The translations under genes and the position numbers were made by a program. A stretch of 64,000 nucleotides of DNA from Paragordius varius (taxonomy: Eukaryota; Animalia; Nematomorpha): NCBI GenBank assembly GCA_964247055.1, contig OZ176057.1, forward strand, positions 3,224,001 through 3,288,000, written 5' to 3'. The notes under the pieces are model-generated. The model did no database searches and was not told the DNA's origin. It worked only from the letters and a program-made list of their open reading frames with translations. Within the stretch, counting starts at the first letter, position 1. Each line of letters opens with the position of its first letter. Shown here one piece after another: positions 1 through 64,000 of the stretch.

Positions 1-107
1 AGATACTTATTTTATGAAATAAAATTATGGCGCCCAATGCATCAGCCCCCATCTAGCTACGCCTCTGTTTATTGCTATTAACACTATTTATTTGAAATAT
101 TGGGTAG

Positions 108-159
<52 letters not shown>

Positions 160-265
160 TTTAATAAAAATACTTAAATAAGAAATATTATTTGGGAGTC
201 TAATATTAGTGTTATAAAATTGAAGTTTGTTTTATTTAGCATTTTTTTACTACTTAAATTATGAT

Positions 266-309
<44 letters not shown>

Positions 310-555
310 TCCGAAAACAACAAATTATAAGATTGAACCAAGATTTATGTTGAATAAGAGATTATTATTTGAAACGGCATAAAATTAATCATCATAATCT
401 ATAAACAAAAATTAAAAGCATTTGCATCAAAACCAAGCCAAAAAATTATCATTAACGCCCTAAGCCGATTGGCTGGATTATTTTTTAATATTATTAATAA
501 TGCATCCTTTAACAATTACATACAGACTCTTCTAATTTCTTAAGTTATATCCTTT

Positions 556-1836
556 ATGAATGTCATCATAGAAATATCAAGTTTTAAACCTTTGTTAACC
601 CAAAATCCGGCCGAAACATTTTGTGTATTCTATATTCGGTCACTTCTATTTTTATCCTTTTTTGCATTATTAGTTAATAGTTATGTCCTGTACGTTTTAT
701 TAATCAAAATTAAAACGCCATATCGCCCATACTATTTTTTACAATGTATAACGGTTGTAAATATATTAATTAGTATAAATACCCTAGTCACAGTTAGTCT
801 TTACTATATAGTTGGTGGACACTTTGCTCCTAACTGTATACTTATCAATTTTTTGACCAAATTAGTCGTTTCTATAAAACTTATATTGGCTATGCTTAAT
901 TGTTACCTCATCTTAATGTTATTTGCGGATCGGCTCTATGGACTGATATGTTTTACTAGATTACGGTGGCTTAGAAGTCAAAAATTTTATATACTATCAC
1001 CGTATATCTTGTTTTTCATCATATCTATTCCTCACATAGTTGATTACCGATTGAGTGATGTTTATATGGTACAAACATTAAATTCCGATATAGTTTACAA
1101 TGTTTTAGATTGCAAAAGTGAATCTGCATATGGTACAATATTAAACAATACAAGTGTAACATCTATGAAAAATCATAGCCTACCAATCAAAATTCCCCCT
1201 AAAATACCCCTTTGTCTACTCTACCATGGCAAATCAAGGTATAATGTTCAATATGTCCGCCGAATTATAATAAGTTATGCAGTAATAATAGTAACATTGG
1301 CTATTACCCTGACCGTAATGATTTATGTAGTTGTTTTTTACCTCCTGAAATATAAAAAACGGAGATCCACGGTATTTGCCGATAAAAGTCCGCATGTAAT
1401 TAAGTCTATCATCCTGGCTACTGTCGGAAATACTAGTTTTTCACCGCTGAAAAATGATAAGTCAAATAAATCTTTGACACCTATTTTAAATAACTTCTAT
1501 GGCGTTAATCGAATTCGCCAGTGGAATAGAAAAATACAACGAAACAGATTACCTCCTGTTTTCCAAAAATCAATTCAAAAATTTTTTTGTCTGTACCTAC
1601 TCATTTTGGGCCATTTCCTTATGATAGCTCCTTCATATATTGTTTATATATGTTTTAGTCGATATTATGTTTTGCGAATGGAACCGCCCATAAAACTCCT
1701 TTACGCAAAACCGATAACAAAAATCATTAAACTTTTATCACTATTTTATACCATTATCTATGTTTTATGTGATCCAAACCTACGAAAGGTATTTAAAAAG
1801 TCATTCTACCCCAAAAGTCAAATTAGATGCTGCTGA
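556..1836 (+). CDS. Intronless class A (rhodopsin-like) 7TM GPCR, divergent/orphan, 426 aa
   Basis: Seven hydrophobic segments. DRY-like ADRLY at the end of TM3, Cys in TM3 and ECL2, long basic ICL3, TM6 HFLMIAPSY, TM7/helix-8 YTIIYVLCDPNLRKVF. Confidence 0.85.
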   Translation: MNVIIEISSFKPLLTQNPAETFCVFYIRSLLFLSFFALLVNSYVLYVLLIKIKTPYRPYYFLQCITVVNILISINTLVTVSLYYIVGGHFAPNCILINFLTKLVVSIKLILAMLNCYLILMLFADRLYGLICFTRLRWLRSQKFYILSPYILFFIISIPHIVDYRLSDVYMVQTLNSDIVYNVLDCKSESAYGTILNNTSVTSMKNHSLPIKIPPKIPLCLLYHGKSRYNVQYVRRIIISYAVIIVTLAITLTVMIYVVVFYLLKYKKRRSTVFADKSPHVIKSIILATVGNTSFSPLKNDKSNKSLTPILNNFYGVNRIRQWNRKIQRNRLPPVFQKSIQKFFCLYLLILGHFLMIAPSYIVYICFSRYYVLRMEPPIKLLYAKPITKIIKLLSLFYTIIYVLCDPNLRKVFKKSFYPKSQIRCC

Positions 1837-1958
1837 CTCTGGCAACCAGAAGCATAGCTTACATATCTATCACCTGGTGAATGAATCCGAGATGGCGTTC
1901 CCCTCCATGCAACTTCTGCATTTTAAAATAATAATCAAATTTAAACCGTGATCATGAC

Positions 1959-2124
1959 AAGTGGCGTACCGAGCATTTGCTGCGCCCGGGGCATAAAACT
2001 TTTATGGCGACCCTCCCCCCCCCTCCTTTTTTTGAAAGCCAATAAAACAATTTAGTAAAAAAACGTTGCAACCTAAACACCATATATAAGACTCCCTCAG
2101 TCATATAAATTTTAAATCTATTAA

Positions 2125-2155
<31 letters not shown>

Positions 2156-3512
2156 TAAATTTATTCTAAACAAATACATACATGTAAATATTATAATAAA
2201 TTCTATAATATGTGATTCAGATATTCATAAAGTAATTATTTATATAGAAATTTGGGATTGTAGGATGTTACTTCCAAGTCGAAAAGATGTCAAACCTAAA
2301 GTTTCCTAACTTTTATAACTCGATACGGAGTATATCTGTTTCCCAATTTAACGGTTGCAATTCAATTGCTTTTAATTATTTTAACGTCAGTCGCTAGTTG
2401 TGAAAGGTCATTCAGCAATTTGAAATTAATTTTAACATTTATACGATCGACAATGGGTTAAGATTGTTTTAATCACTTAACCTTGTTTGGTAAAGAAAAA
2501 TTCAATATGATAGATTGTAATGATTAATTAAAAATGCAATATCAAAATCCAGAAAAATTTTTACCTAAAAGAAACTTTTTCTCTTATTTAATAACTTTCC
2601 TTTCCAAGTGGAAAAATCTCATTTATATTTAATATTTTACGTATACGTGTCAATAAATTTTTGATATCTAACAAAAATCCAAATTTAAAATTTACATCTC
2701 TTAGCCTAGAGAATCGCTTTTCCATTCCGTGTTGCACTTTATCCAATACCTGTTTCATCTGAGAATTTTTTTGGTTTTGTACCATGGTTTGATATAGAAA
2801 CATTCCATTTACATTCAAGTTTATTTTTTGGCTTCCTCGCAAAGTTGATTCCGAATACCTGATTATTCAATAGTTAAGGACTTAAGCTCCTTAAATTCTT
2901 CATTAACTTGCAATCTATGTTGCCCTATCCATTCTTCTAAATATTTGATGCCAGAAAAAAATTAATAGTCAAAAATTTAAATTTACAACGCTCTGAAGTA
3001 AAACGGATGCCTCACTTCTTGTTTCACTAGTATTTGCTTTTACTAAAATCTTCTAATAGCTTCAAATCATCTATTCCCTTAACAATGGCATTAACTGCAT
3101 GAATTCTAGCACTCCATCGGGTTTTAGACTCACGCTACAGTTTTTATAGTTTATTTTGTAAAAGGTTTCATCTAATAGTTGAACGTGGAAAAAAATATAG
3201 ATATTTTTATTACTCCAAACAAGTGCCTGATAAAGAAACGTTTTTTAAGTGAAAAAATAAGTGTGCACATGTTGAAGGGAATAATGAAAGTTGTTTTTTG
3301 CATAATGTTTGATCTTGATCTCATTTATATAATTTTTATATTATTTTAGGGATTATTACGTAAATTGCTGAAAAACTTGCTTGAAAGTTGTTTTATTTTT
3401 GCATATTAATTTTATTAAAAAATCATTTAGGCGACTCTAAATAACGGCGCTCGGGGCATTATGCACCCCCTTGCCCCCCTTGCCCTCCCCCACCCCGGTG
3501 GGTACGCCACTG
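1959..3512 (-). mobile_element. Defective hAT (ZMYM1-like) DNA transposon with an internally inverted C-terminal segment
   Basis: TIRs AAGTGGCGTACC (1959) and GGTACGCCACTG (3501-3512). The minus strand encodes SKTRWSARIHAV and FGFLLDIK core motifs (about 2590-3400). The plus strand encodes FPNLTVAIQLLLIILTSVASCERSFSNLKLILTFIRSTMG, the hAT dimerisation domain (from 2339). Stops are present. Confidence 0.85.
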
Positions 3513-5929
3513 AATATTGGGTTTGGTTAGATGTATAATAAAGTTATATGCACTTTTGTGGTAATTAATCGATATCGCAAAAGCGCAAACTTAGCGCACG
3601 CTAAATAATTTTTTGGAAAAACAAAAATATTCTATTCCATATTATAATCCTCAAAATACATAAATCTAAAAACATTTTTATTCCGAAATTTGATTTGTAT
3701 TTGTTGAAGAGTATATGGGGACTGAAGAAAACGTTAGAAAACGCTGTAAGATATTTTTAAAAAACTTTTTTTATCATTACACCTTCTTTTGGGGTAGTTT
3801 TATAACCCAGGGCCATTTATATTTTGATTTTATTTTTAGCATTGCACCTTTTAAACAGCAATTTCTTGAGCCTTTTAGGCTATTTAACAAAGATTTTTTT
3901 AATGTAATATTGTAAAAAAACATCATCTAAACTTATTTCGCTTCCATTTATTTTAATTTTTTTTAAATCGTGTACATCAGGCAAATAAATGTAGATTATA
4001 GTTAAAGAAATAACTTTAAAACACTTTCAAATTTTAATCTAATATATTTATGCTATTTATGGATTTAAATATCAGTATTAGCTTTAATGTTTTGGAGCTA
4101 TCTGAGTTTAGGACTCTAGAAGTTAAAAAACTGTAAAAACTTATTTTTTATTTAATACTTGACAAGAGAATTTAATAATTAAATTTTAACCTAATTAACT
4201 TATGAAACAGTAGTTTATTTACTACATTAAGCTCTGGGGTCATCGCGTAGAAAAAAAATGAAATTGAAATTAAGTTTAAAATCACTTGTAATGGTCGAAA
4301 CCAAAAACACCATAATAATGCTAATATATATTCCTATCAAAAAAATATATTAACGGGATAATAATTTGTGGACACGGTGTTAAATTTTAGCCAATCTACG
4401 AAATCTTAGTTTATTTACAAGCTCTAGGGTATGAAACTTTCCCAAAATATAATTATCTACAATAAAATCAGAAGGTAATGATATTTGCTATGGTTTTTTT
4501 ACTTTAAACATTAAAAAATTTGGTTTAGGTAATTATTTAAAAAAATAAATTGAAAAATTTTTTAGTATCAGAACTAATAATTTATCGATAATTGTCCTTT
4601 GAGTATAGAGTTAATGGTAGTAAAAAAGTCAAAATTTGTTTGTAGTTATTGAATACTCTTGTATATTTAATAATTTTATATTTTAAAAATATCGCTTTAA
4701 CAACAATTATTTATATTTTTAATGCTTTCAAACTTCTAAATATTACAAATATTACCTAAATTGTATTTCAATCTAAATAAAAACGTATTTCACACTTCAA
4801 ATATTGGGCAAACGAATGAATAGTAATTATAAGCATCAATTTAAAATGTATTAAAAACAGCATTTTAAAGGATTTAACAGTTAACATAAACATTAACCTC
4901 TCATCTTTGCTCCTTATATCGAGAAAGTTTGCCGATTTTCAAGTATCGGTATAAAGTCAAGCTTTCTTCAACTAAACAGATAATGATATTCGAATCACAG
5001 AATTATTGGATTATTAAATTTCAACAAAAACAACCTTTAGAGGATAAAAGTTTAAGCTTTGACATAAAAACTAAACTAAAATGAAAAGGTAATTTATCGC
5101 ATTAATTTACAAATAACCATTGCTTTTTTACCAATCCACCCTTCACCTTTGCTCCTACTACCGAGAAAAATTTACGGGTTATAAGTATCGGTACAAAGTC
5201 GATTTTCAACTAAAAAATTTATCAATCACAGCAAAATGCACTCAACTTCTATCAATGGCTATAAAATAATAATTGCAAACATTTATTTTGTACACTCTCA
5301 TCAATTCTTAATATAAATAAGGCCTATCTTAATATATCAAGTCACCAGTTTTATGAGATGAAAATTTTTAGAAAATAAGTATTATATAGTTTAATGATTT
5401 TGAAAAATATTTATTCCAATAAATAATATTATAAAAGTTATTATATAAAATGTGTATATCCATGGTTTATGGTGAAACTGATATTAAAAATTAAGCCGTG
5501 AGTCTTAATCTTTTACCTGTATCAACTGTGTTGATAATAAAAATATATGGCAAATGCAAAATTATCAAACATTAGTATCTTTTTATTTTATTATGTTAAA
5601 TTTAAATATAAAATCTAAATCTGTGCAATTTAGCCGAAACGATTATTTCACTAGGTATATGAAAATTAATAATTTACCACTAAAGATTATGGGTGAAATT
5701 TCACATATTAAAGATGTTTGTGTGAATTTAAGCTTCTATAAATAATAAATGAAGTGGCAAGAATGCTTGTGTCTAAGTTCTTTTAAGGAAAATCCAAAAT
5801 CAAAATCCAATTCTATTAATCGAATCAAAATAATGGTTAAAATATACTGTGAGCGAAATCGGGGTGTATAAAAAATATTTAGAGAAATTACATATATTTT
5901 GCAAGAGGAATGTTTATAGGTAATATTGG

Positions 5930-6160
5930 CAGAGGTGTAACTTGCATTTCTGGGGTCCAATGCATGAATCAGTTATGGCGCCCCTTTCCCTTCATGCATT
6001 CCCTTGCATTTAAAAAAAATCCCATTCAAACCTGTGGACAAGACCACTCATAAATGAGTGATTTTTTACGTATTATTTAAGATAATAATTGTTAGATACT
6101 TATTTTATGAAATAAAATTATGGCGCCCAATGCATCAGCCCCCATCTAGCTACGCCTCTG
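5930..6160. mobile_element. hAT-type MITE (about 230 bp); the right end of another copy is at 1-67 and a related end is at 39734
   Basis: Imperfect TIRs CAGAGGTGTAACT / AGCTACGCCTCTG. CAGAGGTGTAGCTAG...GGGGCTGATGC at 39734 matches the reverse complement of the right end. Confidence 0.75.
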
Positions 6161-6199
6161 TTTATGGCTATTAACACTATTTATTTGAAATATTGGGTA

Positions 6200-6304
<105 letters not shown>

Positions 6305-6430
6305 TAATAAAAACACTTAAATAAGAAATATATTTGGGAGTCTAATATTAGTGTTATAAAATTGAAGTTTGTTTTATTTTGCATTTTTTTTTACTTCATA
6401 AATTATGATGACATATATATACATATACAA

Positions 6431-6468
<38 letters not shown>

Positions 6469-6717
6469 TTATCTGAAAACAGCAAAATATTAGATTGAAC
6501 CAAGATTTATGTTGAATAAGAGATTATTTTTTGAAACGGCATAAAATTAATCATCATAATCTATAAACAAAAATTAAAAGCATTTGCATCAAAACCAAGC
6601 CAAAAAATTATCATTAACGCCCTAAGCTGATTGGCTGGATTATATTTAAATATTATTAATAATTCATCCTTTAACAATTACATACACACTCTTCTAATTT
6701 CTTAAGTTATATCCTTC

Positions 6718-7991
6718 ATGAATGTCATCATAGAAATATCAAGTTTTAAACCTTTGTTAACCCAAAATGCGGCCGAAACATTTTGTGTATTCTATATTCG
6801 ATCACTTCTATTTTTATCCTTTTTTGCATTATTAGTTAATAGTTATGTCCTGTACGTTTTATTAATCAAAATTAAAACGCCATATCGCCCATATTATTTT
6901 TTACAATGTATAACGGTTGTAAATATATTAATTAGTATAAATACCCTGTTCACAGTTAGTCTTTACTATATAGTTGGTGGAAACTTTGCTCCTAAGTGTA
7001 TACTTATCAATTTTTTGACCAAATTAGTCGTTTCTATAAAACTTATATTGGCTATGCTTAATTGTTACCTCATCTTAATGTTATTTGCGGATCGGCTCTA
7101 TGGACTGATATATTTTACTAGATTACGGTGGCTTAGAAGTCAAAAATTTTATATACTATCACCGTATATCTTGTTTTTCATCATTTCTATTCCTCACATA
7201 GTTGATTACCGATTGAGTGATGTTTATATGGTACAAACATTAAATTCCGATATAGTTTACAATGTTTTAGATTGCAAAAGTGAATCTGCATATGGTACAA
7301 TATTAAACAATACAAGTGTAACATCTATGAAAAATCATAGCCTACCAATCAAGATTCCCCCTAAAATACCCCTTTGTCTACTCTACCATGGCAAATCAAG
7401 GTATAATGTTCAATATGTCCGCCGAATTATAATAAGTTATGCAGTAATAATAATAACATTGGCTATTACCCTAACCGTAATGATTTATGTAGTTGTTTTT
7501 TACCTCCTGAAATATAAAAAACGGCGAGCCACGGTATTTGCCGTCCGCATGTAATTAAGCCTATCATCTTGGCTACTGTCGGAAATACTAGTTTTTCACC
7601 GCTGAAAAATGATAAGTCAAATAAATCTTTGACACCTATTTTAAATAACTTCTATGGCGTTAATCGAATTCGCCCGTGGAATGGAAAAACACAACGAAAC
7701 AGATTATCTCTTGTTTTTCAAAAATCAATTCGAAAATTCCTTTGTTTGTACCTACTCATTTTGGGCCATTTCCTTATGATAGCTCCTTCATATATTGTTT
7801 ATATATGTTTTAGCCAATATTATGTTTTGCGAATGGAACCGCCCATAAAACTACTTTACGCAAAACCGATAACAAAAATCATTAAACTCTTATCCTTATT
7901 TTATACCATTATCTATGTTTTATGTGATCCAAACCTACGAAAGGTTTTTAAAAAGTCATTCTACCCCAAAAATCAAATTAGATGCTGCTGA
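6718..7991 (+). pseudogene. Duplicate GPCR copy disrupted by a 7-bp deletion; ORFs 6718-7554 and 7569-7991 are its two halves
   Basis: Near-identical to 556-1836. Copy 1 reads TTTGCC-GATAAAA-GTCCGC (1381-1387) and copy 2 reads TTTGCC-GTCCGC (7542/7543), giving TAA at 7552-7554 just after TM5. Confidence 0.85.
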
Positions 7992-8112
7992 CTCTGGCAA
8001 ACAGAGGCATAGCTTACATATCTATCACCTGGTGCATGAATCCGGGATGGCGTTCTCCTGCATGCAACTCCTGCATTTAAAAAAATAATCAAATTCAAAC
8101 CGTGATCATGAC

Positions 8113-8215
8113 CAGTTGCATACCGAGCATTTGCTCCGCCCGAACGTTGCAACCTAAACACCATAGATACGACTCCTCAGTCATATAAAACTTAAATTAA
8201 TTAAATATATATAAT

Positions 8216-8249
<34 letters not shown>

Positions 8250-9607
8250 AAACTAAATTTATTCTAAACAAATACATACATGTAAATATTCTAATAAATT
8301 CTATAATATGTGATTTAAAAAATAATTGTAAATCTTTAGGCGAATTTTACAATGCAGATTCTCATGGAGTAGATATTTTTATAGAAATTTGGGATTGTAG
8401 GATGTTACTTCTAAGTCGAAAAGATGTCAAACCTAAAGTTTCCTAACTTTTATAACTCGATATGGAGTAGATCTGTTTCCCAATTTAACGGTTGCAATTC
8501 GATTGCTTTTAATTATTTTAACGTCAGTCGCTAGTTGTGAAAGGTCATTCAGCAATTTGAAATTAATTTTAACATTTATACGATCGACGATGGGTTAAGA
8601 TTGTTTTAATCACTTAACCTTGTTTGATAAAGAAAAATTTAATATGATAGATTGTAATGATTAATTAAAAATGCAATATCAAAATCCAGAAAATTTTTAC
8701 CTAAAAGAAACTTTTTCTCTTATTTACCACTTTCCTTTCCAAGTGGTAAAATCTCATTTTATATTTAATATTTTACGTATACGTGTCAATAAATTTTTGA
8801 TATCTAACAAATTCCAAATTTAAATTTTACATCTCTTAGCCTAAAGATTCGCTTTTCCATTCCGTGTTGCACTTTATCCAATACCTGTTTCATCTGGGAA
8901 TTTTTTTAGCTTTGTACCTGGTTTGATATAGAAACATCCCATTCACATACAAGTTTATTTTTTGGCTTCCTCGCAAAGTTGTTTCCGAAAATCTGATAAG
9001 TCAATAGTTAAGGACTCAAGCTCCTTTAATTCTTCATTAAAATTAATTTCAGGATCTTGCAATCTATGTTGAAACTTATCGATTCTTCTAAGTATTTGAT
9101 GCCTGAAAAAAATTAATGTTAAAAATTGAAATTTGAAACACTCTGAAGTAAAACGGATGTCTCACTTCTTGTTTCACTAGTATTTGCAGTATTTATACTT
9201 AAATCTTCTAATATCTTCAAATCATCTATTCCCTTAACAATGGAATTAACTACTGGAATTCTAGCACTCCATCGGGTTTCAGACTAACGATTAACAGTTT
9301 TTTTAGTTTATTTTGTAATAGGTTCCATCTAATAGTTAAACGTGAATAGAAGATAGATAATTAAACAAACGTTTTTAAGCGAAAAAATAAGTTACATGTA
9401 GGGAATAACTACATGATATAATGTTTGATCTTGATTTCATTTATATAACTTTTATATTATATTAGGGATTATTATGTAAATTGCTGAAAACCACTTAAAA
9501 GTTGTTAATTTTGCATAATTTAAATTAAATAAAAAAATTAATTAGGCGCCTCTATAACGGCGCCCTGGGCATGATGCACCCCCTTGCCCCTCCTTGGTAT
9601 GCCAATA
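8113..9607 (-). mobile_element. Second copy of the defective hAT element
   Basis: Colinear with 1959-3512. Ends are CAGTTGCATACC and GGTATGCCAATA, with the same split-orientation transposase remnants. Confidence 0.85.
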
Positions 9608-9759
9608 AAGGGGAGAGAACCATTTCAAATCCAAAGTGTAAATTTGGATTGGTTGGTTAGTTTTTAATAACTGAATTTCGGTCTCAATTATTTTATTTTT
9701 TTATATTCTTAACGCTATAATTCAATATTTCCAGATTATCTCTCATAAGGCAGCGACCA

Positions 9760-11970
9760 TCATAGAATAATGTGACCATATAGGCTGTTCAGTACAGATT
9801 TCAGGAAAACAGGCACTGCTCCCACTTTTGTACTGCTTTTTGAAATTATAAAAAATTTAATTTTTTATAAATATATATTAATTATCTTTTATTTATTCAA
9901 AAAAATTATTTTAAAAATAACCTCATAATTTGTAAAGAAATGGTTCATTTTGCGGTAAAAAACTAAGATTGGCTTATTTTTAATTGGTTAATATATTTTC
10001 GCAAATCATACATAAAATTAGATTTTGGATCAGTAAAACCGCTTATGATTCAGCCTTTCGCGCGGCGAAACTATAAATATCGGACTCCACCGTATTCATG
10101 TTAATGGATCTTTTACTCAGAGCGTCCGCAAAAAGAGGTGCCTCTAAATTTAAAATTAACAAAATTGATTCATGATTTTTTAATGAATGTTTGATCAGGT
10201 TTAGAAAGTTCATTTTTTTATAATTATCAAACGGAAAATTATAGAGAAAATTGTTACCGTATTATTTAAAATTTATTATATATGACGTATGATTTCGAAA
10301 TACCTTTTTTTCGTATAAGAGTCTTTATGTTTTCTATAATCATTAGGTGGTAAGTATGTATTTCTTAATTTTTTTCCTAAACTTTAATTTTTATTAGTTT
10401 TCTTATGTTTTTGCGTAAACAAATTTGATATTTTGTTGAAGCGTACTTCAAACTATTTTTCAAGCATGATGGAAACGGTGCAGCGCTTTAAGATATAATA
10501 AAACCCTTTTTCTAAATAATTCGATGATGTTGAACATTACTATAGGTTGAGAATTTAAGTTTTAAGATCTGTTTGCTTGCAAATTTTGGTATTTTTGTGA
10601 AAACACACAAATTTTTATTTTTATATCACTGTGTGCAAAAAATTTTAAACAAAATATTTTTTTCATAAGATAGCTTATGACCAGCGTATTCATTTGCCGC
10701 AAAAACTTTTTATTTGTTTATGACCTGGTTTTGAAATATTGAGAGAAAATCGAAATCGGGCAAAAAGTGATAATTAAGGATAATAAAAGATAATTCAAAA
10801 AATGATAAAAGTCAAGATATTATGGTTTATTATCATTTTAGGAGATATTTGCATTTAATAGCCTTAAATCATACAGTTAGGTTTTCTACAAAATCATAGT
10901 ACAAAAGATGGCGTTTCTCTTTTAACACACTTAAAAGACAAAATATTTTTTATGAAACTATATTAATAACTTTTTTAATTATTTGCTAGCTAAACTCACT
11001 ATTAAAATCTTGACATTCATTTATTCAGTAAAAAAACTTATGCATCAAAATTAAACTAAAAAATTTTGTTTTTTAATTTTTTTTGTTTCATGGTTTATGA
11101 CGGTATGAAAAAACTTAATGTTTTGTTTTGTTTCACATGAGCGGATATTATAAAGTATATAAATTAATACAAATAAAATTTACAAGCAGTGGAAAATCAA
11201 CCAAAAATCCGTACATATCCCAGTAAAAATATGGATTTGTGTTAAAACAAACTTGCAGGAATTTGTATGCATTTTGGGTGTTTAAAGAAAAACGTCATCT
11301 TTGAACTGAGATTTTATAGAAACCCTAAATATATGATTTTAGATTTATATTGAAAATATCTCCTAAACCATAAAATCTCAACTTTTATCATTATTTTTTG
11401 AATTATCTTAAATTTTCACGATTTCGCTTTTCTCTATTTTTTACAAAAACTAGGTCATCAATAAAATTTTTGCGTCAAATGAATTCGCTGGTCATAAGCT
11501 ATCTCATGAAAAAAAAATTTGTTAAAAAAATTAACCCTCTTTTTTGCACACAGTGGATCTAATGGTATTACATCTTAACAGTTTATATCGTTTCCATCAT
11601 GCTCAAAATAGTATAAACGCTTCAACAAAATTTGCTAAAATTTAAATTTTGAGAGTATGATTTTTTAAAAAATATATTTAGTCGATATCAATTAGCATAT
11701 ATTTTAAATTATTGCACACTGTCGAAATTTTTGCGTTTCTTTTAAGAAGACAGACCATTTAAAAAAGCTAAAAAATTTTGTGATTTTCTAAACCACACCA
11801 TAATAATACTGATATTTTCCCATCAATATATATATATATATTTCATCTGGATATTTTTTGTGGAAACTGTGTATTATACCACACCGATAGTGTAAACACA
11901 GGAAAAGTATGTTTTAATTTTGTACTGCGTCTAAGTTCAAAATATCTGGTCACATTATCGTAGTATCCAG
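9760..11970. mobile_element. Non-autonomous element with long internal inverted repeats (arms about 10432-10928 and 11278-11640); internally deleted relative at about 56575-56900
   Basis: ATAATGTGACCA near 9768 is the reverse complement of TGGTCACATTAT near 11947. Arm segments such as AAGCATGATGGAAACG and GATAGCTTATGACCAGCG have reverse-complement partners. No coding remnant was recognised. Confidence 0.55.
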
Positions 11971-12534
11971 CCATATATATATATATATATATATATACAT
12001 ACCTGTAAAAAGGAAATTTTATAACTTTTTTAAAATCTGAGAATATAAAATATATCTAAATTGAAAATATCTAATCTGTTAGATAAATATATCAGGATTA
12101 TCATACAATTTTGTTTTTGGCCTTACAAATGATTCAGAACAGGATAGTCCAACACGGGCCCTCCAAAATATTTATGTTCCTCAATGCAAAATATTACGAG
12201 ATCGAAGAATATGGATTTCTTAAACAAATTTTCTGAAAAGATCTTCCCAAATTTTGGGAAAGAACTAGCTAAATTTATTTATATAAACAGTGGATTTGCA
12301 GTCTTATGTTTGAAGTCTACTAAAATATTTTTTAGTGTCCATATATTTGCGAATACAGCCCTCGGATTTTTTGATGCGAAAGCGCTGCCCGCAACATTTG
12401 TGTTGAACACCCCTGAAAAGTCATAACCCGTTTTGTGGGAGCTGCTCTATGTTAAAAAACGACAAAATTTGCGCACATTATTTTAAATATAATATTTTGG
12501 TGAAAGCCATTTACAAAAATTATTAAATTATATC

Positions 12535-14172
12535 CAGAGCTTCTTATACAATGAGTCGCGACCCAATTTGGGGTCGCGAGTGATAAAAATACAATTTAAC
12601 AAAAAATGTTTTTTAACTTGTAAAATTATTGTTATAAAAAAATAACATCGTAGATAAATATCATAAAATCATCCGGTGCATAAGGACTGTTTATATTAGC
12701 ATTTCTATCCGATCTTTATTATCTATATACTTATAAAAATGGAAAATGCTGCCTTTGTGATCTGTTTCCGGAAAACCGGTATACCCATTCAGATCCAAAT
12801 GTCAAAAAAATATTATTATTAATGAATGTCCCGACAATAGCTTCACCCTTTTTTTAAATTAGGCTCCCAGTTCGGGCCACCCCGTACAAAAAATAGGTTT
12901 TTTTAAAAACAGAAGTCCAAAAAAAATCGTGTCTTTGAGACAATTTTCCGGAAAACGTGTTGTACCTTTCGATTTCAAATATAATTATTTTTACTTTTTT
13001 TTGATTGCGCCGAACCTAATCGGCTTACTTTTTTTAATTTAGGCTCTCTTTTTACCCCCCCGCCCCCCCCCCGTAAAATGCCATTTTTAAAAAAAAACTA
13101 AATAATTTTTTGCCTATGGTATGAGACTGATAAAATTCACTGAGGATTCGAGTTTTTCTCTGTTAAAAGACAAAAATTTTAGTCTTGCGTGTTTTAATAT
13201 TGGCTGCTGAGTAAACAATAACCTCTTAAACTGTGCCATATAAAAATTGCGTTGTTTTGAAGCTAATTTACAGAAAATTTATGAAGCCATATGAGCTCAT
13301 AAAAAGCTCGAAATATTACCCGTAACTAGGTAAAAATTAAGGTCGTTTTCATTAGCCGTTAATTTGGGGCCTTTATGCCCTAAAACGCCATCATATGACG
13401 ATTATTTAGTGTTGAGGTATTTTTTCGAATAACCATGATATGACGGTAACAAAAATGATTCCAAATAATTGCCCTACAAAGGCAAAGAATTTAACTCAGC
13501 GCTTTTTCCATATAGGTCCATGAATAGGGGTCTACCAGCTTAAAACTGAGATGCCATACGAGTTCAGTTAAACACATTTCTAGGGAATTTGTATAATATC
13601 ATTCTTTCCTTTAAGAAGGGTCCACAAATGATTTAATTTTTATATACCTTAATCCCAGCTGTATGAACACAATTTCAAATTAGAACTTATAACCAATTTT
13701 CGTAAAACGAATTTAAAATAAATCCACTGATAGTTCAATATTAACTTTATTAAGGGACAGATTAAATATGGTCAATTTCGAGTAAACAATATTTCAGCCA
13801 ATGCATAAACCCGTAAAAGAATAATTAAAGACATTCTTTTTATTAAATATGTTTATTATTATTTTTTATCCATTAACTCTATTTATTGCAAATTATTAAA
13901 TATTTATCGGTGAGACTACTCCACACTGAAGCGTGACCGGGCCTGCTATTTTGTATAAATTTACTATGAATCGGAAAATGTTATAGAAATTTATAAAAGA
14001 TGTAGATATATTTTTGTCAATCTCTCAAAACCGAAATAATCCCGATAAATATTATCAACAAAATTTTTTAGTGTTATTTCGAAGAAACTATTATTTTTTT
14101 ATATTTGTTGGGGTCGTTAAGAAACTCGCAATCATAAATGGGGTCGGGACTACAAAAGTTTAAGAAGCCCTG
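12535..14172. mobile_element. hAT-type non-autonomous element with nested repeats
   Basis: TIRs CAGAGCTTCTTA / TAAGAAGCCCTG and subterminal GGGGTCGCGA motifs at both ends. No matching TSD. Confidence 0.6.
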
Positions 14173-15017
14173 TCATATACCATAACTGAAAAGGAAAATA
14201 ATATCCATATAAAATTTATATTAAATTTCAAGTAAAACCACACTGGGTAATTGTCTTGAATAGGGTTGTGCATTTGACTGCTTTTTCAAAAAAGTCCGGT
14301 CAGACCCAGTCAGACCATGGTCAGACCGTGGTCATGACCACTTTTCACCTAAATAAATACGGTGCGATATTGGATTGTGAATTGTTCGTGAATCTTTAAT
14401 TACATAGCTTTTAATACTCCATATTTCAAATAAAATTTTTCCTAATTTGTTTTACACTTTCTTTCATCAAATTATAAAATGTTTTTCATTTTTTGGTTCA
14501 CGTACATGGAAGAATTGCATATTTTCCAAAGGCTTGATTGTTTTGTTTTTCGAAATAATTGGATATGCTTAAATGCTAATGTTATAAGGATGCAAGTTTA
14601 ACGATTTAATATTGTTAAATAAGCATGTAAATTAATTTAATTTATATTTTTTAAAAAATATATTAAAACAATAAAATCTTACACTCTCTCTTCCAAAAAA
14701 AAATTTACCAGCAAATTTTCAGCTGTTTTTATTAAATGACAATGGTCAAAAAATAAATAGTCCCTGACCTAGTCTTGAAGTAAACGCAAAAATGTCGACA
14801 TTTCGGGATAAGAAATTTTATATGGTAGAATATGCATAAAAAATATTTTTGATATAATGCATACCTTGTTTAAATATTAATTTAATATTTTGATAGCCAG
14901 TATTCGTGATCTTTTTTATAACGGTATAAAAACTATAAAATATTATAAATACACTTTTTCCATATACACTAACAGCTCATATTCACTCTAGAAATAAATT
15001 TTCTGTTTTAGGGCTAG

Positions 15018-15320
15018 TATGCTATTTACAATTTAACACCCTTAAACAATTCAAATTCACCCTCGAACAGTTCTAATTCCTCAAATAAAATGCATGTTTT
15101 GTAAAATAAAAAATTACCTATATTTTTATATATTTTTAAAAATAAAAATTTTGTTTTAAATTAAAATACTATTCAAAAAATAATTAACTATGCCATTAAG
15201 ATATATTTCATATTAATAATGGGCTATATTAGTTCGAAAACACATAGTTTATTTTTAAATGAATTTGAATTGTTCAAGGGTTAATTTGAATTTAAGGGTT
15301 AATTTGAATTGTAAATGGTA
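15018..15320. mobile_element. TA-flanked MITE, family B, with subterminal 21-22 bp repeats; other copies at about 15560-15729, 37929-38200, 52312-52565, 60364-60620, 61507-61834, 62120-62365
   Basis: Terminal TACCATTTAC...GTAAATGGTA and arrays of AATTCACCCT(C/T)(G/A)AACAATTC in inverted orientation at the two ends. The clearest complete copy is 61507-61834. Confidence 0.7.
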
Positions 15321-17259
15321 TATAACTCATTTTAAAAAAATATACCGTTTACAATCTCTTTTTTCCTTTTTTATATTAAAGAGTAAGGACTTAAATTCTG
15401 GACTTGTGAAAGTAACACTCGCCTGCCCAGGGCTGACAGTGATGATGCAAAAATTGCGTAGTTTCGGGGTTCTAACTCGGGCACGCAGTGTAAGAGTCCG
15501 GAGCCCTACCTACTATATGAATTATTTCTTTATGGCGTTATTATTTTTTCAATATTATTGTTATACTAAACGAAATTTCATTCTTTGAAAATAAAGAAAT
15601 ATAGGTAATTTTTTTAATTTTGAAAACACATAATTTATTTTAGGGTGAATATTAATTGTTTGAGGGTGAGTTTGAATTGTTCGGGGGTAAATTTGATTGT
15701 TCAAGGGTAAATTTGTGCTTTAAATGGTATAATTTGTTATAAATATTTTTAATACCTCAGAATTTATATTCTTCAAATTTAAAGTTAATAAAAAATTACA
15801 AAAAATTATGTTTTGAGGTCAGACAAATTTTAATCCGAAATCTGCGGTCATATTTACGATCATGGTATCATATAAAAAACTGTTTTTATAGCATATTTAT
15901 GCTTTATATTATAAAACACGGTATGTAAATTTATCTGAAAAATAATTTTTTTAGAAAGATTTTTTATATTTTTTGATTATGTCATTTTTGTCAAAAACAA
16001 AGATCTGAATGGGTGGTTATATACAGGGCCTACTGCAAATAATGGGTCTACTTCGGCGCAATCAAGAAAAGAAAAATCCTATATTGAAGTGCTAATGACC
16101 CAATAGGTTTTCCAGAAATTGTATTAAATCCAATAGTTTTTCCAAAAAACCCTTTTACTTAGGTGAGGAAGAACTGAGGAGCAAATTCAAAAAAACGGCA
16201 TAGTCATCCCTCTGTGTAAAAAATAATAAAATCTATTAGATTTACACGTTTTCGTATAATGGCTTTAACCATTTTTAATTGAACCATGGGGATGAACTTA
16301 TAGATTTATTCAAAAAAATGGGTCACTCTCAATATTTATAAATGCAAAAAAATTTTCTTTTCAATTAAGCCTACTCGTTTGCCGCAAAAAACACGTTACA
16401 CCTGTATTTTTTAAAGAATACTTTAAATTTCGGAGGAGTGAGAACTAATAGGCTTATATAATAATGTCCCAGTTGACAAAGCACAAAAATGTTCAATTTT
16501 TGATTCAAATAGTCAGACACGGATTACTTAATATCCAATTAAAAAGCATTTTTATACGGGCGCGGTTCCCGCGCATTTATAATAATGAAAAAAATTTCAT
16601 TGAACCGCAATGGCTTGTACGTTTGTTGGTTTATAAAACGTTTTTAAAAGGATGGGCGAAATTAAAGGGCTCAGCGCATTTATAACGGATATAAAATTGC
16701 TATTTTGAATTCAATAGGTACACATTCCTCAAAATTGTCCATATTAATTGCGGATTAACAATGGGCTTATTTTAAATAATGGATCTATCAACCTCTTATA
16801 AATGAAAACTTTCAATTCATATTAAATTTAGGATGACCCTTCATGTTTTGCTCGAATGCATTTAATATGTCACAAATTTCTTTTTTGATACGGGCGTGGC
16901 TGAATAAAGAGGGTATAATGAAATGTTATCATCTTCAGCTATGAATAAAAATTTCCCCTTGAAAATTGAAACTACAAAGCCCAGAACAACATATTTTTAA
17001 AATGTATACATTTGACCCCGCTTTTGTTGCCCAAAGCAATTCGTATATTATTAAATTTGTTCCCAATTAACAATAAAATTTAGGGCATGGTGGAGTTTTT
17101 TTTATCCCACTAAATTTAGGGCTTGACCTTATTCGCAAAAAAGGAATCAACTATGGGGGCATTTCTCAAAAATAAACGACTACTGATAATTTAATAATCA
17201 TGGTATTTTCCAAAATAATTATATTTTTGACAGTTTTTACCCAAGCTGAGGCTCTAATG

Positions 17260-18413
17260 CAGGGTGTCGAACATAAATGGCTTGAAGAACCCCATTTTCA
17301 ACCTTAGAAATCCTAAGAGTTACATTTGAATTAATATATATCAAGACATAAGTATCAAATAAATTTATTAAATAAACACATATAGATGTATTAATTTATA
17401 TCTAAACAAAAATATCTAGCGAAAATATTATAATATAACTAAATTTGTTAAATTGTACTAAGATGTGAAAACAAAAATTTATGAATTGTCGGACAAATTA
17501 AACTAGATTATCTAAATATATCTCACATTTATGAAAGCACAAATATAGAATATATCAAAATGTTTGCAAGAAATTGATGATTTTTTTCACAGAAGACAAC
17601 TTAAACTTACCCCACTTAAATCCTGCTGAACTGTGTTTGGCATGCAATTTTTAAATTTATTAAAGAATATATTACAAATATATGTATGGGCTATCGGGGA
17701 ACCTTTTATAATCGTTTTTCATAAAATCCGATATCTTAATAAAGATTATATTAACAGTGCACTGCTTGTTTCACCCAGATTACAATGACCCATGTGGTTA
17801 GAAATGTAGTTATCTGAAAGCATTAGCAATTTAAATATCTATTGATGAATATTTTTATCAAATTGGAGATATTATTCTCAAATAAATTTTGAAAAAAATT
17901 TTATTCAATAAATAAAATATAATATTTTCTATTGCAGAGTAATTATAGAGAGGATTTGACAAATGAAGTAAGGTTGTCAAATTTTTTTCTTCAAATATCA
18001 CTGAGAAATTTAACCACTTGAAGAATCTGATAATATCATAATTGCTGACCATAATTATATCAGAGCCCTAATATATGCCATTAAAAAATCATTACTGCTG
18101 ATATGGCTCTTTCACTAATAAATAAAAAACATTTTATAGCTCCAATAATATAGATATTGCTAAATTTAAGATGGGCTGTAGTTTTCAGAAATATGGTCTT
18201 TCACTAAATGATTACCAAAAAAGTTTATCATTGGCAAGTATTTTATAATTTAATGAAAAATAAAATATTATAAAAAAAATTTATATAATTCAATTTAAAT
18301 TATTTGATTTTAAAAAATTAAAATTTTACAGAGATACTCAAAAATTGAACTTTTTACAAAAAAAATTTTTTTTAAAGAGTCAAAAGTGGCTCCGGAACCA
18401 GCTGTTGCCACTG
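17260..18413. mobile_element. hAT-derived element with a perfect 8-bp TSD
   Basis: CTCTAATG at 17252-17259 and 18414-18421 flanks CAGGGTG...GCCACTG. Confidence 0.75.
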
Positions 18414-18962
18414 CTCTAATGGGTTTAACAAAACATTAAAGTCTAAATAATAATTTTTGCCTCAAAAAATAATATTATTTGGATGTTTATGTAGTCTCAA
18501 TCTTTTTCCTTCAATATTACTGTTAATAAATATGGTAAAATGCCTCTCTATCTTTTGCAAAAAAAATTATCAACTCCAAATAGTAATTTTAATTTTTTAT
18601 CATTCTCAGAAATATATATATTTAAACAATGATTATTCTACTCCTAGTTGTTCCATTCTAACCAATTATACATAATATGAAAGATTATTAGGCTGTCCAA
18701 TTTGATACTTAGTGTCAAAAATCGATATTTTTACTTTTCCAATGGTGTACAAATACTTATTGCCATAAATAGTACAATTTTCCCTACCTATAGAAATTTT
18801 TAAGAGCTTTTGTCTTCATAGACTTATATATAAGTGTGTGTGTGTAGCAAGCAACAATCATTAAATCGATATTATTTTTAAATAAAAACTAGACCAATTT
18901 TTATCAAAAAAAGTGTTGTGTTGAATAAAATTTTCTTTTAATTATATTTGATTTGAAAAATT

Positions 18963-21900
18963 ATGAGTCTACATTCAAAAAATCCTCAACAACATCACCA
19001 TCATAACTTTCAGGTAAAATTAGATAATAAATTTTGCTTTTCTCTTTGTATAATGTAAATTAAAAAATATTTTTAATGGTTACATTAAATTTTATTTTTT
19101 ATCATAAAATGGGAATACGTTTTGAAAAAATTAAGTTTTAAAAATTACGATGACTTTTTGATTTGATACTTTAAACCATGTCTTAATTGGGCTTGTTGAA
19201 TGCCCAAAGTCGCTAACAAAGTGTTTAAATTGCGTACAAAATAAAAATCCTTGAATTATTAAATCGATACTATTTAAAATATGTAATTTGAAAAAAATAT
19301 ATTGGCTAGTGATTATTCCAACATGTAAAATGCTTAAATATGGTTCAAATCGAATCTTTAAGTGTAAAAGGTAAAAATTAGTACTGGTTGCCTTAAATTT
19401 TAATCCAGGCTCTTAATTTTTTATGACCAAAATAAATAGTCTGTGAATAAATAGAATTCGATTTGTTAGGTGTTTGCGGAAAACGATGATATTCCATATT
19501 GTCCAAGACCGGTTCGAAAGGACGATATGTCAGCCTCAACCATTTTTGGTGACTGTGAATTAAATAATCCTACCCTTGATAATTGTTTGTCTGATTTAAA
19601 ATGTGAACATAGTAGTGAGGTATGATTTATTTTTTAACGTGTATACTTTTCAAAAAATGGAATTAGTTTGTTAATAAAATAGTAGAGGATATAAAACCTT
19701 TAAATATAACAAGCTTTAAAAAACCGTTGGCAAACATAAAAATATTTAAAAAGGCTTCCAAACCACGGACTGTTTTATCGATATTTTAATCATTGTTTGA
19801 GGTTGTGTCATCTAATTTCATTTAAAAATATCAATAATATATTTATTATTTAAACGTAGGAAAAAATTACAAAATAATTAATGACTAAAAAGTATTATAT
19901 ATTTTTTTATCCATTATAATATATGGATTGGAATTTTTCGCTAATAAATAAATTTTGTTTTATCCAATATTTTTGGGAAACTGACTCTGATTTTTGCTTA
20001 TCTTTAACTTTTCCAATAGAGTGACAATGCTTAAAGTTAAAAATATAAGCTTTAAACACACAAAAAGGATAGTTAATCATAGGGCCATCTAAGTAATAGT
20101 ATCTTGTTCACCTATAATAATATGGTTAAACAAAAATTTATTTTTATTTCTAAATATGTAGGAATGTGATGCCAATAACAGCAATGGTAATGGTGATTCT
20201 CCTAAACCGGAAGACGAAGAAATTGGTTATTATGAATTATCATAACATAAAATATTTTTAGATATAAAAGTAATAATATAACAATGTTTAAGTGTTTTAC
20301 TTGAATAATTTCTAATATTATTCATTCCATTTAAATATTTCTTATGCTAAGCTTTAAATTATAAACCATTCCATTACTAGGGTTTTTGGATTAGCCATAT
20401 AATGTTAACTTAGGTTATTTGACGTACATAAAAGTCAGATATTTTTTATTATTTTAATGAAAAGCCTTTTCATAACTCTGTTGAATATCTTTGAGATAAT
20501 TTCCGTATTTTGTAACGAGACCATTAGTTTTCAGAATCAGTAAAAAAATTGGAAAGATATTCTAAAAGCAGTCAGCTAATATGAATTTTTGTTAATAAAA
20601 TACATACAAATATAATATTGCATTCCAATAAGCATCAACATAAAAGCGTAAGAAATAATCATGTTTTTTAAAATAAAATCATATAAAAATTCGTAAGAAT
20701 ATGGGTGTTTCGAACTTCACATAGTATATTATAACCAGTTCAATATAACACCTATTAAGTTTAATAAATAATAGCTTTTTATAATTTTGCAAATATTTTT
20801 TTTGATATATTTTTTTTCAAAAAACCTTATATTTTAATTGTTTTCTAATTAACAAGGCTAATAAGACAGATTTTATATAAAATTTTAAGGAGCCAACATG
20901 TAAATTCAGGCATATCCCCTTAACTCAAAAAAAATTATTCTAAAACAAGTTTTAATGTTGAAGATCTTAAGCTTTCTAATATTTATTACAAAATTTTAGT
21001 TATTTTAATTTTTAAAAAATTATAACGAAAAAATTTTATTGCTATCGGTGTTACTAATTTTTTTCCATAAATGTCACCCCCATTTTTTTGTTTATGAAGC
21101 TGGTAAGTATTTCTATCCTAATTTACGAAAATTATAAAAACTGAAAATAACCCTAAATTTGGCACACTATGATATTTATAACTGAATAATGTTTAAACAC
21201 TCTAACTTTATAAATTTTGGATTATATATAAAATATTTAGTTGTTTAAAATTAACTTAAAATTATTTTTTGGCATATCCAGTCTCAAACATAAATTTTGA
21301 AAACATTATTTTTTTTCCTTTAAAAATGGCATAATCCAACACATATGACTTTGAAAGCCGCATTTTTGGATCGGGGCTGGCATTTGCAAAATACATGGGC
21401 ATTAACAATAAAAACAACATTTATTTTAACATTCATTGCTGGTTCATTGCCAAAATTCGGGAAGATTTATCAGAAATTTGGTTTTAGTGAATAATTTTTT
21501 CTTAAATGTCGTAATTTGAATTTTTTCGTGGGCTGCAAAAATATTTTGGAGGGCGGCTTGTTGGATTCATACAAGTTAAAGTGCTGAAAAGGCTGTAATA
21601 TCTATGTGTCAAAGAATTAAGTAAATTTTGAGCCACTATTTTTTAGTATCAAGGGAATTTTTAAACCCCGCTATTTAAAAAAGCAGGAACTATATATGGT
21701 TAAGTAGGCTTATTTACATTAATCATTTTTTAAAATTAACGTTGGTTATACGAATCACATTGTTCTAAAACTCGCAAGAAGATTAAATTATAATTAAATG
21801 GTAACAAATTTTTTCTAAAAAAATATTTTTATTCAGAGGTTGATCCCGGAGAACTAATAACCGAAACTTATGCTGATCAAGATATTGTAATTAACGAGGG

Positions 21901-22340
21901 TCACCCATTAGATGAAATACCAAGCGTTATGACCTCATCAAAATATGTCACCAGAGGTAATCAGGAGTCCGAACAGAATTATCTTAAGAACCAAAGAGGT
22001 TAATATTTTATTTTTGACGTTAAATAGGTAAATATTTTACAATTTTGCTAATTTATTTTCTATCAACCCATATTTCGCAAATCCTTACGATATGTGTAAA
22101 TAAATTCTAAAATCAACTAGATTTACCATATAAAATAGCTTTTAGTTTACTTTACTGTATGTATTTTTACCAAAAAAAATTTCAAAATCTAAATATAACT
22201 CATGTAAAAAAATATATGGATTAAACAATATGGTTTAAAAAATATTATTATTTTTTAATTAAGATATATTTTTTATAATAATATAATTTGTATGTTTAGG
22301 CTCTTATAATCCAATTACAGGAGACAATTACAACGATTAA
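18963..22340 (+). CDS. Jupiter/HN1 (JPT)-like small protein, about 159 aa, 5 exons
   Basis: Exons 18963-19013, 19470-19619, 20162-20225, 21837-21998, 22300-22340, all GT-AG and phase-consistent. RPVRKDDMSASTIFG resembles the HN1 motif PVRKNKMASNIFG, and the C-terminal YNPITG resembles Jupiter NPxTG. The family assignment rests on these two short motifs. Confidence 0.6.
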
Positions 22341-23304
22341 TGGATAATTAAATGTAATATAATTGATTATGTCTCAATACTTGAAATCAATAAATGCTTT
22401 TGTCATCCTATATCCCAATAGAGTATATTTGGTATTAAGCGCGTTATATACAGTTTGGAATCTATTTTAAAAAATCTAATCATATATTTCGGATTTTGGT
22501 GGATTTGTACTATACATGATTTAGACAAATTTTTGAGACACTTTTTAAAACTGATGCAATAAATGTGAAGATATGAAAAAATTTAATAAATAGAGAGTGT
22601 GATTGATGTTTAAATCATTTGCAATAATATAACGTTACAATACACCGGTAGTAGCTTTGGGTAGACCTCATATAATATTAACATTTGCATATACAACGCA
22701 TTCTTTCATAGTCCGTTGAATTGGGGTCGTTGGATACCCCAAGTCTGTTTAAAATTAAATTATTCAACAAATATGGAATAAATTGAAACTATGGCAAATG
22801 TTTGCATTAATGTAACACCAATGAACCGAAATATAAAAAAAAATTATTTAAAAATACTTGATATAATTTATTTTAAGGTAGCAAAAGAAAAATCCAGCCA
22901 ACATATATGTTGCATAAGCCAAATATAAAAATAATGCAAAATATACCATTTTTTCGGTTTACATTAACGTTATATGTGATTTTAATAAAAATGTAAACTT
23001 GGCATATCTCGTTTAAAATTAAATAGCGCCGATAATAGTTAAGACATTTGATTGCCCATTATGTTCAATCCTAAACTGTTATAATAAAGTTTTAAAAAAA
23101 CAAAATATGTGTCGTTTAAGCAATACACATTTAAATCCGATAAATTGGATTTTTTTTTAATCCACTAAATAAAAAATGGCGTTTTTATAAAAATCAAGTC
23201 ACTCAATTATTTTTCATTATTGCAAATTTTTAGCAAACATATACGACCGCATTAGAATGATGGTACTAAGTAAACTCTGCAAATTCAGATATTCTGTTTT
23301 TTAC

Positions 23305-23446
23305 GTTAATATAATAATTTGTATTCTCGTAAAATTTATTAAATTCAAACTATATCCAAAATTTTTGATAAACTCTCATGCATCAAAAATTTTGGATATA
23401 GTTTGAATTTAATAAATTTTACGAGACTACAAATTATTATTTTAAC
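23305..23446. repeat. Near-perfect long palindrome (44-bp perfect arms, 12-nt loop, extending to about 65 bp)
   Basis: 23326-23369 is the exact reverse complement of 23382-23425. Confidence 0.95.
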
Positions 23447-25031
23447 ATAAAATATTCATTCTGTTTTTTACATTAACTTCTAATTCTGACAACTTTTAGC
23501 TGAAGAGACACGAGCGATATTGCGAAAAATCTGAAAAAGGCAAAGGGTACAAGAAGAGGTTCCAATTTTAGATATTGATTATTGGATGTATAAGTAAAAA
23601 GTGAGTCAATATATATTCAATTAATTTCCCCAAATGTATTAAAAACAACACTGTATATGAAATCTAAAATATTTATACAATTTATGCATCATATAAAGTT
23701 AATTTAAATATACTTAACAGGACATTATATTACCAAAATAAAAAGTAATTTTAAAAATAATATTCATAAACTTTTTATTCTCATAATTCAAATAATTTAA
23801 AAAAACATCTAACTCTCCCGCCATTCACTTAGTAACATGCATATTTAAATTATGATATAAATGAAAAAAAATTACTTTAAAATTTACATAATAGCAAATT
23901 TTATATTTGATCTAAAATTATTTGTTTGCTTTAATCTTAAAAGTTTTCATTTGATACAGGAGTGAAAATGTTTAATGTTGATTAAACCCAAATATAAAGC
24001 GCTTATTTTTTGAAAGCTAATTGTCCAACATATTTCACGGCTGTAATAGTATGTTTTTTAAAATTTATTTTGATCTCAATTTCGGTATATCTTCCAATTA
24101 GATTGAATATAATTCTTTATTCTCAGAGCACTTTTGCGTACCAAAAATGAGTGCTGGATATCTATGCTTCATGCCCTAAGTTAAACACTAAATGATGTTT
24201 CAAACACAATTTTTTTACAGTGGGTACAACAAAAATGTCATAAAGAATATATGGGGAAATTTGTGTTAGCAAAAATATTTTTAGATAACAATGAAATTTG
24301 GCATAATGGTTAGGGCATTACATGAGTATTGAGTTTAATCCCTAAACCTTACTAATCCCGTTTTATATTGACCTTAGGCAAGAGGTGTAGGTAAAACAAA
24401 CCAAACAGCTTGGGCTAAAAGTGGAATGAGCTCATTTGTTTGTTAATAATAAGAAATTGTGATCACAAATATTTAGTAAAACTAAACATACACTTAAACT
24501 TACTTTAAGGGTTGATTTATGTTACATGTGAAAAATCTTTGAAAATACTCATTTAGCCATTAATGATTCCACAATATTATAAAAAGAAAAATTGTAAAAC
24601 AATCCTTATCTTAACCCTTGACATTGTATTTCGATCCTTCGATTTGATTGTGGTAACTACCAACACGAATCCTTTCTATAATCAAATATTTCAAAAAAGA
24701 ATAACCATGGCAAAGATATCATTAATAAATCGAAATATAATAAGTTCCAAAACTTGATTTTACATATTTTATTGATAAACCTAATAATATAGACACCTGG
24801 CATGTTTCCATTAGCTGTATATAAATATAATGCAAACACTTTTTCTGTTTATAAAAATGCTAGATGTGATTTGCAGAATAAAAAAATACGTTTTGAAATA
24901 AAAGAGGTGTCGAAGTATTTGGAACTTTTTTGAAAACTAAATTTTATTTAGATAGTTTAAGTTATATAATTTTTATTAGGATAGAAGCATAGATGTTTCT
25001 TTCATTTTTTATATATGGTCTAGCTCTAGAG

Positions 25032-27402
25032 CAGTGGTACTCACCAAAATAATTTAACGGGCCAAATGAAATATATATTTTTTTCAAGGGCCATTACCTT
25101 ATAATGGCAAATATTCCATAGTTATTTGACACATATGCACATATTTATACTATAAATCAACAATGAATTTTTTGCGGATCACATGTAAACCCAGCTAAAA
25201 ACTCGTTTTACACCATTTAGTTAAAAAAAATATAATATTTTGATAGCAACATGTATTTTGATATAAACCTATAATTTTTCACAAATTTGGTTTTGCCTGA
25301 TGACAGGCCAAGTTAATATGTCGTTCATATGATCATCGGTTAAGCGATTTCAGCATGTATTCTTGACATACTTCATTTTTGATTATGCCGTTTCACGCGT
25401 GTAAGTTGAGGGAAAAACAGTTGGGATAACTTGAGCACATTTTTTTATTTTATTTGGCACATCTTGCCAATACTCATATCTTTCTGCTCAACGATTCTCC
25501 TCGAATATAGCCTACGAATTGGAATCATTATTAAAATCTACGAATTCTTCAATGATATGCGCCTAATTAAAACCGAAATGCTCAAGTTGCTTAATATTGG
25601 ATATATTTATATACCATGGATTTTCAACGAGTTTTAAGCAATTTTAAAATATATTAATTCTTGAAAACTGAATTTCTCATTAATAAAAAAGTTATATGAT
25701 TGTCTATTATTAATAATCTCAGCGGTAAATTCCACATTTTCATCATGAATCGTTTTAAATGTTGGAAAATATAGGAGTGTTTTAGTTATAAAATCTTGTT
25801 TATGTATTATTAATTTTTCTTTAAAGCAAATATTTGATTAGCAAATTGGGTTATTATTTTGCTCCCTTGAAGACTTGTAGTAAAAATAATAATGAGTAAT
25901 TTCGCAAAGTTAGGCTAATATAAACCAACATTTGTCACTATTTATTTCCTCGTCAAACTTTCTGTTATCTTTTATAAATAATAGAATTTCATGTCTTAAA
26001 ACAAAAAATCTATCTAATAGCTAAAACTTAGCCATCTCACAGCGGTGTACAAAAGCTTATCATCAAACTCACTGTGGATATCTTTCAGAAGGTTTTGAAT
26101 TTATGGCGGTTCTCTGCCTCAACTATATCCACAACTTTAATTAATGAGTTAAGTGATTCATCCTATGCACGCGAAACCAAGCTTTGCTGATGAATAAAGC
26201 AGTGAAAGGATAAAGTATTTTGAAAATCATATTTGTTTTTCAATGAATAATTCCCTTGTTTATTTCAGTCATAGAGGGACAGCCATCTGTGCGGTCGAAC
26301 CATTTTTTCATAGATATACCATTATAATCGAAAAAAGTCTAATTATTTCCAGAAAAACTTCCTTTCGTGGTATTATTCATTGGTAAAAATTTTAAATATT
26401 CCTCGTTGATTATCTTGTCGTCGCAAAAATATTCGAAGAGCGTACATTGAGGTGTTGTACTAATATCAGTGCTAGAATCAGTAGCAATACTAAAATATTT
26501 GCAGTTTTGCAGAGCCATTAATGTATTGTTAAAATATAATTAGACACATCCTCAATGCGTCGAGAATGTTGAATCAGAAAGTTGAAGTTTTTTTAATTTA
26601 CCTCATGATTTAATTTTTATTATGGAATGAAAATAAAAAAGTGCAACAATATTTTTTTTTAGTTGGGAAACAATAAACGGTTTCATATTTTTTAAAATAT
26701 AGCAAATTTCATACGAAGCTAATATTACAGCTTTTTCCTGGGATAAAGCTTTGGACATAATAGATTTTTTTAATATTTCGTTTCTTTACCCATGATTTTC
26801 TGGTGATTTATGAGAATGATGGATTATAAAATGTCTTTCAATATTGTATTTTTATATAATTATGTTGTCCTAACATATAAGGCAGGTAACAGCATTTTTA
26901 TTTAAAACGACAAAGAATTTTTCTTCCCATTCTTAAGGAGCGATTTTCATCAGATATACGTTTTTTACATATGTCATTTAACAGGTCGAAATTTAAAGAT
27001 GTTGATTTGAGAAATATTTAATGAAAATGAGTTATAAAAAATGATGCAGGATAGCAATGAGAGAATATGTATATGCAAGTTTGGGTGAAAGGCTTGTTTA
27101 AATACAAAAGAGGAATGCAATAAAAATTTCAAAATAGAGAAGATAGAATACATAAACAGAAACAACGTGGGCCAAAATTTTAAAATTATTTTATTGGAGG
27201 GAAATTTGTATACATTTCAAATAGGTTAAAAAATAAAAATTACCAAGTGAATCCAAAAAAAATAAATTATTAAAATAAGCGAAAATTCGATTCTCTATAT
27301 TTTAAAATTTCACCAATAATAAAATAATCTAAGTATCATTATGGTCATAGGGCAATTATAAAGCACTCTTAGGTCCGCATGCCGCTGCGGGCCGTACCTC
27401 TG
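25032..27402 (-). mobile_element. Full-length degenerate Buster/Charlie-type hAT transposon
   Basis: TSD CTCTAGAG / GTCTAGAG, matching the NTCTAGAN preference of Charlie/Buster elements. Ends are CAGTGG.../...CTCTG. Minus-strand remnants, in order: LSDSTFSRRI, FSIATDSSTDIS, TDGCPSM, FHCFIHQQSLVSR, LLYTAVRWLS. Confidence 0.9.
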
Positions 27403-28183
27403 GTCTAGAGTGAGGGGTTTCCCCAACGGAGCCTAAGCAACATTATAGCACCAAAATTTAGATATGGTTGATTGTAAAATTTTCTTGGGTATTCAGACAA
27501 TCATAATTCTTTAGAATTAATGTCATTATAGAGGTTTCGATCGAACCTGGGAATGTTTGATAATTTTAAGAAAAAGAACTTTTTATTATCTGTTCTAGTT
27601 TAGTTCAACTACTACATAATTAATATATATAAAAAGGTATTTGAGTCTTTAAGGACTTAACCATTACCTATTTATTTTTTGTTCTATTTTACATTTTGCA
27701 GTAGTTTATATCCCAGAGCTTAATTTAAACTACATTAAAAGTTATTGTTGATTTAATTAAACATTGCTCGTATGTAGTAGATAAAAAGCTTATATTTTAT
27801 ATTTTGTGATATGAGCCTAAAATTGAGGCAGCTTTAAAACATGATTGAGACGAACAGATTATATTATCAGAAATCAAGGTTTTGCTAGTAAAATTTAGCG
27901 GAAGCTTTTTGAAATAATTTTTTACAATTTTCAACCATATGCATTTAGTAGCCTATTGCTTTAGTGATTAAATTTTAAAAAAAATGGCGGGTGAGAGGAG
28001 GAATAAATACAATTTTATATATTTAAACTTTTTTTATAATGCGCCTAAAGGGATGAAGAAAGTTTCTTTTAAATTCGATCTAATACCTTAAACTTTTTAA
28101 TATGTTCAAATCTAATTGCTCTGGGATATAATACTGTAAATCAATGAAATGTTATTTATTACAATTTTTTGTTAATACTTTAA

Positions 28184-28757
28184 CACTTGGATACAACACA
28201 TACATTTTAGTGCTTCGATTCAAATTGGGGTAGTTAGATACCCCAGGCTTGGTCAAAATAAAATATTTCAAAAATATTATTGTATACATTAAAACCATGG
28301 CAAAGGTTTGCATTTTGCAACAGAAATACAATAAAAAATTCATTTAAAATCACGTGATATTGCTTATTCAGAGGTAAAATCCAAAGCTAAAAATTTAGCC
28401 ATTATAACATATGATCATAAGCTAAATATTAATATAATTGTAAAATATACCACTTTTTCTGTTCATATTAATGTTAAATGTGGCTTTAATAAAAAAGTAA
28501 ACTCAATTTTAGCTTGAGAATCATATAAAAACGATATTTGCAAAAATGTTGTAAAATAAAAATGGCGTCCAACATAGTTTGATACTGAACTTTTTTTCCA
28601 AAACTAAATTTTATTTAGATATTTCGGTTTTTATATATAATTTTTATTAGAATAGAAGCATAAATTAAAATTGAAACCGTTTCTTTTAGTTGATTTTTAA
28701 AAATTTAAGTTTTAATTTTGTTTGGGGTAACTAGATACCCCAATTTGAATCGAAGTG
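28184..28757. mobile_element. piggyBac-like MITE, family A (about 570 bp, TTAA TSD)
   Basis: TTAA|CACTT...AAGTG|TTAA with internal inverted repeat CTTCGATTCAAATTGGGGTA..TACCCCA. Confidence 0.85.
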
Positions 28758-28836
28758 TTAATAATGCAATAGACACTAAAATAAAATCATATGCTAACCT
28801 TCCCATAAATATATTCGCATGGTTTAAAAATACGGC

Positions 28837-31800
28837 ATGAAAATTAATCTTTATCCTTTAACAATATTAAATATTAGTGATCATTACAATCGATACCTTG
28901 CTCAAAATATTGGTTCTGGTATTATATTTTTAATTTTTAGTGTACGGCATCGTACTTGGTAAAAAGGAGGATAAAAACAAAATTTATCTTTTGAATTCAT
29001 TTGAAATCAGTGCATCAGATAATGTTATTGATGTGGATTTCATGAAAATTAAGGAGGCTCAATGTATTTTTAAAATTTGATTTTAGTCAAGGAAGTATTT
29101 GAGGACCTTGAGATAGTTGGTTGGTATAGTGTTAGCTCCAACACTGATTTAAAGGATGAAACTAACGTTCATGAACAAGTATAAGTTTTTATATTATTTT
29201 AGATAACTAAATTATATCCAAACATTTTATATCTAAAAATGAGTTGCCATTTTACTACCGAGAATGAGGTTTTAAATTTATTATTTATTAAATTTGCACA
29301 TATTTGACACCTCAGATAATATATACATATAATTATATATATAAAATAAAATTAGATACCTATCGCCATTTACGAATTTAATTCCACCAGTCCCGATAAT
29401 TTCAGTTCTGTACCCTATACTATTCATATTGATGAAGATGAAAGGATATCGCTGCAACATTTAGCTCATACGCAAGCGCATTCAGACAATGAACCCGATC
29501 TACTACGTAATTTTACGTTAGAATTACCGTCTATTCGGTTTTATAACAGTATCCATGACCATGACTATGATAATAGCACTTTTAAAAATGATCAGACGAA
29601 AAATATAACAGCTGTTTATCACGTGACTCTAAATTGTATTAACACTTGGATACAACACACTCATTTTAGTCCTTCGATTCAAATTGGGGTAGTTGGATAC
29701 CCCAGGCCTGCTTAAAATCAAATACTTTAAAAAGTATGGAAGGAATCCAATCCATTGCAAAATTTTGCACTTATATAACATTAATAAAACTAAATATATA
29801 AAAAGTTTCTTCAAAAATATTTGATATTAAATATTTTAAGCTAAAACCGAAAGGTAAAAATTTCGTCAACGTGACATGTGTCAAATGGTAAAATTAAAAA
29901 ATAATACATAATAAACCGCTTTTTTTATTTCTATCAATGTTAGATGTAATTTATATTAAAATTTAGCTTTAGTTCTACACTTGAAATTAAATTAAGACGA
30001 TATTTTGCAAAAATTTTGTAAGATAAAAATGGCGTCGAAGTAGTTTGAGATGGAACTTTTTTTCAAAACAAAATTTTATCAAGATATTTTGGCATATTTA
30101 TATAATTTTTAACAGGATAGAAGCATAAATTTAAATTGGGACCGTTTCCTTCAGTAGTTTTTTAAAAATCCTAACTTAAATTTAGTCTGGGGTATTTAGA
30201 TACCCCAATTCGAATCGAAGTGTTAATAAAAATTTGTTAATCTAAATTAATATCATAAACAAAGCATTAAAATCTTTTTATAGTAAAATCAAATTTTTAT
30301 TAATAGCTTTTCTATTTAAAGTTTCTGATATTGCCCAAAACAATTTATTTTTTGGGGTTTTTAAGTAATAGACATCAATTAAGTTTATTCATTGATATAT
30401 AGCACTTCAAATTTGGAAAGATATTAACAGTACTAATTGTATAATTATTTTTTTATTTAATTATCAGTTTCAAATGGATTACTAATGCAACAGTCAGCAC
30501 TTAAACTGTTAAATGAACGCTTGCAAAAACTTATAAAATATGTTCGAGATGTAAAGGATCAAAAAATTCCACCCGATTACCAAATTCTTCAAACGCTTGC
30601 GAGTCTTTTGAATCAAATTGATTCATTTTCTCAAAATAATCCCGCCTATAAACAAATGTTTTTAGAGGTTAATTTTATATTAGCTGGAATTATTTTTTTA
30701 CAGATAATAAATCCAAGACATGTATATATATATATAATTTAAGCCCATTATATTTATTAGAATTCTATTTTTTATTGATCTGGGTTTGTCTGGTTATAAA
30801 TGCATTGAAACCGGATTGCATTGCTTTTTAAAAACATTTAAAAAAAATTTCAAACGTCAGTTTATCACCTATATAAATAATTGTAAAAACTTAAATTTAA
30901 TTTTGAAAAAAAATGAAAAATTCAACTTAAACTATATTGCTAGATTTCAGCGGTTAATGCAGTTTTGTTTTTTCGGTAATACATATATATTTTACGTTTG
31001 TGGTAATGATGAATGCTTTATGTTCCAATCTATGAATACTGCTTTTTAAAATAACAAGTTTAAAAAATTATCCCATATAAGTTTAAAGAACAAAAATGTA
31101 AGAAATATATGGTTTTGACTCGATTAAAGATGAAAATTTTAAATATTAAACCTTTTTTTATTGTATTTAATTATAACATTATGCATTTGGTGCAATTAAC
31201 TTTGGTCATAAACCCATTCATAGTTTTATCATTCGATTGTAATGTAATTTTTTATATATTATCGTATTTACAGCTAGATATAAATCAAATATGTTTAAAT
31301 AAATATATAGATTATATATATATATATATATATATATACATACATTTACTTTGTATTTTTATTTTTTTAGTAGGATATAATATATTTTATAATAGTTATA
31401 AAATAATTTTAGTTAAACTTATATAATAAAAAAGAAAATGTATAAATATTGCGCAATGATTCAACATTTATATACGATAAGGTGAACATTTTATTTAATA
31501 TTTGCATCTTCTATCATTTAACGATTTGGATTCTTCATTTTTTATATTGTTCCTCTTTTGGAATTTTTAAAGGCCTATTAAATAAGAGGATAGAACTAAC
31601 TTTAAATTATCTAAATAATGAAATTTATAGTTTTATTAACCATTTTTAGTCAAAATCAACCTTTTTTCAACTAAACGCAACATTTAATTGTCTTTGCTTG
31701 AAAAATATTGCGTTTGCTTGAAAATATGTTCCATTGAGTTGAAAATGTTGCATTTGCTTGAAAAAATGTTGCTTTTGACTTAAGAATGGGGCACATATGC

Positions 31801-33011
31801 ATACCATTGTTCGGTTATTTTATAGGTAAACGTTTTGGCAATCAGGCACATAAAGTCAATAATCCTTCGAAATTTTTCAAAATTGACCTTGATTGAATCA
31901 ATCAATCAGATGATATCCATTTGCATACTTTATCACTTTAATTTGGTCTTTGACTTAAAGTTGGTCCTTGATTTTATCTAGTTTTTAACTTTTATTCATT
32001 AAACAGTCAGCATTCAACTATCTTATCATTTTAAACTATTTTGCTTACCCTAAATTTTAAATCAATATTTCTTAAATAATATTTTAATATAAATAAAATT
32101 TTAACACATAATAAAAAAATATTTAAGAATTCTGCGTTATTAACTACAATTTTTCCTAAAAAAACACTTATAAGTTAAAAATTTTGTTGAATTGGAAAAA
32201 ATTAGAAAAGTGATTTTTGAATGAAAAATTTTTATTTTAAATGTATAAATATACAATAAATATAGATTAGGTTAAAAAACAATAAAATAAAAAATACATC
32301 TAATTATGGTAATAAGTTAAAAAATCAGGAACTAAAGGTGTTCAAAGACCAGCTTGAAATATTGAAGGACTAACTTAAAGACCTACTTAAAATGTTTAAG
32401 GACATGGAAGGCATATCCTGGATAATATGGATTTTTTGGGATAGATCATATATGAAATCTTTAGAGCTTATTGCTTGACTAATTATTTTTTTTGCTATAA
32501 ACCCTATTTTTGTTGTTTATTTTTTATGGGGTCAAACCCAAGAGTTTTAGCTCTTTCATCGATTTGTTAGCACGTTTTTCAAAAATGATGCATAATCATA
32601 TTTATTTTTATGAACGACTATCCATTACGGTATAGACTAGGCTTGCCTAACACAACCAGCCTCGCGGGCCGCATTAAATATGTTTATAAATATTTTATTA
32701 AATATCTAACATAATACTGTAATAACGGACACTATGACATTTAATTTATTAAGTTTTGCAAATGTGTTGTTTGGATTATTTATTCAGAAAATATTTACTA
32801 ATGTTCCTCTCGTCTAACATTTATATATAAACATATCTGGGCCCGTGTAAGGCCTTCTTCCTTCTAGGAGCTTTTTATGATAATAAGAAATAAAAAAAGG
32901 TGACAGAACACTCGAGTACATTTTCTGAGTTTTACAAATAAAAGTTTAACAAATAAAGTAATTAACGTATCCCGGATTAAATTTAGTAATTTATTACGTT
33001 ATTTAAATTTA

Positions 33012-33052
<41 letters not shown>

Positions 33053-33295
33053 TTTAAATTTGATAATTATGATTTAGGAGAACAACAATGTTGCCGTAAT
33101 GCGATATATGACTGAAATGATAAATATTTGTGATACATCCTGTCAAGTAAAAACTTTGTTTTTTAACCATTCCTCATATACGTGCAATAAATGTTTTTTA
33201 TTTCGTGTTCACAGTTTGCCGCTGATAAAACTAATGGGCACAATGTTATGACTGGAACCAGGATAATGGATAAGAAGAAGGAATTACACCAATAA
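28837..33295 (+). CDS. COPS6: COP9 signalosome subunit 6 (MPN domain), 8 exons
   Basis: Exons 28837-28918, 28941-29063, 29087-29178, 29203-29268, 29356-29506, 30468-30667, 33078-33146, 33215-33295, all phase-consistent. Motifs LYPLTILNISDH, VYGIVLGK, LNSFEI, KEAQFKEVFEDLEIVGWYS, EDERISLQHLA, MQQSALKLLNERL and NNVAVMRYMTEMINICDTSCQF parallel CSN6. Confidence 0.9.
29643..30222. mobile_element. Family A MITE inside COPS6 intron 5
   Basis: TTAA at 29639-29642 and 30223-30226, with the same ends and body as the other copies. Confidence 0.85.
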
Positions 33296-33422
33296 TTTAG
33301 AATGAAGAATATACTATATTATTTATTTAAAAAATAAATTTATATTGTTGATATTGCTAATTTTGATTGTTGCTACAATTTCATTATTTAAGTGTGTATC
33401 ATACATCCATACAAAAAAAAGC

Positions 33423-34833
33423 ATGAATAAACTTCCTAAAAGAGGATATATGTTTTCTACAATCATTTTCTGTGTGTTGATGTCTTTGTCCCACAGCATC
33501 CATAAACATTGTGACAGGACGCCGCCCAAAAATGGGGCTTTAATTTGTGATTATCAATTTCATGGTTAAAATTATAATATTACGTTTTAGGTCAATTTTG
33601 TATGATTATGTGTAAGAACCCGTATGATTTTGAATGGGTCCCCAAAGCTACTCTCTACATTTGCATGTTTGATACAGGAACTTGGGTAACTGACCCTAAA
33701 GATGTTGAGTTAATTGCACAGAATAAGTCAATACTATGGCCAGATTGTGTAGAACAGCAAGGTAATTATATGCTTTATTTCAATTAAAAATTGTCAAAAA
33801 TTAATTATATTTTGCGATTATAGCTAATAGTACAAATGAGACTAGACGAGGTGCGGAATTGCAATACTTTGATGGCGATTGCATTGTTCAAGAGGTCCGT
33901 AGCAAAATGCATCAATCCTTTCAATTACAATTCCAAAATGCAGCACTCGGCAAATACATTGGATGCAGTGTGAAAGAATCTCAAAGGTGTATCCCTAAAA
34001 ACGTGTCTATCATCTGCTATTCTGACACCGAAAAATTTGATAATGCATCAAATAGCTCAGCGTTAGATAGCAGCAAGACTAAACAATTTGGAGCTGAACA
34101 GTTCATAAAATGTACGCCGGGTGAAATGTGGTATGGAATTTTGAGTTTTGTGGAGAATAGGGATGTAAATAGATTTGCCATACTGTCTGAACCAGATATG
34201 TCACAGTCCACAAAGATTGTTTCCAAGCCAGATAGTGGTTGTAAACGATGTGTTTGCACAGAAAACGGGGAAGCCATGTGTTTTAAGTGTCGCAAAGAGG
34301 CAGAAGAATGTAATGAAGTCATAGCTACCCAATGTTATCCCGGTATTAATATGGCTTTACCAGCCAATAACAATAATAACATGGGGAATGAGTTAAACAC
34401 ATGCCAATGTGCTTTTTGCAGATACGATGAGCCTCTCCATGGTAAACCATCACAAATGAATGGGACCAGAATGGGTTTAGGGATTGGATTTTCTTGGGAA
34501 CTATATAGTCAATATGTCGAACTAAGTTGTAGTAAAGAAAGAGCAAAAGCCATAGCCGTTTACCATCAAGCAAAAATGGGTACTAAGAATGTTTTTAAAA
34601 AACATTTTTTGGTATTTTCACATATAAAATCAAATATTTACATAGGTGTTTATACGAACGAATCTCAAAACAAAACTAATCTTGTCAACTTGTGGAACAT
34701 AATGCTTAGATATCCATCTCATTTTTCATCCTCTCATTATTTGGGTCAATACTTTCAACGCAAAAATAATTTTAAAACAACAAATTATACCGATGAAAAT
34801 CCAGCTCCTATTAATAACACCAATGCTCAATAA
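33423..34833 (+). CDS. Secreted Cys-rich protein: signal peptide + sushi/CCP-like module + degenerate pacifastin-like modules
   Basis: Exons 33423-33564, 33591-33761, 33824-34833, with a possible extra in-frame intron at 34580-34645. Features are a hydrophobic N-terminus, CDRTPPKNGALIC..FC.IMC..PYDF..YIC..GTW..WPDC, CTPG...CKRCVCTENGEAMC and CYPG...NTCQC. Confidence 0.75.
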
Positions 34834-34853
34834 ATGAGGCATGATATTACAAA

Positions 34854-35936
34854 TTAACCTATTATAAATTTTACTTTTTCTCTCAGTAATAGGAGTTGGT
34901 CTTTTAAGTCTTTCAAATACCAAATCAAACCCTGGAAATAATCAGAAAACCTTTCATATATTTCAGATAACTCAGGCGGGTCTAGTTTATATTTCAAGTC
35001 TCCTATTCTATTACAGAGTTCAGCAACTTGAGTGATATCATAATATTTATGAACAGACTCAGATTTCGGAAGCTTAAAGTATATTTTTAAAACGCTGTCC
35101 CAACGATAAATTAGTTGAATATACTTTTCACATAAAACTATTTTATCCCGAAAAAAATCCCGGATATATAAAATATCAGTCGCGTTTGACAAAGTTTTGT
35201 TGTCCAAAGAAATTTGCTGATTCGAAACAATAGTTTTGGTCAAAAGGTTAGTATTTGGTAAAGTATTAAAGAAACGTGATAAAGAAGTATTTTCTTCATT
35301 ATTGAATATTATTTCTGTTTTATGAATAATTTCATCATTAATATTGTCTATTTTAAAGGAATTCGGAGATGAATATGTGACGTTAAAAAACTGATTGGCC
35401 TCGTTTAGCAATGAAATTAATGATGGAAGATAATCTAAAAAAATTAAAAGCTCTAAACCTAGAATAGTATGTAAAATTTGCTCCAGATGTTTAATAATTT
35501 TTAAATTTTCGGTTGCCTTTAAAAAATTGTCACGAAGATTTTGGACATTAATATTTTTAACTATTGTTTTGAGAGGTCCATGATTATTAAAATAAAGATA
35601 GGTGTATGTGGATATCAAGATTGGATATTCACTTTTGTATTCTAAATACCAATGATAAAAATATTTTGTAGATTCATAACGAAGATCACTGAAAATTTCA
35701 TTGTTTTCAAGTATAGTCAAGGTAGAGAAGTGTTTAAAATACTTAAATAAAATTTTACGGAATTCAGGATCTTGTAAAACTTTATCATTTATTTCTTTTA
35801 ACGTTTTTAGACTTTGTTTTAGATTTTTAATGCTCAATATGCGCATGAAAGCCAATAGATCCTTTTCCGCTTTTTCGAAATCACTTTCTATATTCATGTG
35901 AATAATGGTTGATTTAACGAATGTGGATAATGCCAT
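34854..35936 (-). CDS. Intronless hypothetical protein, 360 aa, predicted mainly helical
   Basis: A 1083-nt ATG-initiated ORF in very AT-rich DNA is unlikely by chance. No family motif was recognised. Confidence 0.65.
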   Translation of the reverse strand: MALSTFVKSTIIHMNIESDFEKAEKDLLAFMRILSIKNLKQSLKTLKEINDKVLQDPEFRKILFKYFKHFSTLTILENNEIFSDLRYESTKYFYHWYLEYKSEYPILISTYTYLYFNNHGPLKTIVKNINVQNLRDNFLKATENLKIIKHLEQILHTILGLELLIFLDYLPSLISLLNEANQFFNVTYSSPNSFKIDNINDEIIHKTEIIFNNEENTSLSRFFNTLPNTNLLTKTIVSNQQISLDNKTLSNATDILYIRDFFRDKIVLCEKYIQLIYRWDSVLKIYFKLPKSESVHKYYDITQVAELCNRIGDLKYKLDPPELSEIYERFSDYFQGLIWYLKDLKDQLLLLREKVKFIIG

Positions 35937-37199
35937 CTGACCTTGTGCTAAAATTAAGACTTTTCCTAATATATCAAATTTTATATGTCATCCAAATTAA
36001 AACATAAGAAGAATGAATAAACATTTTATTAACTTAAACGAATATGTTTTGACAATTTTACACTTTTGTGTCTCAATATTGGGGTAGATCCGAGAGATCC
36101 TTTTTGTAAAACTCCAATTTTGAAAGTTCTATTTTTAAAAAACATTGTTCTCATTAGGAAGCTCATATTTTATAGTTTGAAATCGCGAGAGCTCCAAAAC
36201 ACAATTGAAACGGACAGCTGAAATTAAAATCAAAATATATCAAGTTTTTGTTGGTAAAATATAGCCTGGAAGCTTACTATATATATTTTTTATTAATATA
36301 TATATATATATATTTGCTTGATGCTTGGACAAAAATTATAGAAAATTGCGCAAAAAGTGTGAGATAAGAATTTTTTAATTTTACATTTTTTTAGTTATTT
36401 AAAGATAGCATATTTTTAAAATCGGCTTAATATCTTGAATAGTTTTTAAGTTATTCAAATTTCAATCTTTGGGATATAAGGCTACCCCAATGGATAATAA
36501 AATTTAAATAAAAAATTTATAAATTTAACATTTGGTTACAACCCATTCTTTTCACACCATTTATTTGGGATATTAGAATTCAGGCTGACTAAAATCAAAA
36601 TTATAAAAAGTACGGAATAGAAACAAGTGCAAAAGTGAGAACTTACACATTGTTCACAAATAATATCCTGTTACGAAAATGCACCAGGATAATGGTGCTT
36701 TTAACACTTCGATTTAAAGGGAGTTTCTGAATGCCAGAAATGTTTAGGTTGTTATTTTTAAAATACTACTGAAAGAAACGGTTCTAATTTAAATTTATGC
36801 TTCTATCCTAATTAATTTATATAAATAAGCCAAAATATTTTGATAAAATTTAGTTTTGATAACTCCGTATCAGACGCCATTTTTTTACAACATTTTTTCA
36901 AAATGTCATGTTAAAACCTAAAATATATTTGACAATGATATTAACATAAAAAGTGGTACATTTTGCATTATTTAATATTTAACTTATGAACACATGTCAT
37001 GTAAGGCTAATTTTTTACTTTTTAGTTTTACCCTTGAATAAATAATATCCAGTAATTTAGAATAAATTTTTTACTATATTTCTGTAGATGAATGTTATAT
37101 AGCTGCAAATATTTGCCATGATTCAATTCATTACATATTTTCAAAAGAGTGATTTAAAAATTCATTTATCTTTTTGTGGCAAAGGCTCCATATAATGGT

Positions 37200-38700
37200 G
37201 AAAATTGCCAATATTTTTATGGATTTTGGAAGCTAGCTAAATGCTTTATCTAAAAAATATAGTGACCACAAAAAATATCGTTAAATAAATATATTTTGAT
37301 ACAAAAATGTATCAGGAATGATGGTGCCTTTGGTTTTGGCCCTTACGATTTGAGAAAGTTTTTTTAACTTTTATGATAAGTGCTCTATTAAAAATGGCAA
37401 AATTTGGGCACTTTTTTAGCAAAATTTTATTGTTTAAAGCTAGAGGTTTCATTACAAAAATATCACTAAAACCATTATTAACTACATATAAAAATCAAAA
37501 AATTTTTGAATTAAATTTTTACTTGTGAGGGACGAAAATCTCAAATTTATTATGCTCTTCTAATATGAGCTGATCCTATTAAAATAAAATCAAAAATGGC
37601 AATATATGCAAAATTTTGATCACCAAATATTTTTTTAAAAAATGCATAGTTTTGTAGTTTTGAATTGTACTATATAATTGTTTGAGGCATGATGGAAAAG
37701 GTATAAAAACGCTTTATTAAAACACTTCTATATTGATAGTGCTGACTATTTCTATCACTTCAGAATTTTTATTTATAGGTTCGTTTCCTTGATTTTGGTG
37801 AGTTTTTGTAAGGCCTTTAATCAAATTTCTGAGGTGATAGAAATGTCCAGCTCGAATTCCATAAATAGGATTTGTAATAAAATTTAAAGCTTTTAGAACA
37901 GTTTCCTTCATGAGTCAAAATATGTCATTTAACCCTTAAACGATTAAAATCCCCAATTCAAATTCTCTCTAAAAGATGAATTATGTGTTTCCGGGCTTAT
38001 ATAACTTATTATAAATATATCTCAATGCCCTTAATTGTTTTTCAGCATTATATTTATTTTAAACAAAATTTCATTTTTAAAAAATATAAAAAAATATTTT
38101 TAATCTTAAAAAAACACATAATTTATTTGAGGGTGAATTTGATTGTTTGAGGGTAAATTTGATTGATCAAGGGTGAATTAGAATTGTTTAAGGGTGTATT
38201 GGAAAAAATATAGTATGAAGTATGCTTCAACAGAATTTTCCTAATTAAATTATTCTTTTCTAGAAGAGCAAAAGAATTTTTCGGCGCCCACATATAAAAA
38301 TTGATTTTTTTAAATATTGTTTTCTCTTTATATGTAGTTTATGGTATATTTTAGCCATAATTTTGAAATAACGTCTCTAGCTTTCACCAAAAAAAAATAT
38401 GTAAAAAAGTGCGCAAATTTTGTCTTTTCTGATATATACTTACCACAAAAATGTATATAACTTTCTTAAATCCCTCGTAAGGGCCAAAACCAAAAGCCCT
38501 ATAATATTCCTGATACATTTTAATATCAAAATGTTATATATTTCATCGGATTATTTTTAATACCCTCTGAATCGAAACAATGCTTATAAAAAGTAAAAAA
38601 AATATTTTTAAAAAATTTTTTTTTTGGATGAGTCCGAAATCCCAAAGATTTTTGCTCTTCTAGATGGGCTAGTTTTTAAAATAAAAGCAAAATTGTCGAG
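37200..38700. mobile_element. Inverted-repeat element (family C) with a nested family B MITE; related fragment at about 57200-57270
   Basis: AATGTATCAGGAA...CCTTTGGTTTTGGCCCTTACGA (about 37305-37345) is the reverse complement of TCGTAAGGGCCAAAACCAAAAG...TTCCTGATACATT (about 38475-38520). Boundaries are approximate. Confidence 0.5.
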
Positions 38701-40086
38701 ATAGCGCGGATTTTGATTTGGATATCAAAATTTTTAAAAAATGCAGGATTTTCTCAAAAACAATATTTAGCGGTTTGTGGAACGTATATTTTACTATTTT
38801 GAGGAATTATGGAAACGGTATGAATTTAAATACTATGAAAACACTTTTTCTATATATATATATATATATTTTGATTCCTGAACGTTTCTATCACCACATA
38901 TTTTTTATTGTTCGTTCATCCAATTTAAAACTGTTTTTTTGCAAAAATTTACCAAAAATTTATAGCAAACCAACCTTTGAATAAATATTCTGACGTGATA
39001 AAAAGCTGAATGAGGAATCTACATTTTCATCATCAACACAAGAAAACACAAAAATATTTGATACTATAATTTATGGAAAATCTGAAAGTAGAGCAACTAG
39101 ATATGAACACCTATGTGAATTTTATTATTTTTTTAAATATTATTGTTAAATGTGAATTTAATGCAATATAACTTTGTTTTAACCCAGAGGAAAAAATTTC
39201 CATTAATAACTTTAGTTTTACGGTTAGTAACTCGACAGACTATGAAACGTTTTTTTACACTACTAAATTTTTTATATTGGTTTATTTATATCATATCATA
39301 ATTTATTAATTTAAAATGTGGTCTTATTTAGTAGTTTTTATTTATATCAGTTTAAGTTGGCCTGGAGTAACCAGTTGAACTAATATTGTCACAATACACC
39401 CAAAGTGACATTCATTTTATTATCCAACTAATATTAAATTTCCTTTTGTTAAGTGTGAGGTGACCAATATTTTAAAAAAATATGATAGATTATTACATTA
39501 AGATTTTATGCTATTGCCTTTAGTTTAGTGGCTTGAGTTTTTAAAGTCATTGCTCTCTATCGAAAAGTGGCAAAAATGACATTTACAGAAAAAATTTTGG
39601 TTAATGCAAAAGGCATCTCAGCCAAATATCTTAATATATGTGATGGAGTTTATTTTAAAAGCACATGATACACTTAAATTTTGCCCCTTGAAAATGAAGC
39701 TAGTTTTTATTAAAAAAAGGGAAATGCTAAAATCAGAGGTGTAGCTAGGGGGAAGGGGGGCTGATGCACCTGTCGTCATACTTGAAGGGGAGTCGGATTT
39801 AAAAAATATTTTAAATAAAACGGGACGTCATAGCTCATGCAACGGGGGCCAGAACGGCAAGCTATGTCTCAGAAAATTTCACTATATACAAATTTATAAT
39901 TTATGGTAGAATTGTTGTAAAATAAGCTATTTTTTTAATGATATTTTTTAATCTTAAGTATAAACATTTTGAAAATAATTCATGGTATTTAAATGCATAT
40001 TGCAAATGGTATAAACAATAACTTTTTTACATATTTCGGCAAAACTTCGGATTTAACAAGCAAGTTCGTTGGGGTTCAAGAATCGT

Positions 40087-40167
<81 letters not shown>

Positions 40168-40397
40168 GACAAAAAAATTTGTTTTTGTTTTTCGATATTA
40201 AATTATTTTCTTATATAATTTTAAATACGATTGATATAATTTTTTAAATTGATCCATAAATACCCAAAATGTTATCTCCCATATATAATGGTGTCATTTG
40301 AAGAATTATGTACTAATTATTTTCAATATAAATTTTTATTTGAAAAAATATTTAATCTTTTTTCCACCTGATTATAAGGTAAGTTTTGAAATAATAA

Positions 40398-43300
40398 CTA
40401 TTCCATTGATGCATAGTTTATAATTAGCATGCTTTGACTTTTATTTTGTATTTCGGCCCTCGTGAACTTGGCATTACAAATTAAAGGGATATCTTGGGTC
40501 ATATAGCATTGTCGTGTTGTTTTATTTGACATTTTGGTATTATTTCCATTTAAAATCCATAATAAATGACCCTCAGATGTAAAACCAATTAGTAGGGTTA
40601 ACTGAGTAGTTGATAACGATTGAATGCTTGTTGCATCATCAGTTGCGATTTTTATTGGAATTTCACCCTATAAAACATCGCATAGACTAAATAATTAAAC
40701 AAAGGATTAGTTAGTTTATAGTACCCTGATACTTTTTGTAATACCAACTGTGGTCATAATTACACCGTTTAAATTAAAAGAAGAGGTCAGCAAAATGTAC
40801 GCAGACAATTAATTTGATACAGAGACCTAATTATTGTTTATCTAACATTAAACCACAAGTTAAGTTTACTTAAACCTAGCTTTGGATTTTATATAAATTC
40901 TCTTATAGAGAATTTTATGCCTGAAAACGATCATATACGGCACGCATTTCCATCAGAAGAAAAAGGCTGTCTAAAGTTATTTGCTGCTTGAAACATATGG
41001 TCAATGTGCTCAAACGATTAAAAAATGTAAAAAATGTTATCGAACTATTCTGTGGGTGCTGTAATACAACTCCGAAGACGACCAAATGTCAGATTTAATG
41101 GATATGACCAAACTCAAACTTAACAACAATTGGCAGATTATTTATATTTATTACAAAAATCAATTAACAGATGTCTACCATAACATCAATTGGAAAGACC
41201 ATTCAGTAAATGTGTTTTACACGATGGATCGCAAAGTGACTGAAATGCTGCTTTGAAATCATGCTAAATATTTTTTTATCAACTTGTGACCGGGTAATGA
41301 GTTGCCGGTCCAACATCAATGCCGAATCGCTTTGGCAAAAAAACCATCCTATGTTGGGATCAGAGTGGTGTTAAGTTATATACACTTTTGAAGAACCGTT
41401 AAATCGTTAACAAAGCAATGTTGCTAAAAGCCCTAATTAGAACCATGAATTAAGTAAAAAACACCTATGAGCCATAAAACATGGCTTATTGTACATAAAT
41501 GATTTGTAGACAGCAAAATGAGCGAATACCTTAAAATTGCAATGGAATATATTTCCGCATCCGCTTAACTCCTAACCTGGCGCCATCTGACTTATACAAC
41601 TTCGCATCAATGGGGCACACCCTTTTATATTTTGAGTATTTTTGAAAATGGCTCAACAATTGCTTTTCTGCAAAAGATAATTATTTTTCTTGGCACAACA
41701 TTCATATATTACCTAATAGATAAGCGTTGGTGAAGCCGTTGTATAAAATTTTTTGGTTAAAATTTTAAAACTACATACTTTTTACCGAAATACTGGTAAA
41801 AACTTAGGGGTCTGGTAAATGTAAATTTAAAAAATCATTTGGTGTCTAATCATCGACTACTCTCATAAAATTGTGATCTAAGAAATAAGCAGATCCAAAA
41901 TTGATATTGATTTATAAATAACCATTGTGTTATACAGAAATGTAATACCTCAAACACACAATGTCCGTCGGGAGTTACATTGTTTAGCTTAAATAAAAGT
42001 GTATGTTGGATATTGACTGTGTACTTTATGCAATTCTCTCCAGCTTGGTAACAGATGATCCAACTGCAGCAAAAATCGCCCTCTGACGATTTATTATACA
42101 GGCAAGGTGCTATTTTGACATTACTATTAGTAATATTTGATTGCTGTTGGGCCGACATTAACTTTACCTCTATGATACAAGTTTCTAATGGGTTATTCAC
42201 CATTTTCCATTCCCATTCTACTTGGCATTTGGTGAAGAAATTGGATGTTAACGACATTTTATTGTTAATGGAACGCATGTAAGCCAGACTTGGAAGCTCT
42301 ATAACATGTGAATCGTGACCACCAGAATTCCTTTTCTTTTCCCATAACTTCGTGTTGACCATGGTAGAAGGTGGTAGGAAAGAAACGGTTTTTCGACGTG
42401 TGTTTAATAATCCTGGTAAATTACTAATGGTAACCAAAGATTTTTTAGGCATATTCAGCGTTGATGCGGTAGCAATATTGGTTTTATCTAAATACAATGA
42501 TGGGAAAAGGTGGTTAATAAATGATAGCGGCTTTTCTTATCATAATACGTATTATCACTTGTGAGTCGTATATCCTCGCCATATAACTCTATCTAAAGCA
42601 ACCTCAATTTTAAGTTTCTCCCTAGTTGCGTTTTATGGTCATCCCTCTTGTTTTAGGGTTTCCAAGTTTATCTTACATTAGACTATATTATTCCTATCTT
42701 TTGTCACTACAAATCTCTCCTTTCGATATATCCAAACCAGTGATATCAATTATATCCTCATTTTATAAGCTTTTAGTATAGATCTACATCATAGAATTAT
42801 TTTTAATATAATAATGGTTGTATCCAAATTTTTGATGATTTAATTATGTTAATTAATAAATTTATATGTTTAACACAATAAATCCTATCTTTTACCTTTT
42901 TATAATCATTATTATATTAAAAACTTTAGCCTAGGAACCTTGTAAACTTTGGCTTCCATAGCTTATAAGTTAGGTTTTCGGCCTTCAGAACACATTTAAT
43001 TCAGGGGTGTCTAAGGCCAATGACTTCGCGGGCCCTATTTTGGGATCATATTTTCAACTGGCCGCATACGCAAAATATATGAGCAATAAGAAATATTTTA
43101 TTAGATTTTAAACGAAAGACTGTAAAATTATTAGTTATTATGCTTTCGGAATTAGGAAAGACTTATAATAAAAAAATTTGAGAAAATCAATTTTAATTAA
43201 ATTCCGTATTTTTGAATTCGCGGGTTCCAGAAATGTTTCGGTAGGCCGCGTGTACCCTTGAATATTAACATTTGTCCAGCTTTTGTTTTATTCCCTGAGC

Positions 43301-43825
43301 AGAAACATAGTGATGTTGTTTTTGGTTAATATTTTTCGCCATATACATATTTAAACTAATTGTATATTGTACCAAATTTTTTACAACGAGAACTTCCTTA
43401 AAATAGTTTTTTTTCAGGATCTTTTTAAGAATTTAATTAAAAAATTCTGTTCATTTTGAATCAGATTGTTCCCCTTTGCTTCAAGTGAGGCATTTAGCCT
43501 GCTTTCTTTCATTTTAAAAAATGTATTTAGCTTGCAAATATAATAAAGTTATTTTAAAATAAGGAAAAAATGCACAAAATTTCAGATTTTACCTACCATA
43601 TATTATCCAATCATTTATATAATTCCAAGATTTTTTCTTGGGAGCATTTTGATGTAACATTCCTAACAGGGGTAAAAATTTGCTAAGGTCAACATTATTT
43701 GGATTATGGTTTACATTGATATTGCCATTTTTATCCGCATAAGGATTTACATTAGCGTTTGAGGGACCAACAAAATTAGAATAGCCTGTAGAATTTGTTT
43801 TTATCGTATACAATTGATTCTCCAT
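40398..43825 (-). CDS. Unidentified spliced gene; 5' structure unresolved
   Basis: The large exon (about 42535-41949) ends GAG|GTATTA. It joins in phase 0 to TAG|40667-40398, an 89-codon stop-free terminal exon absent from the ORF track. The ATG ORF at 43825-43590, with donor-like GTAGGTAAAA, is a candidate first exon but I could not link it in frame. Confidence 0.55.
40940..41625 (+). mobile_element. Degenerate mariner transposase relic in an intron of the minus-strand gene
   Basis: Remnants FHQKKKA..LLETYG, QLVTG, PNRFGKKTILCWDQSGV and QWNIFPHP..NLAPSDLYNFASMGH occur in mariner order, with stops and frameshifts. Confidence 0.85.
43002..43260. mobile_element. hAT-type MITE
   Basis: CAGGGGTGTC...GTGTACCCTTG ends with subterminal GCGGGCC/GGCCGC motifs. 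No TSD. Confidence 0.55.
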
Positions 43826-44340
43826 CTTTCACAATTAGTTAGTATACCTAATTTTGAACGATAAAAAATAACTCATTATTAATGATTAAAACTAAAGTTG
43901 ATTGTTAAATTTACCAATTTTATTTACACAGATAGTCTTAAACAGATAGTATTATAATATTTTCTGTTTAAGATATTATATAACATATAATATTTCTATC
44001 TTTGGTTTAGTTCAATGGTTCACAACCATTATTTGTTCACGTCCTACCAAATTGAAAATAAAGTCTTGCGGCCCTCCCCTCTTCTTCCAAAAAAACAAAG
44101 ATATGCAAAATATAAATGAGATCCTTGCATCTGAAATTGTTGAAATATTTTTTCTATATTGGGGACTAATCTTGATAATTTACACCTGAGATCTTGATTA
44201 ACCTTCATGTTTCTAGTTTTATTTGTTTATTAAACCAAAGCCAAAAATCAAGTCTCACATAAACACCTTGAAAGGGACCAAATAAAACGTAAGGCAATTT
44301 GAGATTTTGGATAATGCGCTTTTCTCCAAAGTTTATAGCT

Positions 44341-44527
44341 ACTTTCAGCAAATTTTTATTAATTGAACCATATATCAATCTAATACATTTACCTGTACTT
44401 TTATATTACTAACAATTAATAAAAGAAATAATACTTTCAGCAAATTTTTATTAATTGAACCATATATCAATCTAATTCATTTACCTGTACTTTTATATAA
44501 TTACTAACAATTAATAAAAGAAATAGT
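44341..44527 (+). repeat. Two-copy tandem duplication of about 92-95 bp
   Basis: ACTTTCAGCAAATTTTTATTAATTGAACC... starts at 44341 and again at 44433. Confidence 0.9.
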
Positions 44528-44800
44528 AATTAGAGACAATATGTCTGAATTCAATCTATGATTACTTCTTTATGATTTATCTATAATTAACAGAAATTTA
44601 AGGTCGTTTCTCCAGGTATTTTGCCCTCCTCCCCTATTTTTGCCCTTCCTGGGCGGAGAGGGGAACGTTGCTTTCTTTTCAGAACCACTAGGCTAGTTTT
44701 TTCACCAAATCAAATTTAATTATCTTAAAATGCTATAATTTTGTGCCAAATAAAAATATGCATTTTTGGTCCGATCACAATATCAATAACTTATTTTTAA

Positions 44801-45358
44801 CACTTCAATTCAAATTGGGGTATCTAAATACCCCAGACTAAATTTAAGTTAATAGTTTTAAAAAATTATTGAAGGAAACGGTCTGAAATTATATTTATGC
44901 TTCTATCCTATTCAAATTATATAAATATGCCAAAATATCTAAATAAAATTTTGTTTTGAAAAAAAGTTCCATGTCAAACTACTTCGACGCCATTTTTATT
45001 TAATAAAATTTTTGCAAAAAAGGCAAAAATTAAAGCTTATTTTTTATTTAAATTACATAAAACATTAATAGTAATAGAAAGCTGTTTATTTTGTATTATT
45101 TTTCAAATTTATTATTGCACACATGTCACATTGATTAAATATTTACCTTTCGGTTTTAGCTTAAAATAAGTAATATCAAGTATTTTTGAATGAAATTTTT
45201 TATATATTTTGGTTTATTAATGTTATATAAGTGCAAGATTTTGCCATGGTGTCAATTCCTTCCATATTTTTTAAAGAATTTAATTTTAAACACGCCTGGG
45301 GTATTTAACTATCCCAATTTGAATCGAAGGACTAAAATGAATGTGTTGCATCCAAGTG
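44801..45358. mobile_element. Family A MITE (opposite orientation)
   Basis: TTAA at 44797-44800 and 45359-45362. Confidence 0.85.
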
Positions 45359-45934
45359 TTAATTATATAATAAAAATATACTTTTAACCATTTTGCTGCC
45401 AAATTTATACTGTGCAAACTTAAGCTTTTTTGTGTAATGATAATATATCAATATAATGTTTTATGCATGTTAGAATAAATTAATATTTTTTCATCCCAAG
45501 CAAAAACTCAATATAAAATTACATATGTAATGAATTGTTAAAAATACAATGATGTTTATGTTTGGTTCTTAAATTAATGCGATAAATTACCTTTTAATTT
45601 TTTTGTAGTTTTTTATGTCAAAGCTTAAACTTGCATGCTTTAAAGGTTGTTTTTGTTGAAATTTAATAATCCAATAATTCAACATGGATAGGTCCGAAAC
45701 CTAAATAAACAACTGATTTTAATATCAAGTAGATCATAATATATCTAAAAAGTTTATAACATCATCATTCTTATAATATACACCATAATCCTATTATATT
45801 ATCGATTCAAAAAAATCCAAAGAAAGAAAATGGCGACGAAAAAGTTTGAGATTAAAATTTTTTACTTCCATAAAAAAATTTGAACGTATAAAATGCGCAA
45901 TACTCTTAATTGATGGATGAATGGATTATATTTT

Positions 45935-46900
45935 TATTTTGTAATTGTGGTAACTAGAATTAATTGTGTTTTGGTTAAATAATAAAATATTCTTTAAGGT
46001 TGTAATACCAATTGACAAGATAATATCATCGGCACGGTACAAATTTGCAATTTGTTTTTTTTTATTTCAGGTCCAAAAATCGTTTTAAACGATTTCAATG
46101 TTAACCAAAACTTCTGTTTTAGCTATGTGGTGACCATGAGAACAAATGTGCTCAGCAAGGCCCGAATTTATTAGAGCGTAGTTGGGTATGCTCTTTTAAC
46201 CTTTGGTTTAGGATGCTACCTGTTTCTCCGACATAAACACCGTCACAGGGGCAGTAACGTTATAAATGCTGGTCCAGCGAGCTTAACAGATATGCGATTC
46301 CAGTTCTCTCCGATACAAAAACCACCTTAGTCAATCCTTTCAAGAAAAATGCTACCACGCCTAGCTTTTCAGCAGAATCCAAAATCATACCACTAAATAA
46401 TAATCAACTGAACAATTTGTTGGAATTTCTATCGAAAATATAACCACAAAAATCGGTCTTTTATTAAACATATTTAACATACGTACAACAATATATAAAC
46501 TAATGTCCAAACTTATTAATACCATAAAATATAAAGGCGCAATCCCGCGAAAAAAAGATCAGACGGTTGTAAAGTTACGTGCTCCTGTGGCGGTGTTTAC
46601 GTCGGAGTAGCACCATGGATCAAATGTTGAAAGAGCATACACAATACATACGCTCTAATAAAATCCGGACTTACTGAGCACATATGTTCTCAAGGTCACC
46701 ACAATCAAAACAGACGTTTTGGTAACATTGAAGATCGTTCAAAACGATTTATATATTAACCTCTTACAATAAAAAAATAAAATGCAAATCTCAACCGTGC
46801 CGATGGTATGGTCTTGAACATCTGGAATTACAACCTTAAATAATATTTTATGATTTAACCATATCACAATCAACTCTAGTTATTAAAATTACAATACAAC
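45935..46900. mobile_element. Inverted pair of Penelope-like retroelement 3' fragments (GIY-YIG endonuclease region)
   Basis: Arms about 45935-46270 and 46560-46900 are diverged reverse complements. The right arm reads KVTCSCGGVYVG...SGLTEHICSQGHH, the PLE GIY-YIG and H/C pattern. Confidence 0.7.
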
Positions 46901-47181
46901 GATTGTAAAATTCACCCATTTATCAATTAAGGGTATTTACAACTAGTTTTTTTTCAGTAATGTTTACTGGTTTTTTTCACTGGTCATAAATACTTTTACC
47001 ACATATCACTCACTATCTATATTTTTTTAATTTTTTTTCTCAATCTTGAAAAAGGTTGTATATCGAAAATTAGATATCTCAAATAAATTAATAGAAAATC
47101 ATTTATATTCGTTTTTGCAAAAATGGATGAAAATTTACCCCATTCCCATATCATCCAATATTTTTTAAATATAATTTTTAA

Positions 47182-47757
47182 CACTTCGATTCAAATTGGA
47201 GTATCTAAATACCCCAGACTAAATTTAAGTTAATAGTTTTAAAAAATTATTGAAGGAAACGGTCTGAAATTATATTTATGCTTCTATCCTAATAAAAATT
47301 ATATAAATATGCCAAAATATCTAAATAAAATTTTGTTTTGAAAAAAAAGTTCCATGTCAATACTTCAACGCCATTTTTATATTACAAAATTTTTTGTAAA
47401 ATATCGTCTTCATTTAGTGTTAAGGGTAAAATAAAAGCTAATTTTTTATTTAAATTATATCTAACATTGATATTAATAAATAAAGCGGTTTATTTTGTAT
47501 TATTTTTCAATTTACCATTGCACACATGTCACATTTACTAAAATTTTACCTTTCGGTTTTAGCTTAAAATAAGTAATATCAAATATTTCTGAATGAAATT
47601 TTTTATATATTTCATTTATTGATGTTATATAAAAACAAAATTTTGCCATAGTTTGGATTTCATCCAAATTTTTAAAGAATTTTTTTAAACAGGCCTGGGG
47701 TATTTAACTTCCCCAATTTGAATCGAAGGACTAAAATGAATGTGTTGTATCCAAGTG
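47182..47757. mobile_element. Family A MITE (opposite orientation); further complete or degenerate copies at about 22682-23000, 24850-25000, 36705-37130, 55705-56243, 59458-59965
   Basis: TTAA at 47178-47181 and 47758-47761, with a body shared with the other copies. Confidence 0.85.
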
Positions 47758-49261
47758 TTAATAAATATATTATATCATCATAAATATATCTGCAATTTAT
47801 TCGTGTTATTTTTAATTTTGAAACAAACAAGTTTGTTAATATGAACGAATTCATAAAACTGTGTAGGTTTAAATGTAAATAACTAAATTAATTTAAAATC
47901 CATCTTATAACAATAAAGCTGTGTATCGCGCACTAAATGTAGCTTCACACTTGACAAAAAATTTTGACATTTTGAAAATTAAATATAAAGTACAAAAATA
48001 GTATAAAAAAATGGTCCAACACCTAAGAATTTTTTTTGAAGTTTTTCGAAAATTTTTGGGCTCGATTTAACATTAAAGTGATTTTCAAAATTAAAAGTTT
48101 TGGATATAGAGCCATGTATTTTATGTAATTCCAAAGAGCGCAAAAGACTCAACTTTCGAATGCTATTAGTCATTTAAATCAATCTGATGTAAAAGTTATT
48201 TGGGTTTATATGGTCAAATTTTTCAACTCTTAATATAAAATTTAAATAAATCTTGGAAAAAGCTTTTGTTTTTTCAAAAAAATTATCATTAATATAATTA
48301 TTTTAACTAGTGGGTACTATAGTGCATTTTATCTGAATTTTATTACACAATGGTTATAAAAGATCAATAATGCCTATTTTCATCCATTAGTTTAAAATTA
48401 TATCAATTAGGAATAACGCTCTCGATAGGTATTTGTATTTTCTCAAAGAAAAACATTTTATCATAAAAAATCAAAATACTATCTTAGGTAGAATTATAAT
48501 TTTTATTTCAGATTTACTGTTGAAATATAAAATATCAGAAAATTTAAAAATTCGAGAGGCTAAAAAATTTGTTGTCTAGTGTAATAAAAGCTGTATTATT
48601 TTTCCGAATAAAAAACAATTTATAATAATTTATAACACTTTTATACGCATTTACATGGCTATGGAAAACTTAAATTTTCACTTTTCTTATCTAAATATAT
48701 CATCAATCAATATTAACTTTAGTTTGGTAAAACAAATAAGACACATTGCCAAATATAATATGCAAAATAGTTTTTTAAAAATATCATGTGATTTAGTATT
48801 GCCCATATATTGCAAACTTTTATAATATTTTAAATGCTATATTTCCAAACATATTTGTAATCATCGCTTCGCATTTTTCCTAAATGCAGAAAAAAACCGA
48901 TCTAAAATATTAATAAATACTATATATATATATTCAGATGTTTAAATTATGCACATTGGTTGTCTTATTATACAAAATAAAATCAATCATTTACGGCAAT
49001 AATTATGTAAATAGATAAAAAAAACGTAAGACAAATATAGTTAACCTACTGTGATGTGCGACTCCTCGGGCTATATATACATGCAATAAAAACGTGTCGC
49101 AATAAGGTGACGTTTCGAACTGGTTCAATTTAGTTTTTAGACGTAAATGTAACTTGTTTGCTCTAGGTATCTCAAGGACAAATGGGAATATAAATTACCT
49201 TTGAAAGATTCATTCGTTTTTTTGAGTTTAATATTTTGTAATTTTTTTCCCGTTTTCAAAA

Positions 49262-52200
49262 ATGATATTTCTTTGCGTTTGTTGGCAACTTGTGTTGATT
49301 TGTCCAATTTTCAGGTATATAATTAGTATTAAAATATTTGATTAATTTATTGGTTATAAAATTAACAAAAATGTTTCGAATATAAATTTAATTTTTCCGC
49401 AAAAAAGCATGGGATTGGCCCCGAGACAAAATTTGTCAGGTGTAACGGAACCAAACAGGCTTCTAACATCAGCCGTACGTCATGATATGAGCGAGATTGG
49501 TGCTCCAGAATCTTTTGCTGTTTCAAATGGTTAGTTAAGTTGATGATTAATTTTATTGAAAATCACATATTTTTTATATTTATATGTTGTGTGGGATAAG
49601 GTATTATATAGTTATCTTGGCTTATTTATAATTATATTTGAATTATATATATATATATATATATACTAATCATCAGGTTATGCTATGCGCTAATTAAGAT
49701 ATATATTTTGATTATAAATCTTATTTATCACTACTGATGTCTTTATATAACATTTTAAGTCAATATAAAATGGAAACTTAAATTTAAAAATCTAGTTTTG
49801 GCATTTTAGTTTTAATAAAGGAAACTATGACTAGTTGTATCTTTATTAAGAGGCATATTATTTGATGTAAGGAATGTAAAACCAGTTGATATTTTACCTA
49901 TAAAAGCCATATTTATATTATAGATGCCCTTGAATAAACATCAAACTTTAAATATAAACGGTCATCAAGTCAGGTCAAACATAGATAAATATTTGTACTT
50001 ACATTTCATAAATATAATGCTGTCAAACCAAAGTGCGACATATTTGCCCTTGAAACATTTTGTATAAAATAATATAAACATAACCTCTTTCGTACCTATT
50101 CAAGGCAAGGTCAAATTTGGATAATATTTGTACACTTCTATAATTTTTATTAATTTGATTAGAGCGATGGCGCTTCTCTAGCGGACCGTAGAATTTGACG
50201 CGGTTTAACCCGTCAGTCCCCCGATCAAACTGTAGACTTGATATTAAAATTACAATAATTCACAATACGCTTATTCATATAGGCCGATTTATTTTTTGTT
50301 GTTCATTTTGCAAGACAAGTCAACATTATAATTGACAAATAAAATATTTAATTGTAAGATTGTAATTTAATAAAAAGAATTTTGTTTAGTGCCTGTGTTT
50401 ATTTGTTTTGGTTGTTGTCTGCTATTATTTTTGTCTGTTATTTGATATTTATATTCTAAAACTGTTATTTGAATTTTATTGAAGCGTTAAGTTTCAACAG
50501 ATTAAAAGAGTTTAACGGCCAATTTAAAATGTTTAAGATATCTAAAATGGAGCGTTGGACACTCTGGAAGTTTAATCAAAGTGACAATGGTATATGCCTG
50601 TCACACTGTTTGATCGGTCGATATATTTGGTCGTATCTAAATATTATAATTCGTTTTTAAATGAACATAAAAGTGTGCTTTCTTTGTGAAGACTAAACGC
50701 TTAAATTGGTTTACTTGACGGCTAAAATCTTATTGTTAATATAACTTAAAATAAATTATATCGTAACTTTTAAATTTTTCAATTTGCCTCTTTAACTTTA
50801 AATAACAAAAATTATTATAACACCTTCTATGTCAGCATATTGAGCCATGTATAAACCGTAATTTTTTATATAACTCAGCTAGCGCATTTTACTACATAAC
50901 AATGTTTTATTTTATAGCTTTCTCAACTGTAAAATTAAAAGAAATAAATTATTATGTATATTTTGCTTTTAATAATTGTAGGGAAAATATTAACAAGCAC
51001 TCAACTTGGCGTTTATGAAATATTTCCTTTTTCCGATCCCCCTAAAAAACCGCAATTCCTATTTCGCATGGGAGAAGAGCCCTGTGGTAATTTTATAAAA
51101 TTATTCTTGTATTTAAACTGTATTATCCACCTCTATAAAAATGATTTTAAAAAATCATATCATTCAGGTTCATTAGAAAATGAGACCACTTGCGGACGTC
51201 CCTTAGGGCTTACAGTGGATAGTCAGGGTCGCTTTTTAGTTGCCGATGCTTATCTTGGTATAAGTGCTTATGATTATGAAAGAAGTATGCTATATAAAAG
51301 TTGATTATAATTTTGTTACAATTTTAAGTTTTGATTGTTCCCCGTTAATTTAGAGATCAAGACATCCATCTTAAATAAAGCCTTTATGGTAAAACGAAAA
51401 TTAATGTTTTTGAATGGTTTAACGACCGATGATAGAGGACACATCTATTTCACTTCTTCCAGTTCCAAATGGGATCGTCGTGATTATCTTAAAGCTTTGA
51501 TCGAAGGCAAATCTGATGGAAAGTTATACATTTCATTTTTTTCATTAAATAAGACATGCCAATGAGGTGGGTTTTTAGCGGATTTCTTTGCGCGAAAATG
51601 CATAAATATTATTTGAAAGACATTTTTGTATCGTCTCCTCTCTTAATAAAACTTTTTATACTTATAAACTTAGAAGTATACCTTTTACCATTTGCAAAAA
51701 AAAATTTTTTCATAATTTTATATAGAGTGTTAATGTTCCATCCCACATTCCAGCTTTATCGTGTACTTATTAATGACCTTAATATTCCTAACGGAATACT
51801 GTTAACACCGAACGGAAGGCATTTATTGATATCAGAAACGGGCGGAGCCAGGATTTTAAAGTAAAAATTCCAAATTTGATTGTTTATTACCATATTTTTG
51901 GGAATATCATTCGATCATCTATTGTATGAGAAATAAATAATATTTGTCTGAATGTCCCCATCGTATATGACTCTTTTTTGTGGAAAAATATAATTTAATT
52001 CATTTTATTTAATTAAAATTAATATCCGTTTTGTTCAATAATGTCTTGTATTTGATATTATTTTACCCGTTTAAGAAATAATTAAATTTTTATTATTATT
52101 TGGCTCATTATAAGGACTCCAAAATGCCCAACTATTCGTGGGAAGATATCTCTAATTTTAAACGATTATAACTTAAAAACCGAAAACCTATATATAAATC

Positions 52201-54142
52201 AAAAATGCCGGATCACCATGAGCAAATTTGTTTAAAGCTTGTTTATTTTAAAAATTTCGATATAACGGTTCTATTGTTATTAAACTGGCTAATGCCAGTA
52301 AATATTCAAAATACCATTTACACTCCAAATTCACCCTTAAACAATTTAAATTCACCTCGAACAATTCAAATTTTTCCTAAAATAAATTATGTTTTTCAAA
52401 ATAAAAAATTGCCCAAATATATTATTATTTTTAGAAATGTTTATTCAAAAAAATATCACTGAAAGAAAACTAAGCCATAGAGATATATTTTATAATAATT
52501 TTGAGTTACATTAACCCGAAAACACATAATTTAATTGTTCTAGGGTCAATTTGAGCTGTAAATTATATGTTGGAGCAAATAATAATTTTGCTCAAAATTA
52601 ATAGGAGGTTAAAATGAGTGAATTAAATAAATGTATATAACAAATGTTGAAATTTGCAATGTTATTGTCCCATTTTTTAATAAATAATCATGGTTAAGCG
52701 TAAAGTTGAATGAATATTTTATAGATTTTCCCATGTTTATTCTAAAGAAGGAGATAACATAAATATATATAACTAAATTTCTTAATTATATTGTTTTAGA
52801 CTTCATTATAGCGACGCGTGCGGCCCTGTTTTTTTATAATTTAATTTAGTTACATCCGTATATATGCTATGAAATTACATTAAAGAGCAGTACAATAAGC
52901 CATATCTGTATTTAAAATGGCCAAACGAGTGGGTGTTTAATTCACATGTCATTAGCTATGAATGAGATTTTTTGTATTTATTCGTAACATACTAATTAAA
53001 AAACTGTATTTTTTCTCAACTATTTCATGAATAAAAACGAATAATCCCAACTGGCTAGACATGCATTTTAAATACTATGGCCTAAATAGCGGGGGCACAC
53101 TGTATTGTTATAATAATAATATCAATATGTTATAGGTACAATCTTAGAACGAAACAATTAAAAACTTTAATCGATTTACCCCTCATACCTGACAATATAA
53201 AGTTTAGCGATAAATCTGGGGATACGTTTTGGGTAACAGGTGCAGCTAGAAGAGATTTGGGAGCTTTTTCCTTCCTTGACACTATTCAACAATGTCCCGC
53301 TTCAACTGCTGAGCTTTTAAAGGTAATAATGTATAACTGTAAAAATATAAAGAGCGATAAAAAAATTTTTTGAAAATACAACCATACTTTTTCAAAACCC
53401 CTAATTGAGTTATTTTAATACAATTCTAATAAAATACATAATTCATTGTGTTCGAAATCTACATCTCTAATTCTAACTTTGCAATTTACAACAATAAGTT
53501 TTAAATAAAAAGTACAGCGGTTTTTTTGAACTAAATATTTGTCTTTATGTTTTTACGTTTTTTCCTCAATTTTTACTTTAAAATAAAGCAAAAACTGCAC
53601 CAAAACTTATCTCTTTTTAAAAAAAGTATTATTAATTAAAGGTATCATGTATAAGAATTATTTTGGAATCGAATAGAATAGAGTATTTTATAATAATATA
53701 ATTACTATAATTTATTTAAAGGATTTCGAAAAATGATAGTTATTTATTTTTATAAACCGTATATTAATAATTCAAAGGTGCTTTAATATTGGACTACCCT
53801 AGCGCTCCGAAAAATGGCTGAATCTAAAAATATATAAAATAATTATAAAGGCCGCGCACATTACTTAAAAACCCCAACTTAAAAATATTAAACAAAGTTT
53901 TATTTAAGGGAATTATGTATAAATAATTATTTGCATAGTTACCTCAAGGTGTTTTACTACCACCCTATGGTCTTATTCTTGAAATCAATTCTACGAATGG
54001 ACAAATCATACGATCAATGCACGATCCGGAAGCCAAAAAAGTGTTTGCCATCAGCGAAGCTTACCAATGGAATAACACACTTTTCCTTGGCTCTTATCAT
54101 AATCATTTTTATGCCACGTTAAATTTATCAACAAATTCATAA
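49262..54142 (+). CDS. APMAP: APMAP/hemomucin-like strictosidine-synthase-family beta-propeller protein, 8 exons
   Basis: Exons 49262-49314, 49408-49529, 50982-51086, 51168-51284, 51354-51522, 51726-51860, 53136-53322, 53939-54142, all phase-consistent. Motifs GAPESFA, CGRPLGL, VADAYLG, FLNGL..D..G.IYFT.SSSKW, IPNGI.L, LPLIPDNI..FWV and SMHDP..ISEA..LFLGSY. The symbol means family-level homology; orthology is untested. Confidence 0.88.
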
Positions 54143-57100
54143 TTATTATGTCTTTTCATAAAACACTTTAGCATATATTAGTAAGTATAAGTTGCTTGTT
54201 TTTCATTAATTTTTGCTGATAGCATTTATTTAGCAAGAGAAAAATTATCGGCTAAAATATTTCTACTATTATTAGCCAATAATAAAGCTCCTGGCTATAT
54301 ATATATACTCTCTGGCAATATTTAATGATAAACTTGTAATGTAGTATTCTTACCAATACTAAATTAATTAAATAAATATTTTATGTGCTATGTATTTATA
54401 TTCAATATGCCTTATTTTTAATAGCTTACAAGTGTTATTGTGAAATTAGTAGGGACTGAAACTTGGCGTTTATAGCCGTTAACTTAAGATCAAAGTTAGT
54501 CATTTATATTAAACCATAAACCCATTATATTTGGAACGAGTTTTAAATAACAATGAATTAGATTTGTCGTATTCTGTTGTGGGAATCGAAGGCAAAAAAC
54601 AAAGTAATCTAATTGGAGAGTCGACGGTCATAAAAAATTATATTGTTTAAAATATAAATATTGGAATTTCTAATGGTACTTTTGATTTGATCCTCACGAT
54701 TCAGGGAAAATACTACCACTATTTTGGTTAAAATACATACGAAATTTCGAAATATTAGCGCATATGTTAAATGTTTTTTTGGCAAGTAAAGGCTTCACAC
54801 CTAATCATTCTATCAATATATAATTAATAAAAGCAAATAATATGTTATTTAATATTTTTTATAACACTTAAAGGCTCTAATTTTTGGCCTATTTTTTTTT
54901 ATAAAAAAGATTTGATTTTTTTTTATATGATATATTATAGCACCATTTCAAAAGGATAATTTTATTATTAAATAAAAATTTGGTTAAATCATGTTTTATA
55001 ATATTTTTAGGCATGTTGGAAACGGTATAAAATCATACTTTCAATAATTTGCACTGCTTTTATTTTTTGTAATGAATAATATGTGATTTTTGTATTCTAT
55101 AAACCAATAATAAATTGTAACTTAAATATGAAATTTATCTTTAGGGCTATCATTTTAAACTAATTAACTATGAGAACCTTTTTCTGCTATATGTCATTTT
55201 AAATAGACCATATGTTATTTAACTGTATCTATTCACCGAGTGTTGAGGTGTCTTCCTCTCCTCCTAGCCTTAGCGCTATAATTATCCATTTTCAATATGG
55301 GTAGGACCATTGTGCTCAAACCGCGGCGCTAAAACTCTTATGGCCCTGTATTATTTATGAAATTTTTGGCCTACATATTTGCAGTATAAATATCTGCAAA
55401 ATTGCACCAAATAGCTTTGAAATAATTATCGATATTGTGGCCGTTGGGACAAAAAAATATTTTTTTATCCCTTCAAAATTTTTGTGTGATTACCACCCCA
55501 AGTCTATTAAACATCTTTTTTGTGTTATTGATTTTTGATGCCTACATCCATTTTTTCCATCATTTCTCTGTTACATCATCCAAACTTGATACCTTTTTAG
55601 ATGAAGAATACAAGTTAAGTGTTCAATTTTAATATAATAGAAAATTGGCTATAATATTAGAATCAAATATAATATTTATATGTTAAACAATAAAATATGA
55701 CAGTTATCGCTACGATTCAAATTGGGGAACTAAATACCCTAGACTAAATTTATGTTAAATTTTTTAAAAAAAATCAAATTTATGCGTTTACCCTAATAAA
55801 ATTATAGAAATATGCCAAAATATCTTAATAAAATGTTTTGGAAAAAAAAGTTTCATGTCAAACTACTTCGACGCCATTTTTATTTTAAAATATATGCAAA
55901 ATATTGTTTTTATTTACTTTTAAGGGTAAAATATAAGATAATTTTTAATTTAAATTACATCTAACATTGATAGAAATAGAAATAGCGGTTTCAATTTTAC
56001 CATTGCTAACATGTCACGTTCTTTAAAATTTTACCTCTCAGTTTAGCTTAAAATAAGTAATATTAATTATTTTTGAATAAAACTTTTTATATATTTCGGT
56101 TTATGAATGTTATATAAGTGCAAATTTGCCATGGTTTCGAATTCTTCCATATTTTTTAAAGAAATTAATTTTAAACAGGCCTGGGGTATCTAACTACCCC
56201 AATTTGGATCGAAGGACTTAAATGTATGTGTTGTATCCAAGTGTTATCTATACTTTACATATGAGCCGATTTAGACAGCTGATTTAAAAATTAATTCTTA
56301 AAAATTGCTGTTAATATAATTAATTATCATTTAATTTTTATACCAAAATATTTTTAATGCCAGAATTTTTAGTTATATGATTTAATAAAACCAAAAAAAT
56401 GGCCGGCCAAAAGGTTGTGATAAGTATATTAGATGTGGGCTCCCAAATTTCTAAATTGTTTTGTTCTTCTATAATGGGATAGTTTTTCTTAAAATAATTG
56501 CAAAGATGCTGGCAAGCGAGAGATGTTAAATATATGCTAAATTTTGATATCAAAAAATTTTCACAATGCATATTTAATCCAAAATTTAATTTTTAGCAAA
56601 TTTTGTTGAGCGTACTTCATACTCTTCTGAAGCTTGATAAAAACGGTAGTCTTGAGATATATATTTCGATGATGCTGAACATTTCTATCAGCTCAGAATT
56701 ATGATCTAAATGTTCATTATTCGAATTTGTATTGAATAAACACATTGAGTATAAGGATTCAACAAATTTTTAAGCAATATCTTTAAATTAAAATTCTAAA
56801 GCAATAGTATTTTTAATATCTTGAAGCGTTTTTATACATCTTCTATTATGCCAAAATATAGTAGGAAACGCGTCAACAAATTTTACTAAAATTTTCATTT
56901 TTTTTACCAAAATTCCAATACTAATTTTAGTTTATATCTTTAACATATATTTAACATTTTTGGCACGAAATAGGTCATTTTCGCATTTATTTTAAGAGAA
57001 CTAGCCCAAAGAGGAGGAAAAAAATTTGTGAGTTTCAGAGCCCACATCCTAAATTTTATTTTTTTTAAAAATTCATGTATTGCATGTAGTTTATGTTATA

Positions 57101-58666
57101 TTTTTGATTTTTAAATCGAAGCCTATATTTCACCAAAAAATTTTATTAAAGAAAATGTGCGCCTGGCCATTTCTGATATGGACTTACCACAAAAGCGTAA
57201 TATCTCTCCCTAAATTACTTCTAAGACCCAAAACCAAAAGCACTATTTTAACCCTGATACATTGTCCTATCAGAATATAGATTTCATCAGCCTATTTTTG
57301 GGGATTCTTCCTTATTGGACCAACATCACACATATTTGATTATATAAAATCAAAAAGTCCTGGGAAAATTTGTTCCAAATGGTAATTAAGTGTTAATTTC
57401 CCCATCCTGGATTTACAGCGCCCATGCTTGGGTATCATACTTGCACAAAAACACTGTAAATATATCCTTAACCTTCAAATTTAAAATAATATAAAATCCC
57501 TAGAAAATATATTGATGAATACATCCGGATTCTCGTTTTATAAACATTGGTCAATTCACATTTTTTCAGCCAATTGGCAGTTTATGGGAAAAATAATCAA
57601 ATAACATACAACTTAGAACATAAAATTTTATGGATATCACACGCCAATATTAACAATTGGCTAACAATAATGTTTGACCAAAGATAAGGTGCATACTGTA
57701 TATAGACTTATAATTATTTAAAACTAAAAATATTAGATTCAGGTCTGAACAGATATTTTAAACCGAGTATTTGTCATACATATAGAGAGAATATTTCCCG
57801 TTCGTAGTCCTCAAATTAAAGATCATGAAAACTTTGAGTGATTTCAACAAACAAATTAAAATTTCATTTAACAAAATTATAATTAGCTTTTCTTTGAGGC
57901 GGTATTGCTCCCCCAGATGGATTTTATTTTAGTCTTTTTGACGCATGATATAATTTTATAAATGTAAAATTACGAATCCTCACCATTTTGATTGCAATTT
58001 TTATAGCCAATACAAAAGACAAATAATATAATGGCTAATATTGATTATTAAAAGCTTTAAAATTACATATTAGCAGAGTTAATATACATCGATTTCAATA
58101 TTTTATTGACTCATCAGATTATCCCAATTTTGTGATTTAGTAAGTGGCAAAAGGCAATTAAGCTTTAATACAAGATTGATAATTAGTAACAACACAACGT
58201 TTATGTTTAACTAGTGGGGCGCAAACTACTCCAAATTACATTAAAAAAAGATAATGATTTTTAATTTATAAAGCGCATTCTCGGTTTGTTAATATATTTT
58301 ATTAGTTAAATGATTATTAAAAAATTATTTAAAATAAATATTAACAATATACCTCAATATAAGAGGCTTTAATCATTTTTGATTTTTGGACATAAATATT
58401 AAGTTAATATTTTTTGCCTTTATCAGGCTATAAAGATATTTTTGGATAGAGTATTAGCATTGGCCAAAAACGTTATAAGCATAACGCGTGATATGGCGGA
58501 TTTTTAATATAAACAAGTATTAAAAAATTTATCACTCATATACACCAAATAGCAAATGTATTTTCCATCTCATATATTTTTATATACACTTAAGATATTT
58601 AATTACACTCGATTATTTACACAGTGTAGATTCAATCAGGTTATTTTTTATATTACATTAAACAAT

Positions 58667-61600
58667 ATGACTACTGACTCGAATAAAGTATTATCTGTTT
58701 AACAAAAATTAGATAACGCTCAGAATAAGAAATCCAAATGGAACTCAACGCATTCAAATTGGAAGTCATGAAAATGCATCCCAATTATTGTCACAAGTAA
58801 TGTAGTTTTAAAAAAAATTATTAGATAAAATCGATATTGGATTTACAGGATTTAAATTATCGGCAAGTTTTTTTGGATCAAAAATTGACCAATGATTTAT
58901 CGAAAGCTAGTCACAGTAAAAAAACTCTAAAGGATATGGGAATCAAGTTTTTTTTGTATTTATATTGTAAGAAACGGTGATATGTTATATATTAAAAGCT
59001 CATCCGATTATAGCCGAAAATCTTCATTAAATACAGAGGATGGATTTGTTATGCCAACACTTCCTAATACAAATACGGGTAATATAGAAAAATTTGTTTA
59101 ATTTTTATACATCAATGAAGCCCCCTTCCCTTTTCCCCCTTATTATAAGTTTTTTAGATTTTGCAGCACCTATAAACTATTGGGTTTTATTTGTTTTAAT
59201 ACTAGTTGTATAATTTAAAGCCACCATATTTAATCCAAATAAAAATTCAATTTATTTAGTTTTATAATTTATTTTTGGCACAAAATATTCTCTACTAATA
59301 TAATATTAAAAAAACTGTATAAAATATCACCCTAACTTACTTTTTTATTTTATTTCCAACAGACTTTTTTGACTCACTGCCTCCTATCGGAATTATGTGT
59401 TTCGTATCCATATAATATAATTTATTGAAATATTTATAAATTAAAAAAACATTTTAACACTTGGATATAACACATTCATTACGATCTTTCGATTCAAATT
59501 GTCGTTGGTGACACTAGGCTTGTTTCAAAATCAAATATTTTAAAATAGAATCAATTTAAACCTGTAAAAGGTTACCTATCTACATAATATTGATATACAA
59601 TATAAAAAAAGATTCATTTAGAAAATTTGATATTATTTATTTTATGGATAAATCCAAGGATATGTAAAAATAATTAAAAATAAACGTTTTTGACTATTTT
59701 AATGTTAGATGTGATTTGAATAAAAGGATTGAATTTAACCGATTAAACATGATATTTTGCCAAAATGTTGTAAAATTAAAATAGCTTCATAATAGTTTAC
59801 GGTACTATTTTTCAAAACTAATTTTATTTATATATTTAATTTATATAATTTTTATCAGGATAGAAGCATTAATGTAAGTTAGAACCGTTTCTATCAGTAA
59901 TTTTTTAATTATATCAATTTAAATAGGGTCGTACGTCACCAGTTACCCCAATTTGAATCGATACGTTAAAATAATAATATTTAAATATTTACACGTTAAA
60001 AAATTGGAATACAAATAATATTAACCTCAATCATTAAATTTTGACTTTGTAATTATAAATCAAATATAAATAAAGTGTTAATTCAAAAACAAAACTTTAT
60101 TTTTTGTTATGTAAGAAAAAGGCTTTAACGGGTCGTCAACCCCAAAATTAATGACCAATAATGAACAACCTCCTATGGTTGAAGATTTCATTGATCAAGA
60201 ATTGGAAAAAATGGATGGACGTATTATACGGACTTTGGATCCTACTTAGTTTTCTTTAAAATATTTTTTTTTTATTGAATTAATTTATATTTAAAATAAA
60301 AACGTTTGTTTGTAATAAGTAATTTTATTGTATTTTATGTCAATTGTTTTGTTTTTATAGTTAATACCATTTACACTTCAAATTCACTTTTAAACATTCA
60401 TTTCAAATTTCAACCTAAAATAAATTCTGTGTTTTTTTTAAGATTAAATTTTAACTCTATTTTTTTAAATTTTTAAAAAATGAAATTTTGTTTAAAATTA
60501 TAATAATACAGATAAAATTATAAACTAAGTCATAAAAATATATTTAATAAACATTTTTTTTGCATTTATTACAATTTATACATTTTTTTAATTAAATATT
60601 AAAATTTTGATTTCTTCAAAATTATCTTTATACAATGTATAATTAGCAGCTATTGGTCTCATTTAAATTTGATGATATAAATTTTTTTTGCATTTCTAAT
60701 TGTATGTTTTTACAAATCAATAAATACACTTGTTTTAATTCAAGAAAAATCTTTTTAAACATATTTTTGGTGTGAAAATTAAATTTTTTTCTTATAAATT
60801 ATTTTTTAATTTATATTTTGTATAGCTGCCATCATCCCAAGAATAACAAATGTATTCATTGTGTGCCGTTGGAGGTTTTTATTACCATTAGTCATCTAAA
60901 TTAATTAAAATATGTTAACTAAATATAGTAAAAATATAAAGTTTTGCGGACAAAAACGTAAAAATTTAATTACAATTAAGTTTTTTTTTTCAAAGACAAT
61001 CAAACTTTCTTTTATCTGGATTTTTTTAAAAAAAATATGGAATTGTGAGATGTATGTAAATTGGTAATGCACTGAATTATATAATACTAAAATTGTAATT
61101 TTATAGATTTTTATGAAAAAAATTAGGTAAAATTAGAGGTAAGTGTGTTAAAAAAATTATTGTTCCTATTTATAATTATAAAAAACTAAAAAAATTAAGA
61201 AGCTAAAGTTTTTTTTATCCAACATTAGGTTTTTTTCTTGACTTTTTGATTCGAATGAATGATATATTTGACATGTATCTCAAGCTGACATCTTTATACC
61301 CTATATTATAATTTAAAACTATTTATTATACTACTTGAGTAAATAGCGGTGCATAAAAAATTAGTCCTTTACATATTGTTTTAATAATTTCAGCATATAT
61401 ATTGTTAACTTTATCATATCTTAAGCCGCAATTCATGATGGTTAATAATATCTGATATCCATTTAAGCTTTTAAATGAGGATAGTAGAATTTTTTATACC
61501 TATATATACCATTTACAAATCGAATTCACTCTTAAACAATTCATATCACCATTGAACAAGTCAAATTCACCCTTAAACAATTTTAATTTACCCTAAAAGT

Positions 61601-62023
61601 TTATTATGTGTTTTCGGGCTAATATAAATCTTCATTAATATGAAATATATTTTAATGGCATAGTTCGTTATTATTTAAATATTATTTTAATTTTGCACAA
61701 AATTTCATTTTTTATAAATAATCTTAAAAAACACTTAATTTATTTTAGGGTGTATTCGATTGTTCGAGGGTGAACTTGAATTTTTCGAGGGTGAATTTGA
61801 ATTGTTTAAAGGTGAATTTGAACTGCAAATGGTACTTATTTTTAATTTCGTTTTTGAATTTAAGAACATTTACTTTTTAAACTGTGATTTATTTTTTATC
61901 CATTATCCTAGTTTTGTAATTATATTCTCATTATTTAATAACTAATGATGGATCATTTTTTAAAAAAAATAATTTGATATGAATTAAATTAATTTATTAG
62001 TCCTTTTTTCGGGTGCAAAATAA

Positions 62024-62055
<32 letters not shown>

Positions 62056-62952
62056 TTATAATATCTTTCCAAATCTAAATAAAACCGCTATAAATATATA
62101 CAATTATATATCATTGACAATTCCAATTTGATCAATTTAAATTCACCCAAAATTAAATTATATGTTTTTGGGCTAACTCATTATTAATATGAAATATATC
62201 TTTATGACATTGTTTATAGTTTTTTTCAGTATTATTTAAGTTACTAACAAAATTTAATTTTTTAAAAATATAAAAAAATATAGTTAATATTTAATCTTAA
62301 AAACAAATTTATTTTAGGGTGAATTTAAATTGTTGGGAATTGTTTAAGGGTGAATTTGAAGTGTTTATATATAAAAAATTTTTAATGAATTATTATATTT
62401 TAACATTTTTATGATCATATATTTAGCCATATGATGAGGGATATTTGAAACAAAATGACATTAAATACCTGTCTTTTCACAGTTGGTTACGTAAATTGGC
62501 TCATAACAATGATAAGTACGCTTTTTTATGCTTTTTTAACGTTATTTATATATTGATTTTCAAATAAACTTTTTATAGATATTTATATTGTTCATGTTAT
62601 GTATAATTTATAATATTTTTGTTTTTAATTACTTTTGCAAAATTTTTCTGTATAAATTAAATATATGGGTTTGTAATGTGTTTTTGCAGATGATTATTAG
62701 TGTAACATTTCATAAAATTTATGATGGAAAAAAATTAATTGGATATAAAAATTTAACCCTGATAATAATCAAGGAACATTCAATATTTTTCATTTCCCCG
62801 AATGCTGTATGTATATTAGAAAAAATTTGGTATTGGAACCGTTGAAATGCAAACTAAATTCGAATGGGGGACTTTTATGCAAAAATCATGCACCTTACCC
62901 CCAAGGAATTTGCTCAAATTGTCAACCATCTGCTATTACACTTACTGGACAA
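58667..62952 (+). CDS. NPLOC4: Nuclear protein localization protein 4 (Npl4), 5' part; the gene presumably continues beyond the window
   Basis: Exons 58667-58687, 58713-58796, 58825-58946, 58972-59078, 60116-60248, 60826-60874, 62427-62515, 62820-62952, all phase-consistent. UBL ITLRIRNPNGTQRI...GIKNGDMLYI, VEDFIDQELEKMDGRI, CHH...KCIHCVPLEPYDEGYL, YLSFHSWLRKL, HAPYPQGICSNCQPSAITL. Confidence 0.93.
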
Positions 62953-63004
62953 GTATTCTTATTTTATTATATCCCCCCAAGACAAATAAAGCGTTTCTAT
63001 TAAC

Positions 63005-63790
63005 TGGAAAAACGTTTGGATAGATTGGGAAAATATTTGGTTAGAATGGGAAAATTATGTTTGTTTCGATTAATGAGTAATATATATTTGGATTGAGTGG
63101 TATTATGATTGCTTATGATAAGTGCTTAATTAACAATGGTAAAAGTTTTGATTGGATGGGCTATTTGATTTGATTCGGTTGGGCAAATATTTAGTCTGAA
63201 TAGGAAAATGTTTGATATGGAAAAAAATATTAGTAAGCAAGAAATATGTTTGAATAGATGAGAATTTTTGATTTCATTTGATAGATGGTTAATTAAGAAT
63301 GATAAATGACTTGATTGAATGAGAAATATGTTTTGATTCAGTGAAATATTTGGATCGATTAAGCAATATGATTAATCTGAATACAAAATATGTTTTATAA
63401 GAATGGGGAAATGTTTGAACATTGCTCAAAATTGAATTAGTTGTTATGGTTCTTTTCTTAAAATTATAAATAAAGTAGTAAAGGCTGTTATTTTTTTGGA
63501 CTATAATTTTTAAATCAAGTCGAAAATTATTTGGATTGAGTAAAACAATGGTTAGTGGGATCGTGTTTAATTGAGTTTCGTAGAATAAGAAAATGTTTTG
63601 ATGAATAAAAAATAGTTGGATAAAGTAAAAATGTTATTGCAAATGTGTTCAACCGAAAATTGTTTTTTATAAAACAGATGGTTGTTTTAATTTAAAAATA
63701 TATTATATGAATGGAAAACATTTCATAAAAGGAGGTATTATTTATTGATTAGAATGTAAAAATGTGATTAAGTAAGAAAAATATCTGATT
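63005..63790. repeat. Degenerate tandem/low-complexity repeat tract (GAAAATAT(G)TTTGATT-like units)
   Basis: Recurrent variants of AAAATATGTTTGAT/GGAT with strong strand asymmetry. The period is not cleanly defined. Confidence 0.5.
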
Positions 63791-64000
63791 AGAATAATGA
63801 TTTGATCGAGAAAATCATATATAAAATCATATTTTTTTGAAATCTGTTTTTATTAAAATTGAAGTTAGCTGAATTGAAATTGGTTTTTATTTTTGTTTTC
63901 CAATTGTTAGCGTCGCGTCTTCTATATTTTTGGTGCCGCAATGAAATTGTCTTACTTCTAGTACTGAGCCAGCTTTTCAAGGACACCCCGTCCTAGATTT

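Follow-up and report, generated by a model that had tools for sequence, protein, structure and literature searches.

Three micro-introns of 22, 23 and 24 nt, probably ancestral and shrunken, in the 5' part of a COPS6 gene

The 5' part of a COPS6 (CSN6) gene located in the window, i.e., the whole 64-kb stretch of DNA that was analysed, contains three segments of 22, 23 and 24 nt that, judging from the sequence, are very probably genuine U2-type GT-AG introns, constitutively removed from the transcript, of ancestral origin, and shrunk by deletion to their present size. Because their sites and phases match those of introns from a spider and from chytrids, they are best interpreted as shrunken ancestral spliceosomal introns and not as artefacts, and both chance and assembly error appear effectively excluded as explanations of the three segments. 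Micro-introns are confined, in this window, to the 5' ends of genes and are accompanied by a second class of introns of 62-93 nt. The organism is a probable third animal lineage with introns below 30 nt.

The COPS6 gene and its three micro-introns

The COPS6 gene reads as an intact open reading frame of 287 amino acids distributed over eight exons of the + strand, from the ATG at 28837 to a stop codon ending at 33295 (frame check), in which an MPN/JAB N-terminal domain is followed by a MitMem_reg helical domain, and which is orthologous to CSN6. Taken one by one, the exons tile the CSN6 homologues from end to end. Exon 1 (28837-28918) aligns with the MPN N-terminus of these homologues, and the alignment similarly accommodates exon 2 (28941-29063), exon 3 with its VGWYS motif (29087-29178), exon 4 (29203-29268), exon 5 (29356-29506), which also displays a weak PDB match to CSN6b, exon 7 (33078-33146), and exon 8 with the stop codon (33215-33295). 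Exon 6 (30468-30667) corresponds to MitMem_reg (Pfam PF13012, E 1.6e-11); its best database relatives are annotated as CSN6, and its top natural-protein matches in the PDB, though weak, are CSN6, ahead of PSMD7. With the MitMem_reg match and the CSN6 homologues, the identity proposed for this gene in the first-pass annotation holds.

Database searches were run with the separate exons, the joined COPS6 model being compared only with homologues already fetched. Among these approximately 130 sequences, the spider CSN6 came out best, with 34% identity over 273 amino acids (E 1e-46). The protein is very divergent and forms a long branch in a CSN6 tree which is uninformative on its placement. A representatives search returned fungal CSN6 only, and no close relatives were found by protein search (exon 6 and a 360-aa ORF), by cluster look-up (two intronless ORFs), by a metagenome scan or in the Atlas; hairworm sequences were absent from all of these results.

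Micro-intron 1 (22 nt, phase 1) occupies positions 28919-28940, micro-intron 2 (23 nt, phase 1) positions 29064-29086, and micro-intron 3 (24 nt, phase 0) positions 29179-29202, all on the + strand. All three start with GTA, in the donors GTATTA, GTATTT and GTATAA, and end with TTTTAG. At the frequencies of the window, GT and AG ends on three segments would arise by chance with a probability of ~4e-9, and the interiors, devoid of any C, contain 2 G/C in 57 nt as compared to 33% in the exons (P ~6e-8). Excision of the three micro-introns yields the junctions NIGS/VYGIVLG, KEAQ/FKEVF and VHEQ/ITKL, whereas retention of at least one of them stops the reading frame at 41, 73 or 100 amino acids in all seven combinations. 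Micro-intron 3 is a multiple of three in length and yet contains two in-frame stops, its retention leading to a stop at amino acid 100. Joint retention of introns 1 and 2, which together measure 45 nt and are in frame overall, was considered and discarded, exon 2 being then shifted in frame up to a stop at amino acid 41.

All GT/GC-AG choices comprising one to three introns between 28837 and 29268 and keeping an open frame, i.e., 6,286 splice models, were enumerated and scored on a profile made of 130 CSN6 homologues, from which the gene of the window was left out. The model with introns of 22, 23 and 24 nt ranks first (171.6 bits), followed by a model (168.6 bits) in which donor 1 is moved 6 nt upstream (28913, GTTCTG) to give a 28-nt intron 1. 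The best model in which all introns measure at least 30 nt reaches 123.4 bits, and that with all introns of at least 40 nt 108.8 bits. The three GT-AG segments pointed out in the first-pass annotation are recovered at the same positions and with the same junctions, and its assertion that all three must be removed to keep the frame is borne out by the seven truncations and by the top profile score. The introns of 961 and 2410 nt it had reported in the same gene, the first of which carries a MITE, are all present, together with two introns of 87 and 68 nt which were absent from its list.

Ancestry of the intron sites and competing explanations

Intron sites were mapped on the own genomic loci of six orthologues, with a single animal, the spider Uloborus, among them. 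This comparison, which had been suggested as a check on the three segments, shows that all three match intron positions of the spider and of two chytrids. Micro-intron 1 shares its site and its phase with introns of 2168 nt in the spider and of 74 and 140 nt in the chytrids. The site of micro-intron 2 is that of introns of 558 nt in the spider, 71 and 230 nt in the chytrids, 1361 nt in a moss and 1061 nt in asparagus, and the site of micro-intron 3 is common to all six mapped orthologues, where the introns measure 66-2196 nt. Three random insertion points would all meet spider intron sites and phases with a probability of ~8e-7. The correspondence extends to the whole gene, all seven COPS6 introns matching spider sites. 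Intron 4 (87 nt, phase 0, 29269-29355, +) is shared with the spider alone among the six orthologues, which fits an animal; intron 5 (961 nt, phase 1, 29507-30467, +) lies no more than one alignment column away from its ancestral site; intron 6 (2410 nt, phase 0, 30668-33077, +) also occupies an ancestral site, and the site of intron 7 (68 nt, phase 0, 33147-33214, +) is common to the spider and the chytrids. The sole unshared site among eight in the spider is a phase-0 intron at alignment column 190, which is missing here from COPS6 exon 5. With their GT-AG termini, their location at homologous spliceosomal sites and the restoration of the conserved frame upon their removal, the three segments display the characters of U2-type introns.

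Different boundaries for real introns, either a 28-nt intron 1 or longer introns removing conserved codons, have a small probability. The donor at 28913 is merely 3 bits worse than the preferred one; however, it is the GTA donor of micro-intron 1 that coincides with the ancestral site, alternative boundaries for introns 2 and 3 cost 10-17 bits, models deprived of sub-30-nt introns lose at least 48 bits, and the 28-nt version would still be a micro-intron. A dead or dying copy of COPS6, in which ancestral introns would have been eroded below a spliceable size, is very improbable. The strong divergence of the protein, and the near-absence of the sampled words from five RNA-like runs bearing the same species label, would agree with such a decay, but no stop or frameshift interrupts the 287 codons of the eight exons, the conserved motifs are kept and seven out of seven splice pairs are canonical. 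Moreover, the NPL4 gene of the window shows the same anatomy, so that two housekeeping genes would both have to be dead while remaining intact. Introns of the XBP1 type are similar in length to the COPS6 micro-introns. Removal of the latter by a non-spliceosomal route of this kind (IRE1/XBP1-type endonuclease and ligase), short non-spliceosomal introns being mentioned in PMC5435141, or a recoding bypass, is nevertheless even less probable than a dying gene. The GT-AG ends and the homology to spliceosomal intron sites argue against the former, the interiors almost without G/C being in addition poor material for the required stem-loops, and a bypass would need two frameshifts together with the read-through of stops.

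An assembly artefact, which would turn the 22-, 23- and 24-nt segments into spurious insertions, has a negligible probability. In a screen based on shares of sampled words, none of the sequencing runs on record as RNA contains the COPS6 stretch. The best runs contain 0.75-0.87 of the words and run X5 contains 0.55, as compared to 0.30 expected from mRNA only; these shares cannot tell DNA from RNA, X5 falling between the mRNA-only value and those of the best runs. Words spanning the three segments account for 8% of the total, and a share of 0.75-0.87 is by itself insufficient to exclude the artefact. However, spurious insertions would have had to take up GT and AG ends (~4e-9) and to fall on exact ancestral sites in the correct phases (~8e-7), and the same pattern occurs in two other genes.

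Splice signals, intron size classes and possible mechanism

One of these two genes begins at an ATG at 33423, 128 nt past the COPS6 stop, and its predicted first intron (33565-33590, +) measures 26 nt; retention of this intron stops the frame at amino acid 48, vs 440 amino acids once spliced. The gene (33423-34833, +), with introns of 26 and 62 nt, encodes a protein rich in cysteine, whose start resembles a signal peptide and for which Pfam gives no match. The other one, NPL4, contains three predicted micro-introns of 25 nt (58688-58712), 28 nt (58797-58824) and 25 nt (58947-58971), all on the + strand, whose retention stops the frame at amino acids 11, 37 and 86, respectively; the exon following the first of them matches UN_NPL4 (E 6.5e-4). 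NPL4 (NPLOC4; 58667-62952, +) has later introns of 284-1552 nt and extends past the modelled part. The routine use of micro-introns put forward in the first-pass annotation thus finds local support in these four additional introns of 25-28 nt. A fourth gene, an APMAP/strictosidine-synthase-like gene (49262-54142, +; 363 amino acids as modelled) with introns of 69-1452 nt, contains no micro-intron as modelled; its first intron, of 93 nt, is uncertain, as its acceptor is odd and A-rich, and the true structure may be a different one. Since this first intron measures 93 nt in the model, a 5' position does not force a small size.

The 24 introns of these four genes are distributed among three size classes of 22-28 nt (7 introns), 62-93 nt (6 introns) and 203-2410 nt (11 introns), with a gap between 28 and 62 nt. 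All seven micro-introns lie within 342 nt of a start codon, and the remaining 17 introns measure 62-2410 nt. Micro-introns represent 7 of the 10 introns located up to 350 nt from the ATG vs none of the 14 beyond (p 3.5e-4, in four genes only), and their 5' enrichment gives p 2.6e-4 by rank and 0.017 when their adjacency is taken as given (same four genes).

The donors of the seven micro-introns are GTA in five cases and GTT otherwise. Their acceptors read TTAG in six out of seven (p 0.005) and TTTTAG in four out of seven (p 0.003), relative to shuffled interiors. A candidate branch A occurs at -8, -7 and -7 in the three COPS6 micro-introns, with no significant fixed motif; a T-R-A branch motif fixed at -7 was discarded, as it fits only one of the three, and an A at +15 in five of the seven micro-introns falls short of significance (p 0.057, post hoc). 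U12-type introns are characterized by an extended donor RTATCCTT and by the branch sequence TCCTTAAC. This type was rejected for the COPS6 micro-introns in view of their donors and of the complete lack of C in the three interiors. Rfam detected neither an snRNA gene nor a spliced-leader gene in the 64-kb window.

Removal of the micro-introns would rely on the major spliceosome, presumably through intron definition, with recognition across each of them. U1 would act on the minimal GT(A/T) donor and U2AF on a short U-run followed by AG that replaces the polypyrimidine tract, and U2 would pair loosely with a U/A-rich stretch, with a branch A located approximately 13-18 nt from the 5' end, at a distance of 7-14 nt from the AG. 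U1 and U2 would then have to act one after the other, not side by side. Mis-spliced copies with early stops would be cleared by nonsense-mediated decay, and downstream introns would remain at least 62 nt long, lengthened by MITEs. The 13-18-nt branch geometry is feasible, as Stentor introns are spliced with a branch A at position 10-11 (PMC9505925). Taken together with the canonical U2 and U2AF kept by myxozoans with introns of 20-27 nt, according to a 2026 survey (PMC13644364), this branch position suggests that no new machine would be required.

The confinement of the micro-introns to the 5' ends might most simply reflect the help given by the cap-binding complex to U1 near the transcript start, an effect reported to reach ~250 nt in Drosophila (PMC4889658); this is the slightly favoured explanation, though held tentatively. 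A promoter-proximal deletion bias combined with the exclusion of TEs is a somewhat less probable reading, and plain local clustering a rather doubtful one. It is conceivable, though on balance unlikely, that a third animal lineage, probably Nematomorpha, possesses two splicing regimes per transcript, a cap-proximal regime for introns of 21-28 nt within the first ~350 nt, and an ordinary regime with a floor near 60 nt further downstream. Should this two-regime reading be true, the minimum intron size would depend on the distance to the cap, instead of being dictated by the spliceosome alone or by the compaction of the genome. The 5' confinement in any case makes a testable question of whether the cap-relative position sets the minimum size of an intron. 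From a practical point of view, annotation pipelines with a minimum intron length above ~21 nt would produce wrong 5' ends for many genes of this genome.

Comparison with known systems and genome context

Introns below 30 nt were already known from animals, since the myxobolids (Henneguya salminicola, Thelohanellus kitauei, Myxobolus spp.) show median introns of 22-27 nt in the 2026 survey (PMC13644364). Among the 51 animal genomes of this survey, such introns are reported only from myxobolids and Dicyema japonicum, and more lineages are expected (PMC13644364). The list of organisms with introns of 20-30 nt given in the first-pass annotation (ciliates, nucleomorphs, microsporidia and dicyemids) therefore needs to be completed with the myxobolid myxozoans (PMC13644364). 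Going by this survey, the 30-nt floor of animal introns has been broken in print only for these two groups of reduced parasites, in which the shortening is attributed to compaction (PMC13644364). The occurrence of equally short introns beside kilobase, TE-filled introns in one gene separates miniaturisation from compaction.

The micro-introns resemble those of myxobolids by their GT-AG ends, conserved positions, GTa donor, the adjacency of short introns and an AT-rich genome (PMC13644364). However, the myxobolid genomes are compact and relatively poor in TEs, whereas kilobase-long, MITE-filled introns occur here in the same genes, and the myxobolid 3' signal is described as an AG with a missing or extremely short pyrimidine tract, whereas TTTTAG/TTAG is kept here (PMC13644364). 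Tiny introns also dominate in myxobolids and dicyemids, whereas they represent 7 out of 24 introns here, a small sample, and are located at 5' ends (PMC13644364). In dicyemids (Dicyema japonicum, Dicyema sp.), sub-30-nt spliceosomal introns and a conservative exon-intron structure are similarly described, with, however, about two thirds of introns below 30 nt, a 3' signal reduced to AG and no 5' confinement mentioned (PMC6543705, PMC13644364); the median intron of Dicyema sp. is of 27 nt (PMC6543705). Of the features that define the myxobolid/dicyemid type, introns below 30 nt at conserved positions and the GTa donor are found in the window, but the AG-only 3' signal and the dominance of short introns are not, in this small sample.

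In flukes and tapeworms such as Opisthorchis felineus, introns peak at 37, 90 and 3000 nt and microintrons are clustered and 5'-enriched in a large genome (PMC6530080, PMC6157073). Adjacent 5' micro-introns and three size classes (22-28, 62-93 and 203-2410 nt, in four genes) similarly occur here; however, the lowest flatworm peak lies at ~37 nt, whereas the micro-introns of the window, of 22-28 nt, centre at ~24 nt, below the 30-nt floor. Ciliates contain tiny introns of 15-16 nt in Stentor (PMC9505925) and ~25 nt in Paramecium (PMC5014332). As in Stentor, a short distance from the 5' end to the branch would be handled by a U2-type spliceosome within a U-rich interior, but all introns of these two genomes are tiny, whereas here a single machine must also cope, within one transcript, with introns 100 times as long. 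In the window, a myxobolid size and a fluke-like polarity with three size classes occur together with an acceptor that remains U-rich, in a genome rich in TEs. No published case combining tiny 5' introns with a TE-rich genome was found in the literature searched, nor was any publication on intron length in hairworms; the word 'intron' is absent from two hairworm genome papers.

The window has a GC content of ~27% and is rich in DNA transposons, which is compatible with, though not diagnostic of, Gordionus montsenyensis (26.93% GC, 64% repeats), and the view expressed in the first-pass annotation that the genome is not compact holds locally in this MITE-rich context. The MITE of COPS6 intron 5 (29639-30226, 588 nt) is bounded by TTAA at both ends, possesses terminal inverted repeats and recurs elsewhere in the window as at least seven other copies, complete or partial, with 67-87% identity. 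Members of this TTAA-bounded family, of ~585 nt and by inference piggyBac-like, occupy positions 28180-28761, 29639-30226, 36701-37147, 44797-45362, 47178-47761, 55704-56246 and 59454-59969. A distance of 75 nt separates the end of the copy at 28180-28761 from the COPS6 ATG downstream, so that the promoter of this gene is either very short or partly located in the MITE. An upstream ORF of two codons (ATG GTT TAA, 28819-28827, +), 18 nt ahead of the COPS6 ATG and sharing its frame, would be relevant only if transcription begins further upstream.

Other elements of the window include hAT and GIY-YIG fragments. The GIY-YIG fragment at 46100-46723 (-) matches PF01541 (E 0.0018) and has an inverted copy with 78-79% identity, an arrangement also seen in Penelope-like elements. 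No Penelope elements are reported in the genome paper on Gordionus. Searches of Pfam, the protein database and the Atlas yielded no relative of an intronless ORF of 360 amino acids (34854-35936, -). Finally, a tandem duplication (1-3482 and 6094-9596, +; 88% identity) comprises hAT transposase fragments and an intronless gene for a 426-aa membrane protein, GPCR-like by eye and devoid of any Pfam match, the second copy of which is split into two ORFs.
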